Of a stretch of DNA of 64,000 bases, positions 1 through 64,000 are shown one piece after another. The DNA comes from Clostridiales bacterium. GTDB lineage: Bacteria > Bacillota > Clostridia > Lachnospirales > UBA12420. The number at the start of each line of letters is the position of its first letter. The first letter of the stretch is position 1. The translations under genes were made by a program, and so were the position numbers. The stretch is from positions 3,508 to 67,507 of the forward strand of contig DMOI01000040.1 of the NCBI GenBank assembly GCA_003452395.1, read 5' to 3'. Below the pieces are notes generated by a model. The model was not told where the DNA came from, ran no database searches, and was given only the letters and a program-made list of their open reading frames with translations.

Positions 1-132
1 TATGGCTATGATATAAGTATATTCAACAGGAGTATAAGTAGGGTGAAAAATGAAGTATTGGTCAATATAATTGAAGAAATGAAAGTGTTAACTAAAAACG
101 GAGATACTGACATTAGTCGGATAAAGAGATGA
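1..132 (+). CDS. 3' end of a CDS truncated by the window edge (product unknown)
   Basis: Frame 1 is open from base 1 to TGA at 130-132 (...NEVLVNIIEEMKVLTKNGDTDISRIKR*). No family recognised. Confidence 0.3.
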   Translation, partial: YGYDISIFNRSISRVKNEVLVNIIEEMKVLTKNGDTDISRIKR

Positions 133-173
133 GATAAGGTACGGTTATTGAATTAGAACGAGGGAGTGAAAAA

Positions 174-821
174 ATGATAAAAGTAGTTATTTTTGATATG
201 GATGGTCTTATGTTTGATACTATTCCAATATGGGATAAGGTTATGTTTGATTTACTAAAATCTTATGGGGCGGAGTTTACACAAGAGGTAAAATCTAAAG
301 TTTATTCTATAAGGCAAGATGAGTGTGTGAAATATTTTATTGAAAAATTCTCAATACCACAAACACCTGAATACCTTATGGAAAAGATGGGACGAATATT
401 TAAACAGCATGCTAAATCAGTAGAAGCTATGCCAGGGCTTTATGAATTACTTGATTATTTAGAAGAAGTGGGTATAAAAAAAGCTATTGCAACAACAAGT
501 TTGAGAAAAGACGTCACAGTATTAGTATCAGGAATAAAAGATAGATTTGCTGAAATAGTTTGCGGTGATGATGTATTGCATTCAAAACCTGAACCAGATA
601 GTTATATAGAAACTATGAAGAGGTTAGGGTATTTAGCAGAAGAATGTATCTCACTAGAAGATTCAATTAATGGTGTTAAATCAGGCAAAGCAGCAGGATG
701 CTACACTATAGCAGTACCTAATGAACATTCAAAAGATGTAGACTTTAGTGCTATTGCAGATTTGGTAGTAAAAGATTTGAGTGAAGTTATAGAAGTTATA
801 GATAAAAAATTAAATGTGTAG
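174..821 (+). CDS. HAD-superfamily hydrolase, subfamily IA (phosphatase/beta-phosphoglucomutase-like)
   Basis: 215-aa ORF. HAD motif I (FDMDGLMFDT) at the N-terminus, later LEDSINGVKSGKAAG. GAGGGAG RBS upstream. Confidence 0.85.
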   Translation: MIKVVIFDMDGLMFDTIPIWDKVMFDLLKSYGAEFTQEVKSKVYSIRQDECVKYFIEKFSIPQTPEYLMEKMGRIFKQHAKSVEAMPGLYELLDYLEEVGIKKAIATTSLRKDVTVLVSGIKDRFAEIVCGDDVLHSKPEPDSYIETMKRLGYLAEECISLEDSINGVKSGKAAGCYTIAVPNEHSKDVDFSAIADLVVKDLSEVIEVIDKKLNV

Positions 822-937
822 TTGGAGTGGAGGTATATATAAAATTGATTTACAAAGGATTTGGAATTTGAGTATAAGGTGACAAAAAAAGACCGTCACC
901 ATGTGTTATATGCCTAAATGAAAATAAGGAGTAAAAT

Positions 938-1846
938 ATGAAAAAATACATATTTGTAGTGGAAGATAATGAAGATGGCGAGAGGATTGACAAATACTTA
1001 GTTAAAAATATTGCAGAACATTCAAGGGAGAATATCAAAAAAAACATAGATAAAGGGAATCTTTTTATAAATGGAAAAGTGGGAAAGCCAAGCTGTACAT
1101 TAAAATCACTTGACAGCATTGAGATTGATATTTATGAGGTGGGTGAGACGAGGACTGTTCCAGAGGATATACCAATTGATATTTTATATGAAGATGAGGA
1201 TATAATAGTTGTAAATAAACCCCAAGGAATGGTAGTACATCCGTCTCCTGGGCATCTTTCGGGTACACTTCTTAATGCTCTTTTATACCATGCAAAGAAA
1301 AGCTCGTCAAAAAGTGGGGTTACTATAAAAATTGGTGTTGTTCATAGGATTGATAGGGATACCTCTGGCATTCTTGTCATAGCTAAAAATAGTGCAGCAC
1401 ATTGTCACTTGTCAAAACAATTTGCATTACATACGATAAACAGAAAATATCACGCAATAGTGCATAATGATATTGCAAACGATATTGGAAAGATAGATGA
1501 ACCGATAGCTAGGGAAGTAGTAGATAATATGAAAAGGGTAGTAGACTATATTAATGGAAAAAATGCGGTAACGCATTATAAAGTTTTAAAAAGATTTGGG
1601 AAGTTTACTTATGTAGAATGCAATCTTGATACAGGGCGTACTCATCAGATAAGAGTGCATATGGCGCACATAAATCATCCATTACTTGGAGATGATTTAT
1701 ACGGGTCTGTACACACACATGAATTACAGGGACAGGTACTACACGCAAAGGTGCTTGGATTCATACATCCAACAACTAATGAGTATGTTGAGTTTGAGAA
1801 AGAAGTTCCTGAATATTTTAAAAAGCTGCTTGAAGAATTTGAATAA
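938..1846 (+). CDS. RluA/RluD-family rRNA pseudouridine synthase
   Basis: 302 aa. N-terminal S4-like segment, catalytic HRIDRDTSG motif, GRTHQIRVH. AAGGAG RBS. Confidence 0.9.
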   Translation: MKKYIFVVEDNEDGERIDKYLVKNIAEHSRENIKKNIDKGNLFINGKVGKPSCTLKSLDSIEIDIYEVGETRTVPEDIPIDILYEDEDIIVVNKPQGMVVHPSPGHLSGTLLNALLYHAKKSSSKSGVTIKIGVVHRIDRDTSGILVIAKNSAAHCHLSKQFALHTINRKYHAIVHNDIANDIGKIDEPIAREVVDNMKRVVDYINGKNAVTHYKVLKRFGKFTYVECNLDTGRTHQIRVHMAHINHPLLGDDLYGSVHTHELQGQVLHAKVLGFIHPTTNEYVEFEKEVPEYFKKLLEEFE

Positions 1847-2024
1847 GTAAAAAAATTAATAAATGGAGAGGAAGTGTGATATTATTATTTTTATAAAGAA
1901 CATGCGAAAATGTTTGAAAAAAATCAATAAATAAGGTATAATTGATATTATAGGAAAACGTTTTTATAAATTAAAGTGTATTTTAAAGGCAGGTTTAATT
2001 TTAGTATCTAAGGGGGAGATTTTA

Positions 2025-4400
2025 TTGAATAAAAATTTTGTTATTAAGATATTTATAGTTACTTGTATCATAATATTTTGTATATATTTCTTAAAATTGA
2101 ATAGTTCTAGTTCGGCGGCGAGTGAAATCGAACCTGAACTTATAGGTGTGTCAATTGTAGATTCTACACATTTAAAGCTTACATTTAGTTTGAAGGTATG
2201 GAATAATGGAGTGGCTACTAATAATACAGAAATAGAAGTTAGAAGGACTGAAAGTGGCGATGTCATAAACATAATTCAAATAGAAGCTGTACCTAACGGT
2301 TCTGGAAAAATTAGTTGGCAAGTTACTCTACAAGATGCACTGGTAGATGGAGAGCTTCCTACGGTAGAGATAAAGGACGGTAGTAAAATAATACTGGATA
2401 GTGATGATAATACGATGGCTGATGATCAAGATTATATTAAGGCAAACAGTCCAGCACAAGAGGCAGTTCTTTTAGTTGTAAATGATGCAGAAACTGTTAC
2501 TAGTATGAAGAATGCTTTGGAAAACAATGCAGCTGTAATAGGTATAGACGTATCAGAAAGTTCGGATTATGAAGAGCTTGATGATAAAAAAGAGGTGGCA
2601 GAGTACATAATCGATAAAAAGGGTGACGACTATGCGAACATAGAATTTCTTGCTGATATGTTTGAGTTAGCTATTGCAGGCCAAAAAGCGATAGATGAGA
2701 TAAATGATGCATCAGATATAGAAGAAGTGAGAGAGGTAGTGGAAGATAGTAATAGTCGAAAGGCGTTAGGACTATCTATAATAGATTATAATAAGCTTAA
2801 AGATGCAGAAAAGGATGCTGTGTGTCAGGCGGTTTATAATTCAGGAACTGATTATGATGAAGGAACAATAGAAGATAATTTACTAGCAATAAAAGATAAA
2901 TATGATGATGCTGTTGAAAAATATGATTCTTCTGATACAACTACTACAACGACAACAACAACTACTACTACAACTAAGAGTTTAATAAAAGATATAAGAC
3001 AAACAATAACAGAGACTACAGGTATAGCTAAAGTTGCGGAACAACTAGCTAAACTTATAGATGCAAATAAAGATAAAACAACAGATGCTAGTATAAAAAC
3101 TGAGATAGCCAGAGCTACAAAAACAATTTTTGATAGAGCTTCTAAAATTGCTTACGATGATATGGAGTTTGTAAAAGAAGGACAAATTACTATTGTAAGT
3201 GCATATGACTCTAGCTTATATGTTGCTATAGACAGAACTGCTAGTATTGTAGATACGTTAAAAACCTCTTTTGGAGCTGGAAATTTAAGTTCTGAGGCGA
3301 ATAAGTTAAGAAAGGAAATAACAATATCATCTATTTCTGGACACTTCAATGATAAGGAAGTGAGGTTTCCAATTAACGCACCTGTTTTAGATAAGGCGAA
3401 GGAAAAACTAGTAGGATTTGTTATTAAACAAAGAGACCTAAATATTTACATCCCACATGATGCACTAAACACAAAATCAGAAAATGGAAATGTAGATAAG
3501 ATAGAGATAATATGTAAAAAGCCACAGGATATTGTAGTAACGGATGAGGGAATGACTACTGTAGGTAATATCTATGAGTTTGAGGCTCAAAAGGTACTAA
3601 AGGATGAAAGTGGATTAGAAAAGAAAGAACAAATTGATAAATTTGATAGTATGGTACAAATAGAGATGTCTTTTGCAAATGAGGATGTTTCAAACTTAGA
3701 GGATGTTAGTAAACTTGGGGTTTATACATATAACGAGGATAGTAAAAAGTGGATAAACGTAAAAAGTGAAAATGATGTAGAAAATAAGAAAATAACCTTT
3801 TACACAACACATTTCAGTAAATATGTTATTGCAGAATATAATAGAAGCTTTGATGATGTACCAAAAGAAAGTTGGGCATATGAGTATATTAAGGACTTAG
3901 CGGCAAAACAAATAACAACAGGAGTAGATGAAAACAATTTTGATCCAACAGGGAAGGTATCTAGAGCTCAATTTGCTGCATTAATAGTTAGAGGGCTAGG
4001 GATAGAAACTAAGGATTATCAAGGTAAATTTACTGATGTTGTAAGTGACTCATGGTATGCAAGTGCGATTGAGGCTGCGGTAGATGCAAAGCTTGTTACT
4101 GGTGTAGGAAGTGGTAAATTTAATCCTGATGGACAAATAACTAGAGAAGAAATGGCTGTTATGATAATGAGAGCGTACAGAAGTAAGAAAAATATAAATA
4201 TAGAGAAAGAATCAGATAAAGCTGCGGGAGTTTTTGAAGATGCTTCAAAGATGAGTGACTGGGCGAGAAGTGCTGTGCTAGCTGCTAAAGCAACAGGTAT
4301 GATAAGCGGAATAACTGACAGGAAATTTGAACCTAAGCTGCCTGCTGAGAGGGCACAGGCTGCGAAGCTAATAGTAGAACTACTAAAAGCATGCGAATAA
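2025..4400 (+). CDS. Surface/cell-wall protein with N-terminal signal anchor, poly-Thr linker and three C-terminal SLH domains
   Basis: 791 aa. Hydrophobic N-terminus and a 13-residue Thr run. The last ~180 aa carry three SLH-like repeats (FDDVPKESWAYEYIKDLAAKQITTG..., FTDVVSDSWYASAIEAAVDAKLVTG..., FEDASKMSDWARSAVLAAKATGMISG...). Confidence 0.85.
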   Translation: MNKNFVIKIFIVTCIIIFCIYFLKLNSSSSAASEIEPELIGVSIVDSTHLKLTFSLKVWNNGVATNNTEIEVRRTESGDVINIIQIEAVPNGSGKISWQVTLQDALVDGELPTVEIKDGSKIILDSDDNTMADDQDYIKANSPAQEAVLLVVNDAETVTSMKNALENNAAVIGIDVSESSDYEELDDKKEVAEYIIDKKGDDYANIEFLADMFELAIAGQKAIDEINDASDIEEVREVVEDSNSRKALGLSIIDYNKLKDAEKDAVCQAVYNSGTDYDEGTIEDNLLAIKDKYDDAVEKYDSSDTTTTTTTTTTTTTKSLIKDIRQTITETTGIAKVAEQLAKLIDANKDKTTDASIKTEIARATKTIFDRASKIAYDDMEFVKEGQITIVSAYDSSLYVAIDRTASIVDTLKTSFGAGNLSSEANKLRKEITISSISGHFNDKEVRFPINAPVLDKAKEKLVGFVIKQRDLNIYIPHDALNTKSENGNVDKIEIICKKPQDIVVTDEGMTTVGNIYEFEAQKVLKDESGLEKKEQIDKFDSMVQIEMSFANEDVSNLEDVSKLGVYTYNEDSKKWINVKSENDVENKKITFYTTHFSKYVIAEYNRSFDDVPKESWAYEYIKDLAAKQITTGVDENNFDPTGKVSRAQFAALIVRGLGIETKDYQGKFTDVVSDSWYASAIEAAVDAKLVTGVGSGKFNPDGQITREEMAVMIMRAYRSKKNINIEKESDKAAGVFEDASKMSDWARSAVLAAKATGMISGITDRKFEPKLPAERAQAAKLIVELLKACE

Positions 4401-4441
4401 TTAAGAATAGTATATTAATAGAAAAAGAGAGGAAATGACAG

Positions 4442-5998
4442 ATGAGTATTTTAACCGTAAGTAATTTGACACATGGATTTGGGGATAGGGCTATATTTAA
4501 TAACGTTTCATTTAGACTACTAAATGGTGAACATATAGGGTTTGTAGGGGCAAATGGAGAGGGTAAATCTACTTTTATGAATATAGTAACAGGTAAACTT
4601 CAACCGGATGAAGGAAAGGTAGTTTGGTCTAAACGTGTGAGAGTAGGATACCTTGATCAGCATACATCACTAGATGCGACGATGACAATAAGAGGAGTCC
4701 TAAAAACTGCATTTAAGTATCTTTTTGATATGGAAGAAGAAGTAAACAATATGTATGAAAAGATGGCTGATGCAACTGACAAAGAAATAGAGAATATGCT
4801 TGATGATATCGGAAACATTCAAGATATTTTAATGCATAATGATTTTTATATGATAGATGCGAAAGTAGATGAAATAGCTAGGGGACTAGGTTTGATGGAA
4901 ATAGGTATGGATAAAAATGTATCAGACCTAAGCGGGGGTCAAAGAACAAAAGTTCTACTTGCAAAATTGTTGCTTGAGAAGCCAGAGATACTGTTGCTTG
5001 ACGAGCCGACTAACTATCTTGATGAGCAACACATAGAGTGGATAAAACGATACTTACAAGAGTATGAATATGCATTTATACTTATATCACATGATATACC
5101 GTTCTTAAACAGTGTAGTAAATATTATATATAATGTAGAAAATCAAGAGTTAAACAGGTATGTTGGAGATTATGATAATTTTCTTAAAGGACACGAAGCA
5201 AAGAAAGTACAGCTAGAAGCAGCCTACAAAAAACAACAACAGGAGATTGCCAACTTAGAGGATTTTGTAGCGAGAAATAAAGCCAGAGTATCGACTAGAA
5301 ACATGGCGATGTCACGTCAAAAGAAGCTAGACAAGATGGAAGTAATAGAACTAGTATCAGAAAAGCCAAAACCAAAGTTCAACTTCAAGGAGAAAGGTGC
5401 ATCAGGCAGAGTAATATTTGAAACAAACGAGTTGGTCATAGGGTACAATGAGCCACTTTCAAAACCAATAAACCTCAAGATGGAAAGAGGTCAAAAGATA
5501 GCAATAATAGGTTCAAATGGGATAGGTAAAACCACACTACTCAGAAGTATATTAGGTGAGATAGAACCAGTATCAGGTACTGCAAAGACAGGTGATTACC
5601 TATCGATTGGGTATTTTGAACAAGAAATAAAAGACAAAAATAACTATACATGTATAGAAGATGTATGGAATCACTTTACAGCAATGACTCAATACGAGAT
5701 ACGTTCAGCTCTAGCAAGATGCGGACTTACAACAAAACATATAGAAAGCAAAATAGCAGTACTAAGTGGTGGTGAGCAGGCTAAGGTCCGCTTATGTAAG
5801 CTGATAAACACACAAACTAATTTGCTAGTATTAGACGAACCAACTAATCACTTAGACGTAGATGCCAAGGCTGAGCTTAAGCGTGCATTACGAGAATACA
5901 AAGGAAGTATACTCATAATATGTCATGAGCCTGAGTTTTATATGGATGTGGTGAGTGATGTGTGGAATTTGGAGGAGTATACCACTAAGATAGTGTAG
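4442..5998 (+). CDS. ABC-F family ATPase (soluble, translation-factor type)
   Basis: 518 aa. Two ABC cassettes (Walker A GANGEGKST and GSNGIGKTT; signatures LSGGQRTK and LSGGEQAK) joined by a charged linker. No membrane domain. Confidence 0.9.
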   Translation: MSILTVSNLTHGFGDRAIFNNVSFRLLNGEHIGFVGANGEGKSTFMNIVTGKLQPDEGKVVWSKRVRVGYLDQHTSLDATMTIRGVLKTAFKYLFDMEEEVNNMYEKMADATDKEIENMLDDIGNIQDILMHNDFYMIDAKVDEIARGLGLMEIGMDKNVSDLSGGQRTKVLLAKLLLEKPEILLLDEPTNYLDEQHIEWIKRYLQEYEYAFILISHDIPFLNSVVNIIYNVENQELNRYVGDYDNFLKGHEAKKVQLEAAYKKQQQEIANLEDFVARNKARVSTRNMAMSRQKKLDKMEVIELVSEKPKPKFNFKEKGASGRVIFETNELVIGYNEPLSKPINLKMERGQKIAIIGSNGIGKTTLLRSILGEIEPVSGTAKTGDYLSIGYFEQEIKDKNNYTCIEDVWNHFTAMTQYEIRSALARCGLTTKHIESKIAVLSGGEQAKVRLCKLINTQTNLLVLDEPTNHLDVDAKAELKRALREYKGSILIICHEPEFYMDVVSDVWNLEEYTTKIV

Positions 5999-6121
5999 AA
6001 TTAATAGATAGTTTCCTTTTAGAAAATACATGCTTTTTAGTATATTGATATTTTGCTAGTAAATACTAAAAACAATACTGAATTTTTAATCAGATGTATC
6101 AAAACTAGGGGGGAATTTTTT

Positions 6122-9100
6122 ATGGCTAAAATTATGAAAATGATGGATGGAAATGAGGCGGCAGCTGAGGCGTCGTATTCATTTACAGAAGTATCGGTAA
6201 TCTATCCCATTACACCATCAACGCCAATGGCAGAAAAGGTAGATGAATGGTCTGCAAAAGGAAAGAAGAATATCTTTGGTCAGCAAGTTAAAGTTGTTGA
6301 AATGCAATCAGAAGCTGGAGCAGCAGGATCAATGCATGGTTCACTTGCTGCGGGAGCACTCACAACTACATATACGGCATCGCAAGGGTTACTACTTATG
6401 ATTCCTAATATGTACAAAATGGCTGGTGAGCTTTTGCCAGCTGTATTTCATGTAAGTGCGAGGGCTATTGCAACTCATGCGTTATCTATTTTTGGAGATC
6501 ATCAAGATGTAATGACTACGAGGCAAACAGGCTTTGCACTTTTGGCATCTTCAAATGTACAAGAAGTAATGGACTTGGGAAATGTTGCGCACTTATGTGC
6601 AATTGAGTCAAGAATTCCGTTTCTACACTTTTTTGATGGATTCAGAACTTCACATGAATACCAAAAGATAGAAGTGATAAGTGGGGAGGATGTAGCAAAA
6701 CTGGTTGATTATGATGCGATTAAAGAATTTAGAGGACGATCCCTAAATCCAGAGCATCCAACTATAAGGGGTACGGCACAAAATCCTGATATATATTTTC
6801 AAGGAAGAGAGGCTTCTAATAAGTTTTATGCGGAGGTTCCTGATATTGTTGAAAATTATATGAGGGAAATTGAAAAAATTACCCAAAGAGCTTATCATCC
6901 CTTCGATTATTATGGGTCACCAGAAGCTGAGCATATTATAATTGCCATGGGATCTATGTGCGATACTATTAAAGAGACAATAGATTACCTTGGGAGTAAA
7001 GGTGAAAAATTGGGCTTAATGAATGTACATTTATATAGACCGTTTTCTTCTAAATATTTCTTTAAGGTGTTTCCAAAAACTGTTAAAAAGATTGCAGTAC
7101 TTGATAGAACGAAGGAACCAGGATCTTTAGGTGAACCGCTGTATTTAGATATATTAAAATTATTCTATGATTATCCGGAAAAACCTGTTATAGTTGGTGG
7201 AAGATATGGATTGGGTTCAAAGGATACTAGACCATCACAAGTTATTTCTGTATTTGAAAACTTGAAACAAGAACAACCTAAAAATGGATTTACAATAGGA
7301 ATCGTTGATGATGTAACAAATACATCATTACCAGAAGGAGATGCAGTTGAAACGACACCAGAAGGAACGTTTAGCTGTAAATTCTGGGGGTTAGGTTCTG
7401 ACGGTACAGTTGGAGCAAATAAAATGGCTGTGCAAATCATAGGAGGGAATACAGAGCTTTATGCACAGGCTTATTTCTCATACGACAGCAAAAAATCTGG
7501 TGGCAGTACAGTATCTCATTTAAGGTTCGGCAAGAACCCGATAAGGTCACCATATTTAGTTTATAATTCAGATTATATAGCATGTCATAATAAATCTTTT
7601 TTATATAACCAAGATGTACTTAAAGGGTTAAAAAAAGGTGGAATTTTTGTATTAAATTGCCCATGGAATGAGACAGAACTAGAAGATAAACTTCCTGCAC
7701 AATTTAAAAAATATATTGCGGATAATGATATTAATTTTTATATTATTGATGCAGTATCGATAGCACAAGGACTAAAGCTTGGTGGAAGAATAAACATGAT
7801 AATGCAATCTGTTTTCTTTAAATTAGCAAATATTATTCCTATAGAAGAAGCTGCCGACTTAATGAAAAAGTCTGTTGAAAAGACATATGGTAGTAAAGGT
7901 GAGGAAATAGTAAAATCGAACAAGGCTTCGATAGATAAAGGTATTGAAGGAGTAATTAAAGTAAAAATTCAAGCAAAGTGGGCAAATATAGAGGAAAAAA
8001 TAGAAGAAGAAGAATCGGATGCAAAAGAACTTAATAACTTCGTGAAAAACATTCAATTTCCTATGGCAAGACATCAGGGGGATGAATTGCCCGTAAGTGC
8101 TTTTAATAACATGGAGGATGGGAGTTTTCCTCTAGGAACCACTGCTTACGAAAAACGTGGAATCGCTGTAATGATTCCGGAGTGGCAAACAGATAAATGT
8201 ATACAGTGTAATCAATGTGCATATATTTGTCCACATGCAGTTATACGTCCGTATTTATTAAATCAAGAAGAAAAAAGAAATGCACCTGAATCTTTTGAAA
8301 CAAAGAAGGCTATAGGTAAGGGACTCGAAAATCTAGAGTATCGGATTCAATTAAGTCCACTTGATTGTACGGGTTGTGGTAATTGTGCAGATATTTGCCC
8401 TGCTAAAGGGAAAGCTTTGGTTATGAAGCCAGCAGAGGAAGAAATAAAAGCAGAGGCAGATAACTGGAATTTTGCAATGACTGTAACGGATAAAGAGAAC
8501 CTAGTAGATCCGAAAACATTAAAGGGAAGTCAGTTTATAAGACCTCTACTCGAATTTAGTGGTGCATGTCCAGGGTGCGGAGAAACACCATATGTGAAGC
8601 TACTAACTCAGCTTTTTGGAGATAGGATGATGATTGCAAATGCTACTGGATGCTCATCAATCTGGGGGGCAAGCGCACCATCTATAGCATATTCTACGAA
8701 TGCAGCTGGGAAAGGTCCTGCGTGGGGGAACTCATTATTTGAGGACAATGCTGAGTATGGATATGGAATGTTTCTCGGTGTAAAACAGCTACGTGAAAAA
8801 CTAGTAATGTTGATAAAAGAAGCTTTAAGTCAACCGATTAGTGAAAAATTAAAAGAAGCTTTTGAAGAATGGCTTGATGGATTTGATGATGGAGATGCAT
8901 CTAAGAAAGCTACTGCCAAAATACTACAAGAGATTAAAAATGAAGATTTAGAAGGTAATGAGGTATTAAAAGAAATATTGGATAAAAAGGATTATTTGAT
9001 TAAGAAGTCCCATTGGCTAATTGGTGGAGATGGATGGGCATATGATATTGGATTTGGAGGAGTAGATCAAGTTTTGTATGAAGGCGAGGATGTAAATATT

Positions 9101-9649
9101 TTTGTTATGGATACAGAAATGTATTCAAATACAGGGGGTCAATCATCAAAATCCACCCCAATAGCATCTGTAGCAAAATTTGCTGCATCAGGAAAGAAGA
9201 AGATTAAGAAAAACCTAGGAATGATGGCGATGAGTTATGGGTATGTGTATGTTGCACAAATTTCTATGGGAGCAAATATGAACCAAACCATAAAAGCAAT
9301 TGCAGAAGCAGAAGCATATAAGGGACCTTCAATAATTATTGCGTATGCACCATGTATTAGCCACGGAATAAAAACAGGTATGGAGACTAGCATGGCTGAG
9401 ATGAAGAAAGCCGTTGATACTGGGCACTGGCAGCTTTATAGATATAATCCACTACTAAAAGAAGAAAATAAAAATCCTTTCATTTTAGATTCAAAGGAAC
9501 CAACAGAGTCATTTGAAGATTTCATGAATGGGGAAATTAGATATACATCTTTAAAAAACACATTTCCAGAAAATATAGAAGAGTTACATCATAAAGCAGA
9601 GAAAAACGTTAAGGAAAGATATGAAGAGTATAAAAACTTAGCAGAGTAA
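6122..9649 (+). CDS. nifJ: Pyruvate:ferredoxin (flavodoxin) oxidoreductase, single-polypeptide PFOR
   Basis: ~1175 aa. Typical PFOR N-terminus MAKIMKMMDGNEAAAEASY. Two CxxCxxCxxxCP ferredoxin motifs (CIQCNQCAYICP, CTGCGNCADICP). TPP-binding GGDGWAYDIG. Start moved to ATG 6122, behind a GGGGGG RBS, instead of track start 6053. Confidence 0.95.
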   Translation: MAKIMKMMDGNEAAAEASYSFTEVSVIYPITPSTPMAEKVDEWSAKGKKNIFGQQVKVVEMQSEAGAAGSMHGSLAAGALTTTYTASQGLLLMIPNMYKMAGELLPAVFHVSARAIATHALSIFGDHQDVMTTRQTGFALLASSNVQEVMDLGNVAHLCAIESRIPFLHFFDGFRTSHEYQKIEVISGEDVAKLVDYDAIKEFRGRSLNPEHPTIRGTAQNPDIYFQGREASNKFYAEVPDIVENYMREIEKITQRAYHPFDYYGSPEAEHIIIAMGSMCDTIKETIDYLGSKGEKLGLMNVHLYRPFSSKYFFKVFPKTVKKIAVLDRTKEPGSLGEPLYLDILKLFYDYPEKPVIVGGRYGLGSKDTRPSQVISVFENLKQEQPKNGFTIGIVDDVTNTSLPEGDAVETTPEGTFSCKFWGLGSDGTVGANKMAVQIIGGNTELYAQAYFSYDSKKSGGSTVSHLRFGKNPIRSPYLVYNSDYIACHNKSFLYNQDVLKGLKKGGIFVLNCPWNETELEDKLPAQFKKYIADNDINFYIIDAVSIAQGLKLGGRINMIMQSVFFKLANIIPIEEAADLMKKSVEKTYGSKGEEIVKSNKASIDKGIEGVIKVKIQAKWANIEEKIEEEESDAKELNNFVKNIQFPMARHQGDELPVSAFNNMEDGSFPLGTTAYEKRGIAVMIPEWQTDKCIQCNQCAYICPHAVIRPYLLNQEEKRNAPESFETKKAIGKGLENLEYRIQLSPLDCTGCGNCADICPAKGKALVMKPAEEEIKAEADNWNFAMTVTDKENLVDPKTLKGSQFIRPLLEFSGACPGCGETPYVKLLTQLFGDRMMIANATGCSSIWGASAPSIAYSTNAAGKGPAWGNSLFEDNAEYGYGMFLGVKQLREKLVMLIKEALSQPISEKLKEAFEEWLDGFDDGDASKKATAKILQEIKNEDLEGNEVLKEILDKKDYLIKKSHWLIGGDGWAYDIGFGGVDQVLYEGEDVNIFVMDTEMYSNTGGQSSKSTPIASVAKFAASGKKKIKKNLGMMAMSYGYVYVAQISMGANMNQTIKAIAEAEAYKGPSIIIAYAPCISHGIKTGMETSMAEMKKAVDTGHWQLYRYNPLLKEENKNPFILDSKEPTESFEDFMNGEIRYTSLKNTFPENIEELHHKAEKNVKERYEEYKNLAE

Positions 9650-9657
9650 AATTATTT

Positions 9658-9698
9658 GATGCTTCGTCGAAAGAACCCTCTCGCAATGACAAGCGCGG
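9658..9698 (+). repeat. Copy of dispersed GC-rich repeat family A (GATTGCTTCGTCGAAAGAACC.TCTCGCAATGACAG-like)
   Basis: gatgcttcgtcgaaagaaccctctcgcaatgacaagcgcg lies immediately after the nifJ stop. It nearly matches 43719-43754 and the reverse complement of 43645-43686. Confidence 0.75.
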
Positions 9699-9711
9699 AG
9701 TTGCTTACAAT

Positions 9712-9740
9712 AAAAAAAGATATATAACATATCTTTTTTT
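9712..9740. terminator. Bidirectional Rho-independent terminator between nifJ and the convergent small gene
   Basis: Perfect 12-bp stem aaaaaaagatat/atatcttttttt with a 5-nt loop. A/T runs on both sides. Confidence 0.7.
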
Positions 9741-9747
9741 ATTGAAT

Positions 9748-9915
9748 TCATTTCTCGTTTGAATCTACCCAGTCTTTAGCATCACGAACACTTTTCTCGG
9801 TGGGAACAGGAACTTTTGAGACAGGTTTGGTATCTTTAATATTTGCCCAAGCAGCAGTAGTATGTTTTTCTATTGGCATCTTCCATGCTTTGCCATCTCG
9901 TTTATTCATTGACAT
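9748..9915 (-). CDS. Small conserved-looking protein (55 aa), possibly DUF3787 / clostridial spore-surface small-protein family
   Basis: Not in the ORF track (<60 aa). ATG at 9915 is preceded by AAAGAGGTGAT RBS. Translation MSMNKRDGKAWKMPIEKHTTAAWANIKDTKPVSKVPVPTEKSVRDAKDWVDSNEK*. The family name is from memory of the TAAWANI...AKDWVD..NEK pattern. Confidence 0.55.
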   Translation of the reverse strand: MSMNKRDGKAWKMPIEKHTTAAWANIKDTKPVSKVPVPTEKSVRDAKDWVDSNEK

Positions 9916-10026
9916 ATAGATCACCTCTTTTTATATTGTTCTCAACATAAGAAAATATATAAGAGGGGAAATTATCTATATTTGTATAGGATAGCAAGTG
10001 GAGCTTTGTCAAATATGTATTTTTCC

Positions 10027-10055
10027 TTGCAAAATTTCTCTTAAAATGGTATAGT
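10027..10055 (+). promoter_or_regulatory. Sigma-A type promoter (extended -10)
   Basis: TTGCAA (10027-10032), 17-nt spacer, TGgTATAGT (-10 at 10050-10055). Lies upstream of the mini-ORF/P-loop gene pair. Confidence 0.55.
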
Positions 10056-10107
10056 AAAGTATATAAAACTAACGGAGTAATTCTTATTAATGAAAGAAGG
10101 TAGATAC

Positions 10108-10194
10108 ATGAAAAAAGAAGATAATACTCTAATATGTCCAGCCTGTAAAGAAGAAATAGTTAGACATGATAGTTGTTTTATCAACTGGAGCTAA
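10108..10194 (+). CDS. 28-aa mini-ORF with a single CPAC knuckle (possible truncated zinc-ribbon)
   Basis: MKKEDNTLICPACKEEIVRHDSCFINWS*. A GAAGG RBS-like element lies upstream. Only one CxxC pair, so it may be a remnant or leader peptide. Confidence 0.25.
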   Translation: MKKEDNTLICPACKEEIVRHDSCFINWS

Positions 10195-10253
10195 TAGATA
10201 AAAATACAATAGAAGAAATAAATTCTAAAAAACCATGATGGAGATGAAGATAT

Positions 10254-10784
10254 ATGATATTTGTAGGTGGGGTCCATGGTGTAGGAAAGTCACATTTCTG
10301 CGATATAATTGCAGAACAAATGGATATACTGATATGTTCTGCGAGCAAGTTGATTTTTGATCTAAAAAAAGAAAATCCTAAAGAGGATAAAAAGGTTATT
10401 GATATACAAAAAAATCAAGATTACCTTGTCGATGCAATTAATCAAATGAACCTAAAAGAAAATTACGTATTAGATGGTCATTTTTGTTTGCTAGATTCGA
10501 ATGGAAATGTAGTTAGAATTCCATATAATACATTTGAAAGAATCAACCCCCAAGCTATGATTATTATCTGTGACTCAGTTGATCAGATCGCCCAAAGACT
10601 AGAAGAACGAGATGGGATAATACATGATAAAGATGCGATTGAAAACTTTCAAAATGAAGAATTAAAATATGCAAAAGAAATCTCAGACTCATTAAATATT
10701 AAATATCTAGTCTATAATAATTCGGAAGAAATAGATGTCGCGATTGATTTTATAAAGAATAGTGAAAATGAAATGGAAGTTTAA
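10254..10784 (+). CDS. P-loop NTPase / small nucleoside(-tide) kinase-like ATP-binding protein
   Basis: 176 aa. Walker A at the extreme N-terminus (FVGGVHGVGKS). Size and layout resemble adenylate-kinase-like AAA_18-type proteins. Confidence 0.6.
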   Translation: MIFVGGVHGVGKSHFCDIIAEQMDILICSASKLIFDLKKENPKEDKKVIDIQKNQDYLVDAINQMNLKENYVLDGHFCLLDSNGNVVRIPYNTFERINPQAMIIICDSVDQIAQRLEERDGIIHDKDAIENFQNEELKYAKEISDSLNIKYLVYNNSEEIDVAIDFIKNSENEMEV

Positions 10785-10951
10785 CTTTTGTAGGAAATTT
10801 AGCAAAGAAAGGGATACATATATAAATAGCATTATCATGGTGGCAAAAAAATAATGGTAATTTAAATTAAAGTAACTAAAAGACTTGAATTCTAAGGAAT
10901 TCAAGTCTTTTTTATTTACTAGTAATGACACGAAAAACGAATATTCAATAA

Positions 10952-11476
10952 CTAATTAGTATTAGGAACACAGATCTTTTGACCAATAAGTAGCGCTCTT
11001 GGATTTATATCTGGGTTAGTTCTAGAAAGAGAACAGACAGTAGTACCATATTTTTGTGCTAATGTATAAAAAGTATCTCCTTCTTTAATAGTATATTCTA
11101 TCATGTTTAAAGGACATCTAACTGGAGGAGTAGCTAAAGGAACACAGATAACTTGATCAATATATAAATTATCTATATCAATATTTGGATTCGATTCTAC
11201 CAAATCATACACTGAGATATTAAAAAATCTAGCAATACCATAAAAAGTATCTCCATTTTTTACTGTATAATAATTGCCCTCAGGACAAGGCGACAACGTT
11301 GGTTTGGAAGGAACACATAAAGTATTCCCTACGTACAGTGTAGAATAATAACCAATATCTGGATTTAGAGATAGTATAGAAGTAATACTAACATTAAATT
11401 TTTTTGCAATACGAACCAAGTTATCATTTTGTACAATAGTATATAAAAATGCACCATCAGGACATTCACGTGGCAT
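10952..11476 (-). CDS. Triple LysM-domain protein without signal peptide (SafA/spore-coat-like)
   Basis: 174 aa. Three LysM repeats, each framed by Cys (CP..Y.V..GDT...IA......L...NP......L..GQ.ICVP). No N-terminal hydrophobic segment. Confidence 0.8.
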   Translation of the reverse strand: MPRECPDGAFLYTIVQNDNLVRIAKKFNVSITSILSLNPDIGYYSTLYVGNTLCVPSKPTLSPCPEGNYYTVKNGDTFYGIARFFNISVYDLVESNPNIDIDNLYIDQVICVPLATPPVRCPLNMIEYTIKEGDTFYTLAQKYGTTVCSLSRTNPDINPRALLIGQKICVPNTN

Positions 11477-11745
11477 AAATCACACCTCTTTTTTTATATT
11501 ATATTTCTATAATATGAAAAATATAATTCAAAGTGCAAGGACATAAAAATAATAATATAAAACCATTGTTAGATTATATATTATAATATATATATAGATC
11601 AAAAAACCTATAGTAATAAATAAACCAAATGAAATGAAAACACAAAGAGCAGAGGTTATTTTACTACCTGTCTTTTTATTTTAACGATTGGCTCACCTTT
11701 TTTATTTGGTGTGATTTTATATCGTTAAGATTAAAATGCATATTA

Positions 11746-13680
11746 TCATTTTTCATAGACATCTAAATCATCTCCTTCAAAGTTAGGTTCATCATCGTAT
11801 TTTATATATATTGCGGCTTTTGGTGCGGTGTCAACGGATAAGTCTTCTATACGTTCTAGTGGAATATCCAATTTTTCTCTTCCGTTATAAACTCCTAAAA
11901 TACAGCCAGTTTCTTTGTCTGCAATTATTGTTACTTTGGGAATTTCTTCTTCTGAATTTTTTATTCCATGTTTATGTTCTTTTTTTGCTTCCCAAAGCTT
12001 TTGGTCAGCTTCTTTGCGAGTCTCACTAGGTAATTTAATATGATCATCAGTAGTATGTTCGCATATAACGCCGGAAATATTAATTTGGAAGTCATTCTTT
12101 TGGTTACTATTGTATTGTTCCGCTCCTGCAGATATTTTACTTATGATTTCTGCTATCTTGTTTTTTTTGTCTGTCTCATTAGAAAAGTCTAATAAATCAT
12201 CGGGTATAACTATGTCAAATTCATCTCCGCCAGTTCTTATAATGAATCCTTTTCCATCTAAAGCATCATTAATCAATTGAACAGAGTCTTTAAGTAACTT
12301 ACTACCAGATTTATCACCAAGTTCTTCATTAATGATACGTAAATTGTTAATATCGAATACAATCCTTGTTGATTGTTTATAAACATGAGATAAAACAGTA
12401 CCAATCTCCTTTGAGAAAGCACCGGTGACCTTATCTTTTATTAATAATTTAGAAAGTTTATTAAATATCATACCAAAATCATGGTTATCAATTAAAGCAT
12501 CAAAATCTTTGGTTATCAAACATCTAAGGATGCTATAATCATCTTCCACATTATTATCAGTAGTGACTGAAGCATCTAATTTATTAGATGCTTTTACCTG
12601 TTTATATAATTCTGCTTGCTTTCCATTAAGCATAAGTATATTAGGAAGAGCATTATATTGCTCTTCATTTAATATAAAGCCTTCTATCTCGTCTGTCTCA
12701 TCATTGGAAATTAATTCGAAAGAATCTTTTTGCAGATTTACAACAGGAGCATCCTTTTGAGAGTGACATATCTCTGTAACTGCATCAATAGACGTTCTAA
12801 GGTTATATGTTTGAGTTTCTGAATCATAAAGTTTGCTACAACCAGTTAAAAAATTAATCGGATAGTTTGTATTGTCTAAATTATGTTCATTTACTTTAGA
12901 AGTTACTGTATTGATAATTTCTTGGGGATTTGATCCTATGTCAGGTATTAGTAAAAATTTATCTCCATCTAACCTAATTACTTTGCCAGATGCACCGCAG
13001 AAAATTTCTGCTGCAGATCTTATATATTTATCACCCTCATCATGTCCACCATCTGGAGAATCATTGATTTCTTTTAGACCTTTAAGTTCAAACATTATAA
13101 TACTAGAATCTAAATTTGCTTTTTTAGATTGTTCTATATTTTCTTTTGCCAAAATTGATAGAGCTTCTCTCTTGAAAATATTAGTATTAACGGTACCATC
13201 AATAATAAGAAAATAAAAGCTTTCTAATAGTTCTTTGTGAAAATCTTTACTATCAATTTCACTAAGAATTCTAAAATGTTTATCTGCTAAATCAATTTTA
13301 GAGTCCATAACTTCATTATGTTCTTTGACAAGCTTAATACGATCCCCCATAAAGTATCCATAAGCCTCGATTAAATCTTTATTATAATCCTTTAAGAATT
13401 CTAAATCTTTCAAGAAACCCAAATCTCCTAGTAATTCTAAATCTCCTAGTAATTCTGAGTTTTCTTTAAAAAATTTTGCATATTCCTCGACATTATGTAT
13501 ATCTACAAACTCATTCTCAATATTTCTTAAAGAATCAGAGTTGCTTTGTAAGGCATGTGTTTTTTGTTCTAGATTTATTTTGGTTTTGGGTTTAGAGATA
13601 AATGCAGCAACTATTGCAAGATAAGTAGCAAAAGAAGCACTGTTTATATCAGGATGTTTATTCTCTATATTAGCATTCAT
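11746..13680 (-). CDS. Cytoplasmic tandem GGDEF-domain protein (degenerate domain 1 DGDKF; intact domain 2 GGDEF)
   Basis: 644 aa, no TM segment. Domain 1: ...MFELKGLKEINDSPDGGHDEGDKYI...VIRLDGDKFLLIPD. Domain 2: DKVTGAF...VFDINNLRIINEELGDKSGSKLL...IIRTGGDEFDIVIPDD...INISGVI...ADQKLWEAKK. N-terminal region has ELLGDL/EFLKDL repeats. Confidence 0.8.
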   Translation of the reverse strand: MNANIENKHPDINSASFATYLAIVAAFISKPKTKINLEQKTHALQSNSDSLRNIENEFVDIHNVEEYAKFFKENSELLGDLELLGDLGFLKDLEFLKDYNKDLIEAYGYFMGDRIKLVKEHNEVMDSKIDLADKHFRILSEIDSKDFHKELLESFYFLIIDGTVNTNIFKREALSILAKENIEQSKKANLDSSIIMFELKGLKEINDSPDGGHDEGDKYIRSAAEIFCGASGKVIRLDGDKFLLIPDIGSNPQEIINTVTSKVNEHNLDNTNYPINFLTGCSKLYDSETQTYNLRTSIDAVTEICHSQKDAPVVNLQKDSFELISNDETDEIEGFILNEEQYNALPNILMLNGKQAELYKQVKASNKLDASVTTDNNVEDDYSILRCLITKDFDALIDNHDFGMIFNKLSKLLIKDKVTGAFSKEIGTVLSHVYKQSTRIVFDINNLRIINEELGDKSGSKLLKDSVQLINDALDGKGFIIRTGGDEFDIVIPDDLLDFSNETDKKNKIAEIISKISAGAEQYNSNQKNDFQINISGVICEHTTDDHIKLPSETRKEADQKLWEAKKEHKHGIKNSEEEIPKVTIIADKETGCILGVYNGREKLDIPLERIEDLSVDTAPKAAIYIKYDDEPNFEGDDLDVYEK

Positions 13681-13776
13681 ACACTCACCCTCATTCTAAC
13701 TACTGTTATGTAAAAAAATGGAATCCACTACATATATTATACATCTATATACAAAAATGTCAATATATGGAGCTGT

Positions 13777-13957
13777 TTTTTTGACAATAAGAAGTGCTCT
13801 TGGATTTGACTCATAAAATTATGCACTGAGATATTAAAAAACTTAGCAATACCATAAAAATTATCTCCTTTTTAATATATACTTTTATAATATGAAAAAG
13901 ATTATCCAAAGTGCATGGATATTAAAATAATAATAAAAACCATTGTCAGATTATATT
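13777..13957 (-). pseudogene. Eroded, internally deleted copy of the LysM gene plus its 5' region
   Basis: 13777-13807 matches 10987-11016. 13821-13868 matches 11207-11254. 13865-13957 matches 11486-11580 (RBS/promoter region). No intact reading frame. Confidence 0.7.
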
Positions 13958-14207
13958 TAATTATATATAATAAAGGCGAAAAGATAAAACTACCATATAT
14001 TATCACTGCAATTTAGAAATGTATAAAAAATCAAAATATTATTTGCACAATTATCTATAAAGTGCTATAATATTACTTAGATATTTTCAAAGCTTAGGAG
14101 TAGCTAAAGCATCTTTTTTAGGGGAAGGAGTGACTAATATATAACTAATATAGGTATTTCAAAATTATAATATAATACATTCGTTAAATCTACAAGAGGG
14201 AATAAAT

Positions 14208-15254
14208 ATGTATGATTTAGAGTTTGTTCATGAGAGAAATAAAATATTAATTAAATTATATTTTGCGTTAGTACTAATCGGACTTTTTGTTGCAGTACCA
14301 AATTCATATGGCTCGTCATGCTTTGTAGAAGTTGTAGTAACTATGCCGACTGCAGCAGGAGTCGCTTTAATTATTACGTATTTTATAAAGATTAAAAAGT
14401 ACATTGTAGCTTCAATGTATGCAATGATATTAAGTATAGGAGCTATTTGTTTTATACTTACATATGCTCATCCGATTGCCTTAAATTATATTTCATTTTT
14501 TATGCTCTTAGGTATGTCTACGTATTATCATAATTATAGGACAGTAATTCTTTCGTCAATAATTATCCTGTTTTCAACTAATTACTTTATGGTTATGGAT
14601 GGATCAGTTGTATTTCAAAGATTACCAGGAGATAATTTTATAAACATGGCTGTAGCAGCTAACATTGTTGTAATTATGGTTTGTATGATGGTGATAGGGC
14701 AAATATATATTGGCAAAAAAATGCTAAAACAGATAACTAGTACATATGAAAAACTTGAGAAGACTCAGAAGGAGCTTATTATTGATGAGTTAACAGGTAT
14801 ATACAATTATAGGTATTTTGAGTATATAGTACAAGAAAAGATAAAAAACAAAGATAAGTTTGAACTTATTATGATAGACATGGACAAGTTTAAAAATGTA
14901 AATGATACATTTGGACATTTAGCTGGTAATAAAGTGTTACAAGATTTAACAAATTTTATAAAATCAAAATTAGATGATAAAGATATATTTTGCAGATTTG
15001 GAGGAGACGAATTTTTTATAATATTGAATAATCTAGAAACTGCTGAGGAAACAGCAGAAAATATTATGAAAGACAAGAAAAAAATCTGTACGCTATATGA
15101 AGGTAATAAAATAAATTATGAGTTTAGTGTGGGACTATATAAACATGAAAATGAAAATGAAGATATAGACTATAAAGAAATAATAGAAAAAGTTGATAAA
15201 GCGATGTATGAAGCGAAACAAACAGGCGGAAATAAAATAATGAGATGTGGGTGA
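14208..15254 (+). CDS. Membrane-anchored GGDEF-domain diguanylate-cyclase-like protein
   Basis: 348 aa. About 5-6 N-terminal TM helices, then DELTGIYNYRYF...IMIDMDKFKNVNDTFGHLAGNKVL...CRFGGDEFFIIL...SVGL...AMYEAKQTGGNK. Confidence 0.88.
   Translation: MYDLEFVHERNKILIKLYFALVLIGLFVAVPNSYGSSCFVEVVVTMPTAAGVALIITYFIKIKKYIVASMYAMILSIGAICFILTYAHPIALNYISFFMLLGMSTYYHNYRTVILSSIIILFSTNYFMVMDGSVVFQRLPGDNFINMAVAANIVVIMVCMMVIGQIYIGKKMLKQITSTYEKLEKTQKELIIDELTGIYNYRYFEYIVQEKIKNKDKFELIMIDMDKFKNVNDTFGHLAGNKVLQDLTNFIKSKLDDKDIFCRFGGDEFFIILNNLETAEETAENIMKDKKKICTLYEGNKINYEFSVGLYKHENENEDIDYKEIIEKVDKAMYEAKQTGGNKIMRCG
14589..14959 (+). repeat. 371-bp direct repeat, copy 1 (inside the membrane GGDEF gene)
   Basis: Collinear with 16509-16879 at a constant offset of 1920 nt. 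About 11 mismatches by manual count, no indels. Confidence 0.9.
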
Positions 15255-15577
15255 AAGTAAATTGTATGTAACACAATATGAGGTTAAATAAATGATAATA
15301 TGAAATTTCTATGGAAAGAAATATATGACGCATAAATTTTAAAAATAAGTTATTATATCAAACTAATTATATACTGCGAATATATCCTAAAATATATTTA
15401 ACAAGTGCTTATTAGGGGAATGACTTACTGAAGAGCCGTATGCCTTAACAGGTCACGTGCCTCTACCAAACTGGAGGAGGAAGTTCAATAAAAGTGGCTA
15501 AAAAGCCTTTAAATATAAGTTTTTTTGAATTTGAAAATCGGCTATTATACATTATTTTTAAGGAGGTGATATTTATT

Positions 15578-16453
15578 ATGGTGTTGTCTAATTATTTACC
15601 AGATAATGAAAAAGTTATTTATAAATGTGAAAAGAAACTATGGATTGTTATAGCATATATTTGTTTTTTGATTTTATTTTTAATAGTCTTTGGAATTGCG
15701 TCTAAAGAGATAGTAAGTTATTATACAGAAGGTAATGTTATTTTTGATATGGTAAGTGATTATTCTTTGATGCTGATTACGGCTATATTTATAGTGATAT
15801 TAATTAGTGCAGGTGTCAGTTATATTTTTGATATATTTTTAATAACCAATAATTATATAGTTATAAGACGTGGTATACTGGGAGAAATATGTTTAATTAA
15901 AAGAAAACAAATAGTAGCGAAACGCGAAATAGTTATTACCGAAAAAGTAGCGAAATGTTATAAAGTTGAGTTTCTTTTAAAAAATGGTAAAATAATAAAT
16001 TCAGGTGACTTACACTGCAACTCTAGTACGTATTATGATTTAAATGGAAAACTTAATTATCCTAAGGTTGAAAATAAAAAAGATTTTTTAAATTTCAAAA
16101 TCAATTCAGATAATAATGTTTTAGTTAAGAAAAATTTAAATTTTTCTATAATAGGCTATGGTGTGTACTTGATTTTAATGATTTTCTCTTTACTTCTTTT
16201 TAGTGGAATTAATGAGAAATACGGTGAGCAAAAAAAATTTGAATTGCATGGAATAAGTAACAAATACACGGGATACAATAAAGGTACTATATATTATATT
16301 TCAATATTAGAAGATCAAAGTCAAAAAGAGTATAATATACATGTAAGTGGAGATATCTATGATTCTATTACACCTAATAAAAAAATTAAAGTTACAGGGA
16401 AGACAGGCTGCTTAGGTATTGTATATGACTTGAAAATGGTAAATATAGATTAA
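15578..16453 (+). CDS. Membrane protein with YdbS/YdbT-like bacterial PH (bPH_2) domain and a second TM plus a C-terminal beta-rich domain
   Basis: Start moved to ATG 15578, behind an AGGAGG RBS (track start 15494 is GTG with no RBS). LPDNEKVIYKCEKK + two TM + NNYIVIRRGILGEICLIKRKQIV is the bPH_2 pattern. Confidence 0.6.
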   Translation: MVLSNYLPDNEKVIYKCEKKLWIVIAYICFLILFLIVFGIASKEIVSYYTEGNVIFDMVSDYSLMLITAIFIVILISAGVSYIFDIFLITNNYIVIRRGILGEICLIKRKQIVAKREIVITEKVAKCYKVEFLLKNGKIINSGDLHCNSSTYYDLNGKLNYPKVENKKDFLNFKINSDNNVLVKKNLNFSIIGYGVYLILMIFSLLLFSGINEKYGEQKKFELHGISNKYTGYNKGTIYYISILEDQSQKEYNIHVSGDIYDSITPNKKIKVTGKTGCLGIVYDLKMVNID

Positions 16454-16508
16454 AGAAGTTTTAGTAGTAAAAATACGATTAAACAAAAGAGAGTGTAAAA
16501 TAAAGGTA

Positions 16509-16879
16509 ATGGTTATGGATGGATCAGTTGTATTTCAAAGGTTATCAAGAGACAATTTTATAAACATGGCTGTAGCAGCTAACATTGTTGTAATTATGGT
16601 TTGTATGATGGTGATAGGGCAAATATATATCGGCAAAAAAATGCTAAAACAGATAACTAGTACATATGAAAAACTTGAGAAGACTCAGAAGGAGCTTATT
16701 ATTGATGAGTTAACAGGTATATACGATTATAGGTATTTTGAGTACATAGTACAAGAAAAGATAAAAAATAAAGATAAGTTTGAACTTATTATGATAGACA
16801 TGGACAAGTTTAAAAATGTAAATGATACATTTGGTCATTTGGCTGGTAATAAAGTGCTACAAGATTTAACAAATTTTAT
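16509..16879 (+). repeat. 371-bp direct repeat, copy 2
   Basis: See 14589-14959. Similarity ends abruptly after ...caaattttat. Confidence 0.9.
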
Positions 16880-16919
16880 TGAAGAATGCAAAAAGATAAG
16901 TTCAACAGGAAATAAATAA
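16509..16919 (+). pseudogene. Truncated duplicate of the membrane GGDEF gene (last TM to mid-GGDEF domain, lacks the GGDEF motif)
   Basis: 136-aa ORF about 97% identical at nucleotide level to codons ~128-251 of 14208-15254. It then reads 13 unrelated codons and stops before the RxGGDEF active site. Confidence 0.75.
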
Positions 16920-16950
16920 ATAAATAAATAAATATTTTAAAAATAATTCA

Positions 16951-16978
16951 AAAACGTATTGAAAATAATACGTTTTTT
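16951..16978 (+). terminator. Rho-independent terminator
   Basis: aaaacgtatt-gaaaat-aatacgtttt stem-loop followed by a T run. Confidence 0.7.
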
Positions 16979-17026
16979 CTTTATAATATAAATAACATAT
17001 ATATTTTAAAATAATGAGGGATTATC

Positions 17027-17827
17027 ATGGTAATAACGAGTTCAGAAAATATAATTGTGAAAGATGCAATGAAGCTTAAACAAAAAAAATATAGGGATGA
17101 GGAAAACAAATTTGTAATTGAAGGATTTAAAATGGTTTCAGAAATTCCGATAGACTGGGATGTATATAGAATTATTGTTTCTGAAAAGCTTCCAGAAGGG
17201 CAGAGACTTAAACTCGATCGATTTGAAAAAAGAATTCTTTTTACAGTGTCAGAAAGTATATTTAAAAGGCTATCTGATACTGAAGAGCCCCAAGGAGTCA
17301 TGGCTATATGCTATAAAAGAGATTATTTTTTGAATAGGGTGTTAGGAAAAGAAAAATTAAATATATTTATATTAGAAGAAATACAAGATCCGGGTAATCT
17401 AGGTACAATAATAAGAACTGCAGATGCTACAAAGGTTGATGCTATTTTAGTCTCAAAAAAATCAGCAGATTTGTATAATCCAAAAACCATTAGGTCAACG
17501 ATGGCATCAATATTTCACATACCCATTTTTACGGATATTGATATTAAAGAAATGTATGAAATTCTTAAAAGTAAAAAAATAAAAATATTGGCAACTCATC
17601 TAAACACCGATAAAAATATATACAATATTAAGTTAAATGAAAGTATATGCGTTGTTATTGGCAATGAGTCAAGAGGAATATCAGATACTGCATTTAAGGG
17701 TGCTGATTTGTTGTTTAAAATACCTATGATAGGACAAGCAGAATCACTCAATGCAAGTATAGCTGCAAGTGTTACAATGTATGAAATATTACGACAAAGA
17801 ATGTATTGTAGGCAGGAGAAAATATGA
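17027..17827 (+). CDS. TrmH/SpoU-family RNA 2'-O-methyltransferase (group 3, RlmB/YsgA-like)
   Basis: 266 aa. EEIQDPGNLGTIIRTADA, VIGNESRGIS and SLNASIAASVTMYE motifs of SPOUT methyltransferases. Confidence 0.88.
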   Translation: MVITSSENIIVKDAMKLKQKKYRDEENKFVIEGFKMVSEIPIDWDVYRIIVSEKLPEGQRLKLDRFEKRILFTVSESIFKRLSDTEEPQGVMAICYKRDYFLNRVLGKEKLNIFILEEIQDPGNLGTIIRTADATKVDAILVSKKSADLYNPKTIRSTMASIFHIPIFTDIDIKEMYEILKSKKIKILATHLNTDKNIYNIKLNESICVVIGNESRGISDTAFKGADLLFKIPMIGQAESLNASIAASVTMYEILRQRMYCRQEKI

Positions 17828-19176
17828 AAAAAGAAATCTATATTGAAGGTAAAATTGAGGATGTAAAGTTTCCAAATAAGTCAATCCTAGAGCATGAAGG
17901 GAAAAAAGTTGTGGTAAAAGGTGGACTTATAGGGCAAACTGTGAGAGTTAGAGCAATAAGTAAAAGGGGCAGATTACAGGGGAAAATAGTTGAGGTTTTA
18001 GAGAAATCTCCGTATGAAAAGAAGGCATTATGCATGCATTTTGATACTTGTGGAGGGTGCACATATCAAAATTTAAGATATAGAGAGCAACTAAAGCTAA
18101 AACAAGATCAAGTAAAGAGTATATTAGATGAAGTTATAGATTATAAATATAAATTTTGTTCAATAGAGCCTAGTCCTACTGAATACGGATATAGAAATAA
18201 AATGGAGTTTTCTTTTGGTGATGAATATAAAGGGGGAGAGTTAACTCTAGGACTACACAAGAGTGCCTCTATGTATGATGTAATAACTACATCGAATTGC
18301 CAAATAGTAGATAAAGATTATAGGAAAATTCTTTGTGTTGTACTGCACTTTTTTAAAAAGCTTAACATTGATTATTATAACAGAAAGACACATATTGGTG
18401 GTTTGAGACATCTTATAATAAGAAAAGCTTCAAAAACAAATGAAATTATGGTAAATATAGTTACAAGTTCACAAATAGATGTTGATTTTAATCATTTTGC
18501 ACACAAACTTTTAAATATAAAACTAGATGGAGCTATAGAAAGTGTGATACATACTATTAATGATTCAATTTCTGATGTTGTTAAACCTGAAAAAATTGAA
18601 GTTTTATATGGAAGGGATTATATTGTCGAAGATATTTTAGGACTTAAATTTAAGATATCGCCATTTTCATTTTTTCAAACTAATTCTCTTGCGGCAGAGA
18701 AATTATATTCTATTATAAAAGGATTTGTGGGATTTACAAACAATAAAGTAATATTTGATCTTTATTCTGGTACAGGAACTATTGCTCAAATAATTGCTGT
18801 TGTTGCAAAAAAAGTATATGGTATTGAACTCATCGAAGAAGCAGTAGAAGCTGCACGTGAAAATGCTAAAATTAATGGACTGAAAAATTGTGAATTTATA
18901 GCAGGTGATTTGCTAGAAAAAATAGAAGAACTAAAGGATGAACCGCACGTAATAGTTATAGATCCACCAAGAGCTGGAATACATCCTAAGGCACTAGAAA
19001 AGATTATTAATTTTGATGCCGAGCATATAATATATGTTTCTTGTAATCCTATAACACTTGCAAATGATTTAAAGATATTGCAGGAAAATGGATATGATGT
19101 AGAAAAGGTTCAATGCGTGGATATGTTTCCGCACACACCTCATGTGGAGACTGTTGTGAAACTATCAGCGAATTGA
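17824..19176 (+). CDS. TrmA/RumA-family 23S rRNA (uracil-C5)-methyltransferase with TRAM domain and Fe-S cluster
   Basis: 450 aa. N-terminal TRAM-like barrel, Cys cluster CMHFDTCGGCTYQ, SAM fold DLYSGTGTI, catalytic YVSCNP. ATGA overlap with the upstream gene. Confidence 0.9.
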   Translation: MKKEIYIEGKIEDVKFPNKSILEHEGKKVVVKGGLIGQTVRVRAISKRGRLQGKIVEVLEKSPYEKKALCMHFDTCGGCTYQNLRYREQLKLKQDQVKSILDEVIDYKYKFCSIEPSPTEYGYRNKMEFSFGDEYKGGELTLGLHKSASMYDVITTSNCQIVDKDYRKILCVVLHFFKKLNIDYYNRKTHIGGLRHLIIRKASKTNEIMVNIVTSSQIDVDFNHFAHKLLNIKLDGAIESVIHTINDSISDVVKPEKIEVLYGRDYIVEDILGLKFKISPFSFFQTNSLAAEKLYSIIKGFVGFTNNKVIFDLYSGTGTIAQIIAVVAKKVYGIELIEEAVEAARENAKINGLKNCEFIAGDLLEKIEELKDEPHVIVIDPPRAGIHPKALEKIINFDAEHIIYVSCNPITLANDLKILQENGYDVEKVQCVDMFPHTPHVETVVKLSAN

Positions 19177-19321
19177 AATTAATGTAAAAACACATAAAAG
19201 AAGTAAGTCAGTAAGATTCAAAAGTTATATATTTAATGTAACTAATAAGGAGTTGCTTAGCTACATACCAAGTGGGTGAAAATAACTTTTACAATTCTAA
19301 TTTATTTAAGGGGGTGATATT

Positions 19322-19414
19322 ATGTCAAAAGGAGATAAACCATCGGCACCAAAACCACAAGTGAAGAAGCCAAAACAAGATAAACCCAAAAAAGATAAGA
19401 AAAATTATAATTAA
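19322..19414 (+). CDS. 30-aa lysine/proline-rich small protein
   Basis: Not in the track. AAGGGGGTGAT RBS 5 nt upstream of ATG. MSKGDKPSAPKPQVKKPKQDKPKKDKKNYN*, followed by a strong terminator. Confidence 0.4.
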   Translation: MSKGDKPSAPKPQVKKPKQDKPKKDKKNYN

Positions 19415-19424
19415 CGATAAGTAC

Positions 19425-19463
19425 AAAAGTTTTATCTAGATAAATTATAGATAAAACTTTTTT
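19425..19463 (+). terminator. Rho-independent terminator
   Basis: 14-bp stem aaaagttttatcta/tagataaaactttt plus a T run. Confidence 0.75.
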
Positions 19464-19495
19464 GTTATATTTAAAAACTTTTTTATCGAAATATA

Positions 19496-19524
19496 TTGAT
19501 TTTTTATTTATTTAGGTATATACT
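19496..19524 (+). promoter_or_regulatory. Sigma-A type promoter of the hydrogenase-like operon
   Basis: TTGATT, 17 nt, TATACT. Lies ~80 nt upstream of the first gene. Confidence 0.5.
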
Positions 19525-19603
19525 ATTCGAGTATGTAATTTCCATAATAGTATTTATTATACATAATCTTAAATTATAAAATTCCAAAAGAGGAGATTTT
19601 TTT

Positions 19604-21397
19604 ATGCTTGAATCATTTTATAATATAATGATGACCGATTGGTTGTCTATTTTCTTTGTTGCGCTAATTATTTTGATTAGTATTCCAATTTGTCTATTTT
19701 CTATAGGATATGTTAAAGAATATAGACAAAACTACTCGATAAAATATATTTATAGTATGATGACGTTTTTTATATTGTCAATGATCGGAGTCGTTTTCTC
19801 AAATAATAGTATAGTGTTTATGATATTTTGGGAGATTATGTCGATGACCTCGTTTTTTCTTGTTATTTATGAATACAAAAATAAAGAAAATTTGAGTTCG
19901 GGGATTATGTACTTTGTGATGACTCATATAAGCGGACTGGTGCTAATGATAATGTTTGCACTCATCTATAAATATACTAACAGTTTTGATTTTAAAGAAA
20001 TAATGGAATATTCTAACAAGTTTACTCTTACTCAAAAAACTATAATATTTATACTGGCTATAATAGGCTTTGGTGCAAAGGCTGGACTCATGCCACTTCA
20101 TGCATGGCTTCCGAAGGCTCACCCGTCAGCACCTTCAAATGTGTCAGCACTTATGTCGGGTGTTATGCTTAAGGTTGCTGTATATGGATTTATACGTACT
20201 GCTTTTATGTTTTTAGGAGATGTACCGTATAGCTATGGTATCTCCCTAATGATAATTGGAACATTGACAGCTATTATATCCATCTTGAACGCATCTGCCC
20301 AGCGTAATATGAAGAAGCTTTTAGCATATTCAAGCGCGGAAAATATAGGACTTATCTTTTCAGTTCTTGGACTTGCAATTATTTTCAAGAGCTATGGGTT
20401 GAATACTTTGGCAGTATTAGCTCTAACTGCAGGGTTGTTTCATGCAGTAAATCATGGCATTTTTAAGAGTCTTTTATTTACGGCTGCGGGTAGCGTTTTA
20501 TATTCGACAGGAACTAAAAATATGAATGAACTTGGAGGACTTTATAAAAAAATGAAATTTGCTACTTTTTGTGCATTTGTAGGAACTGCTGCAATTTCTG
20601 CTATACCTCCACTTAATGGATTCGCAAGTGAAGTAGCTATTTTTATGAGTTTTATACAAGTAGCAGGTAAGATAGATAGTATTTGGATGATAGTTATTAT
20701 TTTATGCGGAAGTATTTTAGCATTGACTAGTGGGGCTGTAATGTATGTTTCAGTAAAAAGTTTTGGAATTACATATCTGGGGGAGCCAAGAAGTATAAAA
20801 GCACAAAACATACATAAGGTACCGATTTCTATGAATATTGGAATGGGATTGTTATCGGTATATGCAATTTTATTTGGGGTCCTTTCGAAATTTATATTTG
20901 AATATATAATAAAAATTTCACAAGATATTATAAATGTAGGGAACATTAGACTTGATGAAAATACACTTCAAAACTTTGTTGGTTTTGATATAGTAGTAAT
21001 GGCTAGCATAATTATCTCGGTGACTGTAGTGTTTTTACTAGTAAATTACATAACTCGCAAGAATAAAACATTTAAAGTATATGATACGTGGGGATGTGGA
21101 TTTAATGAAGCAAAACCATATATGCAATATAGTGGGAGCGGATTTACTCAGCCACTAAGTAAAATAGCGACAAGTATTATAGGCTACAAAAAAACAGTAT
21201 TAAAAGAAGAAACAATCTTTTTTAGACAACATACCACTGACATGATTGAAAAATATTTATATAATCCAATTATTAGTTTGGTAGATTATCTTGCTATAAA
21301 GATTACAAAAATACATTACGGACAAATTCAGGTATATATTGCCTATATAATTATGTCATTAATTATTGCGGTAGTATGCGTAGTTAAGTTTATCTAG
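19604..21397 (+). CDS. HyfB/HycC-like antiporter-type membrane subunit (NuoL/ND5 family)
   Basis: 597 aa, polytopic. GLMPLHAWLPKAHPSAPSNVSALMSGVMLKVAVYG signature of proton-conducting membrane transporter subunits. Confidence 0.88.
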   Translation: MLESFYNIMMTDWLSIFFVALIILISIPICLFSIGYVKEYRQNYSIKYIYSMMTFFILSMIGVVFSNNSIVFMIFWEIMSMTSFFLVIYEYKNKENLSSGIMYFVMTHISGLVLMIMFALIYKYTNSFDFKEIMEYSNKFTLTQKTIIFILAIIGFGAKAGLMPLHAWLPKAHPSAPSNVSALMSGVMLKVAVYGFIRTAFMFLGDVPYSYGISLMIIGTLTAIISILNASAQRNMKKLLAYSSAENIGLIFSVLGLAIIFKSYGLNTLAVLALTAGLFHAVNHGIFKSLLFTAAGSVLYSTGTKNMNELGGLYKKMKFATFCAFVGTAAISAIPPLNGFASEVAIFMSFIQVAGKIDSIWMIVIILCGSILALTSGAVMYVSVKSFGITYLGEPRSIKAQNIHKVPISMNIGMGLLSVYAILFGVLSKFIFEYIIKISQDIINVGNIRLDENTLQNFVGFDIVVMASIIISVTVVFLLVNYITRKNKTFKVYDTWGCGFNEAKPYMQYSGSGFTQPLSKIATSIIGYKKTVLKEETIFFRQHTTDMIEKYLYNPIISLVDYLAIKITKIHYGQIQVYIAYIIMSLIIAVVCVVKFI

Positions 21398-21410
21398 GAG
21401 GTCAACAAAC

Positions 21411-22340
21411 ATGCTTATATATATTGTTTATATTTTACAACCTTTACTAATTTTACTTTTAGCACCTCTGTTTATGGGTATTTTAGGTAAAGTCAAAGCT
21501 TGTTTTAGAGGATATACGGGACCATCAGTATTTCAAGTGTACTATGATATAGCCAAACTAATGAAAAAAGACGAAGTAATTTCCAAAAGTAGTTCTTTTG
21601 TAACAACAATAGGACCCTTGTTTACGCTCGTTGCGGCAGTGTCATGCACATTCATTATTCCTGTATTCTATACATCTTTAGCATTTAGTTTTGGAAATAT
21701 ATTTGTTATAATTTTTACATTAGGTATCATAAAGTTTATTACTTCTTTAATAGGTTTAGACTCGGCAAGCACATTTGGAGGAATGGGATCAAGTAGGGAG
21801 CTTTTTATTTCGATGCTTGCTGAACCAATAATGTTTGTTGTGATTACATTTTTGTTCATTGAGACTAAGTCATTTAATATATTTACGATAGCTTATGCAA
21901 ACAGCACACAGCTGTCATTTGGGCCAGGTCATGTACTTGCTGCACTAGCATTTTTTATATTGCTTTTAGCAGAAAATGCAAGGATGCCGGTAGATAATCC
22001 AGAGACTCATTTGGAACTTACGATGGTCCACGAAGCAATGATATTAGACTTATCTGGGAAAAGGTTGGCGTATATTGAGTTAGCTTCAGCGATAAAATTT
22101 GTATTATTTTTAACAATTCTTATTAATGGATTTTTGCCTTATGGAATAGCTACGGGACTTAATTTATTAACAATGGGTACGGCAATAATTTTGTTTATCA
22201 TTAAACTAATCGGATGTCTTATTGTGATAGCTGTTATAGAGACGACAATGGCGAAGTTTAGATTATTCAGAGTGCCAGAACTCTTGACATTCGCATTTGC
22301 TCTAGGAATTGTCTCGATAATAATAAATCACTACGCGTAA
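21411..22340 (+). CDS. HycD/HyfC-like membrane subunit (NuoH/ND1 family)
   Basis: 309 aa. ENARMPVDNPETHLELTMVHEAMILDLSG is the HycD/NuoH hallmark region. Confidence 0.88.
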   Translation: MLIYIVYILQPLLILLLAPLFMGILGKVKACFRGYTGPSVFQVYYDIAKLMKKDEVISKSSSFVTTIGPLFTLVAAVSCTFIIPVFYTSLAFSFGNIFVIIFTLGIIKFITSLIGLDSASTFGGMGSSRELFISMLAEPIMFVVITFLFIETKSFNIFTIAYANSTQLSFGPGHVLAALAFFILLLAENARMPVDNPETHLELTMVHEAMILDLSGKRLAYIELASAIKFVLFLTILINGFLPYGIATGLNLLTMGTAIILFIIKLIGCLIVIAVIETTMAKFRLFRVPELLTFAFALGIVSIIINHYA

Positions 22341-22354
22341 GGAGGGGAGCATTT

Positions 22355-22966
22355 ATGTTAGAAACAATTCTGGAAGTTTTATTGATAGTGACGATTTTAA
22401 TGACGGGATTTAGAAGGATAAAATTGTTCATTTATGCCTTTGCGGTACAGTCACTATGTATTGCATTAATTTGTTTTTATTTAGCATACACAACTGGGGA
22501 AAACAGTTTATATAGTGTAGGCGTAATGACAATATTCATGAAAGTAATTTTAACAAGTGGACTGATTAAAAGGGTATCAAAAAGTTTAAAAGAAAATAGA
22601 GAAAAAGAATTTATAATAGGCGGGCTATTGTCATATGTGTTATGCATAGCTGGAATTATTATTACATACGGCCTTTTAGCGGATTTCGGACCGCCTTTCC
22701 TAAAAGTAGGAGTTGTACTCATGATAGTTGGCTCGATTCTTCTAGTAGGACGAAAAGAAGCCATTACGCAAATGATTGGTTTTTTAACTATAGAAAATGG
22801 GATTGTACTCCTAGAAATTTATATGGTTAAAATGTCACTGATTATTGAGGCAGGATTAATGCTCGAGGTTGTAATACTTGCAATCATAATGGGTACTATG
22901 ATTTTTAATATAAATAGAGAATTTGATACCATTAATACTGATACATTCTCAAATACTAAGCGATAG
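22355..22966 (+). CDS. HyfE-like small membrane subunit
   Basis: 203 aa, ~6 TM. ...ITQMIGFLTIENGIVLLE... resembles hydrogenase-4 component E. Confidence 0.75.
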   Translation: MLETILEVLLIVTILMTGFRRIKLFIYAFAVQSLCIALICFYLAYTTGENSLYSVGVMTIFMKVILTSGLIKRVSKSLKENREKEFIIGGLLSYVLCIAGIIITYGLLADFGPPFLKVGVVLMIVGSILLVGRKEAITQMIGFLTIENGIVLLEIYMVKMSLIIEAGLMLEVVILAIIMGTMIFNINREFDTINTDTFSNTKR

Positions 22967-22977
22967 CAGGTGAAGAA

Positions 22978-24438
22978 ATGATTATTAACATGATATTTGT
23001 ATTATTTATAGGTATGATTCTAATATCTAGTTTACTTAAAAACATTAAAGTTATTTCAATTATAAATATAGTTGGTACAATGCTAATTGGAGGCTGTTTT
23101 ATTAGTGTTGTGGATAGCGTTTATAAATATGAACACATAAGTTTCTTAAATAATTTTTTATATATTGATAGCTTAAATGTGATTCAGATATTTATTATTA
23201 TGAGCATAAGTATAATCTCTTTGCTATACGCACACAAGTATATAGCTCATGAGACGAAAGAGCATATAATTACTATAGGTAAGGCCAAAACATTTTATAT
23301 ACTATTTGATTTGTTCGTGATGTCAATGATTATTGTTGCAATAAGTAACAATATTGTTGCAATGTGGATGGGACTTGAGGCTACTACAATCTCAACAGCA
23401 TTTCTGATTGGTTTTAGTAAAAACAAGCTTTCTATTGAAGCGGCATGGAAATATATAATTATATGTTCATTAGGTATAGGTATAGGGCTTATAGGAATTA
23501 TTCTGTTTATATATTCAGCAGGTGTCACAGAGGCTTCGGAAATAGCAAACTGGACATATCTTGTAAGCAAAGCAGGGATTTTAGATAAAGATATTGCAAA
23601 AATAGCTTTTGTATTTATTTTTATAGGAATAGGGACGAAAGCAGGAATTGCACCTATGCATACATGGCTGCCTATTAGTCACAGTGAAGCACCATCTCCG
23701 ATTAGTGCACTGATGTCAGGAGCTCTATTAAACCTTGCACTATATGTTATAGTGAGGTTCTATATAATTATAAAACTAGTAAGCGGACTTGAAAATCTAA
23801 AATACTTGTTTATTATATTTGGATGCATATCTCTTATAGTTTCTTCGTTTAGCATATTGAGGCAAACTAATTATAAACGTCTTCTTGCATTTTCATCGAT
23901 AGAAAACATAGGAATAATGACATTAGGTTTTGGATTTGGAGGGTATATTGCGATATTTGGTTCGTTATTACATGGAGTAATACATGCATTCGGGAAAGCG
24001 TTACTTTTTCTTGTCTCGGGGAATATTCTCAGTGTCTATAAAACAAAACGAATGGATGTAGTCCAAAATTTAATAAAAACTATGCCAATTAATTCAGTAT
24101 TTCTAATATTAGGAATGCTAATCATTGTGGGAGCTCCACCGTTTGCTTCATTCTTAAGTGAATATAAAATAATGATTGGTGGTATACATAATGATTACCT
24201 CATTTACGCTATCATTTATGCTGTGTGTTTACTATTAGTTTTTATCGGTTTTTTAAAGTCTTTTATAAAAATGATATTTGAACAAGATAACAGTAAAATA
24301 TATACAAAGTCAGATATGGACAAAGAAAATATTCTTCCAATCGTTATAGCCTTTGTGCTTGTAGTGCTTACAAGCGTTTTCTTTGGAGGTTATTTGACTG
24401 AGATACTTGACAGAGCAACATTAATAATTGAAAGTTGA
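22978..24438 (+). CDS. HyfF-like antiporter-type membrane subunit (NuoN/NuoM family)
   Basis: 486 aa. GIAPMHTWLPISHSEAPSPISALMSGALLNLALY signature. Confidence 0.88.
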   Translation: MIINMIFVLFIGMILISSLLKNIKVISIINIVGTMLIGGCFISVVDSVYKYEHISFLNNFLYIDSLNVIQIFIIMSISIISLLYAHKYIAHETKEHIITIGKAKTFYILFDLFVMSMIIVAISNNIVAMWMGLEATTISTAFLIGFSKNKLSIEAAWKYIIICSLGIGIGLIGIILFIYSAGVTEASEIANWTYLVSKAGILDKDIAKIAFVFIFIGIGTKAGIAPMHTWLPISHSEAPSPISALMSGALLNLALYVIVRFYIIIKLVSGLENLKYLFIIFGCISLIVSSFSILRQTNYKRLLAFSSIENIGIMTLGFGFGGYIAIFGSLLHGVIHAFGKALLFLVSGNILSVYKTKRMDVVQNLIKTMPINSVFLILGMLIIVGAPPFASFLSEYKIMIGGIHNDYLIYAIIYAVCLLLVFIGFLKSFIKMIFEQDNSKIYTKSDMDKENILPIVIAFVLVVLTSVFFGGYLTEILDRATLIIES

Positions 24439-24450
24439 AAATTGAAAATT
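24427..24450 (+). repeat. Short TTGAAA(A/G) heptamer run (family C)
   Basis: attgaaagttgaaaattgaaaatt spans the stop codon of the HyfF-like gene. Confidence 0.5.
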
Positions 24451-24470
24451 AATGGGTAGGATGTGGGAAA

Positions 24471-26036
24471 ATGAAAATAAATCATTTAGAAAAAGAGATA
24501 ACTAATATAAATAATAGAATCCAAACTCAAATAAAAAATAATAATGAGTTATACATAAATACAACATTTAGAGAAGTAAAAAATATTGTAGGGATATTAA
24601 TAAATAACCTAAAACTAATTTTTGTAGGTGAGTTTTGCATTCAAGAAGAATTATTTAGTATAAATATAATATTAACGAATAGAAGACAAGGTTATTTTGT
24701 AATTGTAAGATATGATGTTAGTGATGCACTTGTGTCATTGCAAGATTTTATTCTTCAAAGTCATTTATTTGAAAGAGAGATTTCTGATTTATATGGAATA
24801 AAGATTGTAGATGGTAAGGATACTAGGCATATTGTGAAACACGAGGGATGGCCAGAAAATATTTTCCCACTTAGGAAGGATTATGCATTTGGCGATAAAG
24901 TTCCGCTTTTAAGTGAGGTGAGCGGATATAAGTTTAAGAAAATATCGGGCGAAGGCGGATATCAGATTCCTGTTGGACCAGTACATGCAGGAATAATTGA
25001 GCCTGGGCATTTTAGATTTAGTGTTATTGGAGAGCCTATAGAAAATCTGGAGATACGCCTTATGTACAAACATAAGGGTATTGAAAAAATATGTGAAAAT
25101 ATTAATGCAAATAAGCTAAATCTTTTGTTTGAGAGAGTTGCAGGTGAAAGCTCGGTGGCATATGCTGAATGCTATGCATTACTTGTTGAAAAACTAATAG
25201 AGTTTAAACCTACAGATGAGGTTAAAGCATTAAGAGTTGTTTTACTAGAACTAGAGAGAATCTATAACTATCTAGACGATATAGCTGGAATGTGTGTTGA
25301 CGTTGGATATAGCTATCCTGCTAAGAAATTTAACTATTTTTCAGAAATGATACATCAACTATGTGAAAGAGTAACGGGCAGTAGATTTTTGAGGAACACA
25401 ATTGTCCCTTGTGGGATAAATATTGATTTTAATGAAAAGAATAAAGCTGATATTTTAGATACATTAAAAAATATGGAGAAAAGATTAAATGCTATAATAG
25501 AAAAAACACTAGGCTCCGTTTCATTCTTAGATAGAGTTGAGGATACAGGAGTAGTCTATAATAAAACAGCGAATAGGTTAGGTATGACTGGGGTTGTTGG
25601 AAGAGCAGCTGGTATAGAGTATGACGTAAGGCGAAGCTTTCCATACGAATTATATAGAGAAATCAAATTAAAAGCAAATACTGAAATTTCGGGTAGCGTA
25701 TTTGAAAGATATAAATTAAAGATAGCTGAGATTAGAGATGCATTTCTATTTATAGGGAAAGCATTATCGCTTATCGAAGGTAATGTTGTTAAAAATAAAC
25801 CAGAAGTAATGGTAGAAGAGGGATTAGAAGCGTACGCTACAGTAGAAACAGTAAAAGGGGAACTAGTTGTATATGGCAAAATGGGCAAAGATAACAAATT
25901 CGATAGAATTTATTTTAAAACACCGTCATTTACAAATTGGAATGGTCTAACCTATGCGGTCTCGGGAGAAATAGTGCCAGATTTTCCTTTATGTAATAAA
26001 AGTTTCAATATGTCTTATGCTGAAAATGATAGGTAG
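24471..26036 (+). CDS. HycE/HyfG/EchE-like fused NuoC-NuoD-type large subunit lacking the [NiFe] cysteine ligands
   Basis: 521 aa. NuoC-like N-terminal part (LFEREISDLYGI...WPENIFPLRKDY). Large-subunit core VGPVHAGIIEPGHFRF, LELERIYNYLDD. L1 position reads ERVAGESSVAY. The C-terminus reads SFNMSYAENDR*. Confidence 0.85.
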   Translation: MKINHLEKEITNINNRIQTQIKNNNELYINTTFREVKNIVGILINNLKLIFVGEFCIQEELFSINIILTNRRQGYFVIVRYDVSDALVSLQDFILQSHLFEREISDLYGIKIVDGKDTRHIVKHEGWPENIFPLRKDYAFGDKVPLLSEVSGYKFKKISGEGGYQIPVGPVHAGIIEPGHFRFSVIGEPIENLEIRLMYKHKGIEKICENINANKLNLLFERVAGESSVAYAECYALLVEKLIEFKPTDEVKALRVVLLELERIYNYLDDIAGMCVDVGYSYPAKKFNYFSEMIHQLCERVTGSRFLRNTIVPCGINIDFNEKNKADILDTLKNMEKRLNAIIEKTLGSVSFLDRVEDTGVVYNKTANRLGMTGVVGRAAGIEYDVRRSFPYELYREIKLKANTEISGSVFERYKLKIAEIRDAFLFIGKALSLIEGNVVKNKPEVMVEEGLEAYATVETVKGELVVYGKMGKDNKFDRIYFKTPSFTNWNGLTYAVSGEIVPDFPLCNKSFNMSYAENDR

Positions 26037-26047
26037 GTGAGTTTATA

Positions 26048-26755
26048 ATGGGAATTATTTTAGATAGAATTAAATATGGTAATGAAACAAAAAAGGACAT
26101 ATTATTTGATAATCCAGATTCATACGGTAAAGTAAATGTAGATAGTGATAAATGTAATGGATGTACAAAATGTGTAAATGAATGTGTTGCAAACGCTATT
26201 GAAATTAAAAAGGGTAAAGCAGTTGTTGATTATAAAAAATGCATTTACTGTAGAAACTGTATCGGTGTATGTGATAAGTTAGCAATAGAAATGGAACATG
26301 ACTGCAAATTTTGCGACATAGAACAAGCAGGCAATGAGCTTGCGAGAAAGATATACGAGAAATTTAAGAGATCGCTGGTACTTAGATCAGTTGATACGGG
26401 TTCGTGCAATGCTTGCATGCTGGAGCTTTCTGCTACTCAAAATACATACTATGATATCTCAAGGTTTGGGGTGAAATTTGCAGCATCTCCAAGACATTCA
26501 GACGGTATCGTAGTAACAGGGCCAGTAACAATTAACATGAGGGAAGCGTTAATAAAGACATACAATGCTATGCCAGAACCGAAACTAGTTATTGCAGTAG
26601 GTACTTGCTCTTTTGATGGAGGAATATTTAAAGATGGGTACGGGAATGTGGAAAGACTTAGCGACATTATGCCAGTGGACTTGTACATACCGGGGTGTCC
26701 ACCTTCCCCACAGGGTATTGTGTATGGATTGCTGAAGCTAATAGATAGGATTTAA
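26048..26755 (+). CDS. Fusion of a 2x[4Fe-4S] ferredoxin domain (HycF-like) with a NuoB/HycG-type small subunit
   Basis: 235 aa. CNGCTKCVNEC and CIYCRNCIGVC in the N-terminal part. GSCNACMLE, GTCSFDGG and PGCPPSP (NuoB-type cluster ligands) in the C-terminal part. Confidence 0.85.
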   Translation: MGIILDRIKYGNETKKDILFDNPDSYGKVNVDSDKCNGCTKCVNECVANAIEIKKGKAVVDYKKCIYCRNCIGVCDKLAIEMEHDCKFCDIEQAGNELARKIYEKFKRSLVLRSVDTGSCNACMLELSATQNTYYDISRFGVKFAASPRHSDGIVVTGPVTINMREALIKTYNAMPEPKLVIAVGTCSFDGGIFKDGYGNVERLSDIMPVDLYIPGCPPSPQGIVYGLLKLIDRI

Positions 26756-26763
26756 AAAATATC

Positions 26764-26792
26764 TTGACAAAAAACGGAAAAGTATTTATAAT
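26764..26792 (+). promoter_or_regulatory. Consensus sigma-A promoter of the aspS leader
   Basis: TTGACA, 17 nt, TATAAT. Confidence 0.75.
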
Positions 26793-26799
26793 CTAGTAA

Positions 26800-27116
26800 C
26801 ATATTAAATCTATGATGAGAAGAAGTAAGTGATTAACTCAACCAGAGAGAGAGGTCTAGGCTGAAAGCCTCTTTGAGCAATAAGTACTGAATAACACCTC
26901 GGAGAGTTGGCAAAATCAAACGTAACTCGCGTTAAGAGAAAAAAGGAATTGAAAATTGAAAAGCTAAGATTGAAGGTTATTACATAGAACTTTCAACTCT
27001 CAACTTTCAACTTTCAACTTAAATAAGGGTGGCACCACGGGTAGAAAACTCGTCCCATAGTAGAAGTCAGATGTCGGAGTTTAGATATCGGAATTTTATA
27101 TGAGACGAGTTTTTTG
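26800..27116 (+). promoter_or_regulatory. T-box riboswitch leader controlling aspS
   Basis: Stem I elements: TGATGAGAAGAAGTA K-turn region, AGAGAG, distal CTGAAAG loop. Conserved T-box AAGGGTGGCACCACGGG at ~27024-27042. Terminator arms aaaactcgtc (27045-27054) / gacgagtttt (27104-27113) plus a T run. Confidence 0.85.
26947..27020. repeat. Palindromic TTGAAA(A/G) heptamer element (family C) inside the T-box leader
   Basis: 5' arm aattgaaaattgaaaagctaagattgaaggtt, loop attacatag, 3' arm aactttcaactctcaactttcaactttcaactt. Located where Stem III normally sits. Confidence 0.7.
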
Positions 27117-27149
27117 TTCACAAAAAATCACAAAACAGGAGGAAACAAC

Positions 27150-28940
27150 ATGAGTGAAAATATGAAGGGAATGCATCGCACACATAGATGTACAGATGTA
27201 ACAGAAAAATTTATAGATGAAAAGGTAGTAGTAGCAGGTTGGGTTGATGTAAGACGTGATCTTGGAGGACTTATTTTTATAGACCTTAGAGATGTTAGCG
27301 GTAAGGTTCAAGTTGTATTTAATGCAAGTTATATACACAGAGAAGGTTTTGAAAAAGCTGAGAAGTTAAGAAGCGAGTATGTAATTATGGTAGAAGGGAT
27401 TGTTGAAAAAAGAGCAGATGGAACTGTAAATACTAGAATGAAAACAGGTACAGTAGAAATAGTGGCTACTGATTTTAGAATATTATCAGAATCACAAACG
27501 CCTCCATTTCAAATAGAAGAAAATGCTAATGTAAACGAAGAGTTGAGACTGACATATAGATATCTTGATTTGAGACGTCCTGACATACAAAGAAACTTTA
27601 TTTTAAGACACAATGTGTATAAGTCAGTTAGAGAGTATTTTGCAGCTGAGAGATTTTTAGAAATAGAAACTCCTGTACTTACAAAAAGCACTCCAGAAGG
27701 AGCAAGAGATTATCTGGTTCCTAGTAGAGTGCATCCAGGTATGTTTTATGCGTTACCACAATCTCCGCAGTTATTTAAGCAGCTTCTTATGGTGTCTGGA
27801 TTTGATAGATACATGCAAATTACGAAATGTTATAGAGATGAGGATCTTAGAGCTGATAGACAACCAGAATTTACTCAAATAGACACAGAAATGTCATTTG
27901 TTGATGTTGATGATGTTATCCGAATAAATGAAAGAATGCTTAAAAAAGTATTTAAAGATTGCATGAATCTAGATATAGAGCTACCAATTAAGAGAATGAC
28001 TTATGAATATGCAATGAATAAATACGGTAGCGACAAACCAGATTTAAGATATGGACTTTCGATAGTGGATTTATCAGATGTAGTTAAAAACTGTGGATTT
28101 AAAGTGTTTGCTGATGCTATAGCAGATGGCGGTAGCGTAAGAGCTATAAATGTAAAGGGACAAGTGGAAATGCCACGTAGACAGCTTGATAGCTTGACAG
28201 AGTTTGTTAAAATATTTAAAGCAAAGGGTATGGCTTGGATAGGGATTGAAGCTGATGGGACGTACAAATCTGCTATAACAAAATTTTTGACTAATGAAGA
28301 GACTGCAGATATAGTAAAAGCTATGGACGGAAAACCAGGAGATCTTTTATTATTCTGTGCAGATAAAAATAAAGTAGTATTTGATTCACTAGGAGCTTTA
28401 AGACAGGAGCTAGCAAAAAGATTAGGACTTATTAATAAAGATGAATATAATTTCGTATGGATAACAGAATTTCCACTTCTTGAGTATTCAGAAGAGGATA
28501 AGAGATATGTTGCTATCCACCACCCATTTACAGCTCCTATGGACGAAGATATAGAACTACTCGATGAAGATCCAGTAAAAGTTAGATCTAAAGCTTATGA
28601 TATAGTGTTAAATGGATATGAGATAGGTGGAGGAAGCGTAAGAATACATCAACGAGAAATACAAGAAAAAATGTTCAAGCTTCTTGGATTTACTGAGGAA
28701 CAATCATACGAGAGATTCGGATTTTTACTAAATGCATTTAAATATGGAGTGCCACCTCATGCAGGACTTGCATATGGACTTGACCGCCTTGTAATGATTA
28801 TGACAGGATGTGATAATATAAGAGATGTAATAGCATTCCCGAAAACTAAAGATGCTAGTTGTCTAATGACAGAGGCACCAAATGTAGTAGAAAATAAGCA
28901 ACTTAAAGAGTTGTCGATAAAGTTGGATTTAAGTAAATAA
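27150..28940 (+). CDS. aspS: Aspartate--tRNA ligase (bacterial type with GAD insertion domain)
   Basis: 596 aa from ATG 27150, behind an AGGAGGA RBS. Class II motifs FYALPQSPQLFKQ, RCYRDEDLRADRQPEFTQID, GGGSVRIH, GLDRLVM. Confidence 0.95.
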   Translation: MSENMKGMHRTHRCTDVTEKFIDEKVVVAGWVDVRRDLGGLIFIDLRDVSGKVQVVFNASYIHREGFEKAEKLRSEYVIMVEGIVEKRADGTVNTRMKTGTVEIVATDFRILSESQTPPFQIEENANVNEELRLTYRYLDLRRPDIQRNFILRHNVYKSVREYFAAERFLEIETPVLTKSTPEGARDYLVPSRVHPGMFYALPQSPQLFKQLLMVSGFDRYMQITKCYRDEDLRADRQPEFTQIDTEMSFVDVDDVIRINERMLKKVFKDCMNLDIELPIKRMTYEYAMNKYGSDKPDLRYGLSIVDLSDVVKNCGFKVFADAIADGGSVRAINVKGQVEMPRRQLDSLTEFVKIFKAKGMAWIGIEADGTYKSAITKFLTNEETADIVKAMDGKPGDLLLFCADKNKVVFDSLGALRQELAKRLGLINKDEYNFVWITEFPLLEYSEEDKRYVAIHHPFTAPMDEDIELLDEDPVKVRSKAYDIVLNGYEIGGGSVRIHQREIQEKMFKLLGFTEEQSYERFGFLLNAFKYGVPPHAGLAYGLDRLVMIMTGCDNIRDVIAFPKTKDASCLMTEAPNVVENKQLKELSIKLDLSK

Positions 28941-28982
28941 TCATAATTTGAATAAATTTGAAACGTGTGCTTATCAAAGACA

Positions 28983-29013
28983 AAAAATTACAATTATGTA
29001 TTGTAATTTTTTT
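28983..29013 (+). terminator. Rho-independent terminator after aspS
   Basis: 12-bp perfect stem aaaaattacaat/attgtaattttt plus a T run. Confidence 0.75.
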
Positions 29014-29084
29014 GACTTTGTGCTAATATATATGAACAATTGCTATATTAAGATTGTTAAATTTTATATAAGGGAGAAGTTTTT

Positions 29085-29315
29085 ATGAGTGAAGCAATAA
29101 ATATTGAAAAAGAACAGTTAATTGTTGGAAATAATGTACTAGATAACGAATATAAAGAAGAACCAAAGAAGGAAGAGCTAAAGACGGATAAAATCATTAG
29201 AACCCCAGGTAGAATAAATTTTTGTGGTGCAATTTATGAAATCGATGAAGATTGTTTCCTTAAAAAGGTAGGTCAACCTGATGAAGATCCAAATATAGAA
29301 ATAATTAAAAAATAA
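29085..29315 (+). CDS. Hypothetical 76-aa acidic protein
   Basis: ORF with AGGGAGAAG RBS. No family recognised. Confidence 0.45.
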   Translation: MSEAINIEKEQLIVGNNVLDNEYKEEPKKEELKTDKIIRTPGRINFCGAIYEIDEDCFLKKVGQPDEDPNIEIIKK

Positions 29316-29331
29316 AAAGGTGTGATGATCT

Positions 29332-30261
29332 ATGTGCAAAAGAGATTTGATTGTAATTGGTGGACCCACTGCAAGTGGGAAGACTGACGTGTCAGTAGAG
29401 CTTGCTAAACGAATAAGTGGTGAAATAATATCAGCTGATAGTATTCAAGTCTATATGCACATGAATATAGGTAGTGCAAAGGTATCAAATAAAGAAATGA
29501 AGGGAGTTTTTCATTATTTAATAGATGAGATAGCACCCGATGAAGAATTTAATATAGCAATTTTTAAACAAAAAGCTGAACATTATATTGAAAAAATTTA
29601 TACAAAAGATAAAATACCCATAATAGTTGGTGGCACCGGCTTTTATGTACAAAGCGTATTAAAGGATGTTGAATTTGCAGAAATGGAATCAGATTACGAG
29701 CTTCGTAGAAAATTAGAAAATGAAGCGAAGACGCAGGGGAATGAATACGTGCATGATATGCTTAAACAAATAGATGAAGTTTCTGCAAGAAATATTCACC
29801 CAAATAATTTGAAAAGAGTTATAAGAGCTATAGAGTATTATAAAATAACCGGACAACCTATATCAATTCACAATGAAAAAGAGAAAACAAAAGTAGATAT
29901 ATATAATACTAAATATTTTGTTTTAAATATGGATAGAGAAACACTCTATGATAGAATAAATAGAAGAGTTGACATAATGATGAGTAATGGTCTTATTGAT
30001 GAAGTTAAAATGCTTCTAAATATGGGATATCATGAGAATTTAACATCAATGCAAGGAATAGGTTATAAAGAGGTTGTAGATTATATAAAAGGAAATATAT
30101 CTTTTGAGATAATGGTGAGTACTATAAAACAAAACACTAGAAATTTTGCTAAAAGGCAACTTACTTGGTATAAGAATCAAACAAATGCTATTTGGATAGA
30201 TGTGGATAAGCTAGGGTTTGACACAGAAAAGATAATGAATGAGATGTTAAAGAGGATGTGA
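29332..30261 (+). CDS. miaA: tRNA dimethylallyltransferase
   Basis: 309 aa. IGGPTASGKT P-loop, SADSIQVY, GGTGFY. Confidence 0.93.
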   Translation: MCKRDLIVIGGPTASGKTDVSVELAKRISGEIISADSIQVYMHMNIGSAKVSNKEMKGVFHYLIDEIAPDEEFNIAIFKQKAEHYIEKIYTKDKIPIIVGGTGFYVQSVLKDVEFAEMESDYELRRKLENEAKTQGNEYVHDMLKQIDEVSARNIHPNNLKRVIRAIEYYKITGQPISIHNEKEKTKVDIYNTKYFVLNMDRETLYDRINRRVDIMMSNGLIDEVKMLLNMGYHENLTSMQGIGYKEVVDYIKGNISFEIMVSTIKQNTRNFAKRQLTWYKNQTNAIWIDVDKLGFDTEKIMNEMLKRM

Positions 30262-30268
30262 CGTATGT

Positions 30269-31543
30269 ATGAATGAACTACTTAATGAAATGCTGCTAAA
30301 AGAATTTAGTATTAGTCATAAATTAATAGATTTAGTTTGTGAAACAGAAAAACAGTTACATAATAAATTTATGGAAGTTGATAAGGTTGCTGAATATAAT
30401 CAATATAAAGTACTTAAAGCATTTGGGGAAAATAAAGTAAGCGAAATACATTTTGCAAGTACTACGGGATATGGCTATAATGATGCAGGGCGTGACATCA
30501 TTGAAAGTATATATGCAGATGTATTTAAGACGGAATCGGCGTTAGTGCGTTCACAAATGGTTTGCGGTACCCATGCATTGTCAGTTGCTTTATCTGCTAA
30601 TCTAAAACCAGGTGACGAAATGTTATGTCCTGTGGGAAAGCCTTATGATACTCTGGCTTCTGTTATAGGTACTAATGGTGCAAGAGGATCTCTTATAGAA
30701 TATGGTGTAACTTATAGGCAAGTAGATTTGTTACCTGACTACAGTTTTGATTATGAAAATATAAAAAAAGCAATAAACTCTAAAACAAAACTTGTAGAAA
30801 TCCAACGTTCTAGGGGATATAGCACTCGACCGTCATTTAGCATAAAAGAAATAAAAGATTTAATAAAATATATACGAGGGATAAAAGAAGATGTGATAAT
30901 TTTAGTAGATAATTGTTATGGTGAATTTGTTGACTACACTGAGCCATCAGAAGTTGGGGCAGATATGGTTGTGGGTTCTCTTATAAAAAATCCAGGTGGG
31001 GGTATAACACCCATAGGCGGATACATAGTGGGAAAAAATGAATTTATAGAGAATGCTGCATATAGGCTTACCTGTCCAGGACTCGGCAAAGAAGTAGGCG
31101 CGAGCTTAGGTCTTAATCAAAAATTTCTTCAAGGCCTGTTTATGGCACCGCAAACGGTTTCAGCAAGCCTAAAAGGAGCCATATTTACAGCAGCTATAAT
31201 GGATAAACTAGGATTTGAAGTTAGTCCAAAAGCAGAAGAAAGCAGAACTGATATAGTTCAACAAATAAATATGAGAACCCCTGAAAATGTTATAAAATTT
31301 TGTCAAGGTATACAAAAAGCTTCACCGATTGATAGTCACGCAATGCCACAGCCGTGGGATATGCCGGGCTATGATAATCAAGTTATAATGGCTGCAGGTA
31401 CGTTTGTACAAGGTTCATCAATAGAGCTTAGTGCAGATGCACCGATAAGACCTCCGTACACAGTTTATATGCAAGGCGGATTAACGTATTGGCATGCAAA
31501 GATAGGAACGATGGTTGCGATTGAAAATATGAATATTATATAG
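30269..31543 (+). CDS. Methionine gamma-lyase-family PLP protein (YnbB / 'aluminium resistance protein' family)
   Basis: 424 aa. Overall pattern ...TGYGYND.GRD..E..YA..F..E.ALVR.Q...GTHA... and SLIKNPGGG (PLP-Lys region) are typical of PF06838-type proteins. Confidence 0.8.
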   Translation: MNELLNEMLLKEFSISHKLIDLVCETEKQLHNKFMEVDKVAEYNQYKVLKAFGENKVSEIHFASTTGYGYNDAGRDIIESIYADVFKTESALVRSQMVCGTHALSVALSANLKPGDEMLCPVGKPYDTLASVIGTNGARGSLIEYGVTYRQVDLLPDYSFDYENIKKAINSKTKLVEIQRSRGYSTRPSFSIKEIKDLIKYIRGIKEDVIILVDNCYGEFVDYTEPSEVGADMVVGSLIKNPGGGITPIGGYIVGKNEFIENAAYRLTCPGLGKEVGASLGLNQKFLQGLFMAPQTVSASLKGAIFTAAIMDKLGFEVSPKAEESRTDIVQQINMRTPENVIKFCQGIQKASPIDSHAMPQPWDMPGYDNQVIMAAGTFVQGSSIELSADAPIRPPYTVYMQGGLTYWHAKIGTMVAIENMNII

Positions 31544-31556
31544 GGAGAGAAGATAT

Positions 31557-31730
31557 ATGGAGGAATTAAATGGAGATTTAGAGATTCAAAAATATATATT
31601 AGAATTGTTAAATAAGAATTCAGATGTAAAACCAAATAAATCATTAGATGAAATACTAGAAGAAATAGATAAAAACGATTTGCAATACGAAAAATTAAAA
31701 ACAGGTAAAGAGAGTCAGATATCACTATAA
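31557..31730 (+). CDS. Hypothetical 57-aa acidic protein
   Basis: Not in the track. GGGAGAGAAG RBS upstream. MEELNGDLEIQKYILELLNKNSDVKPNKSLDEILEEIDKNDLQYEKLKTGKESQISL*, followed by a hairpin. Confidence 0.4.
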   Translation: MEELNGDLEIQKYILELLNKNSDVKPNKSLDEILEEIDKNDLQYEKLKTGKESQISL

Positions 31731-31774
31731 AATAGTAAAGCTTCGGGAGTTATATCTCTCGAAGCTTTACTATT
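31731..31774. terminator. Bidirectional hairpin terminator shared by convergent genes
   Basis: 15-bp arms aatagtaaagcttcg/cgaagctttactatt. Overlaps the 3' end of the minus-strand recombinase gene. Confidence 0.65.
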
Positions 31775-32811
31775 TTAGCAGCTTTTCTTCTTCGTTCATC
31801 ATCTATTTGGGCATAATGTTTTTTGGTAGTATTAACATCTTTATGGCCAAGCACATCAGCTACAAGGTAGATATCCCCTGTTTCTCTATAGAGATTGGTT
31901 CCATAAGTGCTACGTAATTTATGGGGAGATATCTTTTTTAGATTAGTAACAAGTGCGGAATATTTTTTAACTATATTTTGAACTGAGCGAACATTCAAAC
32001 GTTTATTTTGTAGTGACAATAAAAATGCTTTTTCATGACCTGATTCGGGTACCATGGAATTTCTTTCCTGTAAATAGTCAATTAAAGCTCTTTTAACCTC
32101 ATCGCTAAAGTAAACTATTACTTCATTTCCACCTTTGCGAGTTATTTTAATGCCATTTGTATTCATATCTATATCGTTTATATCAAGTCCTACACATTCG
32201 GAAACACGAATCCCAGTGCCAAGTAAAAGTGAAATGAGGGCAAGATCACGTATTTTAGTTTTGGAATGATATTTTTGTTGAAATTTTGTCAAATCGTTTC
32301 CTGACTCCACTTCATCGAGTAGTTTAACCATTTCATCTACTTCAAGTCTGATTATATTTTTTTGATGAATTTTAGGTAAATCAACGAGTAAGGAAGGATT
32401 ATTTTTAATTTTTCTTTTTTTGTAGAAATATTTATAAAATGTTCTAAGGCTAGCAAGCTTGCGAGCCTTAGCTTTTTCGTCATTGGCATGTTCAATAACT
32501 TTCTCTGTTCTTTCATCCTTCTTTGTAAAATATGATAAGTACTCCAAATATCTCTCTATATCCTCTGGGGTTATTTTATCAAGAAAATCAACAGTAATTT
32601 TAGTTTTATCTTCATTTATATAAAGTTCTTTAAATAAAAAATCAAAGAAAACAATTAAATCATAAGCATATGCAATACGAGTTTTAACTCCCGTTGTCTG
32701 TTCTATACCACGAAAAAAGTCAAAACAAAAAGATGGGAGTATATTTGTAAGCTCCCTAAGTTTGGCAGTGAATTTTAATTTTTGTTGAATCTGATATGAA
32801 TTCTTGTCCAT
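31750..32811 (-). CDS. Tyrosine site-specific recombinase, XerC/XerD family
   Basis: 353 aa from ATG 32811, behind a GGAGG RBS. N-terminal SAM-like core-binding domain. Catalytic region ...LLLGTGIRVSE..., HKLRSTYGT, GHKDVNTTKKHY (R..HxxR..Y pattern). Confidence 0.88.
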   Translation of the reverse strand: MDKNSYQIQQKLKFTAKLRELTNILPSFCFDFFRGIEQTTGVKTRIAYAYDLIVFFDFLFKELYINEDKTKITVDFLDKITPEDIERYLEYLSYFTKKDERTEKVIEHANDEKAKARKLASLRTFYKYFYKKRKIKNNPSLLVDLPKIHQKNIIRLEVDEMVKLLDEVESGNDLTKFQQKYHSKTKIRDLALISLLLGTGIRVSECVGLDINDIDMNTNGIKITRKGGNEVIVYFSDEVKRALIDYLQERNSMVPESGHEKAFLLSLQNKRLNVRSVQNIVKKYSALVTNLKKISPHKLRSTYGTNLYRETGDIYLVADVLGHKDVNTTKKHYAQIDDERRRKAAKIVKLREI

Positions 32812-33118
32812 AAGAAACCTCCAGTGTAATGATATTAGCAAAAACAAAATACAAGTTGTATACTAGTCACTTTTTAATTCATTCTACCACATTTTATTAA
32901 TAATTAAAAGTGAATTTCAATAATAGGAAAAATGTCTTACAAAAACAGGACTTTTTTCCTATAGTATTATGATAAAGATAGTGATATAATAAGGAGTATC
33001 ATCAATATTACAAATTTTTCTTTATTAAAATTTCGTTACAAACATTGAAAAATTGATAAGTTGTGATAAAATTAATTTGTAATATTGATGAAATACAAAA
33101 ATAAAAAGGGGGATGTTT

Positions 33119-34282
33119 ATGAACAAAAAATTAATTACCGGGATTATATCATTAGCAATGTGTCTTAATATCGGTGTAGTAACAATGGTATTTGCAGAGG
33201 AAACAGCTACAACAAGTAATATTACTGCTATTTCTACTGAGGCTACAAAAATTAGTATTGATAACAAAGGAAATAAAGTATTATTAAACGAGAAATTAAA
33301 AGAGGCAAAGGAAGTAAAAGAAAATGTAAAAGAAAAATTAATAGAAAAAGTTGAAAAGGTTAAAGAACTAAAAGAAAAAATTGAAATAAGAAAGGAAAAC
33401 TATAAAAAACTTCATAGCTTACTTGAAAAGAAAATTAAATTAATTAATGCAAGATTAGAACTTTTAGCATCCGATACATCAGTAGATGCGATAGCTAAAG
33501 TTGAAGCATTAAAAGCACAATTAGCTAAGACAGAATTACAAATAACACGACTTGATAAAAGTATAGTAACTGAGAAAAATTTATTAAAAGAAAAGGTAAA
33601 AGAGGAATATACAACAGAAGAATTAGCTAAAATACAAGAAGTTGCACAAATATTAAAAGAACACAAAGATTTAAAACTATTACCTGTTCAAAATGTTTTT
33701 GCAAAAGGTAAAAATTTAAAATTTGATTTACCACCAGTTATAAAGGAAGGTAGAACGCTTATACCTATTAGAGCATTATCAGAGGCTTATGGATTTGATG
33801 TGAAATGGGATGCAGAAACTAAAAAGATAACAATAACAAAAGGTGATAAGGTAATTGAATTATTTGTAGATAGTAAAGAAGCATTTGTAAATGGAGAAAA
33901 AGTAGAGCTTGATGTGCCAGCAAAATTGTATAAAGTGAATAAAGAAGGTTCAAGAACAGTAGTTCCTTTAAGATTTATAATCGAACAAATGGGTTTAAAT
34001 GTTAAGTGGGATCAGGAAACAGAAACAATAGATATTGATGATGAAAAAGAAGTAGAAGTTAAAGACGAAGATATAATAGAACAAGATGCTACTAAATTAG
34101 ATGAAGAACTAAATAAAATAGAAAATGAAGTTGATGGAACAATTGCTACGGATGAAACAACTACAAATGTATTAGAGGGTGAGATTACAGAAGAAGCTGC
34201 AACAACAGAGGAAACCACAACAACAGAAGCAGCAACGACAACAGAAGAAACTAGTGCAGATAAAGATGTAATTGTAGAATAA
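33119..34282 (+). CDS. Secreted coiled-coil protein with copper-amine-oxidase N-terminal-like (stalk) domain
   Basis: Signal peptide, long K/E-rich coiled coil, then PPVIKEGRTLIPIRALSEAYGFDVKWDAETKKITI...SRTVVPLRFIIEQMGLNVKWDQETETIDI (Cu_amine_oxidN1 pattern). Acidic T/E-rich tail. Confidence 0.75.
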   Translation: MNKKLITGIISLAMCLNIGVVTMVFAEETATTSNITAISTEATKISIDNKGNKVLLNEKLKEAKEVKENVKEKLIEKVEKVKELKEKIEIRKENYKKLHSLLEKKIKLINARLELLASDTSVDAIAKVEALKAQLAKTELQITRLDKSIVTEKNLLKEKVKEEYTTEELAKIQEVAQILKEHKDLKLLPVQNVFAKGKNLKFDLPPVIKEGRTLIPIRALSEAYGFDVKWDAETKKITITKGDKVIELFVDSKEAFVNGEKVELDVPAKLYKVNKEGSRTVVPLRFIIEQMGLNVKWDQETETIDIDDEKEVEVKDEDIIEQDATKLDEELNKIENEVDGTIATDETTTNVLEGEITEEAATTEETTTTEAATTTEETSADKDVIVE

Positions 34283-34402
34283 TACATATAACTAAAAACT
34301 AAATATTGTACAAACTAAAAAACTTCAGTCATATGCTGGAGTTTTTTTAATATAATAAATAAGAAATTGATATTTTAATATTTACAAATTGGATGTGATA
34401 AT

Positions 34403-35329
34403 ATGAAAAAAATTATTTTATTTATTATCTTTTTTCATATCATATTGTTAGTATTTACAGTAAAAACAAATTATATGCCTATACAATATGATGAAAATAA
34501 TAACAGTACAATTATTAACTATAAAGATATTAATAAAAATGAAACTCAAAAACTAGATTTAGAAGATTATGTTTTAGGTGTTGTTGCTGCCGAGATGCCA
34601 GCAAGTTTTGAAATCGAAGCGCTAAAAGCACAGACATTAGCAGCGCGTACTTATTCATTAAAAAACAAAGCTTTTATAACAAATGATATAAATTGTGATC
34701 AAGCTTTTGCATCAAAGGAGGAACTGAAAAAAAGGTGGGGTAAAAACTTTGAAAAAAATTATAATAAAATAAAGTTAGCTATTTCAGAAACTAAAGGGGA
34801 AATAGTAGTTTTTAATGGCGAACTTATAGATGCTGTATATCATTCTACAAGTGCTGGAGAAACGCAAAATGCAGAAGATGTATGGAAGTATAGCCACCCA
34901 TATTTAATAAGTGTTATGAGCACGTTAGATTCAAAAGCTCCATCATATAATGCAGAAGTTAGAGTCTCTGAAAAAAAGTTACTAGAGATATTTAGAAATA
35001 ATTTAGGTATAAAAGAAAAAAAGGTAAATTTAAAGGTAAAAGAACGATATGAAACAGGATATGTAAAAACCATATTAATAAATAAAACAGAAGTAAAAGG
35101 TACAGAACTTAGAAAACTCTTAAATTTAAGATCGAATAATTTTGATATAGAAAAAAAAGGTTCAGAATATATATTTAAAACAAAAGGTTATGGTCATGGT
35201 GTTGGAATGAGCCAATATGGAGCTAACTTTCTAGCAAAAGAAGGAATGAAGTATGATGAAATAATCAAACATTATTATACAGGTGTGGAGATAAGACAAA
35301 TAGGACAGATGACAGAGTATAGAAAATAG
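34403..35329 (+). CDS. spoIID: Stage II sporulation protein D (lytic transglycosylase SpoIID)
   Basis: 308 aa. LKAQTLAARTY, VYHSTSAGETQNAEDVW, GHGVGMSQYGAN. Confidence 0.9.
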   Translation: MKKIILFIIFFHIILLVFTVKTNYMPIQYDENNNSTIINYKDINKNETQKLDLEDYVLGVVAAEMPASFEIEALKAQTLAARTYSLKNKAFITNDINCDQAFASKEELKKRWGKNFEKNYNKIKLAISETKGEIVVFNGELIDAVYHSTSAGETQNAEDVWKYSHPYLISVMSTLDSKAPSYNAEVRVSEKKLLEIFRNNLGIKEKKVNLKVKERYETGYVKTILINKTEVKGTELRKLLNLRSNNFDIEKKGSEYIFKTKGYGHGVGMSQYGANFLAKEGMKYDEIIKHYYTGVEIRQIGQMTEYRK

Positions 35330-35350
35330 ATTACAAAAATAATATATCAC

Positions 35351-35382
35351 ACAAAAATATTCTTATATAAGAATATTTTTGT
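35351..35382 (+). terminator. Rho-independent terminator after spoIID
   Basis: 15-bp arms acaaaaatattctta/taagaatatttttgt. Confidence 0.7.
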
Positions 35383-35418
35383 AAGTCCTCGTCAATAATA
35401 TTGATGGAGGTGTTGTGT

Positions 35419-36060
35419 ATGAAAAAGAACTTTTATGTAGCTCTTATGGCTTGTTTTGTTGTAGTAATAATTGCTTCAATATTAATTGTTGATAACAGTT
35501 TGGATGTTTCAAATCAAGCAAAGACTCAAAAAGGGTATGTTGATCTAGATAAGGAGTTTGTTGATAAAAATTTTGAATCAATTCAAGCTTCAACAGGACA
35601 AGATAAGAACATAGAAATGGCAGAGGCAGAAAAAGTAGAGGAAGCAGAAGTAAGTAAAAAAATCGAAGTGAAACAAGAATTTATATGGCCTATAAAGGGC
35701 GAAATAGAAACAAATTACAGCCCGAATAAGGTAGTGTATGATAAGTTTTTAGATCAATATACTGGAGAAGAAGAAGTTAGCATAACAGCTAATAAAGATG
35801 ATGATGTGGTAGCGGCAGAAGAAGGAACAATATTAAAAATATTTGATGGTGTGGTAGGTAAAACGATAGAAATAGAACACGAAAATGGTTATGTTACTAC
35901 ATACAGTAATGTATGTGACTTAAAAGTAGAAGAGGATGAATTTGTTGAAAAGAACGAAGCACTAGGTAAAGTTAACCAGTTAGATGGACAGTACAATTTT
36001 GTAAAGTTTGGTGTTAAGAAAGATGGAAAATATATAGACCCCAAAAAGGTTGTAAATTAA
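35419..36060 (+). CDS. Membrane-anchored degenerate LytM/M23-domain protein (SpoIIQ-like)
   Basis: 213 aa from ATG 35419 (GGAGG RBS). One N-terminal TM. C-terminal WPIKGEI...VVAAEEGTILKI...IEIEHENGYVTTYSNV...ALGKV resembles M23, but the HxxxD and HxH metal ligands are replaced. Adjacent to spoIID. Confidence 0.6.
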   Translation: MKKNFYVALMACFVVVIIASILIVDNSLDVSNQAKTQKGYVDLDKEFVDKNFESIQASTGQDKNIEMAEAEKVEEAEVSKKIEVKQEFIWPIKGEIETNYSPNKVVYDKFLDQYTGEEEVSITANKDDDVVAAEEGTILKIFDGVVGKTIEIEHENGYVTTYSNVCDLKVEEDEFVEKNEALGKVNQLDGQYNFVKFGVKKDGKYIDPKKVVN

Positions 36061-36086
36061 TAAAATGGTAAACAAATATAAAATAT

Positions 36087-36120
36087 GAAAAAAATTCAAG
36101 CAAGTGCTTGAATTTTTTTC
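36087..36120 (+). terminator. Rho-independent terminator
   Basis: gaaaaaaattcaagca/tgcttgaatttttttc hairpin. Confidence 0.7.
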
Positions 36121-36159
36121 ATATTCTGATAGAATAGATCGAGAGGGGTGATTAAATAT

Positions 36160-36981
36160 ATGGTTGATATAAAATATTTAGAGTCACAGGCAAATGAAAT
36201 ACGTAAATGGGCACTTAAAGAAGTGTATACTGCAAATTCTGGACATATAGGAGGAGCATTATCTATAGCAGATATAGTGTCTGTACTTTATTTTAATGAA
36301 ATGAATGTAGAACCTAAAAATCCTACATGGATTGAAAGAGATAGATTTGTACTTTCTAAGGGGCATACGTGTGCTGCACTTTATGCGGTGCTTGCTATGA
36401 AAGGGTATTTTGATACTGATGAGTTATACAAATTTAGGAATATAAATTCATTTTTAGAAGGGCATCCTGCACTTGGTAAAGTTCCTGGTATAGATATGTC
36501 AACAGGTTCACTAGGACAAGGATTATCTGTTGCAAATGGTATGGCACTAGCAGCTAAAATCGATAATAAAGACTATCGTGTATATGTAATAATGGGCGAT
36601 GGAGAAATGGGCGAGGGACAAATATGGGAAGCAGCAATGACATCTGCGCACTATAAGCTAGATAATATTTGTGCATTTCTTGATGATAATGGACTTCAGA
36701 TTGATGGTAAAACAAGTGATGTAAAAAATGTAGAGCCGTTGGATAAAAAGTTTGAGGCATTTGGATGGAATGTTATAAAAATAGATGGACACAGCATAGA
36801 ACAGATAGTAAATGCACTTAGTGAAGCAAAAAAAATTAAAGAAAAACCTACCCTTGTTTTAGCAAAAACACTGAAGGGTAAAGGTGTGTCATTTATGGAA
36901 AATCAAGCCGGATGGCACGGAAAAGCACCAAATGATGAAGAATATGAAAAGGCGTTGATTGAGTTAGGGGGGATTAAATAA
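36160..36981 (+). CDS. Transketolase, N-terminal (TPP-binding) subunit
   Basis: 273 aa. SGHIGGALS, RDRFVLSKGH, GSLGQGLS, GDGEMGEGQIWEA. Confidence 0.92.
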   Translation: MVDIKYLESQANEIRKWALKEVYTANSGHIGGALSIADIVSVLYFNEMNVEPKNPTWIERDRFVLSKGHTCAALYAVLAMKGYFDTDELYKFRNINSFLEGHPALGKVPGIDMSTGSLGQGLSVANGMALAAKIDNKDYRVYVIMGDGEMGEGQIWEAAMTSAHYKLDNICAFLDDNGLQIDGKTSDVKNVEPLDKKFEAFGWNVIKIDGHSIEQIVNALSEAKKIKEKPTLVLAKTLKGKGVSFMENQAGWHGKAPNDEEYEKALIELGGIK

Positions 36982-37911
36982 ATGGGACTTGCAACTAGAG
37001 AGGCATATGGACAAGCACTTGCAGAGATAGGGATACAAAATGATAATATAGTCGTGCTTGATGCTGACTTATCAAAATCTACTAAAACGGAAGATTTTAA
37101 AAAGGTTTGTAAAGATCGTTTTATAAATATGGGTATATCCGAGGGGGACATGATGTCGACTGCAGCTGGACTTGCTACATGTGGAAAAATAGTGTTTGCA
37201 AGTACATTTGCTATGTTTGCAGCCGGACGTGCGTATGAGCAAATAAGAAATTCAATATGCTACCCAAACCTAAATGTAAAAGTAGCAGCCACTCATGCAG
37301 GCATATCGGTAGGAGAAGATGGTGCGTCTCATCAGTGTATAGAAGATATAGCTCTTATGAGAGTTATACCAAACATGACGGTCTTTTCACCGTCTGACGC
37401 TACCGAAACAAAGGCTATTATAAAATATTGTGTAGAAAATAAAGGACCTATGTATGTAAGATTAGGTAGGCTGAAGACAGAAGATATATTTGATCAAGAA
37501 AATTATAAATTCGAATTTGGAAAAGGTGTAGAAATAGCTGAAGGAAAGGATATTGCCATATTTGCTACAGGCATGATGACAGGAATAGCTATAGAAGCAA
37601 ATAAAATTTTAAAAGATAAAGGAATCTCAGCTCGAATTGTTAATATACATACTATAAAACCTATTGACAAAGAAATAATAATAAAAGCTGCGAAAGAAAT
37701 AGGAAAGATAGTAACACTCGAGGAGCATAATATATATGGCGGTTTCGGAAGTGCAGTATGTGAAGTAATAGCCGAGTATTATCCAGCAAGAGTAAAGATA
37801 ATAGGTGTAAACGATCACTTCGGAAAATCAGGCAAAGCAGAAGAAGTAATTAAGCTATATGGACTTGATGCAGAGAGTGTAGCCGTGAAGATAAAAGATT
37901 GGTTGAAATAA
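36982..37911 (+). CDS. Transketolase, C-terminal (pyrimidine-binding) subunit
   Basis: 309 aa. Starts at the base after the upstream stop. RFINMGISEGDMMS, GASHQCIEDIALMR. Confidence 0.92.
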   Translation: MGLATREAYGQALAEIGIQNDNIVVLDADLSKSTKTEDFKKVCKDRFINMGISEGDMMSTAAGLATCGKIVFASTFAMFAAGRAYEQIRNSICYPNLNVKVAATHAGISVGEDGASHQCIEDIALMRVIPNMTVFSPSDATETKAIIKYCVENKGPMYVRLGRLKTEDIFDQENYKFEFGKGVEIAEGKDIAIFATGMMTGIAIEANKILKDKGISARIVNIHTIKPIDKEIIIKAAKEIGKIVTLEEHNIYGGFGSAVCEVIAEYYPARVKIIGVNDHFGKSGKAEEVIKLYGLDAESVAVKIKDWLK

Positions 37912-37937
37912 AACTATAACCTTAAGGAGGAATACAT

Positions 37938-39314
37938 ATGTCAATGATGCTTTTTGCCCCAGTTGTTTTAATAATTATCGCTGTTTTAGTATATCTAGGA
38001 ATAGCATTTAACGGGGGAAATTTTAGTATGAATTTATCAGGAAGTTTGAAAGAGTTGACGGATAATCAAGTTATTGATGAAGGTCAGGCTGAAAAAATAA
38101 AGATATATTATCAAAAAAAGAAAGAGGATAGTAATATAGCTATGGTTATCTTGTCTGTTATAGGTGTGATACTTATAGGTTTGGGTATTATACTCGTATT
38201 TGCTCATAATTGGTATCAGATACCTAAATTTATAAAACTCGGAATAAGCATATTTATTTTAATTATTGCTCAAGTTATATTTTTTGTTAATATACATAAA
38301 AAGAAAACTTCCTTGCTTGCAGTTGAAGGTAGCTCTATATTTTTAGCTATTATAAGTGCAGCAACAATTGCGTTAATTAGTCAAATATACCACATACAAG
38401 GTAGTTTTGAAGATTTTATGTTTGCATGGATGATAATGATTCTGCCAATCCCGTATATATATGGTTCAGCACTTACTGGAATATTATATATGATAGGTAT
38501 AACAATATGGGCAAACGGCTATCAAGCAAGTATTTTTGATTTTGATTCTAAAGCTAATATTATTATGTATTTACTTATAATACCGTTTGTTTTAAACTTT
38601 ATCACAAAAAATATATATGCATTACGTGAGCGTTTTGTTGAATTAGTATTGTTTATTACTATGATTATCAATTTATACCAACTCTCATATAACGAAAGTA
38701 ATATTATAAATTCGGTGATTGTATTTAATTCAATTTTAGTAGTTATATTATTTATGAGCTCTTTTTTTAAAAGATTAAATTTAAACTTAACTAAAGTTTT
38801 GGCACAAATAACTATAGTTTTTCAAATGCTCATAATGGCATTTCAAAAACATAATTATAATAATGAATTAATGAGATCAAATCAAAATTTATTTAGTGAT
38901 ATAGCCTCACTTTTAATAATATTAATAGCTTTAATAGGGTTTTACTATTTCGTTAGGAAAAAGGAATATGAAAAACTTTTATATGCTAGTACACCTGTTT
39001 TACTAATACTTGGCAATTACGGTTTCGATACTAAATATGCTACAGATATTTCGTTTTATATTATAAACATCTATCTTATAGTTATTGCAGTCTGTTTAAT
39101 TATAACCTCAAATAAAACAAACAATTTACTAAAACTTAATGCAGGATTAGTTATTACTATCATATTGATATTTAAATGGTTTGCAGATATGGGATTCGGA
39201 ATAATAGAAAGAGCAATCGGATTTATTGCAGTAGGGGCATTTTTAATAGTAATAAATTTAAAAATACTAAAAAAGAAGAAAGAGGTGTTAAAAAATGAAC
39301 AAGTTGACGAATAA
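37938..39314 (+). CDS. Polytopic membrane protein, DUF2157 (+DUF4401-like) family
   Basis: 458 aa. N-terminal LKELTDNQVIDEGQAEKIKIYY motif typical of DUF2157, followed by ~12 TM helices. Confidence 0.6.
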   Translation: MSMMLFAPVVLIIIAVLVYLGIAFNGGNFSMNLSGSLKELTDNQVIDEGQAEKIKIYYQKKKEDSNIAMVILSVIGVILIGLGIILVFAHNWYQIPKFIKLGISIFILIIAQVIFFVNIHKKKTSLLAVEGSSIFLAIISAATIALISQIYHIQGSFEDFMFAWMIMILPIPYIYGSALTGILYMIGITIWANGYQASIFDFDSKANIIMYLLIIPFVLNFITKNIYALRERFVELVLFITMIINLYQLSYNESNIINSVIVFNSILVVILFMSSFFKRLNLNLTKVLAQITIVFQMLIMAFQKHNYNNELMRSNQNLFSDIASLLIILIALIGFYYFVRKKEYEKLLYASTPVLLILGNYGFDTKYATDISFYIINIYLIVIAVCLIITSNKTNNLLKLNAGLVITIILIFKWFADMGFGIIERAIGFIAVGAFLIVINLKILKKKKEVLKNEQVDE

Positions 39315-39936
39315 TTGTAAAGGGTTAGTAGAAAAAATAAAGAAATTTAAATTATTGATTATTACAATAATATTAATTGTTCAGCTTCTAATACCAGCAT
39401 CTATGATATATAGTGAAGAAATTATTTCTATAGTAGGAGATGAGATATCACTTGAAATTGAACCAGTTGATCCTTATGATTACTTTAGAGGAAGATATCT
39501 ATCTATCAGACCTATTGAAACAAAGGTAGTATATCAGCAATTTACTCAGGATTTAAAGGATGAATTACGAAATAGAGCTACTTCAAGCTCTAGTAATTAC
39601 TTTTATGATAATATAAAATGCTACATTACCTTTAAAAAGGGTCAGGATGGAATGCATACAATCGATCAAGTAACATTTGAAAAACCAAAAAATACAAGGT
39701 CATATTTAAAAGCTACTATAAATAATATATGGGAGTCGAACGGAAAAGAAATTCATGTAAATTATTCTATGAATCAATTTTTTATTAATGAAGACTTTGC
39801 TTTAAAATCTGAAGATACTATAAGGAATCTGCCACAAGGAACTAAAGCATATATAAAAGCAAAAATTAATGATGGAGATTTTGTGATAGAGAATTTATAT
39901 GTGGGTGATAAAAATATATATGAATACTTAAAATAA
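39295..39936 (+). CDS. GDYXXLXY-domain protein
   Basis: 213 aa, one N-terminal TM. VDPYDYFRGRYLSI matches the D.RG.Y core of the GDYXXLXY family. Overlaps the upstream gene by 20 nt. Confidence 0.65.
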   Translation: MNKLTNNCKGLVEKIKKFKLLIITIILIVQLLIPASMIYSEEIISIVGDEISLEIEPVDPYDYFRGRYLSIRPIETKVVYQQFTQDLKDELRNRATSSSSNYFYDNIKCYITFKKGQDGMHTIDQVTFEKPKNTRSYLKATINNIWESNGKEIHVNYSMNQFFINEDFALKSEDTIRNLPQGTKAYIKAKINDGDFVIENLYVGDKNIYEYLK

Positions 39937-39961
39937 ATATGAATAAATTCTTGAAATATTG

Positions 39962-40001
39962 AACCTTAAAAGCCCAGGCATTTGCTTGGGCTTTTAAGGT
40001 T
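39962..40001. terminator. Bidirectional terminator between convergent genes
   Basis: aaccttaaaagcccagg...ttgggcttttaaggtt long perfect-arm hairpin. Confidence 0.8.
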
Positions 40002-40019
40002 TTGATTGATTATAAAATA

Positions 40020-40250
40020 TTAATTCTGTTTGTTTCTTAATTCTTCATAAATTTTAAACATTATAATTAAAATTTCACAATAAACTCTTAATAATACTGG
40101 CCCTAAAAGTAACATAGCTAAACCTTCAAGAAGCTTATTACCCACGATATTTATTAATCCTGAACCTATTACTATAACAAGACCTATTATAAAGATTGCT
40201 TGAATAATAATTGGTGTAATCATCTTTTTAAATCCAAAAAAATCTTTCAC
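40020..40250 (-). CDS. DUF4282-like small membrane protein
   Basis: 76 aa from GTG 40250, preceded by AAAAGGGGGG RBS (track uses TTG 40286). FFGFKKMITPIIIQAIFIIGLV... pattern, two TM. Confidence 0.65.
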   Translation of the reverse strand: MKDFFGFKKMITPIIIQAIFIIGLVIVIGSGLINIVGNKLLEGLAMLLLGPVLLRVYCEILIIMFKIYEELRNKQN

Positions 40251-40398
40251 AAATATCCCCCCTTTTGTAATTAAATTGGTTAGCAAATAATAATTTTATT
40301 GCTATTTATTTAATTATACACATTTATGTATAAATTTGCAAGGGGTTTTTTAGGGGTTTATATCAAATAAAATAAAGAATGAGGCAAAGCCTCATTCT

Positions 40399-40566
40399 TT
40401 ATTTATACATATCAGCGATGTCGTCTACTAAGTTACCCACTTTTACTATCCAGTCTTTACTAACCTTACCAAAACCTTTTCTATTGTTTCTTGACGTAAG
40501 AGCTAAACTAGCCATTCCAATTAGGTTCCCAACTACGAAACCTGTTACAAATCTGTTAAAGTTCAT
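40399..40566 (-). CDS. 55-aa small membrane protein (hypothetical)
   Basis: Not in the track. AAAGGAG RBS. MNFNRFVTGFVVGNLIGMASLALTSRNNRKGFGKVSKDWIVKVGNLVDDIADMYK*. A perfect 16-bp hairpin (40370-40404) lies at its 3' end. The plus-strand track ORF 40379-40672 is its antisense shadow. Confidence 0.5.
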   Translation of the reverse strand: MNFNRFVTGFVVGNLIGMASLALTSRNNRKGFGKVSKDWIVKVGNLVDDIADMYK

Positions 40567-40740
40567 ATTCATGCTCCTTTCATTTTGTATATTCCTTTAT
40601 TATTTTTTACAAATTTCTTATTTATACACTGGTATTATTATGAAATATTTTAAAAAAATAATTTTTTTTTGAAATAACAATTGTATTAAATCAAAAAGTT
40701 TATTATAATACTTATATAGTCGTATAAAAAGGAGAAAAAT

Positions 40741-41388
40741 ATGTTTGAAAATGTAAATACTGTAATTTTTGATTTTGATGGAACTATGGTAGATTCTATT
40801 AGTGTATGGAAAAAAATGAATTTTGATTACTTTAAAGAATTTGGAGTTAATTTAGAGGAAGAATCTATTAATAAGTTATTAAATCTAACTTGCTCAGAAA
40901 CGGCAGAATATAGCACTAAAAATTTTAATATAACACTTACAACCAATCAAATAAGAAATTTTTGGATTGAAAAAGGAATAGAGTATTATGATAAGTACGT
41001 GCTATTAAAAGAAGGAATAAGAGAATTTTTAGAACTGTTAAGAAAAAACAACTTTAAAATTGGAATAGCTACTAATAATATTAGACCTATAACAGACTAT
41101 TTTTTAAAAAAAGAAGACATGCTTAAAAATATTGATTTTATTTGTACTATGGACGATGTACAAATAAGAAAGCCAGATCCAGAAATGTATTTTAAAGTGG
41201 CAAAGTTTTTAGAGTCGGATATGACTAATTGTTTGGTCTTTGAAGATTCCATTGTAGGATTAATCGCCGCAAAAAGGGCTGGAATGAAAGTTTGTGCAGT
41301 ACTTAATGGGCAATCAGTTGATAAAATAGATGAGCTAAAAGTAATATCAGATTATCAAGTAAGTAGTTTTAAAGATATTAAAATATGA
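40741..41388 (+). CDS. HAD-superfamily hydrolase, subfamily IA
   Basis: 215 aa. Motif I FDFDGTMVDS, later VFEDSIVGLIAAKRAGM. Confidence 0.85.
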   Translation: MFENVNTVIFDFDGTMVDSISVWKKMNFDYFKEFGVNLEEESINKLLNLTCSETAEYSTKNFNITLTTNQIRNFWIEKGIEYYDKYVLLKEGIREFLELLRKNNFKIGIATNNIRPITDYFLKKEDMLKNIDFICTMDDVQIRKPDPEMYFKVAKFLESDMTNCLVFEDSIVGLIAAKRAGMKVCAVLNGQSVDKIDELKVISDYQVSSFKDIKI

Positions 41389-41407
41389 TTTTCCGGGGGG
41401 GAAAAGA

Positions 41408-43609
41408 ATGAAGTATACTAATGAAACTGAGTTATATGAAATAATTGAATCAAGACATAAAGATCCACATCACATTTTGGGAATGCATAAAATTGAATTA
41501 AAAGGTAACGAGATAGTTGTTGTTAGGGCATATATACCGCAAGCAAAAACTGTATATGTAATTACAGAAAATAAAGATGAGAGTATTTACGAAATGAAAA
41601 AAATACATGATTCTGGTTTTTTTGAGTTATTTTTTCCAGAAAAGAATAGAAAATTCAAGTATAGACTAAAGGCCGAGGATTATGAAAATAATGTTTGGGA
41701 ATTTCATGACCCATATTCATTTGATAAGGTGATAACTAGTTTTGATTTACATTTATTTAATGCTGGAAATCATTATGATATATATGAAAAATTAGGTGCT
41801 CATCCTATGGAGATAGATGGAATTTATGGTACTCTTTTTGCTGTATGGGCGCCAAATGCCAAAAGGGTAAGCGTTGTAGGGAACTTTAATGCTTGGGATG
41901 GAAGACGTAATCAAATGAGACTTTTGAGTAATTCAGGCGTATGGGAGTTATTTATTCCTGATATTGGGGTTTATGAGGCATATAAATATGAGATAAAAGC
42001 AAAAAATAATGATGTATTTCAAAAAGCTGACCCATATGCTAACGCAGCAGAACTGAGACCAAGAACAGCATCTGTTGTTTATGATATTTCAAAGTTTGAG
42101 TGGAAAGATAGTGAATGGATGTCTAAAAGAACTGCTGAAGATGTTTATAATAGACCTATGAACATATATGAGGTACATCTCGGATCTTGGATGAGAGTAG
42201 AAGATAATGAATTTATGAGCTATAGAGAATCAGCACATAAATTATGTGCTTATGTAAAAAATATGGGTTATACACATATCCAACTTCTTCCTATTGAAGA
42301 GTTTCCTTTTGATGGGTCGTGGGGATATCAAGTAACGGGGTATTATGCGCCGACTAGTCGATTTGGCACACCAGATGATTTTGCATACTTTGTTGACCAT
42401 ATGCATGAAAATGGTATAGGTGTTTTACTTGACTGGGTTCCTGCTCATTTCCCAAAAGATGCACATGGACTTAGAAGGTTTGATGGGACAGCCTTATATG
42501 AACATGAAGATGCAAGACGTGGCGAGCATCCAGACTGGGGTACACAAATATTTAATTATGGAAGAAATGAAGTTGAAAACTTCCTAATCGGTAATGCAAT
42601 ATTTTGGATACAAAAATACCATATTGATGGTTTGAGGGTAGATGCTGTGGCGTCTATGTTATATTTAGACTATGGTAAAAATTATGGCGAATGGGTACCA
42701 AATGGATATGGTGGAAAAGAAAATAATGAAGCTATAGAGTTCATGAAACACATGAATTCAGTTATAGCGGGTAAATTTCCCGGAGTTATGATGATTGCGG
42801 AAGAGTCTACTGCATGGACAGGTGTATCACATCCTACTGAAGATCATGGATTGGGATTCAAATATAAATGGAATATGGGATGGATGAACGATTTCTTATC
42901 ATATATAAGTAAAGATCCTATATATAGAAAATTTCACCATGGTGATTTGACTTTTAGTCTAATATATGCATTTACTGAAAAATTTCTCTTAGTACTTTCT
43001 CATGACGAAGTTGTTCACGGAAAAGGATCTATGATAGGCAAGATGCCTGGAGATTATTGGCAAAAATTTGCTAACCTGAGAGTTGCTTATGGATTTATGT
43101 ATGCTCACCCTGGTAAAAAACTATTATTTATGGGAAGTGAGTTTGGGCAATTTGATGAGTGGAATGAAGCTAAGAGCATTGATTGGAACTTACTAGAATT
43201 TGAGAAACATAAACAAATGCAAGATTATACGAGAGACTTGAACTTTTTATATAAAAATGAAAAAGCATTATGGCAAAAAGATTTTACAGGTGAGGGTTTC
43301 GAATGGATAGACTGTGCAGACTATCAAATAAGTATGGTGACTTTCCTAAGAAAAGGCGAAAATCCAGATGATGATATAGTAGTAGTATGCAACTTTACTC
43401 CTACTCCACATTTTAATTATAGAATGGGAGTTCCTGAGGGTACTTATGTAGAGATATTTAATACAGATGATGTAAAATATGGCGGTAGTGGAGTTAAGAA
43501 TGAAAAGCCAATTAAAGCAGATAAAAAGCATTGGAACTATAGAGACTATAGCATAGAAGTAAAAGTACCACCACTTGGCGCTGTGTACTTTAAAAAAGTA
43601 AAGAATTAA
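41408..43609 (+). CDS. glgB: 1,4-alpha-glucan branching enzyme
   Basis: 733 aa. GH13 motifs DWVPAHF, GLRVDAVASM, MIAEEST, LSHDEVVHGK. Confidence 0.95.
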   Translation: MKYTNETELYEIIESRHKDPHHILGMHKIELKGNEIVVVRAYIPQAKTVYVITENKDESIYEMKKIHDSGFFELFFPEKNRKFKYRLKAEDYENNVWEFHDPYSFDKVITSFDLHLFNAGNHYDIYEKLGAHPMEIDGIYGTLFAVWAPNAKRVSVVGNFNAWDGRRNQMRLLSNSGVWELFIPDIGVYEAYKYEIKAKNNDVFQKADPYANAAELRPRTASVVYDISKFEWKDSEWMSKRTAEDVYNRPMNIYEVHLGSWMRVEDNEFMSYRESAHKLCAYVKNMGYTHIQLLPIEEFPFDGSWGYQVTGYYAPTSRFGTPDDFAYFVDHMHENGIGVLLDWVPAHFPKDAHGLRRFDGTALYEHEDARRGEHPDWGTQIFNYGRNEVENFLIGNAIFWIQKYHIDGLRVDAVASMLYLDYGKNYGEWVPNGYGGKENNEAIEFMKHMNSVIAGKFPGVMMIAEESTAWTGVSHPTEDHGLGFKYKWNMGWMNDFLSYISKDPIYRKFHHGDLTFSLIYAFTEKFLLVLSHDEVVHGKGSMIGKMPGDYWQKFANLRVAYGFMYAHPGKKLLFMGSEFGQFDEWNEAKSIDWNLLEFEKHKQMQDYTRDLNFLYKNEKALWQKDFTGEGFEWIDCADYQISMVTFLRKGENPDDDIVVVCNFTPTPHFNYRMGVPEGTYVEIFNTDDVKYGGSGVKNEKPIKADKKHWNYRDYSIEVKVPPLGAVYFKKVKN

Positions 43610-43644
43610 GAAATGTAGATAACTAGAAAAGAATAATAAACTTT

Positions 43645-43686
43645 CGCGCTGTCATTGCGAGGAACGTATTTTGTGACGAAGCAATC
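43645..43686 (-). repeat. Repeat family A copy (inverted orientation)
   Basis: cgcgctgtcattgcgagg...gtgacgaagcaatc. Its reverse complement aligns with 43719-43754 at both ends. Confidence 0.8.
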
Positions 43687-43718
43687 TTATTTTTATTTTT
43701 GAAATGATAAAAAGATTA

Positions 43719-43754
43719 GATTGCTTCGTCGAAAGAACCTTCTCGCAATGACAG
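43719..43754 (+). repeat. Repeat family A copy
   Basis: gattgcttcgtcgaaagaaccttctcgcaatgacag. Forms an inverted pair with 43645-43686 around an A/T-rich spacer. Confidence 0.8.
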
Positions 43755-43785
43755 ATTACTAGAAAGTGGAGGCGATGTGCGATAT

Positions 43786-44253
43786 ATGAAACAAATTGAA
43801 ATCTATACAGATGGGGCATGCTCTGGCAACCCTGGTCCTGGTGGATACGGAACTATTCTAAAATATAAAGACAATGAAAAACATTTTTCACAAGGCTATA
43901 AACTTACAACAAATAACAGAATGGAGATTTTGTCAGTTATAGTGGGTATAGAGGCATTGTCTGAAACTTGTGAGGTTACTGTGTACACTGATTCTAAATA
44001 TGTATCGGACTCCATATCACAGGGTTGGGCCAAAAAGTGGAAAGAAAATAACTGGAAAAGAAACTCAAAAGAAAAAGCACTTAACATAGATCTTTGGGAT
44101 AGGCTACTTAATTTAATTGATAAACATAAAATAACGGTAGTCTGGGTAAAAGGGCACTCAGGACATGAATATAATGAAAAATGCGATAAGTTGGCAGTTG
44201 CAGCATGTAGAGCAGATAATCTACTAGAAGATGAAGGATACTCAAATAGTTGA
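43786..44253 (+). CDS. rnhA: Ribonuclease HI
   Basis: MKQIEIYTDGACSGNPGPGGYG... aligns with the canonical RNase HI N-terminus. TNNRMEL, VKGHSGHEYNEKCDKLA. Start ATG 43786 chosen over GTG 43777. Confidence 0.9.
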   Translation: MKQIEIYTDGACSGNPGPGGYGTILKYKDNEKHFSQGYKLTTNNRMEILSVIVGIEALSETCEVTVYTDSKYVSDSISQGWAKKWKENNWKRNSKEKALNIDLWDRLLNLIDKHKITVVWVKGHSGHEYNEKCDKLAVAACRADNLLEDEGYSNS

Positions 44254-44290
44254 AAGTGTAAAGTTGAAAATTTAAAGTTAAATGTAAAAT
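44248..44290 (+). repeat. Degenerate GTTGAAA/GTAAA heptamer run (family C-like)
   Basis: agttgaaagtgtaaagttgaaaatttaaagttaaatgtaaaat between rnhA and cmk. Confidence 0.45.
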
Positions 44291-44317
44291 AGACCTCGAT
44301 TGAAGGATGGTGTTGAA

Positions 44318-44980
44318 GTGATAGAAATAGCAATAGATGGTCCGGCTGGGGCAGGAAAGTCAACTATATCAAAAATAACGGCAGGGAATCTTAAATTACT
44401 TTATATCGATACTGGAGCCATGTTTAGAGCTGTAACATTTTATTTTATCTCTAATAATATAGATTATGAAAATGAGGAGAGCGTAAATAAATATATAGAC
44501 GATATATGTATAGAATTAAAGCATATTAACGGTATTCAACACATTTATCTAAATGGAAACGATGTAACAAAAGAGATAAGAACAGAAGAAATTTCAAAAG
44601 CTGTTTCAGTAGTTGCAAAGAATCAAAAAATTCGTGAGATGCTTTTAGATATTCAGAGAAAAATAGCGAAAGAAAATAATGTAGTAATGGATGGCAGGGA
44701 TATTGGCACATGCGTTTTACCTAATGCAGGGCTTAAAATATTTTTAGTTGCTTCTGTAGAGGAAAGGGCTAGAAGAAGATATAAGCAACTTGTACGAAGA
44801 GGAAAAACTGCTGATTATGATGAAATACTCGTAAATCTTAAGAAAAGAGATGAACAAGATATGACAAGAGAAATAGCTCCCCTTAAAAAGGCAAATGATG
44901 CAATAATTATTGATAGCACTAATATGACATTAGAGAAAGTAGTGAAAATTATAGTAACATTAGCTAACGAGAGATTTTAA
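44318..44980 (+). CDS. cmk: Cytidylate kinase
   Basis: IAIDGPAGAGKST P-loop at the N-terminus, DGRDIGT, RRRYKQL. Start uncertain: GTG 44318 preferred, track gives TTG 44300. Confidence 0.9.
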   Translation: MIEIAIDGPAGAGKSTISKITAGNLKLLYIDTGAMFRAVTFYFISNNIDYENEESVNKYIDDICIELKHINGIQHIYLNGNDVTKEIRTEEISKAVSVVAKNQKIREMLLDIQRKIAKENNVVMDGRDIGTCVLPNAGLKIFLVASVEERARRRYKQLVRRGKTADYDEILVNLKKRDEQDMTREIAPLKKANDAIIIDSTNMTLEKVVKIIVTLANERF

Positions 44981-45267
44981 ATAAAAATAGTGATATAATA
45001 ATATTAATAGTAAACACTATCTATATATTGAAACATTGAGATACGGTATAGAAGTAATTATTAATTTTGAAAATTATAATATAAAAATATAGATTCTACA
45101 AGAGAATCTTGTAGAATAGGTCGAAAAAAATATAAAAACGCGTTAATATTTAAAAAATAGCAAAATTAGACTTGACAATGTTCGATAAAAGTGATTATAT
45201 ATGTATAACTGCGTAACATTTATGTCAGTAGAAATAATATTTAAAATTAGAAAGCGGTGAATATAAT

Positions 45268-46050
45268 TTGGCAGAAGAGTATAAAGAATTTGAAGAAAAT
45301 ATCTTAAGGTTAACAGGAATAGATTTAAATTCTTATAAAGAGAAACAGATGAAGAGAAGACTAGACTTTTTAATAGATAGAATGGGACAAAAAACATATA
45401 CCAATTACTTTAAAGTTTTAAAAGAAAATAAAGATGAACTTGAGAATTTTAAGAGTTATATAACAATAAATGTTTCAGAGTTCTTTAGAAATTATCCCCA
45501 ATGGGAAATATTGCAAAAAAAGATTATACCATATCTAATAGAACTAAAAAAAGGACAAACCCTGAATATATGGAGTGCAGCGTGTTCTACAGGAGATGAG
45601 CCATATTCAACAGCAATATTAATGAAAAAACATTTCCCCAATATAAAATTCAATATTTTAGCTACTGATATTGATGAAGATATACTAAGCAAAGCTAAAA
45701 AAGGAGAATACTATTTTAAAAGTATTGAAAAAATACCACCAACATATATAAATGAATTTTTTACAAAATCAGATAAAGATGTTTATACTATTAATGAAGA
45801 TATAAAAAAACATGTTACATTTAAAAAACATGATTTAATTGTGGAATCATACTCAACAGGGATGGACTTAATAATATGTAGAAATGTTGTAATATATTTT
45901 ACAGAAGAAGTTAAAAATCAAATGTATCGAAAATTTGCTAATTGCATGGAAAAAGATAGAATTTTATTTATTGGAAATACTGAACAAATAATAAGTTCAA
46001 ATAAATACGGGTTTGAATATATTGAAAACTTTTTTTATAAAAAGATATAG
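45268..46050 (+). CDS. cheR: CheR-type protein-glutamate O-methyltransferase
   Basis: 260 aa. N-terminal helical domain (GIDLNSYKEKQMKRRL), ITINVSEFFRN, IWSAACSTGDEPYS, DLIICRNVVIYF. Confidence 0.85.
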   Translation: MAEEYKEFEENILRLTGIDLNSYKEKQMKRRLDFLIDRMGQKTYTNYFKVLKENKDELENFKSYITINVSEFFRNYPQWEILQKKIIPYLIELKKGQTLNIWSAACSTGDEPYSTAILMKKHFPNIKFNILATDIDEDILSKAKKGEYYFKSIEKIPPTYINEFFTKSDKDVYTINEDIKKHVTFKKHDLIVESYSTGMDLIICRNVVIYFTEEVKNQMYRKFANCMEKDRILFIGNTEQIISSNKYGFEYIENFFYKKI

Positions 46051-46086
46051 AAATAATTATGAATTAATTTCTGGGAGGCGTAGAAA

Positions 46087-47721
46087 ATGAAAATAACATT
46101 TTTAGGGGCAGCAAAGACAGTAACGGGTTCATGTTATTTAGTACAATTTAATAATAAAAATTTTCTAGTAGATTGTGGAATGTTTCAAGGTCATAGCAAG
46201 GAAAATGAATTTAACGAAGAGCCTTTTCCATTTAATGCTGCAGATATAGATTACATTCTTTTAACTCATTCACATATAGACCACAGTGGTAGAATACCTA
46301 AAATCTATAAAGATGGTTTTAGAGGACAAGTTATTTGTACAAAGGCAACACATGATTTATGTCAAATAATGTTGCCCGACAGTGGATTTATTCAAGAGCA
46401 TGAAGCAGAATGGAAAAATCGTAAACTAATAAGAGCAGGTAAGTCACCAATTCCGCCAATGTATACAGCAGAAGAAGCTATGCAGTCTTTAAAACTTTTT
46501 AAATATATTTCTTATTATGAGGATGTTAGTTTAAGCGATGATCTAAGAGTCAGATTTTTAGATGCTGGACATATATTAGGTTCTTCAATCCTAGAAATAT
46601 GGGTAAGAGAAAACGGACATGAGACGAAAATAGTATTTTCAGGGGATTTAGGGAATAATGATTTACCAATACTTAGAGCTCCTGATATAATAGAAGATGC
46701 GGATTATTTAATAATAGAATCTACATATGGTAATAGATTACATAGTCAAACAGAAGATAGAGTTCACAAGCTTATGAATATTATGAAAGAAACTATAGAT
46801 AGAGGTGGAAATGTAATCATACCTTCATTTGCTGTTGGTAGAACACAAGAAATAATATATGAAATTCATAAATTTAAAGAAGAATATCCTGAATATGTTA
46901 AGTTTTTAAATGAAACGCCTGTATATATAGACAGTCCACTTGCGATATCTGCAACAGAAGTATTTAGAAATAACCTTGACTGTTTTGACGAAGAAGCACA
47001 AACATATGTACGAAATGGGGATAACCCACTCGACTTCCCAGGTCTAAAGCTTAGTAAAAGTGCCGACGATTCTAAAGCTTTAAATGAAGACCAAGTACCA
47101 AAAATAATAATTTCAGCAAGTGGAATGTGTGAAGCTGGAAGGATAAGACATCACTTAAAGCATAATTTATGGAAACCAGAAAGTAGCATATTATTTGTTG
47201 GATATCAAGCAGTTGGTACCCTTGGTCGCAGGCTAACAGATGGTGCTAAGAAAGTAAAACTTTTTGGTGAAGAAATATCAGTAAATGCAAAAATAGAAGT
47301 TATAGAGGGCTATTCAGGACATGCTGATCAAAATGGACTCATAGACTGGGTAAAGCATATAAAAAACAAACCTAAAAAAGTCTTTATTGTTCACGGTGAA
47401 CCTGACGCTCAAGAAGTATTTAGCAAACTATTAGATGAAAAATTTGGTTTTGATACGGTTATCCCTGAATATGCAGATCACTTTGACTTAACTATAGGTG
47501 ATGTTGTTGAAACACCATTTAAAGAGACAAAAGATAAATTTATAAGACTTCAACTTCTTTCACAAATAGAAATATTGCAAGAACAAGCAGATTTTATAGG
47601 TATGCATATAAACCAAGCTTATTTAAATAATAAATCTGATGAGGAAATAGAAGAACTGCAAAGCAAACTTTCAGATTTAGATAGAGATTTGGTTAGTATA
47701 AGGGCGAATTTGATAAAATAG
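46087..47721 (+). CDS. MBL-fold beta-CASP family hydrolase (RNA-metabolising, CPSF/RNase J-like)
   Basis: 544 aa. LTHSHIDHSG (HxHxDH), ESTYG, GYSGHAD, VHGE. Confidence 0.85.
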   Translation: MKITFLGAAKTVTGSCYLVQFNNKNFLVDCGMFQGHSKENEFNEEPFPFNAADIDYILLTHSHIDHSGRIPKIYKDGFRGQVICTKATHDLCQIMLPDSGFIQEHEAEWKNRKLIRAGKSPIPPMYTAEEAMQSLKLFKYISYYEDVSLSDDLRVRFLDAGHILGSSILEIWVRENGHETKIVFSGDLGNNDLPILRAPDIIEDADYLIIESTYGNRLHSQTEDRVHKLMNIMKETIDRGGNVIIPSFAVGRTQEIIYEIHKFKEEYPEYVKFLNETPVYIDSPLAISATEVFRNNLDCFDEEAQTYVRNGDNPLDFPGLKLSKSADDSKALNEDQVPKIIISASGMCEAGRIRHHLKHNLWKPESSILFVGYQAVGTLGRRLTDGAKKVKLFGEEISVNAKIEVIEGYSGHADQNGLIDWVKHIKNKPKKVFIVHGEPDAQEVFSKLLDEKFGFDTVIPEYADHFDLTIGDVVETPFKETKDKFIRLQLLSQIEILQEQADFIGMHINQAYLNNKSDEEIEELQSKLSDLDRDLVSIRANLIK

Positions 47722-47728
47722 AACCAAA

Positions 47729-47768
47729 CATATAAGCGAGCCATGATGCTCGCTTATATGTTATTATT
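47729..47768 (+). terminator. Rho-independent terminator
   Basis: 12-bp arms catataagcgag/ctcgcttatatg followed by a T-rich tract. Confidence 0.75.
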
Positions 47769-48018
47769 AATAATTTTCATCCAAAGTCAGGTAAACCCAC
47801 TTTTTCGAAGCTAGGGTAAACCAACGGAAATATCTATTTCCACATCCATCAGAAACCCATTTATTCCTTGTAATGCACAACTAAAAACTTTTGAAAACAT
47901 TGAAACACGTCCTTTCATGAAAAATATAAAATATTTTAGAAAATTATTGAAAATATAACTACATAATGTTAAAATTTGGCTATATAAAAATTACTATACT
48001 TTACGAGGAGGATTAACC

Positions 48019-48651
48019 ATGTTAAATTCATTTTTAAAACTATTTTACAAACCAGAAGAAGTTATACTGGAAAAGTTAGAACCGAAGGTTAGATGGGGGC
48101 ATATCGGATTTTTTATTCTATGGGTTATTTCATTACCTGTAGCAATACTATTGTTTAATATAATAAATATAATTCTTAACATGAGTCAGGGTATAAACAC
48201 ATTTATGTTGGGTTTCTGGATGTCACAAATGTTCGGAACTCTACTGGGGACTATAGCTGGCGCAGCGTTATGGTTGATATTAAGCACTATTTGTATAAAA
48301 CTGTTGGGTTTCATTGTTGGTGGTAAGGCAACTATGAACGAAATTGCAATTTCACAAATATATGTAACCATTCCAGTTATCGCAGTGTCTATTATTACCA
48401 TCATTATTACATTTTTAAATTATTCTACCGATGGTATTTTATCTAACATACTTCAAATGCTTGAAAATATTATGTATGTACTGACAGCTATCTATTCTAT
48501 TTACCTGGAAGTTAGGGTTGTTTCTGCACTTCAAAGAATTAACTTGATTAAAGCGATAGTGAATTGTTCTGTATTTATTGTTTTGGCGATATTGACAGCA
48601 ATAAAATATGGTCAAATTGTAATAAATGTATATAACAATACAATGAAATAA
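48019..48651 (+). CDS. Yip1-like polytopic membrane protein
   Basis: 210 aa, ~5 TM. N-terminal LKLFYKPEEVILEKLE...W pattern resembles Yip1/DUF1282 proteins. Family call is tentative. Confidence 0.5.
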   Translation: MLNSFLKLFYKPEEVILEKLEPKVRWGHIGFFILWVISLPVAILLFNIINIILNMSQGINTFMLGFWMSQMFGTLLGTIAGAALWLILSTICIKLLGFIVGGKATMNEIAISQIYVTIPVIAVSIITIIITFLNYSTDGILSNILQMLENIMYVLTAIYSIYLEVRVVSALQRINLIKAIVNCSVFIVLAILTAIKYGQIVINVYNNTMK

Positions 48652-48909
48652 AACTAAATTTCATCAAACATCCGAAAGGGTGTTTTTTAAAACCATATAA
48701 AATTGCCTATTCGCAGTCGGGAAATAGTAGCCGAAGTTTTTAAAATAATTTATAAATTTATGAAATCCTTATCCTATAAGGATTTGCAGTCGGGATTTAG
48801 TAGCCTACTTTCTCAAAGGCTGGAAGGCCAACGACTATAGTATAGTCGGTGTACGAATTTGCGAAAAATTTTGATATATTTTGTTTTATGTGATTTTTAA
48901 TTTCAGGCA

Positions 48910-48938
48910 TTGACATAATATATATTATACTATATAAT
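48910..48938 (+). promoter_or_regulatory. Consensus sigma-A promoter of the toxin-antitoxin operon
   Basis: TTGACA, 17 nt, TATAAT, embedded in AT-palindromic sequence (possible operator). Confidence 0.65.
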
Positions 48939-48950
48939 ATTTTTAGCGAG

Positions 48951-49202
48951 GTGGTTATATTGAAAACTGTAGATGCAAATCAGGATATAAGTGAATTAAT
49001 AGAAGAAACGAAGAAAACATCAAAGCCTATACGAATAAAAAGCAAAAAAGGGAGTGCGATATTGATTTCCTCAGCTTATTTTAAAGCAATTCAGGAAACT
49101 TTATATTTGAGCTCTATGCCAGAAGTAAAAAAGGCTATAATAGATGGGATGTGTACTTCCGTAGAAGAATGCGAGGAACTTGATTGGAAAGATATAAAAT
49201 AG
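48951..49202 (+). CDS. Phd/YefM-family type II antitoxin
   Basis: 83 aa. ...TSKPIRIKSKKGSAILISSAYFKAIQETLYL... pattern. Overlaps the downstream toxin gene. The real start may be TTG 48960. Confidence 0.75.
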   Translation: MVILKTVDANQDISELIEETKKTSKPIRIKSKKGSAILISSAYFKAIQETLYLSSMPEVKKAIIDGMCTSVEECEELDWKDIK

Positions 49203-49450
49203 TATACAGTAAACAAGCTATTAAGGATGCAGATAATTTTAGAAACTCTTCGCTTAAGGATAAAATAGTAAAATTAATAAGAATACTAGAAGTTAATCCA
49301 TTTCAAAACCCACCTAGATATGAAAAATTATTAGGAGATTTGAAAGGAGCTTATTCAAGAAGAATAAATGTTCAGCATAGATTGGTTTATGAGGTTTTGA
49401 AGGTAGAAAAGATAGTGAAAATATTAAAGCTATGGACTCACTACGAATAA
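49184..49450 (+). CDS. YoeB/Txe-family type II toxin (mRNA interferase)
   Basis: 88 aa. ...LKGAYSRRINVQHRLVYEV...ILKLWTHYE matches the YoeB C-terminal catalytic region (SRRI..EHRLVY...HY). Confidence 0.85.
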   Translation: MERYKIVYSKQAIKDADNFRNSSLKDKIVKLIRILEVNPFQNPPRYEKLLGDLKGAYSRRINVQHRLVYEVLKVEKIVKILKLWTHYE

Positions 49451-49505
49451 ATCTAACTGAGTTCACGAAAAAATATAACTCAAAATGTAGCAAAAAGATG
49501 ATTTT

Positions 49506-49537
49506 AAAACAGTATCAAAATTTTGATACTGTTTTTT
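49506..49537 (+). terminator. Rho-independent terminator after the TA operon
   Basis: Perfect palindrome aaaacagtatcaaaa/ttttgatactgtttt plus a T run. Confidence 0.8.
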
Positions 49538-49597
49538 GCATATAAAAAAATAAAGTGAATATATATGTACAAGATTATAAAATACAAAGGAGGAAAT

Positions 49598-50155
49598 ATG
49601 GAATACGTAAAAGAATGGTTGAATAATATAGCAATGTATATGGTATTAACAATGTTTATCAATATAATAATCCCAAATAAAGCCTACAAGAAATACATAA
49701 ACTTAATTTTGGGTTTTGTACTTATTATAATTGTACTAGCACCTATAAATAAACTATTAAATGATTCTGATAGTTTTCTTGAAAGAAATATCGTTAAACA
49801 GAAGAGTCAGTTAGATAACAAACAATTTGCAATAAATCAAAGTCAACTAGAAAATCAGAAGAAGAAGGCAATACTTGAAATATTTAAAAATAATGTAAAA
49901 GACCAGATTGAAAATATTTTATTTCAAAATATGGAGCTAAAGGTATTAAAGTTAGAGTTAGGTATGAATGATGGCAATGAAAATACTGGTGAGCTTGAAA
50001 GTATAAAAATTACCGTTTCACAAAACAAAAACTATATCCTGAATAATGAAGTAGGTGGACTTAATAAAGAAATATTAGAAAAAAAGATTAAAATTTTATT
50101 AAAAAACTTCTATTGTATCGACGAAAATAATATATATGTAACTGTACAAGTTTAA
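49598..50155 (+). CDS. spoIIIAF: Stage III sporulation protein AF
   Basis: 185 aa from ATG 49598 (AAAGGAGG RBS). MEYVKEWLNNIAMYMVLTMFINIIIPNKAYKKYINLILGFVLIIIVLAPI matches the SpoIIIAF two-TM N-terminus. Confidence 0.85.
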   Translation: MEYVKEWLNNIAMYMVLTMFINIIIPNKAYKKYINLILGFVLIIIVLAPINKLLNDSDSFLERNIVKQKSQLDNKQFAINQSQLENQKKKAILEIFKNNVKDQIENILFQNMELKVLKLELGMNDGNENTGELESIKITVSQNKNYILNNEVGGLNKEILEKKIKILLKNFYCIDENNIYVTVQV

Positions 50156-50169
50156 TGGGAGGAGAACTA

Positions 50170-50616
50170 ATGAAAAATTACAAGGAGTTGTTTGAAAAGC
50201 TTATAAGAGGGGGAGATAACACACTTAAAAAACTTATTTTTGCTTTTATAATTGGACTAATATTAATGAACATTGGCAATTTTGTATTTGACAAAAAAGA
50301 TACTTATATAGAAGAAATACCAGAAAAAACTATAAGTTTAAAAGAAGAAGATTCTACATACAAAACAACTATAGAAAAAAGATTAAGTAAAGCTTTAGAA
50401 AATGTGCCAGGTGCTGGAAAAACAGAAGCAATAATAAATATAGTGGAAAGCAAAGAAAACTTTAATGACAAGTCAAGCGAAGTAAAAGGAGTGCTTGTAA
50501 TATCAGAAGGAGCAGATAATTTAAGAGTAAAGGAGGAATTACAAAAGGCAACGCAGATTTTATTAGATTTACCTATACATAAGGTGTATGTGATTAGAAG
50601 TGAAAATTTAAAATAA
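50170..50616 (+). CDS. spoIIIAG: Stage III sporulation protein AG
   Basis: 148 aa (GGGAGGAG RBS). One TM. C-terminal VKGVLVISEGADNLRVKEELQKATQILLDLPIHKVYV is the SpoIIIAG ring-domain end. Confidence 0.85.
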   Translation: MKNYKELFEKLIRGGDNTLKKLIFAFIIGLILMNIGNFVFDKKDTYIEEIPEKTISLKEEDSTYKTTIEKRLSKALENVPGAGKTEAIINIVESKENFNDKSSEVKGVLVISEGADNLRVKEELQKATQILLDLPIHKVYVIRSENLK

Positions 50617-50643
50617 CGATTAATTATACGAGGAGGAGTTTAA

Positions 50644-51306
50644 ATGTTTGTAATAAAAAAGAATCAAATTATAATAGTTGCATTGGTTGCAATGATAGCA
50701 ATAGCAGGATATTTTAATTATGTGGATACTAGTAATGAAGAGAGTAAATTAGTTTTGCAAGATGCAACGGATATAAAAGCACCAACTGATATAGATAATA
50801 AAAGTAATATAGACAATACGGAAAATAAAGCCAAACCAGATACTTTAGATACTGAGGGCATGAAAGTGCCTAAAGAGGTTGCTAGTGATAATGAACAAAT
50901 AGGCTCAGCAGTATTTGTAAATAACTCGTTTGACGAAGAAGTACAAGAAACCTTTTTCCTTCAAGCTAAAATGAATAGAGAACAAACAAGAGCAGAGAGA
51001 AAAGATTGGCTTACACAAGTAATAAATAACGATAATGTTGCAACTGACAAAAAAGGTGAGGCAACAGACGAACTTATAGATATGCAAAAAAGAATAGAAA
51101 AAGAAAATTCCATCGAGTCAATGATAGAAGCAAAGGGATTTTCAGAAGTATATGTTAGAATTGATGATGATTCTGTAGATGTTGTAGTCAATGTAGAAAA
51201 CTTATCAGAGCAACAAATTGCACAAATAGCGGAAATAACAAGTAGAAAAACAGGGTTACCTATAAGTAAAATAAAAATAACCCCACTTAAGAAAGAAGCA
51301 AAGTAA
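50644..51306 (+). CDS. spoIIIAH: Stage III sporulation protein AH
   Basis: 220 aa. N-terminal TM, FFLQAKMNREQTRAERKDWL..., IEAKGFSEVYVRIDDDSVDVVVN (YscJ/FliF-like fold region). Confidence 0.85.
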   Translation: MFVIKKNQIIIVALVAMIAIAGYFNYVDTSNEESKLVLQDATDIKAPTDIDNKSNIDNTENKAKPDTLDTEGMKVPKEVASDNEQIGSAVFVNNSFDEEVQETFFLQAKMNREQTRAERKDWLTQVINNDNVATDKKGEATDELIDMQKRIEKENSIESMIEAKGFSEVYVRIDDDSVDVVVNVENLSEQQIAQIAEITSRKTGLPISKIKITPLKKEAK

Positions 51307-51320
51307 ATTTGCTTCTTTTT
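51293..51320 (+). terminator. Rho-independent terminator after spoIIIAH
   Basis: aagaagcaaa-gtaaa-tttgcttctt plus a T run, overlapping the stop codon. Confidence 0.7.
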
Positions 51321-51397
51321 ATTCACCAATATATAACTTTTGAATAAAATACTAATAGAAGTTCGCAAGACTTCAAATTTTTGGGAGGTGTTTTGAA

Positions 51398-52003
51398 GTG
51401 GCAAGAAGAGGTGGAAGAGTAAATTGGTCAAATGCGGGATGTTATGATCCTGTTAATGAGTGTTTACCATATGAAGTTGGTGGAGTCTCAGTCATACAAG
51501 ATAGGGTATCTGAGCCTATAAGAGAGGTAATAAACCTAAATCCATGCCCTAATCATAAGATATTAGATGTTGTTGACATAAACTCAGAAGCATATGTAAG
51601 TAACTGTAATATAACTGTTTGTGATAACTATGTAATGATAGATGGATTTATTAAGAAAAATATTATATATTCATTTATTGAAGATTTTCCAGGAAATGTT
51701 TCAGAGTTACGTCCATGTACATTTAATAGTTGTAATTGCGCAGTACTAGATACTGAACTCGGTAACTTAATAGCTTGGTATCCATTTAGTATAAAAATCA
51801 AAGTATGCGATGCAAATATATTAGTTGATTGTAAGTTAAGATGTATTTCAATAAAAGAATGTCAACAAAGTGATAGATTTATATATGAAGAATGTCCGAT
51901 ATTAACTTTACCTGGAATATTCTTAGGAGCAAAAATTTTCCCTATAATAGCTATTGTTGCAAACGATATAGTAACTGTTGACCTTGTTTGTACAAAATCA
52001 TAG
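51398..52003 (+). CDS. Cysteine-rich hypothetical protein (possible DUF3794/SPOCS-like spore coat-associated protein)
   Basis: 201 aa, GTG start behind a GGGAGG RBS. 17 Cys. Repeated '...V.D..V.IDGFIKKNIIY...' beta-rich pattern. The family call is weak. Confidence 0.45.
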   Translation: MARRGGRVNWSNAGCYDPVNECLPYEVGGVSVIQDRVSEPIREVINLNPCPNHKILDVVDINSEAYVSNCNITVCDNYVMIDGFIKKNIIYSFIEDFPGNVSELRPCTFNSCNCAVLDTELGNLIAWYPFSIKIKVCDANILVDCKLRCISIKECQQSDRFIYEECPILTLPGIFLGAKIFPIIAIVANDIVTVDLVCTKS

Positions 52004-52026
52004 TCTAGATATCAGACAAATCTGAT

Positions 52027-52074
52027 GTGGTATGTTACTTCGTAACGTGGTATGGTAGTGGTATATTGTGGTAT
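52027..52074 (+). promoter_or_regulatory. Array of four phased GTGGTAT direct repeats (candidate regulator binding sites)
   Basis: GTGGTAT at 52027, 52047, 52058 and 52068 (spacing 20, 11, 10 nt). An inverted copy (ttaccac) lies at 52117-52123. Located upstream of the GT2-TPR gene. Confidence 0.35.
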
Positions 52075-52174
52075 ATTGTAAAACAATTATCATACGTAGT
52101 ATATCACAGTAAATCCTTACCACGTGAGAAGCACATATCATTTTTTGTGCAAAAAAATAGTGGTGGTGAAGAAT

Positions 52175-53251
52175 GTGGCGACAATTAGTTTATGTATGAT
52201 CGTAAAAAATGAGGAAGAATATATAGCAAAATGTTTAAATTCTGTAAGTGACTTGGTTGATGAGATTATAATAGTTGATACAGGGTCCACAGATAACACT
52301 GAAGAAATAGTAAGTGAATACACTAATAATATATACTTTTTTGATTTTGCAGATGATTTTTCAGCTGCAAGAAATTATTCTTTTGAAAAAGCCTCAAAAG
52401 ATTATATTTTTTGGCTTGATGCAGACGATGTTTTACTAGAAAGGGATCGTGTAAAATTTAAAGAACTAAAAAATAGACTAGATGATGAAGTAGGTATTGT
52501 TGCAATGAAATATAATTATATTTTCGATGAAGAGGACAATGTAGTTTTATCTTTTTACAAAGAACGACTGATACGTAGAGAACTAAAACCATTATGGATT
52601 GAACCTGTTCATGAATATATTAATGTAGATGCTGATATTTATAAAACAGATATAACTATTACTCATACAAGAAAAAACACACAAAGTGATAGAAACATAA
52701 AAATTTATAGAAAATTTTTATATGAAGGTAATGAATTATCACAAAAAGGCATGATGTATTATGGAATGGAGCTTTTAAGTAACAATCTAATACAAGAAGC
52801 GATTTTTCAACTTGGAAAATTTTTAAAACTAAAATCAGAGTGGGACAGTGAATGTGAATGGGTGTGTTTAGAATTGTCAGCATGTTATTTAAAGCTTCAT
52901 GATTATGATAATGCCATAAAAGCATTATTATACTGTTTTGAGAAATGTGTCCCCAGAGCAGAAATATGCTGCGAAATCGGAAATTGTTTTGTTTATAAAA
53001 AGGAATATGATAATGCAACGTTTTGGTTTGAGCTTACTGTAGCTATGAAAAAAGTAAGAGATGATTTTAGTTTTGTACTCGATATGTATATAGATTTTAT
53101 ACCCAATTATCAACTAGGAATCTGCCATTATTCACTAGGTGATATCGAAAGAGCTATTTATTACAATGAAGAAGCTCTGAAAGCCAGACCAAATAATATA
53201 AATGCAAAGAAAAATGATACTTTATACAAAAAAATTCAGGCGAATGCTTGA
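52175..53251 (+). CDS. Family 2 glycosyltransferase fused to TPR repeats
   Basis: ISLCMIVKNEEEYIAKCL, IVDTGSTDNT, WLDADD (DxD). The C-terminal half is TPR-like. Start GTG 52175 preferred over track start 52124. Confidence 0.8.
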   Translation: MATISLCMIVKNEEEYIAKCLNSVSDLVDEIIIVDTGSTDNTEEIVSEYTNNIYFFDFADDFSAARNYSFEKASKDYIFWLDADDVLLERDRVKFKELKNRLDDEVGIVAMKYNYIFDEEDNVVLSFYKERLIRRELKPLWIEPVHEYINVDADIYKTDITITHTRKNTQSDRNIKIYRKFLYEGNELSQKGMMYYGMELLSNNLIQEAIFQLGKFLKLKSEWDSECEWVCLELSACYLKLHDYDNAIKALLYCFEKCVPRAEICCEIGNCFVYKKEYDNATFWFELTVAMKKVRDDFSFVLDMYIDFIPNYQLGICHYSLGDIERAIYYNEEALKARPNNINAKKNDTLYKKIQANA

Positions 53252-53378
53252 ATTTTTTTTGTATAAAGTGTAGAATGGGAAGAACAGATAACAGATAGTT
53301 ATAGCACAAACATATTACTTATGTACTAGTTTTTACTGTCATCTGTTATATGTTATCTAAAAAACGGGAGGTTTAATT

Positions 53379-53951
53379 ATGGTTTATATATTTTTAGCAG
53401 AAGGATTTGAGGAAATAGAGGTTGTAACGCCTATTGATATAATAAAAAGAGCGGGTATAGATATAAGAATGATATCCATATCAGATAGATTGGAAGTTTT
53501 GGGTGCACATGGTATGACCATAGTTGCTGATGAAACCTTTGATGAAGCTGATTTTTTTGATGCAGAAATGTTTATATTACCAGGTGGTAAAAAAGGTACA
53601 GAAAATCTTGCTAAACATGATGAATTAAGAAGTTTAATAATTGAAAAAAATGAGCAAAATAAATATATAGCAGCAATTTGTGCAGCACCTGCAATACTTG
53701 GACAAATGGGATTATTACAAGATAAGGTAGCTACATGTTATCCAGGTAATGAGGGTATGCTAAAAGGAGCAAAACTATCAGATAATAATGTTGTAACTGA
53801 TGGAAATATAATTACATCTAGAGGACCAGGAACTGCACAAAATTTTGGACTTAGAATTGTTAAAATATTAAAAGGTAAGGAAGTAGCAGAAAAACTAAAC
53901 GAAGCAATGCTTTTTAAACGAAGATATGAAATAATGATAAAGGAAAAATAG
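53379..53951 (+). CDS. DJ-1/PfpI/ThiJ-family protein
   Basis: 190 aa. LPGG..G and nucleophile elbow AAICAAPAILG. Confidence 0.88.
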   Translation: MVYIFLAEGFEEIEVVTPIDIIKRAGIDIRMISISDRLEVLGAHGMTIVADETFDEADFFDAEMFILPGGKKGTENLAKHDELRSLIIEKNEQNKYIAAICAAPAILGQMGLLQDKVATCYPGNEGMLKGAKLSDNNVVTDGNIITSRGPGTAQNFGLRIVKILKGKEVAEKLNEAMLFKRRYEIMIKEK

Positions 53952-53962
53952 GGGGAACGTTG

Positions 53963-55987
53963 ATGTATAAAAAGTTTAAAGAAAAATATGACAGTAATAC
54001 AGATGTTTATAATGAATTACAAAACGGTCTAGAAGAAATAAAAAAGTTTATTCAAGATGATACTAGTAAGTACGCTGATTACTTCAAATGTATTGCTAAC
54101 TTCATTGTAAAGACTTTTGATTATAGAGAATTACAAAATAATTTAGAAAATATAGATTTTGATACTCTGCTAAAAGCGAATAATGGGCTTTATATGGATA
54201 TTCATAAAGATAATTATGATAATAGTTATGCAAACCCAGAATACACTTGCAATATTTTTGGTAAAGAACTTGGCCAGATATTAACTTATATTTATGCATA
54301 CACTAAAAACTATATAGACTGGATATCAAATGAAAACAACTATATAATTAATCAAACAAATAAGCTTATATTAACTATAAAAAATATGCTAGAAACCAGT
54401 GAAAAACCTAATAAAGCTGAGATTATCGAAATTATAAAAAAACATCATCTAGACGTTATTGAATACAGAATAGAATTTAATTTAAATAAAATATTTAATC
54501 CTGAAGTAAGTGACCGGTATAGAAGTATTATAGAAAATGGTATAGATATTGATATGAAATACTTATTTAAGTATAATAGATACATTGGTGATGCTGAAAT
54601 AAAAACTGCCAGGTTTTTAAACATAATGAGGGATGAACAGATAAATGATATTGCTATTACTATAGTTGAAGCATTTAAAAATGGATACGCAAGAGATGGA
54701 AAAGATATTACTAAAAAATCTAATATTAGACCTATGTATCAAATGGGAGAAGAACGTATTGTAAAAAAGGTTTTAGAAAAACTGGAATCTATAAACATCA
54801 TGGGATTTTCATTAGTTCCATTATGTGTATCACAATTTAAACAATATGAGTATGATCATGAATTTGATGCAGGACTTTATTTTGATAAAGATTATGTTGA
54901 TAAAAGCTTGAAGTTATATGAAGAAAAGTGTGAAAAATATAAAGATATGCTTATAAAATTTGGAGGTCCAATTTTTATAGAGACATTTGGGCAAATCCCA
55001 TTTTCACCAAAATCTAAAGATACAAATATAAGGTATAACGATGATCAAAATGATTTGGATAAAAATTTAAAAAATAAAAACATGCAAATATTAAATAAAT
55101 ATGCTACTAGATCTGAATATAGCTTTACTATAGTAGCATTACCAAACCCAGAAATAGGTGATAGATTTGAAGAAATATTTGAAGAAACTTGCAAGGTAAA
55201 CACTCTAGATAATGATAAGTATGAAAAGATTCATCAAAAAATTATAAATATACTAGATAAAGCTGATTTTGTACATGTAAAAGGGAAAGGAGATAACTTA
55301 ACGGATATAAAAATAAAAATGCAAAAAATTAATAGCGCGGAAACTGAAACCCTTTTTGAAAACTGTGTTGCGAATGTAAATATACCAGTTGGAGAGGTAT
55401 TTACATCACCTAAACTTACAGAAACAAGTGGAACATTACATGTAACAAAGGTATACTTAAATGATTACTTGTATAAGGATTTACTACTCGTATTTAAAGA
55501 TGGTTATGTTGTAAATTACAACTGTAAAAACTTTGAAACTGAGGAACAAAACAAGAAATATATTGAAGAAAACTTGTTGCATCCATATAAATCATTACCT
55601 ATGGGTGAGTTCGCTATAGGTACCAACACTACTGCATACGTGATGGCTAGAAAATATGATATCGGACACTTGTTACCGATACTTATAGCAGAAAAGACAG
55701 GACCTCATTTTGCTATAGGGGACACATGTTTCTCACATCGCGAAGATTTAAAAGTATACAACAACATTGATGGTAAAGAAATTATTGCACGTGACAACGA
55801 AAAGAGTATACTCCGTAGAACAAATCCAGACGAAGCCTACACAAACAAGCACACTGATATAACCATACCATACGATGAACTAGACTTTATTAGATCAGTA
55901 ACAGGTGATGGAGAGGAACTTAGTGTCATTGAGAAAGGAAGATTTGTAGTAGAAGGCACTGAAGAATTGAATGAAGTATTTAATTAA
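53963..55987 (+). CDS. M29-family (AmpS/PepS-like) aminopeptidase with a long N-terminal extension
   Basis: 674 aa. C-terminal half has EFAIGTNT and GPHFAIGD motifs typical of thermophilic metalloaminopeptidase family M29. Confidence 0.7.
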   Translation: MYKKFKEKYDSNTDVYNELQNGLEEIKKFIQDDTSKYADYFKCIANFIVKTFDYRELQNNLENIDFDTLLKANNGLYMDIHKDNYDNSYANPEYTCNIFGKELGQILTYIYAYTKNYIDWISNENNYIINQTNKLILTIKNMLETSEKPNKAEIIEIIKKHHLDVIEYRIEFNLNKIFNPEVSDRYRSIIENGIDIDMKYLFKYNRYIGDAEIKTARFLNIMRDEQINDIAITIVEAFKNGYARDGKDITKKSNIRPMYQMGEERIVKKVLEKLESINIMGFSLVPLCVSQFKQYEYDHEFDAGLYFDKDYVDKSLKLYEEKCEKYKDMLIKFGGPIFIETFGQIPFSPKSKDTNIRYNDDQNDLDKNLKNKNMQILNKYATRSEYSFTIVALPNPEIGDRFEEIFEETCKVNTLDNDKYEKIHQKIINILDKADFVHVKGKGDNLTDIKIKMQKINSAETETLFENCVANVNIPVGEVFTSPKLTETSGTLHVTKVYLNDYLYKDLLLVFKDGYVVNYNCKNFETEEQNKKYIEENLLHPYKSLPMGEFAIGTNTTAYVMARKYDIGHLLPILIAEKTGPHFAIGDTCFSHREDLKVYNNIDGKEIIARDNEKSILRRTNPDEAYTNKHTDITIPYDELDFIRSVTGDGEELSVIEKGRFVVEGTEELNEVFN

Positions 55988-56023
55988 AGTAACAAGTTTC
56001 ATAATATAAAATTTGTAAAGAAG

Positions 56024-56058
56024 TCCTCCCCCTAGGAAGGGGGAGCTAGAGGGGGTAG
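56024..56058 (+). repeat. GC-rich palindromic repeat family B, left unit
   Basis: tcctccccctaggaagggggagctagagggggtag. Contains its own hairpin ctccccc-tagga-aggggga(g). Confidence 0.75.
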
Positions 56059-56090
56059 AAGTTTTTAAAAATAAAATACGTTAACGATGT

Positions 56091-56125
56091 GACCCCACCT
56101 AACCTCCCCTTCGCAGGGGAGGGAC
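56091..56125 (-). repeat. GC-rich palindromic repeat family B, right unit (inverted)
   Basis: gaccccacctaacctccccttcgcaggggagggac. Its reverse complement aligns along its length with 56024-56058. Confidence 0.75.
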
Positions 56126-56146
56126 TAAAATACTTAAGGAGGTAAC

Positions 56147-57118
56147 ATGAAAAACTTAAAAATCATACTAGTAATTTTCACCTTAGCACTCACAATAACA
56201 GCCTGCTCAAATGTAAAAGAAACAAATCTTTCGAGTGTCAGCGTAGCAACCTTAAAAGGCCCTAGCTCTATGGGTATTTCTAAAATGATTGAAGATAACG
56301 CAAAAGTAGATGATGTAAGTATTAACTACGAAATATACGCAACTCCGGACATAATAGTGTCAAAGCTATTAAATAGTGAAATTGACATAGCCACGGTACC
56401 AACAAATGTAGCTGCTAATATATATAACAAAACAAATGGTAAATATAAAATACTAGACATAAATGTACTCAATGTTTTATACATAGTTGCACCGAAAGAT
56501 ATGGAAATAAAAAGCATTACTGATTTGAAGGATAAAACTATAGAAATTAGTGGAAGGAAAACAGTTCCGGAATATGTATTTAATTATGTGCTTAATAAAA
56601 ATGATCTTGTAGACGGAGAAAATATTACTTTAGATTATTCGATTGATCATACAACATCAGCACAAAAAATGATTACTGGAAAGTCAAAAATAGCCATAAT
56701 GCCCCAGCCATTTGCTACACTTGTTACTATGAAAAATAAAGATTTGGAAGTGAAAATAAATATAGGTGATGAGTGGACAAAACTTACTAGTACTGACCTA
56801 CCAATGGGATGTATAATAGTAAAAACAGAACTTGCAGAACAAAATAAAAAGTTTGTAGATAATTTTATGGAGAAGGTTAAAGAATCTTCTCTATGGGTAA
56901 ATAAAAACATTGATAAGGCAAGTATTACTATTAAAAACCTTGAGATATTACCAGATGAAAACATTGTAAAAGCTGCAATACCTTATTCTAGTATAGTTTA
57001 CATTGATAATGAAGATATGAAAGAATCATTAAGTAAATTTTATGAAATTATAAATGAAATAGATAAGGATTCAATAGGGGGCAAAGTACCTGATGAAAAG
57101 ATTTATTATACAAAGTAA
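56147..57118 (+). CDS. ABC transporter substrate-binding lipoprotein (NMT1/THI5-like, NitT/TauT family)
   Basis: 323 aa. Lipobox LTITAC. Periplasmic-binding-protein pattern (VATLKGPSSMG..., IAIMPQPF). Confidence 0.75.
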   Translation: MKNLKIILVIFTLALTITACSNVKETNLSSVSVATLKGPSSMGISKMIEDNAKVDDVSINYEIYATPDIIVSKLLNSEIDIATVPTNVAANIYNKTNGKYKILDINVLNVLYIVAPKDMEIKSITDLKDKTIEISGRKTVPEYVFNYVLNKNDLVDGENITLDYSIDHTTSAQKMITGKSKIAIMPQPFATLVTMKNKDLEVKINIGDEWTKLTSTDLPMGCIIVKTELAEQNKKFVDNFMEKVKESSLWVNKNIDKASITIKNLEILPDENIVKAAIPYSSIVYIDNEDMKESLSKFYEIINEIDKDSIGGKVPDEKIYYTK

Positions 57119-57851
57119 TGCAATCAGAATTATATTGATTACACTATTTTGGTTGTCAATTTACCAAATGTTATATATGTACATAAATAACGATATTTAT
57201 ATTCCTAGTATACAGTCTATATTAAAAGAAACAACAGACATATTTACAAACAAAGAAAAATTAATTGATATTATTTTTACATTAGGTAGAATGATAATTG
57301 GAACAACTATATCAATAGTTGCTGCGATAGTTATAGCTGTGATATGTGGTAGCAAAAATTATATGTTTGAATTTATAAAACCAGCCATGGCTATTTTAAA
57401 AACTGCTCCAAGTATTGTACTCATACTTATTTCTTTGATTTGGTTCGATGCAGAAAATTTGCCAGTTATTATTTGTGTTGCTATGTGTTTACCAATCATG
57501 TTTTCTAATATAGTATATGGAATATTAAATATAGACAAAGTGTATATAGATTTTGTGAAAGTTTATAACATAAAAAGGAAGAACGTATATAGCTATTTGT
57601 ATGTAAGCTTATTAAAACCATATTTTATTTCAGGTGTAAACACAATAATAGGTATAAGTTTTAAAGTGATAATTGCAACCGAAATACTAGCACTACCCGA
57701 CTATGGAATAGGCAAAAGGATATATGATTCTAAATTATATTTGAAAACTGATGAAATGTTAGCATGGACTGTTATAGTTATTATAGCATCGCTACTTATT
57801 GAAAAATATTTTAATAAATTTATTAGAAAAAAGGTTGAGGTGATAGTTTGA
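57093..57851 (+). CDS. ABC transporter permease (NitT/TauT family)
   Basis: 252 aa, ~6 TM. Overlaps the SBP gene by 26 nt and the ATPase gene by 4 nt. Confidence 0.8.
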   Translation: MKRFIIQSNAIRIILITLFWLSIYQMLYMYINNDIYIPSIQSILKETTDIFTNKEKLIDIIFTLGRMIIGTTISIVAAIVIAVICGSKNYMFEFIKPAMAILKTAPSIVLILISLIWFDAENLPVIICVAMCLPIMFSNIVYGILNIDKVYIDFVKVYNIKRKNVYSYLYVSLLKPYFISGVNTIIGISFKVIIATEILALPDYGIGKRIYDSKLYLKTDEMLAWTVIVIIASLLIEKYFNKFIRKKVEVIV

Positions 57852-58450
57852 TACTTTTAAAGAATGTATATAAAAGTTTCGGTACGATGCACGTGTTTAA
57901 AGATTTAAACCTACAAATAAGTGAAAATAAGATAACTTGTATAATAGGGAAATCAGGTATTGGCAAAACAACTTTATTATCAATTTTAGCTAAACTTGAG
58001 CACATTGACAGTGGGGAAATTATAAACGATAACCCCAAAATATCTTTCGTTTTTCAAAGAGATACTTTACTTCCAAATACCAAAGTAATAGATAATTTTA
58101 AATATATTCTTGGTGAAATTTATGATAAGGAAAATTTAGAAAGTCTTGTAGATACATATTTAGAAAAGTTTGGAATGCTCGAAAAAAAGTATGAATATAA
58201 GGAAAATCTAAGTGGGGGAATGGTGCAAAGAATAAAAATTATTCAAGCGCTACTTTACTCATCTGATATACTAATACTTGATGAACCATTTAAAGAATTA
58301 GATGAAGGAATAAAAGATGTTTTCGTAGCTGAACTCAAAAAGCTGAAGAAAACAATAATAATTTCATCACATGATTTAGAATTGGTAAATAACATTGCGG
58401 ATGATGTTGTTGATTTGAATGAAAACCAATTTAGTTATACTGTAGTTTAG
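57848..58450 (+). CDS. ABC transporter ATP-binding protein (short form)
   Basis: 200 aa. Walker A GKSGIGKTT, signature LSGGMVQR, Walker B ILILDEP. Confidence 0.85.
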   Translation: MILLKNVYKSFGTMHVFKDLNLQISENKITCIIGKSGIGKTTLLSILAKLEHIDSGEIINDNPKISFVFQRDTLLPNTKVIDNFKYILGEIYDKENLESLVDTYLEKFGMLEKKYEYKENLSGGMVQRIKIIQALLYSSDILILDEPFKELDEGIKDVFVAELKKLKKTIIISSHDLELVNNIADDVVDLNENQFSYTVV

Positions 58451-58571
58451 CAAGCCAACTTAAAAAAAGTAATTTTGTTTCAAAACAAAGTTGCTTTTTT
58501 TGTTTTATTAGTGTAAAATGATATAAAAAAATATGAAATGAATCATAAATCAAAAAAGGAGTGTTATATAC

Positions 58572-60167
58572 ATGTCAAAGTTTATTTTTGTTACAGGTGG
58601 GGTCATTTCGGGTTTAGGTAAGGGGATAGCAGCAGCGAGTATAGGACTGTTACTCAAAAATAAGGGACTTAAAATTGCAGTTGAAAAGTTTGATCCTTAT
58701 TTAAATGTTGACCCAGGTACAATGAGTCCTTATCAGCATGGAGAGGTTTTCGTTACAGAGGATGGTGGCGAAACTGACCTTGATTTAGGACATTATGAAA
58801 GGTTTATTGGAACTAATATCACAAAAAATTGTAGTTTTTCTATGGGGCAAATTTATTCTGAGATAATAAAAAAAGAAAGAAAAGGTACCTATCTAGGTGG
58901 TACAGTTCAAGTAGTTCCACATGTAACAGATATTATAAAAAATAAAATAAAAGATTTAGCTATGAGATCAGAAGCGGATGTAATCATAACTGAGATAGGA
59001 GGTACTGTCGGAGAAATAGAGGCAGAGGTTTTTCTTGAGGCTATAAGACAATTTAAAACGGAAATGGGAAGGGAAAATGTAATATTTATTCACCTTACAC
59101 TCGTACCATATTTAAAAAGTTCTAAAGAACTAAAAACAAAGCCTACTCAGCACTCAGTAAAAGAACTTCAGAGGCATGGTATAAACCCAGATATGCTTAT
59201 ATGTAGAGCAGATAGGCATATATCAGAAGAACTTTTAAATAAAATAGCAATGTTTTGTAATATAGATAGTAAATATGTGTTTGAAGGTATTGATGTAGAT
59301 ACTATATATGATGTTCCTATAAACTTTCACGAAGAAGAAATGGAAGAAAGAATTTGTGAAAGACTAGGGATAAAGACAGAAAGAAAAAACATTGATGAAT
59401 GGAAAACCATTGTGGGTAACTACAAGAATCCTGAAAAGGAAGTTACTATAGGTCTTGTTGGTAAATATGTTGCACTTGAGGATGCATATTTAAGCGTATC
59501 CGAATCTTTAAAACACGCGGGTGCACATCATAAATGCAAAGTAAATATTGAATGGATAAACTCAGAGGATATAGAGGCTAACGGTGTAGAAAAGTATTTG
59601 TCAAAACTTGATGGTATAATAGTACCAGGAGGCTTTGGTAATAGAGGGATAGAAGGAAAAATAGCAGCTGCAAAATATGCACGAGAACACAAAATACCTT
59701 ATCTAGGACTATGTCTTGGTATGCAAATAGCTGTTATTGAATTTGCACGTAATGTTTGTGGTTTAAGTGATGCAAATAGTAGCGAGTTTGGTACATATGA
59801 GCATCAAGTTATAGATTTGATGGATACTCAGGTAGGAATATCAAATAAAGGTGGTACAATGAGACTTGGTAGCTATCCATGTACCTTAAAAGAAGACACT
59901 AAAGCTTATAGAGCTTATGGAGAAAAGAAAATTAATGAAAGACATAGACATAGATATGAATTTAATAATAATTACAGGGACGTAATGAATAAAAATGGTA
60001 TGATATTTGCAGGTACAAGCCCTGATGATATGCTTGTTGAAATAATAGAGCTATCTGATCATCCATGGTTTGTAGCATCTCAATTTCATCCAGAATTCAA
60101 ATCTAGATTATACGATCCACATCCGCTATTTAGAGATTTTGTAGGAGCAACGGTAAAGAACAGATGA
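58572..60167 (+). CDS. pyrG: CTP synthase
   Basis: 531 aa. [18 protein letters not shown], glutaminase domain [15 protein letters not shown]. Confidence 0.96.
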
Positions 60168-60264
60168 CAGACTAGTGTTGCACAAACATATTACATATGT
60201 ATTAAGTCTTTAACTGTTGTCTGTACTCTGTACTTTGTTATCTTTTTTATCAGGGGGTGATTTC

Positions 60265-61065
60265 ATGTTAGTAATTAAAAATCCATTTAAACGAAATAAA
60301 CCTATCGTAAACAACGATATAAAACCAGTTGCTAAAAAACATGAATCAAGCTTAGGTTGGGTTACAGTGTGGCAAATAATAATTACACTTATGGTTGTGG
60401 TTTTTTTAATACTTATACATCCAGTACCAGAAAGGCTCTCAAAGCACTTGGTTATTGGTAGTTTTGTAGTGTCTTGGCTAATTATAGTGTTCAAGTTATG
60501 GAATAATTATTTTACTAGAGCCGTTGTAATAATAGCCACAGTATTTATTTTTGTAACCTACTATGGGAGTAATAAAGTTATAGTTAGTGACGAATTAATA
60601 AGATTATCATATATTGAAAATTTAAAGAATTATGAAAACACAAACTATATGAGTGGTGGGGAGAATCGGATAGGTATAGATTCATCAGGATTAATTAGAA
60701 GACCAATGATAGATACTTTTATAGAAATGGGTTTTAAAACCAAAAACATGCAGTATATTCGAATGGCACTCAGTATATGGATGGACGACTATGCAATTTC
60801 TGATATATACAATAATTATAAAGGTATGTATATTGATATTCTAAAATTTTGCTCTATATGTGAAATTACTGATAAAAATATAAAGAGCGGAGATATACTT
60901 ATATATGATAATTATAGTCAGGTATATATTTATCTAGGAAATAATGAGTGGATAGAGGTAAATCCTCACGATAAAAAAACAATAATTGTGAGTGCAATAC
61001 CAGCACTTAGTATAATGAGAGAAATTTCAGGCAAGGTGGTAAGGTGGAAAGTACTGGAAAGTTGA
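60265..61065 (+). CDS. Membrane protein with degenerate NlpC/P60-like C-terminal domain
   Basis: 266 aa from ATG 60265 (GGGGGTGA RBS). 3-4 TM. YMSGGENRIGIDSSGLI and GDILIYDNYSQVYIYLGNNEWIEV resemble NlpC/P60 motifs with Cys->Ser and His->Gln. Confidence 0.5.
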   Translation: MLVIKNPFKRNKPIVNNDIKPVAKKHESSLGWVTVWQIIITLMVVVFLILIHPVPERLSKHLVIGSFVVSWLIIVFKLWNNYFTRAVVIIATVFIFVTYYGSNKVIVSDELIRLSYIENLKNYENTNYMSGGENRIGIDSSGLIRRPMIDTFIEMGFKTKNMQYIRMALSIWMDDYAISDIYNNYKGMYIDILKFCSICEITDKNIKSGDILIYDNYSQVYIYLGNNEWIEVNPHDKKTIIVSAIPALSIMREISGKVVRWKVLES

Positions 61066-61110
61066 AGACAATCTAGTATAATTGTAATCTTAAAGGATGT
61101 AAAAAGATGA

Positions 61111-61146
61111 GATTGCTTCGTCGAAAAAGTTTCATCAAAGTGACAG
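61111..61146 (+). repeat. Repeat family A copy (degenerate)
   Basis: gattgcttcgtcgaaaaagtttcatcaaagtgacag, same length as 43719-43754. The upstream flank aaaaagatgag also matches aaaaagattag. Confidence 0.65.
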
Positions 61147-61175
61147 GTCTCAATAAAATGGGGGATAAAATACTA

Positions 61176-62342
61176 ATGAATATAAGGCAAGCTTGGTTGT
61201 GGCTAAATAATATAGATGGTATTGGGAATAAAAAAATAAGTATATTACTTGGAGTATTTGATTCTCCATTAGATATATTTAATGCAAAAGAACAAGATTT
61301 AAAACAGGTTATGGGGCTTAGGCTTCGTGATATACTAGAAATAGAAAAATCAAAAGAAAGATTTGATGTGAAAAAATTTGAAGAATATTTATTTGAAAAT
61401 GAAATAAAATACATATCAATACAAGACAAAGATTACCCCAAGGCACTTAAAAACATATATGAACCACCTCATATATTATATTATAAAGGAACATTACCAA
61501 AAAAAGAAGATACAATGTTAGGAGTAGTTGGTTCAAGAAACTGTAGCGAATATGGCAAAAAAGCAGCATATAATATATCAAAAAGTCTTGCTGAATCAAA
61601 TGTAACGATAGTAAGTGGTATGGCTATTGGTATAGACACATGTGCTCACAGAGGCTCACTTGATGGCAAAGGTAAAACCTTTGCTATACTTGGTTGTGGT
61701 GTGGATATATGTTATCCCAAAAGCAATGCAGAATTAATGAAAGAAATAATAAAAAACGGAGCAGTTATCTCTGAGTACTCTCCGAAAACACAACCTCTTC
61801 CCCAAATGTTTCCCGCGAGAAATAGAATAATAAGCGGTATGAGTCGAGGTGTACTTGTGGTTGAAGCTGCAGAAAAAAGCGGCTCACTAATAACAGTTGA
61901 TCAGGCTCTAGAACAAGGAAGAGATATCTTTGCTATACCTGGTGATATAACTAGTAGCTTAAGTAGCGGAACAAATAATATTATAAAACAAGGTGCTGCT
62001 TTAGTAACTAGTTATAAAGATATACTTTTAAATTTTGGAATAATAGAAATAAAAACAAACCCAAGTGATAAAGCTATGATTAGCGATAGTAGAGAGAATA
62101 TAAAAGATAATATAAAAGAAAATATAAAAGAAAATATAAAAGAAAATAATAATTTCGATAAATTACTTGACGAAGATGAGAAAATTGTGTATTCTTGTAT
62201 AGATTTAAAAAACAGCCATATTGATGATATAGTAAATAAGTCTAAAATGGGAATTAGCAAGATGCAACACTTACTTACTATGCTTGAATTAAAAGGCGTT
62301 ATTAAACAATTGCCAGGAAAAAGATTTGAAAGGTTGATGTAG
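61176..62342 (+). CDS. dprA: DNA-processing protein DprA (Smf)
   Basis: SAM-like N-terminal domain (LNNIDGIGNKK), Rossmann-like core VVGSRNCSEYGK, SGMAIGIDT, C-terminal winged helix. Start ATG 61176 chosen because the track start 61107 lies inside the repeat element. Confidence 0.9.
   Translation: MNIRQAWLWLNNIDGIGNKKISILLGVFDSPLDIFNAKEQDLKQVMGLRLRDILEIEKSKERFDVKKFEEYLFENEIKYISIQDKDYPKALKNIYEPPHILYYKGTLPKKEDTMLGVVGSRNCSEYGKKAAYNISKSLAESNVTIVSGMAIGIDTCAHRGSLDGKGKTFAILGCGVDICYPKSNAELMKEIIKNGAVISEYSPKTQPLPQMFPARNRIISGMSRGVLVVEAAEKSGSLITVDQALEQGRDIFAIPGDITSSLSSGTNNIIKQGAALVTSYKDILLNFGIIEIKTNPSDKAMISDSRENIKDNIKENIKENIKENNNFDKLLDEDEKIVYSCIDLKNSHIDDIVNKSKMGISKMQHLLTMLELKGVIKQLPGKRFERLM
62097..62144 (+). 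repeat. 4 x 12-nt in-frame tandem repeat inside dprA
   Basis: aatataaaaga(t/a) x4, encoding NIKDNIKENIKENIKE in the linker before the C-terminal domain. Confidence 0.85.
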
Positions 62343-64000
62343 ATGTCAAAATACTTACTGATTGTAGAGTCACCAGCGAAGTCAAAAACTATAGGGAAAT
62401 TTTTAGGGAAAAACTATAAAATAGATGCTTCAATGGGACACATAAGGGATTTACCAAAGAGTAAACTAGGAATAGATATAGAACACGATTTTGAACCACA
62501 ATATATAAATATTAGAGGAAAAGCTCCACTAATAAAAAAGTTAAAACAAGAAGCAGCAAAATCTGAAAAAATATTCTTAGCTACTGACCCTGATCGTGAA
62601 GGTGAAGCTATTTCGTGGCATCTCATAAATTCTTTAAAACTTGATGAGTCTAAAACTTATAGGATAACATTTAATGAAATAACTAAAACTGCTGTAACAG
62701 AGGCTGTAGCACATGCGAGAAACATCAATATGGATCTAGTTGATGCACAGCAAGCACGCAGAATTATTGATAGAATAGTAGGTTATAAAATAAGCCCTCT
62801 TCTTTGGAAAAAGGTTGCAAAGGGACTAAGTGCCGGTAGGGTTCAGTCAGTTGCACTCAGGCTTATTTGCGACAGAGAAGAAGAAATAGAACATTTTGTA
62901 AAAGAAGAATACTGGTCTCTAAAAGCTAATCTTATTAAAGGAAAAGCTAAAACTTCATTTGAAGCTGTTTTACATGGTAAAAATAACAAGAAAATAAAAG
63001 TTACAAATCTAGATGAAATGCAAGACATACTAAAATATGTAAAAAAACAAAAATTTGTTGTTAAGGATGTAAAACGAGGAGAAAAACATAAAAATTCATT
63101 ACCACCTTTCATTACAAGCACTTTGCAACAAACTGCTTTTTCAAAGCTAAATTTTACCCCAAGTAAGACTATGCAAATAGCACAGCAATTATATGAAGGT
63201 ATAGATATACAAGGTGAAGGTCATGTGGGTCTAATTACTTATATGCGTACCGATTCTACAAGGCTTTCAGTAGAATTTAAAGCTGATGCAAAAAAATATA
63301 TAAATGATAAGTATGGGAATGAGTATGTTAGTAAAAGTGATACTGTATATAAGTCAAAAGGTAGATCACAAGATGCCCATGAAGCTGTAAGAATAACAGA
63401 TGTTAATAAAACACCTAATATACTTGTAGATTCATTAAGTAAGGACCAGTATAAACTTTACAAGCTTATATGGGAACGAAGTGTTGCTTCACAAATGGCA
63501 TCTGCTGTCTATAATACTTATAGTGTAGATATAGATGCTGGTGAATACAATTTTAAATCAACAGGTTCTACACTTAAATTTGAAGGATTTTTAAAAGTGT
63601 ATAATTTTGAAGAAAATGAAGAGTCTAAACATTCTATTCCTGAGCTCGAAAAAGAGGAAATATTAACTTTAAAGACATTAGAGGAAAAGCAGCATTTCAC
63701 AGAACCACCACCTAGGTTTACAGAAGCATCACTCGTGAAAATATTAGAAGAAAATGGTATAGGACGTCCGAGCACATATGCAGCAACGATATCTACAATA
63801 CTTATTAGAAAATATGTTACCAAAGAAGGTAAAAGTCTTATTCCAACGGAGCTTGGAAATATAGTAAATACAATTATGGAAAATCATTTTGAGAATATAG
63901 TTGATGTGAAATTTACCGCAAAGCTAGAGAAGGAATTAGACGAAATAGCCGACGGGAAAGCTAATTGGAAAGAAACTATAAGAGAATTTTACGAAGGTTT
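62343..64000 (+). CDS. topA: DNA topoisomerase I (5' part; continues beyond the window)
   Basis: Absent from the ORF track because no stop occurs before the window end. ATG 62343 follows the dprA stop directly. MSKYLLIVESPAKSKTIGKFLGKNYKIDASMGHIRDLP (Toprim), ATDPDREGEAISWH, ...GLITYMRTDS (active-site Tyr region). Confidence 0.93.
   Translation, partial: MSKYLLIVESPAKSKTIGKFLGKNYKIDASMGHIRDLPKSKLGIDIEHDFEPQYINIRGKAPLIKKLKQEAAKSEKIFLATDPDREGEAISWHLINSLKLDESKTYRITFNEITKTAVTEAVAHARNINMDLVDAQQARRIIDRIVGYKISPLLWKKVAKGLSAGRVQSVALRLICDREEEIEHFVKEEYWSLKANLIKGKAKTSFEAVLHGKNNKKIKVTNLDEMQDILKYVKKQKFVVKDVKRGEKHKNSLPPFITSTLQQTAFSKLNFTPSKTMQIAQQLYEGIDIQGEGHVGLITYMRTDSTRLSVEFKADAKKYINDKYGNEYVSKSDTVYKSKGRSQDAHEAVRITDVNKTPNILVDSLSKDQYKLYKLIWERSVASQMASAVYNTYSVDIDAGEYNFKSTGSTLKFEGFLKVYNFEENEESKHSIPELEKEEILTLKTLEEKQHFTEPPPRFTEASLVKILEENGIGRPSTYAATISTILIRKYVTKEGKSLIPTELGNIVNTIMENHFENIVDVKFTAKLEKELDEIADGKANWKETIREFYEG

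Follow-up and report, generated by a model that had tools for sequence, protein, structure and literature searches.

A tandem GGDEF protein from an uncultured Clostridiales bacterium with a degenerate first domain and a serine at the base-specificity position of the second

Introduction

To our knowledge, the characterized Hypr GGDEF enzymes, which synthesize cGAMP, come only from Geobacter, Bdellovibrio, and related Gram-negative lineages. An aspartate at the specificity position of a GGDEF domain drives specificity for GTP, and S348D mutants become diguanylate cyclases (PMC6456294). A serine at position 348 forms a hydrogen bond with the Watson-Crick face of the base, and the serine-containing GGDEF enzymes reported are cGAMP-producing to some degree (PMC6456294). 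The Ser/Thr-348 enzymes display GGDE[F/Y] exclusively, the central aspartate of which constitutes the so-called Goldilocks rule, and replacement of the specificity aspartate with serine inactivated four of five canonical diguanylate cyclases, although these carried a GGEEF motif (PMC6456294). A cross-dimer arginine is found in 94% of diguanylate cyclases and is replaced in the cGAMP makers, with Tyr, Ser, Ala, or Gln occurring in the predominant ones; those serine enzymes that carry the arginine, Cabther_A1065 and Ddes1475, make more c-di-GMP (PMC6456294). In Bd0367, the serine lies 24 residues before the GGDEF motif within a conserved GHL(I/V/A/F)GS sequence (PMC10333796), and its change to aspartate turns the protein back into a c-di-GMP synthase (PMC9140294, PMC10333796).

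Described here is a computational analysis of a gene encoding two GGDEF domains in one chain. It is located in a 64 kb window, the term used throughout for the whole stretch of DNA that was analyzed. The N-terminal domain (D1) is degenerate, and the C-terminal domain (D2) has an intact catalytic motif with a serine, Ser460, at the base-specificity column. The reading that we favor, albeit tentatively, is that of a cytoplasmic, lineage-restricted dinucleotide-cyclase signaling protein with a Hypr-like D2.

Results

The coding sequence extends from 11746 to 13680 on the minus strand (ORF list, Pfam), begins with ATG, terminates with a stop codon at 11746-11748, and specifies 644 amino acids; the span and length are those that the first-pass annotation had given. 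All coordinates given below for features of this gene likewise refer to the minus strand. A sigma-70-type promoter match, TTGACA-16-TATAAT, is positioned at 13736..13763, ~55 nt upstream of the ATG; the match is perfect at 12/12, although to the consensus only. The Shine-Dalgarno-like sequence GAGGGTGA can be read at 13685..13692, ~7 nt before the ATG. Eight public contigs encode the identical protein, and a source is shown for three of them, namely a MAG and two SRA-run assemblies. Given that the assemblies carrying the gene are 100% identical, they provide no strain variation. This is a real, ordinary-looking signaling gene of an uncultured Clostridiales bacterium.

The only Pfam domain in the protein is GGDEF (PF00990), which occurs in two stretches and scores 90.4 bits (cut-off of 23.8); neither a REC nor a GAF domain was found by Pfam. 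TIGR00254 of NCBIfam scored 76 bits (cut-off of 37.4), and the NCBIfam and PDB searches placed the two domains at residues ~166-290 and ~409-574. With a custom HMM, built, as were the column counts, from the 122 nearest GGDEF domains, the scores were 60 bits for D1 and 113 bits for D2. Alignment columns were assigned by 3ign and this 122-domain profile, with the PleD row serving as a numbering guide only. The highest mean Kyte-Doolittle value over 19 residues is 1.3 (residues 11-29), which falls below the transmembrane threshold of ~1.6, and thus the protein is predicted to be soluble. The original proposal of a soluble protein without a sensor or transmembrane domain was therefore borne out. 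A membrane anchor at residues 11-29 was considered and ruled out by the same hydropathy value.

The N-terminal region, Residues 1-148 (13237..13680), is predicted to be helical and has no recognized domain or transmembrane segment; Pfam and NCBIfam yielded no match to it, and AF2 modeled it as helices with low pLDDT. It contains an 18-bp in-frame tandem repeat of ~3-4 copies at 13386..13456 (TRF, period 18), which encodes the hexapeptides LLGDLE/FLKDLE at residues ~76-98 and of which two perfect copies lie at 13421-13456. D1 is delineated by residues 149-309 (12754..13236) and D2 by residues 408-576 (11953..12459), both on the basis of the custom HMM, AF2, and Foldseek. They are connected by an acidic, low-confidence linker formed by residues 310-407 (12460..12753), the terminal helices of which lead into D2. 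The C-terminal tail, residues 577-644 (11749..11952), is 28% D+E with short β-strands predicted and no known domain.

Both domains were modeled with AF2. The D1 fragment model displays pLDDT values of 83-97 over residues 149-309, and those for D2 are ~89-98 over most of residues ~411-575 but fall to ~69 at 541-550. The top 50 Foldseek matches for the D1 model are all diguanylate cyclase GGDEF domains (TMt up to 0.80), as are those for D2, which include the Geobacter Hypr GGDEF domain 6d9m. Overall, TMt values reached 0.75-0.80 for the two models, and several of the matches have coiled-coil stalks (SiaD, GCN4-WspR, DgcB). Each of the two complete GGDEF folds is preceded by helices, which in D1 form a long stalk. 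A recent internal duplication was ruled out, with only 32% identity between D1 and D2 over 60 aa, and neither domain is close to the neighboring TM-GGDEF protein.

The motifs of D2 are, in order, DKVTG, FDINN (D443), IINEE (N451), GDKSGS (S460), RTGGDEF, ISGVI, and EAKK (K566). Those listed in the first-pass annotation (DKVTG, FDINN, IINEE, GGDEF, SxGv, and AK) were thus read again in the sequence and by profile alignment. Ser460, encoded by AGT at 12301..12303, occupies the base-specificity column (PleD D344 / GacA S348). Its placement, which upholds the earlier assignment of serine rather than aspartate, is given by an ungapped alignment to 3ign and by the profile alignment. In the 122 nearest GGDEF domains, this column holds 119 Asp, 2 Ser, and 1 Asn. 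A sequencing error was considered and ruled out by the identical protein on eight contigs; the AGT codon is two substitutions removed from the GAT of aspartate.

The first motif, DKVTGAFSKE (residues 416-425, 12406..12435), positions Lys424 at the cross-dimer arginine column and Ser423 at a conserved asparagine. The cross-dimer column (PleD R300 / GacA Y304) contains 96 R, 4 K, and 2 Y in the 122 domains. The two domains in the aligned match set without the specificity aspartate also have no cross-dimer arginine (Fisher p = 0.026, n = 2), and P0142, when read directly, has a leucine there. According to the profile alignment, the motif FDINNLRIINEE (residues 442-453, 12322..12357) provides the metal aspartate, D443, an arginine (R448) in place of the invariant lysine, and the base-contact residue N451. 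The catalytic motif RTGGDEF (residues 482-488, 12217..12237) is formed by G484-G485-D486-E487-F488, with the general base, Glu487, present, and with the central aspartate that is required when serine holds the specificity column. There is no RxxD I-site in D2, where the sequence reads D475-G-K-G478.

As can be seen, no residue that is known to be essential for forming the phosphodiester bond is missing from D2, which has Asp443, Asn451, Arg482, GGDEF/Glu487, and Lys566. To this extent the original description of the domain as "active-looking" stands. It does not extend to other near-invariant columns, where K332 is replaced by R448 (Lys in 121 of 122 domains) and H340 by D456 (His in 119 of 122). 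Further deviations are D336→E452, N→S423, R300→K424, and Y→W563. With several near-invariant columns of the catalytic site altered, the activity of D2 is not assured, and these changes could reduce or abolish catalysis.

The complete set of catalytic residues would also suit an ordinary diguanylate cyclase in which an active D2 yields almost nothing but c-di-GMP in vivo, the serine is tolerated, and D1 is a remnant with a structural or regulatory part. Lys424 is positively charged, like the arginine with which Cabther_A1065 and Ddes1475 make more c-di-GMP (PMC6456294), and the second GGDEF gene, which adjoins that for the tandem protein, fits c-di-GMP signaling in the organism. We regard such an assignment as unlikely, however: D2 is without the aspartate that drives GTP specificity, and the serine enzymes reported made some cGAMP (PMC6456294).

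The likeness of D2 to the Hypr enzymes holds for Ser460, as put forward in the first-pass annotation, and for the central aspartate of GGDEF; it is ambiguous for position 424, where the residue is not arginine but is still cationic. The likeness fails with respect to the GHL(I/V/A/F)GS motif and to clade affinity. In the phmmer search, the Geobacter Hypr GGDEF domain 6d9m was matched with E = 0.95 versus E = 1.9e-4 for the ordinary diguanylate cyclase 3ign. By this comparison D2 has no specific relatedness to the GacA/Bd0367 clade, and any Hypr behavior would therefore be convergent. From its residues, production of cGAMP by D2 is plausible.

The corresponding region of D1 begins with the motif MFELKGLKEIND (residues 196-207, 13060..13095), in which, according to the profile alignment and column counts, E198 occupies the metal-aspartate column (PleD D327) and K203, N206, and D207 are conserved. 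The GGHDEGD motif (residues 211-217, 13030..13050), also aligned by the profile, has a two-residue insertion before D217; it keeps both GH and GD, and thus Asp217 falls at the guanine-specificity column. RxGG(D/E)EF is replaced in the profile alignment by RLDGDKF (residues 236-242, 12955..12975), such that G368 becomes D238 and the general-base glutamate becomes K241. Both metal columns are acidic (E198 and D240), and the residues that contact the base and the phosphates (K203, N206, D217, and R236) are retained, with N206 and D217 being the guanine contacts. Lost are the base glutamate, the first glycine of the motif, and the C-terminal lysine, there being no lysine at the 442 column. The I-site columns of D1 contain a gap and a glycine, and so neither domain has the RxxD sequence, in keeping with the initial reading. 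Likewise, the degeneracy of D1 was recovered as first described, with glutamate for the metal aspartate and DGDKF in the motif. With its general base replaced by K241 and the first glycine of the motif gone, D1 is predicted to be catalytically dead.

The residues retained in D1 allow for another arrangement, in which D1 faces D2 within one chain to form an intramolecular pseudo-heterodimer with a single asymmetric active site. The 3'-OH of GTP bound to D1, activated by Glu487 of D2, would attack the NTP held in D2, and the product would be linear pppGpN or an obligately mixed dinucleotide (pppGpA or 3',3'-cGAMP), independent of homodimer statistics. The retention of K203, N206, D217, and R236, together with the acidic E198 and D240, is in accord with this scheme, as is the lack of both an I-site and a sensor domain. 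Moreover, the general base acts across the dimer (PMC6456294), and one live half-site can thus catalyze one of the two bond formations. Yet we consider the scheme very unlikely. Structure prediction, which had been suggested as a check on such pseudo-dimerization, gave no confident interdomain packing: the full-length AF2 model has a pTM of 0.44, with D1 at low pLDDT, values of 26-47 over residues ~270-400, and helices at 380-414. On account of that pTM, the model does not address D1-D2 packing. In addition, the ~100-residue linker and the separate helical stalks resemble the usual parallel-dimer arrangement, and there is no precedent for the scheme. Finally, tandem GGDEF proteins in which both domains are intact are frequent, which argues against a link between the tandem arrangement and asymmetric catalysis.

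An exhaustive phmmer search of 1.84 billion cluster representatives revealed no full-length relative, which was the outcome of the homologue search proposed at the outset; the best match, at 57 bits, was to a GGDEF at the domain level only, and the best library matches are ordinary GGDEFs. Word-indexed searches with the full protein and with D2 alone gave no match, a result owed to the word prefilter rather than to an absence of GGDEF relatives. The sequence was absent from the collection queried by exact-sequence cluster look-up, and peptide-pattern scans of GTDB species genomes and JGI metagenomes disclosed no relatives. By these comparisons the tandem protein is a very divergent member of the known GGDEF family. 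Tandem GGDEF proteins account for 24-26 of the best 150 matches, and in 11 of the 26 an intact motif is paired with a degenerate one. The architecture is common, this pairing included, and the dead-plus-live combination loses the distinction that was first accorded to it.

The gene resides in a low-GC block (GC of 0.27-0.29 versus 0.32-0.36 over much of the remaining window) that also holds a duplicated GGDEF fragment and is not syntenic in relatives. Its neighbors encode PFOR, an AAA_17 kinase-like protein, a LysM protein, a TM-GGDEF protein, and RNA methyltransferases. Downstream is the LysM gene (10952..11476, minus strand), which encodes 174 aa with three LysM domains by Pfam. No terminator-like site was found between it and the tandem GGDEF gene, with which it is possibly co-transcribed. 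The first such site follows the LysM gene and closes the GGDEF-LysM unit; it is a bidirectional terminator-like hairpin at 10878..10911 with a 15-bp stem and a T-run on both strands. Synteny was anchored on a nearby RumA-like methyltransferase. The closest species by this protein is Clostridiales bacterium GWE2_32_10 (80% identity), the contig of which stops short of the region. The remaining 62 RumA-like loci are mostly from Sedimentibacter, with full-length matches of ≤59% identity, and have, within 10 kb, no relative of the tandem GGDEF protein, nor of the LysM, AAA_17, or TM-GGDEF proteins or of a 319-aa ORF. In the 64 kb window, Rfam gave no match at the gathering threshold, riboswitches for cGAMP (such as GEMM-Ib) and c-di-GMP included, and no match of relevance near the gene at E ≤ 1; nor did the window yield any other effector.

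This setting bears on whether the protein is an enzyme at all. Both domains could instead be pseudo-enzymes that serve as a nucleotide-binding receptor or scaffold, or the gene could be a fast-evolving, decaying, lineage-specific paralogue of little function. The failure to find a full-length relative among the 1.84 billion representatives, or any relatives in the GTDB species genomes and JGI metagenomes, accords with this explanation, as do the low-GC, non-syntenic block with its duplicated GGDEF fragment and the five or six near-invariant columns altered in D2, those of Lys332 and His340 included. There is also the precedent of S. aureus GdpS, a non-enzymatic GGDEF protein that recruits DgkB (PMC11962490). 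On the other hand, a 644-codon ORF has stayed intact in a genome of 29% GC, where stop codons arise easily, and the retention in D2 of GGDEF and of the metal Asp, Asn, Arg, and Lys would be unexpected under relaxed selection. The confident folds of D1 and D2, and the good promoter and Shine-Dalgarno matches, speak in the same direction. On balance, the absence of catalysis strikes us as somewhat unlikely.

It had also been noted that a dead palm next to a live one recalls Cas10, and a defense cyclase with two palm domains might produce an oligonucleotide alarm signal. The resemblance is formal only, consisting of two palm-type domains of which one is degenerate, and the neighboring AAA_17 protein has a weak PADLOC match to VakA (E = 3e-6). 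PADLOC returned 0 matches for the tandem protein itself, which has no HD domain, and its neighborhood is free of CRISPR arrays and of cas, CBASS, and CARF/SAVED genes, as had been observed originally for CRISPR and CBASS components. With both D1 and D2 scoring as PF00990, and the top 50 Foldseek matches for either model being bacterial diguanylate cyclase GGDEF domains only, the parallel was dropped, and a Cas10-like function is exceedingly improbable.

Discussion

In the favored reading, that of a dinucleotide cyclase with a Hypr-like D2, the helical stalks would dimerize the protein as in other GGDEF enzymes. Dimerization through the stalks would allow two D2 half-sites to meet and to condense two NTPs. 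Ser460 should be able to hydrogen-bond with either adenine or guanine, and for this reason, together with the short Asp486 in the motif, D2 probably accepts both ATP and GTP. The likely products would be 3',3'-cGAMP, c-di-AMP, or both, alongside c-di-GMP, in a Hypr-like manner reached by convergence. Lys424, which occupies the cross-dimer stacking position, may tilt the product ratio toward products that contain G, and cation-π stacking by this residue could still favor guanine. D1 may function as a pseudo-enzyme with a bound guanine nucleotide, either GTP or a cyclic dinucleotide, and thereby serve as an allosteric or scaffolding module. The protein has neither an I-site nor a recognized sensor domain, which makes D1 the candidate for an input module.

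If D2 makes cGAMP, GGDEF-type synthesis of this nucleotide would extend to anaerobic Clostridiales by convergence on a very different scaffold. If its product is anything other than c-di-GMP, the protein would represent a natural experiment on the residues beyond Ser348 and the motif aspartate that relax base specificity, among them the cross-dimer lysine and the arginine in place of Lys332. With its guanine-contact residues, D1 could show how tandem GGDEF proteins, common but essentially unstudied, are regulated. An asymmetric D1-D2 active site, if true, would provide a new route to hetero-dinucleotide specificity from the GGDEF scaffold. Should D2 be ordinary or inactive, the protein would be one more divergent paralogue in a very large family.

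Comparison with known systems

The tandem protein shares with the canonical diguanylate cyclases of PF00990, such as PleD, WspR, DgcZ, and DosC, the fold, the metal aspartate, Asn335, Arg366, GG(D/E)EF, Lys442, and a helical stalk, and enzymes of this kind account for all of its best matches in sequence and in structure. It differs from them by the serine for Asp344 in D2, by having neither an RxxD I-site nor a recognizable sensor domain, and by its very low similarity, ≤57 bits to anything among the 1.84 billion representatives.

As in the degenerate GGDEF domains that act as sensors or scaffolds (the GEDEF domain of PdeA/CC3396, FimX, LapD, and GdpS), catalytic residues have been lost in D1. 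The degenerate domain of Caulobacter PdeA/CC3396, in the 2005 work of Christen et al., reportedly binds GTP as an allosteric activator, a precedent for the role proposed for D1. In D1, the Asn and Asp that bind the base are retained, as are the Lys and Arg that contact the phosphates, a pattern typical of a ligand-binding pseudo-enzyme, although we only infer that D1 binds a ligand. Its partner is a second GGDEF domain, whereas that in the degenerate-GGDEF sensor proteins is an EAL domain.

The uncharacterized tandem GGDEF-GGDEF matches (for example P0002, P0005, P0011, P0019, P0065, and P0105) also consist of two domains in 500-750 aa. They are non-orthologous, with similarity at the domain level only, and most have transmembrane, PAS, or other modules at the N terminus. 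In these proteins it is usually the C-terminal copy that is degenerate, whereas here it is the N-terminal one, and in contrast to Ser460 of D2, no serine occupies the specificity column in the intact domain of any of the 26 tandem matches.

With the Hypr enzymes (GacA/GSU1658, Gmet_1914, PDB 5VS9/6D9M; Bd0367), the tandem protein has in common the GGDEF fold and the serine at the base-specificity column. Indeed, the N451-S460-D486 spacing of D2 (9, 26) equals that of N339-S348-D374 in GmGacA (PMC6456294), Ser460 precedes GGDEF by 24 residues, as does the serine of Bd0367 (PMC10333796), and the central aspartate of its motif matches the Goldilocks requirement (PMC6456294). The cross-dimer residue, K424, is not arginine, yet it is cationic rather than the Tyr, Ser, Ala, or Gln of the predominant cGAMP makers. 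D2 differs further in reading GDKSGS instead of GHL(I/V/A/F)GS, with His changed to Asp and Leu to Lys, and in having an arginine for the invariant Lys332. Unlike the Hypr enzymes, the tandem protein has no REC or GAF input domain, and no I-site, one of which Bd0367 keeps. It bears, in addition, an N-terminal pseudo-GGDEF domain, and its host belongs to the Clostridia, whereas the characterized Hypr enzymes come from Geobacter and Bdellovibrio.

Gene Structure and Sequence Relatives

The tandem GGDEF protein is encoded at 11746..13680 on the minus strand by an open reading frame of 644 codons, exactly as given in the first-pass annotation. Its ATG start codon is preceded, ~7 nt upstream, by the Shine-Dalgarno-like GAGGGTGA, and a perfect TTGACA-16-TATAAT sequence, a consensus match only, lies upstream of the gene at 13763..13736 (minus strand). 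Within the gene, at 13386-13456 (minus strand), is an in-frame 18-bp tandem repeat of ~3-4 copies, two of which are perfect. This stretch encodes the hexapeptide repeats LLGDLE/FLKDLE of the helical N-terminal region, and slippage might cause it to vary in length. The protein is encoded identically on eight public contigs, the three listed being from the MAG GCA_001797235.1 (MGOV01000040.1) and two SRA-run assemblies, and thus sequencing error was ruled out as the source of its unusual residues.

The only Pfam-A family matched was GGDEF (PF00990), in two stretches and with 90.4 bits (cut-off 23.8). NCBIfam and PDB sequence searches positioned the two domains near residues 166-290 and 409-574. 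Domain searches detected no REC, PAS, GAF, HAMP, or other further domain, and the hydropathy maximum (Kyte-Doolittle, 19-residue window) is only 1.3, at residues 11-29. The protein can therefore still be described as soluble and lacking a recognized sensor.

Two word-indexed homologue searches returned no match. An exhaustive phmmer search of 1.84 billion cluster representatives yielded 1,974 matches at E <= 0.001, the best of only 57 bits; those listed cover the query partially, essentially one GGDEF domain or the other. Scans of the GTDB species genomes and the JGI metagenomes revealed no relatives. Since none of these three collections contained a full-length relative, the protein appears to be an orphan at full length.

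Two GGDEF domains were observed in 24-26 of the 150 best matches. The pairing of a dead with a live domain is not unusual: 11 of 26 tandem matches combine an intact with a degenerate motif, and the arrangement is, by this count of sequences, common. In none of the 26 does the intact domain carry serine at the specificity column. Domains 1 and 2 share 32% identity over 60 residues only, and a recent internal duplication was rejected on this basis.

Predicted Active Site of Domain 2

Both domains were aligned to an HMM constructed from 122 GGDEF domains, drawn from the 150 best matches of the exhaustive search. Domain 2 retains Asp443 (PleD D327; Asp in 121 of the 122), Asn451 (N335; Asn in all 122), Arg482 (R366; Arg in all 122), and Lys566 (K442; Lys in 119), and its motif, G484-G485-D486-E487-F488, is intact. 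The specificity column, equivalent to PleD D344, is occupied by Ser460; the 122 domains contain 119 aspartates, two serines, and one asparagine at this position. An ungapped alignment with the crystallized diguanylate cyclase 3ign, FDINNLRIINEELGDKSGS versus FDIDHFKPVNDTYGHLAGD, places Ser460 in the same column. The serine originally proposed at the guanine-specificity position is thus confirmed by both alignments. The spacings from the asparagine to Ser460 (9) and from Ser460 to the motif aspartate (26) are those of N339-S348-D374 in GmGacA (PMC6456294), and Ser460 precedes GGDEF by 24 residues, as in Bd0367 (PMC10333796). Its codon, AGT, is two substitutions removed from GAT. The serine variant is a known rarity, accounting for 0.17% of GGDEF domains, and its replacement by aspartate turns Bd0367 and GacA into c-di-GMP synthases (PMC9140294).

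Domain 2 had also been called active-looking. That description holds for the metal-binding aspartate, the asparagine, the arginine, the GGDEF motif, and the lysine, but not for several near-invariant columns elsewhere. Arg448 replaces PleD Lys332 (Lys in 121 of the 122 neighbors), Asp456 replaces His340 (His in 119), Glu452 replaces Asp336 (Asp in 119), Ser423 replaces the asparagine of LxNRR (Asn in 103), and Trp563 occupies a tyrosine column (Tyr in 116). At the cross-dimer column, Arg300 in PleD, lies Lys424 (96 Arg and 4 Lys among the 122). These substitutions, at five or six near-invariant columns, together with the orphan status of the protein, would suit a non-catalytic protein or a decaying paralogue, a reading that we regard as rather unlikely. 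As read from its sequence, domain 2 lacks none of the residues that catalysis is known to require, yet has serine at the base-pairing position. cGAMP makers have another residue in place of the conserved cross-dimer arginine, which favors guanine (PMC6456294). An ordinary c-di-GMP synthase, in which Lys424 could retain cation-pi stacking, is considered slightly less probable than a non-catalytic protein.

Domain 1 and the Predicted Structure

In domain 1 the metal-Asp column is occupied by E198, and R236-L-D-G-D-K-F242 replaces RxGG(D/E)EF, such that the first glycine becomes aspartate and the general-base glutamate becomes lysine. There is no equivalent of the C-terminal Lys442. The profile alignment thus agrees with the initial assignment of this domain as degenerate, with Glu for the metal Asp and a DGDKF motif, and also with the claim that neither domain has an I-site, RxxD being absent from both at the I-site columns. 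Lys203, Asn206, Asp207, Gly212-His213, Gly216-Asp217, and Arg236, which are base- or phosphate-contacting residues, are all retained. In domain 1 the ligand contacts are kept and the general base is lost.

A full-length AlphaFold2 model was calculated from an alignment of the protein and 66 matches. The pLDDT is ~89-98 over most of residues ~411-575 in domain 2, with a dip to ~69 at 541-550, and 50-68 in domain 1; the N-terminus, the linker (residues ~270-400), and the C-terminal tail are also low. The overall pTM is 0.44, and the interdomain geometry is therefore not readable from the model. An asymmetric active site built by domains 1 and 2 of one chain is accorded little likelihood. A second run, on residues 100-410 with a domain 1-centered alignment, gave a pLDDT of 83-97 over residues 149-309 and showed long helices leading into a complete GGDEF fold. 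When the PDB was searched with Foldseek, the top 50 matches of each model were all GGDEF domains of diguanylate cyclases, with target-normalized TM-scores up to 0.75-0.80. These included the stalk-bearing SiaD, GCN4-WspR, and DgcB, and the Geobacter Hypr GGDEF 6d9m. The predicted models show that the protein carries two GGDEF folds. Neither Cas10 nor any other palm-domain protein appeared in the Foldseek top 50, and the protein gave no PADLOC match; a Cas10-like defense cyclase is, against these results, scarcely credible.

We tentatively propose that the protein dimerizes through its helical stalks and that the active site is formed by the D2:D2' pair, which would accept ATP besides GTP and produce cGAMP or c-di-AMP in addition to c-di-GMP. 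Domain 1 would then be a pseudo-enzyme that binds nucleotide and serves domain 2 as a regulator or scaffold, in a role analogous to that of the degenerate GGDEF domain of PdeA/CC3396, which reportedly binds GTP.

Genomic Neighborhood

Directly downstream, at 10952-11476 (minus strand), is a gene whose 174-aa product has three LysM domains. The two genes may be co-transcribed since no terminator-like site was found between them; a bidirectional terminator follows the LysM gene. The LysM protein has conserved cysteines and no evident signal peptide and, if other LysM proteins without one are a guide, may belong to the spore coat or cortex.

Upstream and divergent, at 14208-15254 (plus strand), lies the gene for a 348-aa membrane protein, TM-GGDEF, which is likewise non-canonical. 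Its RFGGDEF motif is intact, with asparagine (GHLAGN) at the base-specificity column and tyrosine (DELTGIYNYR) at the cross-dimer arginine column, like GacA Y304. Among the 150 best matches, P0038 has a similar asparagine and aromatic pair (GHSEGN, NWR), and P0036 has serine and tyrosine at the specificity and cross-dimer columns. By its sequence, TM-GGDEF might be a further candidate for a changed nucleotide specificity. A 371-bp direct repeat of 97% identity occupies 14589-14959 and 16509-16879, its second copy forming a GGDEF open reading frame of 136 aa (16509-16919), a truncated version of TM-GGDEF. Upstream of this truncated frame is an unannotated 319-aa membrane open reading frame with no Pfam match (15494-16453). 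Position 14618, just within the repeat, is a break point in two independent assemblies; repeat and breaks point to duplication or rearrangement in the ~10000-20000 block.

The GC content of this block is 0.27-0.29, versus 0.32-0.36 across much of the remaining window. It holds the genes for an AAA_17/AAA_18 kinase-like protein (176 aa, 10254-10784, plus strand), the LysM protein, the tandem GGDEF protein, TM-GGDEF, and the 319-aa protein; PFOR and RNA methyltransferases are also neighbors. When 63 related Clostridia loci were compared, no counterpart of any of the five genes turned up around the conserved RumA-like methyltransferase; the contig of the closest of these species, Clostridiales bacterium GWE2_32_10, stops short of the block. 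The block has the look of accessory DNA specific to this lineage. The kinase-like protein weakly matches VakA in PADLOC (E = 3e-6, 25.9 bits); no other defense component was seen nearby. No Rfam family, cyclic-dinucleotide riboswitches included, was matched in the 64-kb window at the gathering threshold.

Elsewhere, a 791-aa protein (2025-4400, plus strand), probably a surface protein anchored to the cell wall, has three C-terminal SLH (S-layer homology) domains as its sole Pfam match and ~650 uncharacterized N-terminal residues. At 19604-26755 (plus strand), Mrp-antiporter/complex-I-like subunits are encoded in a cluster that comprises two Proton_antipo_M, NADHdh, fused 30 kDa/49 kDa, and 20 kDa subunits, the last with a 4Fe-4S domain, and that resembles an Ech/Mbh-type energy-converting hydrogenase. 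PFOR is encoded near it, at 6053-9649.

Comparison with Known GGDEF Enzymes

By every test the protein belongs to the GGDEF family, although a very divergent member, and its nucleotide product is a sequence-based prediction. Domain 2 departs from the strict definition of a diguanylate cyclase at Asp344. In the Ser/Thr enzymes GGDEF is needed rather than GGEEF, and the glutamate at the fourth position of the motif is the general base, acting across the dimer (PMC6456294). Like the Hypr GGDEF enzymes, domain 2 combines serine at the specificity column with the central aspartate in the motif. Its cross-dimer residue, Lys424, is not arginine but is still cationic. Domain 2 differs from the Hypr enzymes in lacking the GHLxGS motif; REC and GAF domains are absent from the protein, and it is not specifically similar to the GacA clade (E = 0.95 for 6d9m versus 1.9e-4 for 3ign); the protein was therefore not assigned to the Hypr family. 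Its Hypr-like character probably arose by convergence.

Follow-up and report, generated by a model that had tools for sequence, protein, structure and literature searches.

The name Ehr is in use for complexes of Geobacter, Nitrospira, ammonia-oxidising archaea and CPR bacteria (PMC7894505, PMC10284858, PMC10432482, PMC7304191), which by published definition lie near the group 4f hydrogenases, lack CxxC and are of unknown function (PMC10284858, PMC10432482, PMC7304191, PMC6349859). We compared these and other relatives with a six-gene operon in the window, by which we mean the whole 64-kb stretch of Clostridiales DNA that was analysed. In Geobacter sulfurreducens the complex consists of EhrA, B, C, D, L and S (GSU0739-45), and its likeness to our locus, which is drawn from published description and not from sequence, covers the NuoL-like, NuoH-like, HyfE-like, second antiporter-like, Cys-less large and small Fe-S subunits (PMC7894505, PMC10284858, PMC10432482, PMC7304191) and the position adjoining the group 4f hydrogenases. 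The loci of Nitrospira, Thaumarchaeota and CPR bacteria share with the window the gene order A-B-C-D-L-S and the Cys-less motifs. The clade of the window is only 30-42% identical to other Ehr, and differs from them in its pocket signature (ERV[AS]GES ... NMSY[SA]ENDR versus ER[IV]SGD[STEN] ... NLSY[SA]GNDL), in an N-terminally shortened EhrA, and in the 2x[4Fe-4S] domain fused within the window EhrS, which is absent in the Nitrospira, archaeal and CPR versions.

Members of the family in Azorhizobium are named Hyq (PMC2650096, PMC3357923). The 'endo-hydrogenase' hyqRBCEFGI of Azorhizobium caulinodans, with orthologues in Rhizobium and Azospirillum, likewise consists of six structural subunits encoded in the same order, with a NuoC::NuoD large subunit of 504 aa that is Cys-less and a small subunit that has four Cys (PMC3357923), and it is the sole relative with genetic and physiological data. 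HyqI, at 177 aa, corresponds to NuoB alone and, unlike EhrS, has no ferredoxin domain. Hyq is under NifA control, its hosts are aerobic diazotrophs with ubiquinone, and a role as H2:quinone oxidoreductase has been claimed for Hyq but not for the clostridial clade.

Cys-bearing relatives are named group 4f [NiFe]-hydrogenases, and their own physiological role is only predicted (PMC9888536, PMC7248197). They too have six genes in equal order, as in Desulfitobacterium hafniense (ACL22288-93) and Desulfosporosinus orientis (Desor_1265-1270), and in them the four [NiFe] cysteines are all retained (ERxCGxC ... LCYxCxDR); the window EhrL has none. In Firmicutes (Thermincola, L008; Desulfosporosinus, L041; Sporomusa, L050) the small subunit of group 4f is a ferredoxin::NuoB fusion like EhrS. 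Group 4f is the best model for the working of the input and pump modules.

The closest solved structure is that of E. coli hydrogenase-4/FHL (HyfABCDEFGHIJ; HycBCDEFG, PDB 7Z0S), with HyfB, C, E, F, G and I as the best-named homologues of the six Ehr subunits. FHL differs in having the [NiFe] cysteines, HycF and HycB as separate ferredoxin subunits, FdhF as partner, hyp genes alongside, and a C-terminal extension that HycI cleaves off; none of these is found here. The sulfane-sulfur reductase MBS (Mbx) of Pyrococcus furiosus, which is complex-I-like, hydrogenase-derived, ferredoxin-fed and no longer a producer of H2 (PMC7684303, PMC8165549), is a functional precedent for a hydrogenase scaffold with a new acceptor. 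MBS keeps two of the four cysteines where EhrL keeps none, its proximal cluster has three Cys with a free catalytic Fe as against four Cys in EhrS, and its 13 subunits include a full Mrp module. Common to the window Ehr, complex I (Nuo) and the 11-subunit relatives of complex I are the fold, the pump residues and core homologues of NuoB, C, D, H, L and M/N. Unlike complex I, the Ehr operon lacks the NuoE/F/G input and separate NuoA, I, J and K genes, and the window Ehr lacks the quinone ligands and the tandem-Cys N2 arrangement.

The operon, its boundaries and its family

Six co-directional open reading frames on the + strand (19604-26755) lie exactly where a previous sequence-only reading of this DNA had placed them, and Pfam and NCBIfam matches bear out the content it assigned to them: two antiporter-like subunits, a HycD/NuoH-like and a HyfE-like subunit, a large subunit and a ferredoxin-NuoB fusion (Table 1). 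Each gene is preceded by a Shine-Dalgarno sequence. The spacing, described as tight or overlapping, is indeed tight (gaps of 13, 14, 11, 32 and 11 nt, in order), with no overlaps. The promoter claimed at about 19496 is no more than a 9/12 consensus match; with 59 such matches found against 48 +/- 6 expected from shuffles there is no enrichment, and this site by itself does not exceed chance. It follows a hairpin and T-run that closes a small upstream ORF. No Rfam elements were found in 19150-19650. The downstream boundary is solid, as had been proposed, with a 12/12 promoter and then a T-box leader.

The other large ORFs of the window are housekeeping genes only (Pfam), and the PFOR gene reported about 10 kb upstream of the operon is present. 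When E. coli FdhF, HycB/HyfA, HypA-E, HycH/I and NuoE/F/G were searched against the 64-kb window by tblastn, there were no matches at E<1e-3, in agreement with the reported absence of fdhF, hycB, hyp/hycI and NuoE/F/G-type genes.

Table 1. Coordinates of the operon and of features discussed in the text (positions of the window)
Feature	Coordinates	Strand	Evidence or description
PFOR gene	6053/6122-9649		
Hairpin + T-run	19425-19461		closes upstream small ORF
Promoter-like site, TTGATT-17-TATACT	19496..19524	+	80 nt upstream of ehrA; 9/12 consensus (consensus scan)
ehrA, HyfB/NuoL-type antiporter-like membrane subunit, 597 aa	19604..21397	+	PF00361 (Proton_antipo_M) 2e-54
ehrB, NuoH/HycD-type membrane anchor, 309 aa	21411..22340	+	PF00146 (NADHdh) 1e-32
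ehrC, HyfE-like small membrane subunit, 203 aa	22355..22966	+	NF008556 2.7e-16, under curated cut-off
ehrD, HyfF/NuoM-N-type antiporter-like subunit, 486 aa	22978..24438	+	PF00361 (Proton_antipo_M) 1.7e-55
ehrL, NuoC::NuoD-fused HycE-like large subunit without [NiFe] ligands, 521 aa	24471..26036	+	PF00329 (Complex1_30kDa) + PF00346 (Complex1_49kDa)
ehrS, N-terminal 2x[4Fe-4S] HycF/NuoI-like domain fused to NuoB/HycG-like domain, 235 aa	26048..26755	+	Fer4 families + PF01058 (Oxidored_q6) 2e-29
Ferredoxin-like 2x[4Fe-4S] part of ehrS, residues 28-82	26129..26293	+	Pfam Fer4_6, Fer4_10, Fer4, Fer4_7
Promoter, TTGACA-17-TATAAT	26764-26792		12/12
T-box leader	26803-27060		
'Menaquinone biosynthesis' Pfam match	56147-57118		SsuA/NMT1-type ABC substrate-binding protein

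The order A-B-C-D-L-S, with unrelated flanks, is found in 11 same-clade clostridial loci and about 70 more distant bacterial and archaeal loci. It is represented in C. magnum, C. drakei, Fervidicella, Desulfonispora and C. estertheticum, each with unrelated flanks, and also in loci L001-L080. This recurrence implies that a partnerless minimal module is not peculiar to this genome. The sequence-only reading had implied an orphan or unusually minimal arrangement and had called it the strongest candidate in the window for an uncharacterised system. We find instead that a large, already named family (Ehr, Hyq, group 4f) has these six genes in this order as its standard architecture, and that its clostridial copies have turned up before in hydrogenase surveys and been dropped for missing L1/L2 motifs (PMC9431212).

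In a neighbour-joining tree, computed without bootstrap, the window clade (one representative when collapsed at 50% identity) falls inside a radiation of about 108 Cys-less representatives; the sister of this radiation is the CCCC clade, that of group 4f, and HycE/HyfG lie outside. EhrABCDLS belongs to the complex I/group 4 hydrogenase superfamily as a six-subunit membrane complex; its ancestors were group-4f-like [NiFe]-hydrogenases, and the [NiFe] site has since been lost. The operon very probably encodes an Ehr-family complex and not a [NiFe]-hydrogenase.

Metal site, Fe-S clusters and membrane subunits

The best PDB sequence match of EhrL is E. coli HycE (7z0s_E, E 2.9e-43), that of MBS being much weaker (6u8y_L, 1.3e-20). 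Its AF2 model (pLDDT 89) has the same chain as top Foldseek match (TM 0.91) and scores TM 0.84-0.86 against E. coli NuoCD. A residue-level alignment to 7z0s_E, in native numbering, shows that all four [NiFe] cysteines are replaced (C241->A224, C244->S227, C531->S515, C534->E518), as expected for a large subunit that had been called Cys-less. The protein ends with an Arg at the HycI cleavage point of HycE, without the C-terminal extension. The complex-I quinone ligands are also replaced (His38 -> Ile176, Tyr87 -> Gly225, when aligned with T. thermophilus Nqo4). EhrL keeps the hydrogenase beta1-beta2 motif 'EPGHFRF', and the conserved 'canopy' Arg is Lys in the window clade. The residues that now line the former Ni-Fe pocket (E226, S227, Y231, K462, S515, E518) are invariant in 121 clade sequences of 54-100% identity, which indicates that the pocket is under selection.

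EhrS carries two CxxCxxCxxxC motifs (C36-C46 and C65-C75) in an N-terminal domain that matches HycF at 3.5e-6 (tblastn), and four proximal-cluster cysteines (C120, C123, C187, C217). With these four cysteines and CxxC spacing, the proximal [4Fe-4S] site is of the hydrogenase type. Its geometry matches neither the three-Cys arrangement proposed to be catalytic in MBS nor the tandem-Cys one of complex I (PMC8165549). Known acceptor chemistry is not directly supported.

All four membrane subunits keep the charged residues on which ion translocation relies in complex I, MBH and FHL. EhrA, which matches NF005086 (hydrogenase 4 subunit B) at 6e-168 but under the NCBIfam cut-off, retains TM5 Glu77, TM7 Lys159, TM8 Lys190 and TM12 Glu343; its N-terminus is about 65 aa shorter than that of HyfB, and a short EhrA (about 590-606 aa) is found in all clade loci. 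EhrB retains the equivalents of NuoH D63, K66, R148, E157, D213, E216, E220, K274 and R293, with substitutions at E218 (His), E228 (Asp) and R46 (Tyr). The family profile of EhrC matches E. coli HyfE at 7e-55, and K63, R133 and the membrane Glu147 are kept in at least 92% of 65 family sequences. EhrD matches NF005044 (hydrogenase 4 subunit F) at 1.4e-120 and retains TM5 Glu134, TM7 Lys221 and TM12 Glu395, the TM8 position being Asn, as in HyfF.

Proposed mechanism and rival explanations

The ferredoxin-coupled ion pump that the sequence-only reading had put forward, with its acceptor left unnamed, is also our best reading, and we give the full mechanism a probability of about 0.5. Reduced ferredoxin, for example from PFOR, would dock on the fused ferredoxin-like domain of EhrS, a donor suggested by analogy with HycF/MbhN-like domains and by the nearby PFOR gene. 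Three [4Fe-4S] clusters would carry electrons to a chamber at the EhrL/EhrS/EhrB interface lined by the residues of the former Ni-Fe pocket, and the change in redox and protonation state would be relayed through the EhrB TM5-6 acidic loop and EhrC Glu147 to EhrD and EhrA, which would export H+ or Na+. H+ at a [NiFe] site would not be the terminal acceptor, and a quinone probably is not either. A fermentative Clostridiales has few obvious acceptors beyond H+, NAD(P)+ and CO2, an observation that counts against a pump.

We consider it unlikely that the complex is instead an Mrp-like cation/proton antiporter, redox-independent or redox-gated, with a structural or regulatory L/S cap and an Fe-S chain that is at most a ferredoxin redox sensor. 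The antiporter-like subunits EhrA and EhrD are intact, and neither an acceptor nor a partner was found by tblastn of the window or among neighbours of the family loci. Across the wider family, 11/82 small subunits (among them those of Methanosarcina, a Dehalococcoidales MAG, CPR Daviesbacteria and Saccharibacteria, and Firestonebacteria) have lost most or all proximal-cluster cysteines, while their loci keep the full six-gene module and the conserved large-subunit pocket Asp, which implies that at least some Ehr complexes work without electron transfer. However, in every member of the window clade examined all 12 Fe-S cysteines of EhrS, including the eight of the ferredoxin domain, are kept at 55-85% identity, and this is hard to explain without electron transfer.

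It seems improbable that H2 is made or oxidised without the four canonical cysteines, as claimed for Hyq. Protons are the natural ferredoxin sink in a fermenter, the 'EPGHFRF' motif and the CxxC proximal cluster fit a hydrogenase, and a Rhizobium HyqG orthologue (L091) lies inside the Cys-less radiation shared with the window EhrL. Hyq likewise combines six subunits with a Cys-less large subunit, and its deletion mutants lose H2 recycling, with microaerobic H2 evolution also reported (PMC2650096, PMC3357923); this in vivo claim for a distant relative (PMC3357923) keeps a hydrogenase among the rivals. Against it stand the replaced ligands and 'canopy' Arg, the missing maturation extension, and the failure to find hyp/hycI in the 64 kb. 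The case for Hyq comes from in vivo work only, and a Ni,Fe site in it is, in the words of its own authors, 'uncertain, if not unlikely' (PMC3357923); HyqG and EhrL share only 30% identity, and Hyq lacks the ferredoxin fusion. Other authors hold Ehr unable to interact with H2 (PMC7304191, PMC10284858).

Equally doubtful is that the operon encodes the membrane module of a larger complex with its catalytic partner elsewhere, such as a formate dehydrogenase. For Margulisbacteria and Saganbacteria such an FDH-Ehr complex has been put forward as a hypothesis (PMC6349859), and Geobacter Ehr subunits peak in abundance on formate (PMC7894505), but no fdhF, nuoE/F/G or hycB homologues were found in the window, nor any of these in the five clade loci with Pfam-annotated genes. 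BLAST labels in 86 family loci gave NuoG-like ORFs only, in L039 and, three genes off on the other strand, in C. drakei (L083); neither is conserved. The 49 tightly linked same-strand neighbours in the 86 loci include none of these homologues, their commonest family being an ArsR-type HTH regulator (4/49). Orthologues are therefore not always encoded beside a partner merely displaced here, an objection that the sequence-only reading had itself foreseen, and the fused ferredoxin domain is the complex's own entry point.

Although the NuoH-, NuoB- and NuoD-like core of the complex I quinone chamber is present, a ferredoxin:quinone oxidoreductase, such as a stripped-down complex I or photosynthetic NDH-1, is highly improbable, given the replaced Nqo4 ligands, the occurrence of the family in CPR bacteria, which to our knowledge lack respiratory chains, the general absence, as far as we know, of quinones in Clostridium, and a sole 'menaquinone biosynthesis' match in the window that is an ABC substrate-binding protein. 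In its favour, Hyq was inferred to be quinone-reactive by its authors (PMC3357923); against it, the EhrS proximal cluster lacks the N2 tandem Cys-Cys (PMC8165549).

Gene order, which it had been proposed to compare with relatives, proves shared and not peculiar to this genome. The operon is a real system, but it is a member of the widespread, already named Ehr family and not a new kind.

The ehr operon and its family

The description that fits the window system best is that of a clostridial Ehr complex bearing a ferredoxin domain; the family to which it belongs is known and named. The subunit names (EhrA, B, C, D, L and S, with L the large and S the small subunit) are adopted from the published Ehr nomenclature, in which EhrA, C, L and S designate Geobacter proteins (PMC7894505). 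Cys-less complexes adjoining the group 4f hydrogenases carry the name Ehr, with their function given as unknown (PMC10284858, PMC10432482, PMC7304191, PMC6349859). Six-gene group 4f clusters have been described in Desulfitobacterium and Desulfosporosinus (PMC9888536, PMC7248197), and a survey of Clostridium acetogens threw out its 'group 4f' matches for want of metal-binding motifs (PMC9431212). The window operon has the features of Ehr: a large subunit free of CxxC motifs, six subunits in a single operon and a Cys-less phylogenetic position near group 4f. Judged from sequence, it very probably (about 0.9) encodes an Ehr-family complex and not a [NiFe]-hydrogenase.

We placed the large subunit in a neighbour-joining tree of 137-139 sequences, drawn without bootstrap values and with the Geobacter EhrL left out. 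The window protein falls in a clostridial group of 121 Cys-less EhrL sequences (the clade), nested within a Cys-less radiation of about 108 representatives, none of which keeps all four [NiFe] cysteines (CCCC). Sister to this radiation is a CCCC clade; the tree is rooted on NuoCD, and HycE and HyfG branch outside. Clustering at 50% reduces the clade to one full-length representative, whose next relatives are 35-42% identical. The N- and C-terminal motifs are ERV[AS]GES and KSFNMSY[SA]ENDR in the clade, ER[IV]SGD[STEN] and KSFNLSY[SA]GNDL in the large Cys-less group, and ERxCGxC and KSFELCYxCxDR in true hydrogenases.

The six genes are separated by gaps of 13, 14, 11, 32 and 11 nt, and a Shine-Dalgarno sequence precedes each of them; the sequence-only reading had described the spacing as tight or overlapping, and of this the tightness stands, whereas there are no overlaps. 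Its promoter at about 19496 did not hold up, as the site is weak (a 9/12 consensus match) and sites of this grade are not enriched relative to shuffled sequence. Rfam detected no riboswitch or leader upstream of the operon. The operon end that it had placed at the aspS promoter was confirmed: a perfect promoter and a full-length T-box leader open the aspS transcription unit, which makes the 3' boundary clear. The T-box scores slightly below the Rfam gathering score of 93 and is therefore missed by a default scan.

Features of the window and of the ehr loci of relatives (L-numbers are relatives' loci; L083 is C. drakei)
Feature	Sequence	Coordinates	Strand	Details
ehrA, HyfB/NuoL-type antiporter-like	window	19604-21397	+	597 aa; Pfam, NCBIfam
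ehrB, NuoH/HycD-type	window	21411-22340	+	309 aa; Pfam, NCBIfam
ehrC, HyfE-like	window	22355-22966	+	203 aa; weak but significant NF008556, 2.7e-16
ehrD, HyfF/NuoM-N-type antiporter-like	window	22978-24438	+	486 aa; Pfam, NCBIfam
ehrL, NuoC::NuoD fusion, HycE/HyfG type	window	24471-26036	+	521 aa; Pfam, NCBIfam
ehrS, N-terminal 2x[4Fe-4S] ferredoxin domain and NuoB/HycG domain	window	26048-26755	+	235 aa; Pfam, NCBIfam
Promoter-like site upstream of ehrA	window	19496-19524		9/12 consensus
Perfect sigma-70-type promoter before aspS	window	26764-26792		TTGACA-17-TATAAT
T-box leader before aspS	window	26803-27060		Rfam 84.6 bits, E 5e-19
aspS	window	27114-28940
Lys/Pro-rich ORF	window	19322-19414		30 codons
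AT-rich hairpin and T-run	window	19425-19461		14 bp, -12.8 kcal/mol
PFOR gene	window	6053/6122-9649
GGDEF-domain gene cluster	window	11746-16919
GGDEF cluster, first gene	window	11746-13680	-
GGDEF cluster, second gene	window	14208-15254	+
ORF amid GGDEF genes	window	15494-16453		319 aa
GGDEF cluster, short ORF	window	16509-16919		136 aa
Phage-integrase-family gene	window	31750-32847	-	tyrosine recombinase
Substrate-binding protein gene	window	56147-57118		323 aa; PF02621, 34.5 bits
Substrate-binding, permease and ATPase genes	window	56147-58450		NCBIfam and context
Best window match to operator (rejected)	window	19518-19539		9.0 bits
Operator sites	L002	4946-5048
Operator sites	L083	4884-4985
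Operator sites	L081	4961-5008
Operator sites	L084	5137-5158
Operator sites	L086	5132-5153
Operator sites	L003	5059-5151
Tandem-MarR gene	L083	3742-4758	-
Tandem-MarR gene	L084	12298-13302	-
Tandem-MarR gene	L086	2148-3164	+
Tandem-MarR gene	L002	3803-4834	-
Tandem-MarR gene	L003	1237-2349	+

A Lys/Pro-rich ORF (MSKGDKPSAPKPQVKKPKQDKPKKDKKNYN) with a strong Shine-Dalgarno sequence lies between a TrmA-like methyltransferase gene and ehrA, and the hairpin with its T-run is found 3' of this ORF. Elsewhere in the window, the short ORF of the GGDEF cluster, probably what is left of a truncated gene, matches the 161-position GGDEF model at positions 3-69 only, and the 319-aa ORF amid these genes has no Pfam match. 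The lone integrase-family gene opposes an otherwise co-directional housekeeping region.

Redox and membrane subunits

The best solved-structure relative of EhrL is E. coli HycE (PDB 7z0s_E, 2.9e-43), and ligand positions were taken from the 7z0s_E alignment together with a separate alignment to native HycE. All four [NiFe] cysteines are replaced, C241 by A224, C244 by S227, C531 by S515 and C534 by E518, and these positions read [AS]SSE in at least 118 of the 121 clade sequences. The Ni-Fe-binding motifs of group 4 hydrogenases (4a FHL/Hyf, 4f) are missing, with RVAGES and NMSYAE standing in place of the L1 (RxCGxC) and L2 (DPCxxC / LCYxC) motifs. EhrL terminates at the exact Arg at which HycI cleaves HycE and is therefore without a removable C-terminal extension. 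An AlphaFold2 model from a 62-sequence alignment is confident (pLDDT 89, pTM 0.91), apart from the beta1-beta2 loop at residues 170-179; in Foldseek it matches HycE best (TM 0.91/0.89) and E. coli NuoCD next (TM 0.84-0.86). The quinone ligands are likewise absent, since His38 and Tyr87 of Thermus Nqo4 align with Ile176 and Gly225. Marreiros et al. in 2013 reportedly defined Ehr in part by the absence of the quinone-binding His and Tyr of complex I, and EhrL agrees with this.

Conservation across the 121 clade sequences is at least 97% at six pocket residues of EhrL (E226, S227, Y231, E233, K462 and E518), which are specific to the clade; K462 stands where other groups have an Arg that is 95% conserved, and D277, N513 and S515 are conserved Ehr-wide. 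Cys-less proteins characteristically have an acidic residue between the positions of the two missing N-terminal cysteines, which is E226 in the clade and Asp in the others. In the C. estertheticum subgroup, 43 residues of the NuoC-like domain are missing from EhrL.

EhrS carries two CxxCxxCxxxC motifs (C36-C46 and C65-C75) and a hydrogenase-type arrangement of proximal-cluster cysteines (GSC120NAC123 ... GTC187 ... PGC217PP), and none of the 12 Fe-S cysteines varies in the clade members examined. The N-terminal domain of EhrS shows weak similarity to HycF/HyfH (tblastn 3.5e-6), which makes it the equivalent of NuoI/MbhN, the electron-receiving subunit in MBH. The proximal cluster resembles neither the three-Cys catalytic centre of MBS nor the tandem Cys-Cys of complex I (PMC8165549). 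Among 82 small subunits of the wider family, 11 have most or all four proximal [4Fe-4S] cysteines replaced (DTDN, DPDN, TCDD etc.; loci L012, L016, L030, L039, L040, L044, L047, L060, L065, L067 and L076), and these come from Methanosarcina, Dehalococcoidales, the CPR Daviesbacteria and Saccharibacteria, Firestonebacteria and Bdellovibrionales. Since these loci have lost neither the six-gene module nor the large subunit's pocket Asp, some Ehr complexes appear, from their sequences, to be redox-dead.

The TM5 Glu, TM7 Lys and TM12 Glu known from NuoL/M/N are present in both antiporter-like subunits, EhrA and EhrD, and EhrA also retains the TM8 Lys. Throughout the clade EhrA has 590-606 aa, compared with 640-720 aa in HyfB and other family members, the shortfall relative to HyfB being about 65 N-terminal residues or roughly two transmembrane helices. 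NuoH, HycD and HyfC agree at 15 charged or Tyr positions, of which EhrB retains 9, including D195, E198 and E202 in the region of the TM5-6 loop, and a membrane Glu (Glu147) is 98% conserved in the EhrC family.

These characters set the complex apart from other named systems. The NuoD quinone ligands, NuoB tandem-Cys N2 and NuoA/J/K subunits of complex I (NDH-1) are lacking. MBS (Mbx) is defined by a three-Cys proximal cluster with free Fe, two residual [NiFe] cysteines and an Mrp module (PMC8165549), whereas EhrS has four proximal cysteines, EhrL has no [NiFe] cysteine, and the match of the MBS subunit 6u8y_L to EhrL is weak. The Mrp antiporter comprises seven subunits, MrpA-G, without a peripheral redox arm, unlike the window operon with its L/S arm, and NCBIfam matches of MrpA/D to the antiporter-like subunits are all below threshold. 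The group 4f loci of Desulfosporosinus, Thermincola and Sporomusa are CCCC and share the ferredoxin::NuoB fusion seen in EhrS.

The hyqBCEFGI 'endo-hydrogenase' of Azorhizobium shares the six-subunit, Cys-less architecture (PMC2650096, PMC3357923). We retrieved a Rhizobium hyq orthologue (L091) from the plasmid collection; its architecture is identical to that of the window operon, and both large subunits belong to the Cys-less radiation. The Rhizobium HyqG (504 aa; GRTSGDS ... PLCNKSFNCSYSGHDL) is 30% identical to EhrL, but the two fall in different subclades, which does not support orthology of EhrL to alphaproteobacterial HyqG. [quoted passage not shown] A 'CSAG' group (P0194) considered as Hyq turned out to be an environmental group.

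Gene neighbourhoods and upstream regulation

The sequence-only reading had found no partner or maturation genes in the window, and tblastn with E. coli queries agreed, giving no match to FdhF, HycB/HyfA, HypA-E, HycH/I or NuoE/F/G in the 64 kb; the partner search used these references, with Pfam limited to tightly linked neighbours. A PFOR gene is present, the window contains no nif context, and the remaining ORFs are housekeeping genes (e.g. methyltransferases, aspS, miaA, GGDEF, sporulation genes, transketolase, glgB). One above-threshold PF02621 match, which would suggest menaquinone biosynthesis, is instead an SsuA/NMT1-type ABC substrate-binding protein adjoined by permease and ATPase genes, an annotation trap when hunting for quinone synthesis.

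Members of the clade that are 54-85% identical come from C. magnum, C. drakei, C. muellerianum, C. homopropionicum, C. estertheticum, Fervidicella, Parasporobacterium, Desulfonispora and a Haloplasmataceae MAG. Five of five Pfam-annotated relative neighbourhoods have the identical six-gene order but wholly different flanks, and no FDH, Hyp or NuoEF gene is adjacent in any of them. The order recurs across 11 loci of the clade and about 70 of the wider family. A one-genome-per-species scan gave 80 loci; in these, labelled by crude ORF calling and BLAST, A-B-C-D-L-S or S-A-B-C-D-L prevails, with examples from Nitrospira, Thaumarchaeota, Verrucomicrobia, Acidobacteria, Methanosarcina, CPR bacteria and Firmicutes. 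The 86 loci have 49 ORFs that share the strand of the cluster and are no more than 150 nt away from it, none of them from the window's clade; the commonest family is an ArsR-type HTH (4/49), and Pfam gives no recurrent catalytic partner among them. The partnerless module is real, but it is the family norm and not peculiar to this genome, and the idea that its orthologues always lie beside a catalytic partner that is merely displaced here fails in the loci surveyed. Two Nitrospirota loci (L017 and L070) hold two complete six-gene clusters in tandem on the same strand, with both large subunits Cys-less and with different pocket signatures (STSSG and SDTSG).

A search for a Rex box (TTGTTAANNNNTTAACAA) upstream of ehrA returned nothing convincing in the window and eight clade loci. 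Six relatives (C. muellerianum, C. drakei, C. magnum, Fervidicella, C. estertheticum and a Clostridium MAG) carry, just 5' of ehrA, a strongly conserved palindromic operator-like motif with the consensus TTAATATTCGAATACTAA (21-24 bits), present in one or two copies and unique within each 21-kb locus. The best window site falls below the shuffle maximum of 13.2 +/- 1.7 bits and was rejected. Next to the ehr operon, 5 of the 11 clade loci encode orthologues of one protein, about 335 aa long, that has two MarR winged-helix domains in tandem. Its orientation varies and its identity between loci is 42-96%; it is a candidate cognate regulator of the operator in these relatives, and tblastn detected no homologue in the window.

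Mechanism, alternatives and significance

The clade complex combines a HycE-fold subunit devoid of Ni-Fe and quinone ligands with conserved ion-translocation residues, a conserved three-cluster chain and its own ferredoxin-like entry domain. The ferredoxin-coupled ion pump proposed from the sequence is a reasonable guess. Reduced ferredoxin would be the electron donor, and electrons would arrive at a chamber of the L/S/B interface, where a redox-linked protonation change in a carboxylate-lined pocket would be relayed by EhrB and EhrC to EhrA and EhrD, which would export H+ or Na+. We give this full mechanism an even chance of being correct.

An antiporter that is redox-independent or merely redox-gated is unlikely: the proximal-cluster losses in the wider family argue for it, but in the window clade it is contradicted by the complete set of Fe-S cysteines. 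A non-canonical hydrogenase of Hyq type is more doubtful still; its sole support is in vivo work on a relative of 30% identity, and the authors of that work doubt a Ni-Fe site. In the 64 kb, the part of the genome searched, hypA-E and hycI were not found. Equally doubtful is an operon that supplies the membrane part of a larger complex, given that no conserved neighbour gene was found in the loci surveyed. Least probable is a ferredoxin:quinone reductase, as EhrL lacks the ligands and EhrS the N2 geometry.

Returning to the ferredoxin-driven pump, we consider it unlikely, though worth stating, that the clade performs new chemistry at a carboxylate-lined site (E226, S227, Y231, K462, S515 and E518) in the remains of the [NiFe] pocket. 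Two versions are possible, in which either an unrecognised acceptor is reduced or H2 is turned over independently of cysteines, as claimed for Hyq. If this were true, the clade would be the cleanest system for Ehr function, since its hosts are not known to have quinones.

Ehr has been proposed as an intermediate or link between membrane-bound hydrogenases and respiratory complex I, and its hosts are bacteria and archaea that include nitrifiers, CPR bacteria and acetogens. The searchable literature contains no assay of a purified Ehr complex and names no electron acceptor, the only functional claim for Ehr-type complexes coming from in vivo Hyq mutants. The window locus adds nothing categorically new, and a specialist would recognise it at once. 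Database labels for the clade genes vary among 'NADH-quinone oxidoreductase subunit C', 'hydrogenase-4 component G' and 'formate hydrogenlyase subunit 5', none of which is justified. The analysis defines a compact, well-conserved clostridial subclade with a ferredoxin entry domain, a fully conserved Fe-S chain and a distinctive two-carboxylate pocket, and its cultured hosts (C. drakei, C. magnum, C. estertheticum and others) are practical test organisms and a good entry point to Ehr function.

Follow-up and report, generated by a model that had tools for sequence, protein, structure and literature searches.

Ehr complexes are defined by a large subunit that is homologous to the group-4 [NiFe] large subunits and lacks the Ni/Fe-coordinating residues (PMC6349859, PMC10284858). 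They are reported to lie phylogenetically near group 4f (PMC10284858). According to PMC6349859, PMC4758237, and PMC10284858, the naming goes back to Coppi (2005) and Marreiros et al. (2013). Ehr complexes are widespread and are found in Geobacter, Nitrospira, Melainabacteria, Margulisbacteria, rhizobia, and, by the present analysis, many Clostridia. In the searchable literature no reaction has been assigned to them since their naming, in agreement with the initial annotation of the locus described here, which left the substrate open. In some papers they are written off as dead enzymes; the Geobacter Ehr is treated as non-functional in a 2026 paper (PMC13194489). HydDB leaves Ehr out deliberately, as not metabolising H2 (PMC5037454), and Ehr goes unmentioned in a JBC review of how complex-I-like complexes evolved. 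A literature search on the clostridial cassette returned no relevant work. The Clostridium drakei and C. carboxidivorans orthologues were reported as "group 4f" matches and discarded for missing cysteine patterns (PMC9431212 supplement).

Three further systems serve as references. The Hyq complex of Azorhizobium caulinodans (hyqRBCEFGI), the one relative that has been studied genetically, is compared through its gene order and the published descriptions of HyqG and HyqI (PMC2650096, PMC3357923). The MBS (Mbx) complex of Pyrococcus furiosus has 13 subunits, including a full Mrp module, and a hydrophobic pocket without a proton path. In its MbsJ subunit a cluster-binding motif shortened by three residues leaves the proximal cluster with three cysteines and an open iron (PMC7684303). 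In complex I, the quinone ligands Nqo4 His38 and Tyr87 correspond to E. coli NuoCD His224 and Tyr273 (PMC7684303, PMC9474812).

The large subunit and its former ligand positions

The window is the whole 64-kb stretch of DNA that was analysed, and it comes from a metagenome-assembled genome. The features of the large subunit are as follows.

24471..26036, + strand: large subunit, Ehr/HyqG-type NuoC-NuoD fusion of 521 aa without [NiFe] ligands (Pfam, phmmer, MAFFT)
24972..25019, + strand: beta1-beta2 loop VGPVHAGIIEPGHFRF, residues 168-183 (mapped to HycE His188/Glu193 and NuoCD His224)
25131..25163, + strand: former L1 motif ERVAGESSVAY, residues 221-231 (alignments; Cys replaced by Ala224 and Ser227)
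26007..26036, + strand: former L2 motif NMSYAENDR and stop, residues 513-521 (Cys replaced by Ser515 and Glu518)

The ORF is real. Both strings quoted from its product in the initial annotation, VGPVHAGIIEPGHFRF and LELERIYNYLDD, are present, and the L1 and L2 motifs lie where they had been placed. The protein had also been called a group-4-type NuoC-NuoD fusion, which fits its Pfam domains (PF00329 and PF00346) and its best solved relative in both sequence and fold, E. coli FHL HycE (7z0s_E; phmmer E 2.9e-43). Identity to HyfG/HycE is 23-25%. The AlphaFold2 monomer model has a pLDDT of 80 and a pTM of 0.84, with the pocket-forming segments (residues 161-201 and 486-521) modelled at low confidence. 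In the fold comparison HycE 7z0s_E ranked first (TM 0.83), followed by fused NuoCD proteins.

Ligand columns were placed by phmmer against 7z0s_E and by MAFFT with E. coli HycE, HyfG, and NuoCD. The group-4 L1 pattern is R-x-C-G-x-C-x-x-x-H, which in HycE reads R239-V-C241-G-I-C244-G-F-A-H248; the window protein has R222-V-A224-G-E-S227-S-V-A-Y231. The L2 pattern is D-P-C-x-x-C-x-x-R/H, which in HycE reads D529-P-C531-Y-S-C534-T-D-R537; the window protein has N513-M-S515-Y-A-E518-N-D-R521. The columns of HycE Cys241, Cys244, Cys531, and Cys534 hold Ala224, Ser227, Ser515, and Glu518, respectively. Motif placement is unshifted with both methods, and both CxxC pairs are gone, as had been read from the sequence initially. 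Glu226 stands between the former L1 cysteine columns, Gly225 is found where complex I carries its quinone Tyr, and the canopy Asp of L2 is Asn513. The seven cysteines that the protein does contain (56, 208, 234, 275, 298, 314, and 508) include none that is invariant in the family and no conserved pair.

The last residue, Arg521, aligns with HycE Arg537, the cleavage-site Arg. HycE and HyfG each continue for 32 residues beyond this point, while NuoCD ends on it, and the C-terminal extension is absent as the initial annotation had stated. The stop codon is 11 nt from the next ATG. A frameshift or hidden CxxC, which had been named as the possible flaw in this reading, is ruled out by the stop-rich, CxxC-free sequence of the other two frames around L1 and L2 and by the shared end point of the homologues.

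The replacement motifs are kept in all of 120 clostridial homologues of 54-85% identity, and the loss is therefore not due to chance. The family consensus is R-[VI]-[AS]-G-E-S-[ST]-x-A-Y for L1 and N-M-S-Y-[SA]-E-N-D-[RK]-stop for L2, and every full-length sequence in this set stops at the identical position. Mean conservation is 93% in the pocket columns and 70% in the whole protein, and at least 90% conservation is reached by 78% of pocket columns compared with 33% of all columns. Across 44 aligned members of the family, Ser515, Tyr516, Glu518, Asn519, and Asp520 do not vary. Glu518 is specific to the family, with Gly at the same column in 91% of the other Cys-less relatives. The acidic residue at the middle L1 column is also present in 82% of those relatives.

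Residues with a role in proton delivery were compared using the functional assignments for the beta1-beta2 loop and proton path in PMC9474812. The loop contains the hydrogenase-type His172 and Glu177, is missing the complex-I quinone His, and is 95-100% conserved in the family. By alignment, the HycE proton-path residues His188, Glu193, Arg395, Glu437, and Asp536 are retained. The HycE canopy Arg478 is replaced by Lys, as in NuoCD.

These values indicate that the substituted pocket is under strong purifying selection and is not in decay. A pseudogene is ruled out by the shared motifs of the 120 homologues and by pocket conservation above the protein average. The initial annotation had described the protein as more degenerate than Mbs. 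This is correct as to ligands, with two of four cysteines retained in MbsL and none in the window protein or complex I (PMC7684303), but the word itself misleads for a pocket under such selection. A speculative reading, which we regard as unlikely, takes the conserved carboxylate/serine pocket (Glu177, Glu226, Ser227, Ser515, Glu518, Lys462, Asn513, Tyr231, and Tyr516) to be a new catalytic or cofactor-binding site and not a leftover. If it were true, the family version, with Glu where other Ehr have Gly and in cultivable clostridia, could open Ehr function.

The six-gene cassette and its surroundings

The large-subunit gene is the fifth of six genes, which are listed here with a candidate promoter.

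19496..19524, + strand: candidate sigma-70-type promoter TTGATT-17-TATACT (consensus scan, 9/12; about 80 nt upstream of the first gene)
19604..21397, + strand: HyfB-like antiporter-like membrane subunit, 597 aa (Pfam PF00361)
21411..22340, + strand: HyfC/HycD/NuoH-like membrane anchor, 309 aa (Pfam PF00146)
22355..22966, + strand: HyfE-like small membrane subunit, 203 aa (NCBIfam NF008556, E 2.7e-16, below cutoff)
22978..24438, + strand: HyfF-like antiporter-like membrane subunit, 486 aa (Pfam PF00361; NCBIfam 'hydrogenase 4 subunit F', 404 bits)
24471..26036, + strand: large subunit, described above
26048..26755, + strand: small subunit, 2x[4Fe-4S] ferredoxin domain and NuoB/HycG-like domain, 235 aa (Pfam Fer4 and PF01058)

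All six ORFs are intact, lie 11-32 nt apart, and have a ribosome-binding site each. The promoter call is weak because the AT-rich region gives many such matches. A hairpin with a T-run follows a tiny ORF at 19323-19414, and the promoter candidate is downstream of both. At gathering thresholds no Rfam family matched anywhere in the window, and a search of 19150-19650 relaxed to E <= 1 was empty as well; a riboswitch or leader upstream of the cassette was dropped as a clue to function.

The possibility that the large subunit is a non-functional relic, or the product of a frameshift or truncated gene created in sequencing or assembly, is close to refuted. It has in its favor the metagenomic origin of the window and the assumption of a non-functional Geobacter Ehr in a recent paper (PMC13194489). 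It is opposed by the six intact, tightly spaced ORFs with ribosome-binding sites, and by the six contigs from which the identical protein is recorded. The motifs and end point common to 120 homologues, the pocket conserved above the rest of the protein, and the lack of a CxxC in the other frames also count against it.

The small subunit was aligned with HyfH, HycF, HyfI, and HycG. Its N-terminal domain is HyfH/HycF/NuoI-like, and its NuoB/HycG-like domain bears the proximal [4Fe-4S] cluster. The Fe-S wire is intact: five orthologues share all 12 cysteines (Cys36/39/42/46, Cys65/68/71/75, and Cys120/123/187/217). The proximal cluster motif, S-C120-N-A-C123, has the CxxC spacing of hydrogenases and not the CC of complex I.

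The pump residues of the membrane arm are intact as well. The HyfB-like subunit matches the NCBIfam 'hydrogenase 4 subunit B' model with 560 bits, below cutoff, from model position 76, so that it is shorter than HyfB by about 65 residues at the N-terminus. It contains Glu77, Lys159, Lys190, His280, His284, Lys288, and Glu343, and its C-terminal segment has an ND3-loop-type cysteine, Cys498, that aligns with HycC Cys537. The HyfF-like subunit contains Glu134, Lys221, His332, His336, Lys340, and Glu395, with Asn at the TM8 position as in E. coli HyfF. Both antiporter-like subunits have the TM5 Glu, TM7 Lys, TM11 His-His-Lys, and TM12 Glu. The HyfC-like subunit and four orthologues carry the HycD E-channel residues Glu130, Glu138, Glu188, Glu198, Glu202, and Glu208; HycD Glu201 is His in the window. 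NF008556, the model matched by the HyfE-like subunit, is the NCBIfam 'hydrogenase 4 membrane subunit', and in all related loci the HyfE position is taken by a gene of equal size without a Pfam match.

A membrane arm conserved in full would suit a redox-gated or redox-assisted cation/proton antiporter, in which a Mrp-like arm does the work and the Fe-S arm and pocket sense or store ferredoxin electrons with no net acceptor. No acceptor site is recognisable in the pocket, and titratable residues are plentiful there, at the place from which charge is coupled to the E-channel in complex I, as such an antiporter might have it. However, 12 Fe-S cysteines and a ferredoxin-type entry domain would be a costly sensor, and a three-cluster wire normally means through-flow of electrons. 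We know of no precedent for a redox-gated antiporter of this kind and consider it decidedly unlikely.

The cassette is self-contained. Its six genes were found in nine contexts with constant order and changing neighbours, and no partner gene conserved across the nine contexts was found. Genes for formate dehydrogenase, CO dehydrogenase, HycB/HyfA, and Hyp proteins do not adjoin it in these contexts. Searches by tblastn with E. coli HypA-E, HycI, and HycH gave no match in the window or in flanks of approximately 10 kb at eight related loci. A Mo-bisPGD oxidoreductase pair was rejected as a general partner, being directly upstream of the cassette in the Parasporobacterium locus only. This pair may be of the pyrogallol-transhydroxylase type (Pfam AhtL-like domain).

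Other neighbours vary. A tandem-MarR regulator adjoins the cassette in four of the eight related loci, accompanied by ATTCGAAT-type boxes, and is absent at the window locus. Flavodoxin-like, FMN-reductase, aldo-keto-reductase, and MarR/MerR genes are near the cassette in some related loci and are not conserved across loci. A search of genome contigs with the single large-subunit protein gave five loci, too few for a co-occurrence study.

Class placement and proposed reaction

A neighbour-joining tree was constructed from 357 columns with 100 bootstraps, without curated HydDB references. The window family is monophyletic in 100 of 100 bootstraps and is nested within a large Cys-less radiation; only 2 of 100 replicates place a four-Cys sequence in its sister group. 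The HyqG-type representative P0216 falls within the same radiation. The family forms one cluster at 50% identity, and the next matches drop from 696 to 369 bits. The Cys-bearing neighbour clade is probably 'group 4f', judging from PMC10284858 and from the HydDB-type assignment given to the C. drakei orthologue.

The large subunit is homologous to group 4 with the Ni/Fe-coordinating residues missing, the cassette encodes PF00361 twice, PF00146, and PF01058 (NuoH-, NuoB-, and antiporter-like proteins), and the tree places the protein among Cys-less sequences. The Cys-less radiation matches the published definition of Ehr (PMC6349859, PMC10284858), which puts the window protein in the known Ehr/Hyq class. 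The resemblance to Ehr complexes and NuoD proposed in the initial annotation is upheld by this position beside the HyqG type. The novelty it implied was overstated, since ligand loss defines a class named between 2005 and 2013 and the missing cysteine patterns of two orthologues were already on record (PMC9431212). The cassette is a real and tidy example of the described, functionally unsolved Ehr class and not a new system.

The host is an uncultured low-GC member of the Clostridia, and the complex is compact, complex-I/Hyf-like, and membrane-bound. Our preferred reading, to which we assign a probability of roughly 0.6, is that the ORF encodes the EhrL/HyqG-type large subunit of a six-subunit Ehr complex that cannot hold [NiFe] and that is proposed to act as a ferredoxin-linked, ion-translocating oxidoreductase. 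Judged from sequence, this would be the most likely function. A soluble low-potential carrier, most likely reduced ferredoxin, would dock on the ferredoxin-like domain fused to the NuoB-like domain; ferredoxin is suggested as the partner by this architecture and by the missing partner gene. Three [4Fe-4S] clusters would carry the electrons, ending at the proximal cluster. Beside it, the former NiFe pocket is predicted to be a strictly conserved polar and acidic chamber lined by Glu177, Glu226, Ser227, Tyr231, Lys462, Asn513, Ser515, Tyr516, Glu518, and Asp520, in which the proton-delivery residues of hydrogenases and complex I appear to be retained. Catalysis may take place here as proton-coupled reduction of an acceptor that would be neither H+ at NiFe nor a complex-I-style quinone. 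The change in charge would pass through the HyfC-like E-channel to the two antiporter-like subunits, which may pump H+ or Na+. Operation in the opposite direction is also conceivable.

The present analysis adds that a clostridial Ehr is under strong selection exactly at the former active site, and that its six genes form a minimal, self-contained unit with a ferredoxin-type entry domain built in. Orthologues occur in the cultivable hosts C. drakei, C. carboxidivorans, C. magnum, C. estertheticum, and Fervidicella, and the cassette is a practical model for biochemistry and cryo-EM. In annotations they go under the names "hydrogenase-4 component G", "formate hydrogenlyase subunit 5", or "NADH-quinone oxidoreductase subunit C", and a metabolic reconstruction of an acetogen can wrongly count them as group 4f hydrogenases.

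Comparison with known systems

Relative to other Ehr, the window family is a tight clade with its own pocket signature. It has Glu at the fourth Cys column, where 91% of the others have Gly, and Glu instead of Asp between the L1 columns. The canopy Arg, present in 95% of the others, is Lys. His284 is replaced by Phe/Tyr, His248 by Tyr, and the C-terminal Leu by Arg/Lys. The window small subunit is also distinct in that a 2x[4Fe-4S] domain is fused to the NuoB-like domain.

The Hyq complex of Azorhizobium is similar in having six structural genes in the order B-C-E-F-G-I, with no HyfA or HyfD. HyqG is likewise a NuoC-NuoD fusion of about 500 aa with both CxxC motifs gone. The HyqG-type P0216 has the identical beta1-beta2 loop QIPVGPVHAGIIEPGHFRF, and DFPLCNKSFN.SY is present in both proteins. 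Identity between Hyq and the window protein is approximately 35%. HyqI is described as NuoB-only with cysteines 55, 58, 112, and 152, whereas the window protein begins with a ferredoxin domain and has cysteines 120, 123, 187, and 217. Of the family-conserved HyqG cysteines (Cys258, Cys491, and Cys497 in A. caulinodans), only Cys491 has an equivalent (Cys508, 84% conserved), and Met514 stands in the Cys497 column. The window cassette has no regulator gene, whereas Hyq comes with its own activator, HyqR. The Hyq hosts are microaerophilic, ubiquinone-containing diazotrophs, unlike the window host.

Hyq has been claimed as an 'endo-hydrogenase', and by analogy the window complex would be a cysteine-independent hydrogenase interconverting H+ and H2 at an unconventional site. 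We judge this very unlikely. Deletion of hyqRBCEFGI in A. caulinodans is reported to have altered H2 recycling and evolution in vivo even though HyqG is without CxxC, and this effect on H2 uptake and evolution (PMC2650096, PMC3357923) is at odds with a non-H2 function. The gene order and the pocket loops named above are shared, the proton-relay Glu177 is present, and H+ is the one acceptor open to all hosts of the class. The ligand set for H2 activation is nevertheless gone, Ehr is left out of HydDB (PMC5037454), and the Hyq evidence is genetic and physiological only, its authors calling a NiFe site 'uncertain, if not unlikely'. In addition, searches near the nine loci found neither hyp nor hycI genes, and four pocket columns set the window family apart from Hyq.

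Complex I shares with the window protein the loss of the four cysteines, the canopy Lys, an acidic fourth Cys column, and the D-R chain end. NuoC and NuoD are fused in the window protein as in E. coli and Aquifex. The NuoEFG module is absent, there are two antiporter-like subunits and not three, and NuoA, NuoJ, and NuoK are represented only by the HyfB-tail and HyfE equivalents. These likenesses raise an unlikely alternative to a ferredoxin-linked oxidoreductase with another acceptor, namely a complex-I-like ferredoxin:quinone oxidoreductase. Its NuoH/NuoB/NuoD-like cavity and pocket would bind menaquinone or an exogenous quinone/humic analogue, and it would work like an 11-subunit NuoEFG-less complex I or like Fpo. 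Several pocket positions are in the complex-I state (Lys462 equals NuoCD Lys537, and Glu518 stands against NuoCD Asp593), the chain ends exactly as NuoCD does, and fused NuoCD proteins are the next-best fold matches. The Hyq authors also proposed a quinone partner. However, both residues that bind the quinone head group are missing, with NuoCD Tyr273 replaced by Gly225 and His224 by Ile176, and the proximal CxxC is of the hydrogenase type where NuoB has the tandem Cys-Cys of cluster N2 (PMC7684303). The flavodoxin-like, FMN-reductase, aldo-keto-reductase, and MarR/MerR genes near some loci are typical of quinone/electrophile responses, but these stress-type neighbours vary between loci. Most of the host clostridia are also not known as quinone makers.

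The MBS complex of P. furiosus is ferredoxin-fed, has three clusters, derives from a hydrogenase, and makes no H2 (PMC7684303), features that are predicted for the window complex. It is the one characterised relative that uses ferredoxin and is past NiFe chemistry (PMC7684303), and some hosts of the window family have a sulfur-based life (Desulfonispora thiosulfatigenes and Parasporobacterium paucivorans). An MBS-like sulfane-sulfur (polysulfide) reductase with the proximal [4Fe-4S] itself as catalyst is still highly improbable here. The MBS loop is three residues shorter and its cluster has three cysteines, while the window loop is as long as that of HycG/HyfI and has four conserved cysteines, with zero residual ligand Cys in the large subunit. 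The pocket of the window protein is polar and acidic and retains the proton path, in contrast to that of MBS, which is hydrophobic and has no such path.

E. coli Hyf/Hyc (hydrogenases 4 and 3, group 4a) resembles the proposed ferredoxin-linked oxidoreductase subunit by subunit, and its HycE is the nearest solved relative of the large subunit. The window complex lacks the four NiFe cysteines and C-terminal extension of these complexes, and its cassette lacks HyfA/HycB, HyfD, HyfJ/HycH, HycI, and FdhF. HyfH and HyfI, which are separate in E. coli, are one fused protein. The homology extends to HyfB, HyfC, HyfE, HyfF, HyfG, and HyfH plus HyfI, and both complexes have the proximal CxxC, a Glu in the beta1-beta2 loop, the E-channel, and a Cys in the ND3 loop.

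The large subunit and its ligand columns

The ORF at 24471-26036 (+) is real and encodes 521 amino acids. Its Pfam domains are Complex1_30kDa (NuoC, residues 59-141) and Complex1_49kDa (NuoD), and at E ≤ 0.001 no match to a NiFeSe_Hases model appears. Among solved relatives, HycE of E. coli formate hydrogenlyase (FHL; 7z0s_E, E 2.9e-43) ranks first, ahead of MbhL, Thermus Nqo4, and mitochondrial NDUFS2. The columns of the N-terminal (L1) and C-terminal (L2) [NiFe] ligand motifs were read from the 7z0s_E alignment and from MAFFT alignments with E. coli HycE, HyfG, and NuoCD (MG1655).

Table. Ligand columns of HycE and the residues of the large subunit
First L1 column: Cys241 to Ala224
Second L1 column: Cys244 to Ser227
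First L2 column: Cys531 to Ser515
Second L2 column: Cys534 to Glu518

Both kinds of alignment bear out the initial annotation, which had all four ligand cysteines replaced (Ala, Ser, Ser, Glu) and placed the two motifs exactly to the nucleotide. The C-terminal extension is absent, as it had also held: the chain ends at Arg521, aligned with HycE Arg537, while HycE and HyfG run 32 residues further. In the regions of both motifs the alternative frames are interrupted and contain no CxxC, and the next start codon follows the stop after only 11 nucleotides, which excludes a hidden frameshift.

A large subunit with exactly this sequence is recorded for a Clostridiales MAG (P0001), and six contigs encode it. 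The best 120 database relatives share 54-85% identity and include proteins of Clostridium magnum, C. drakei, C. homopropionicum, C. estertheticum, C. algoriphilum, Fervidicella metallireducens, Parasporobacterium paucivorans, and Desulfonispora thiosulfatigenes. R-[VI]-[AS]-G-E-S-[ST]-x-A-Y is kept across these relatives with two deviating orthologues, and the full-length members always end in N-M-S-Y-[SA]-E-N-D-[RK]. In a 44-sequence alignment, Ser515, Tyr516, Glu518, Asn519, Asp520, Lys462, Tyr231, Arg222, and His172 are invariant, and Glu177, Glu226, Ser227, Asn513, and Asn266 nearly so. Mean conservation there is 93% over 23 pocket columns versus 70% for the whole protein, and the seven cysteines all show some variation. 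Because motifs and pocket columns are so conserved across homologues, the replaced site is under purifying selection and not in decay. The same conservation contradicts the view of the protein as a dead relic.

In the deviating orthologue from Desulfonispora (P0086, L006 10001-11566), the second L1 column is Cys (RVSGECS) and the beta1-beta2 loop Glu is Gly (GPGHFR). In that from C. drakei (P0061, L001 10001-11581), Gly225 is replaced by Cys (RMACESS). The closest species-level relatives are the groundwater MAGs Clostridiales bacterium GWD2_32_19 and GWE2_32_10 (loci L008 and L009), at 85% and 74% large subunit identity. One match at 60% identity carries a Solirubrobacterales label, probably a binning error since the sequence is clostridial-type.

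The six-gene cassette and its surroundings

Six genes form a tight cluster in which the large subunit gene is fifth; 11-32 nucleotides separate neighbours, and each gene has a ribosome-binding site in front of it.

Table. Cassette and 3' flank
19604-21397: HyfB-like antiporter subunit
21411-22340: HyfC/NuoH-like anchor
22355-22966: HyfE-like subunit
22978-24438: HyfF-like antiporter subunit
24471-26036 (+): large subunit
26048-26755: small subunit, 235 amino acids
26764-26792: perfect sigma-70-type promoter (TTGACA-17-TATAAT), directly 3' of the cassette
26803-27060: T-box leader (84.6 bits, E 5e-19)
27114-28940: aspS, behind its own promoter and T-box leader

The small subunit holds an electron wire. 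It is a fusion of a 2x[4Fe-4S] ferredoxin domain (HyfH/HycF/NuoI-like) with a NuoB/HycG-like domain, all 12 of its Fe-S cysteines are conserved in five orthologues, and its proximal cluster has the hydrogenase-type C-x-x-C spacing. Pump residues are complete: TM5 Glu, TM7 Lys, TM11 His-His-Lys, and TM12 Glu in both antiporter-like subunits, the E-channel glutamates as defined in FHL in the NuoH-like subunit, and the ND3-loop cysteine in the HyfB-like tail (roles from PMC9474812). The HyfB-like subunit has about 65 N-terminal residues (roughly two helices) fewer than E. coli HyfB, and its NCBIfam match begins at model position 76. Since its orthologues are uniformly 588-597 amino acids long versus 672 for HyfB, the short N-terminus belongs to the family as a whole and does not come from a truncated gene call.

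In nine genomic contexts the six genes keep an identical order, and the genes around them are otherwise unrelated. No partner module is encoded: neither the window nor the flanks of eight related loci contain homologues of HycB/HyfA, HyfD, formate dehydrogenase, CO dehydrogenase, HycI, HycH, or HypA-E.

The aspS promoter and T-box leader mark the 3' end of the cassette. The T-box scores below the Rfam gathering score of 93 and therefore escaped the default Rfam scan. Its lower score might be due to a short stretch of tandem 'ttcaact' repeats within the leader. Upstream of the cassette no RNA family matched. A tiny Lys/Pro-rich ORF (19323-19414, MSKGDKPSAPKPQVKKPKQDKPKKDKKNYN) with a good ribosome-binding site lies just upstream, followed by a hairpin and T-run, and is also called as a 30-amino-acid gene in an independent assembly (L016). 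Further upstream is a 300-nucleotide direct repeat (14589-14888 and 16509-16808, 97% identity). The 136-amino-acid ORF at 16509-16919 duplicates an internal part of the 348-amino-acid ORF at 14208-15254, which looks like a GGDEF-type protein, and a 319-amino-acid membrane-protein ORF (15494-16453) lies between the copies. Either partial duplication of a gene or an assembly artefact could explain the repeat.

Table. Two-MarR-domain regulators (about 335 amino acids) adjoining related cassettes
L001 3742-4758 (-): C. drakei
L002 2148-3164 (+): C. estertheticum
L007 12298-13302 (-): Fervidicella
L014 11262-12239 (-): JGI metagenome contig

The first three regulators are mutually orthologous (42-52% identity); the window and the Desulfonispora locus have none. 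Boxes with the palindrome ATTCGAAT are common to the upstream regions of the same three cassettes, are TTAATATTCGAATACTAAT-like in C. drakei and Fervidicella, and may be the operator of the regulator. At the P. paucivorans locus only (L013 541-3970), two same-strand genes lie directly upstream of the cassette. They encode an 868-amino-acid DMSO-reductase-family molybdopterin protein, whose first domain is AhtL-like (Pfam), and a 4Fe-4S subunit with a CarboxypepD_reg domain. This pair may be an enzyme of the pyrogallol-transhydroxylase type and not a partner for the complex.

The former NiFe pocket and a proposed mechanism

Pocket residues were placed by mapping the FHL residues of PMC9474812 onto the large subunit. 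Retained are the beta1-beta2 loop His172, the proton-relay Glu177, Arg222, Asp520, and the proton-path residues Arg378 and Glu420. Canopy Arg478 is Lys462, the complex-I state, and canopy Asp529 is Asn513; HycE His248, His284, and Ile243 correspond to Tyr231, Tyr/Phe267, and Glu226. Both complex-I quinone ligands are absent (NuoCD Tyr273 to Gly225, His224 to Ile176). Given these losses and those of the NiFe ligands, the site is neither a hydrogenase nor a complex-I quinone site.

A rival reading as a complex-I-like ferredoxin:quinone oxidoreductase agrees with some pocket positions, but neither the Tyr/His pair nor the CC motif is present. From its residues, the pocket would be a polar chamber with three carboxylates, wired to the proton path and beside a four-Cys cluster. 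That polarity, and a four-Cys proximal cluster on a full-length loop, contradict a sulfur reductase like Pyrococcus MBS. It is improbable that the pocket is a new catalytic or cofactor site.

The AlphaFold2 model (44 sequences) has a mean pLDDT of 80 and pTM of 0.84, but cannot be relied on over residues 161-201 and 486-521, the pocket-building segments that contact neighbouring subunits. Foldseek ranks HycE first (TM 0.83), then fused NuoCD of Aquifex and E. coli. As no entry labelled Ehr (for energy-converting hydrogenase related) or Hyq (the Azorhizobium 'endo-hydrogenase'; PMC2650096, PMC3357923) is among the listed sequence or fold matches, the April 2026 copy of structures seems to hold no solved member of this class.

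The system is best read as a functional Ehr-type complex that is not a NiFe enzyme (probability roughly 0.9). That it is a ferredoxin-linked, ion-translocating oxidoreductase working as follows is the best-supported mechanism, held tentatively at a little under even odds. Electrons, presumably from ferredoxin, would enter at the fused ferredoxin-like domain, pass along three clusters, and drive a proton-coupled event in the selected polar pocket. Via the E-channel, this event would reach two complete pump modules. The reaction direction, the ion translocated, and catalysis in the pocket are likewise putative. One further rival is a redox-gated antiporter without a net acceptor. Another rival, a cysteine-independent hydrogenase, has been claimed for Hyq on genetic grounds.

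Comparison with Ehr and Hyq systems

In an exhaustive search of 1.84 billion representatives, the family (the large subunit and its close clostridial homologues) is one 50%-identity cluster, after which the score falls from 696 to 369 bits. Of the 150 representatives that follow, most are Cys-less too, typically with E-R-[IV]-S-G-D-[SET]-S-x-A-H and S-F-N-L-S-Y-[AS]-G-N-D-L-stop, and four-Cys proteins with S-F-E-L-C-Y-S-C-x-D-R-stop are interspersed among them. A neighbour-joining tree (357 columns, 100 bootstraps) has the family monophyletic in 100 of 100 replicates and several nodes deep among Cys-less sequences, with a four-Cys protein in the sister group in only two.

Ehr proteins are described as group-4-related, closest to 4f, CxxC-less, and of unassigned function (PMC6349859, PMC10284858, PMC4758237), and were explicitly left out of HydDB (PMC5037454). 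The Cys-less radiation around the family is the Ehr of this literature, and nesting within it upholds the Ehr-like placement proposed initially. Orthologues from C. drakei (B9W14_RS11450-11475) and C. carboxidivorans (Ccar_RS06735-06755) were scored 'NiFe_4f' by similarity and then dropped for missing cysteine patterns (PMC9431212 supplement). The large subunit therefore belongs to a known class, whose defining cysteine loss had already been noted in this very family. The initial annotation was correct in observation and in its interpretation of the large subunit, but the case is not new. The window system is a clean, strongly conserved clostridial Ehr/Hyq member. Its value is practical: with only six genes, a built-in ferredoxin entry domain, a Glu/Lys pocket of its own, and orthologues in clostridia that can be cultivated, it offers a good way to approach the old question of what Ehr complexes do.

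Six family members were compared by column with 18 four-Cys relatives and 102 further ones that are Cys-less. The whole Cys-less radiation has Ser at the third Cys column and an acidic residue between the L1 columns (Glu in the family, Asp in 82% of the others). The family differs from the other Cys-less relatives in Glu at the fourth Cys column (Gly in 91%), Lys462 (Arg in 95%), Phe/Tyr267 (His in 91%), Tyr231 (mostly His), and a terminal Arg/Lys (mostly Leu). One Cys-less representative, P0216 (504 amino acids, with Cys491 and Cys497), fits the published description of the Azorhizobium large subunit HyqG and has QIPVGPVHAGIIEPGHFRF and DFPLCNKSFN.SY in common with the window large subunit. 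The ferredoxin domain fused into the window small subunit also sets the family apart from Hyq, whose small subunit HyqI is NuoB-only as published.
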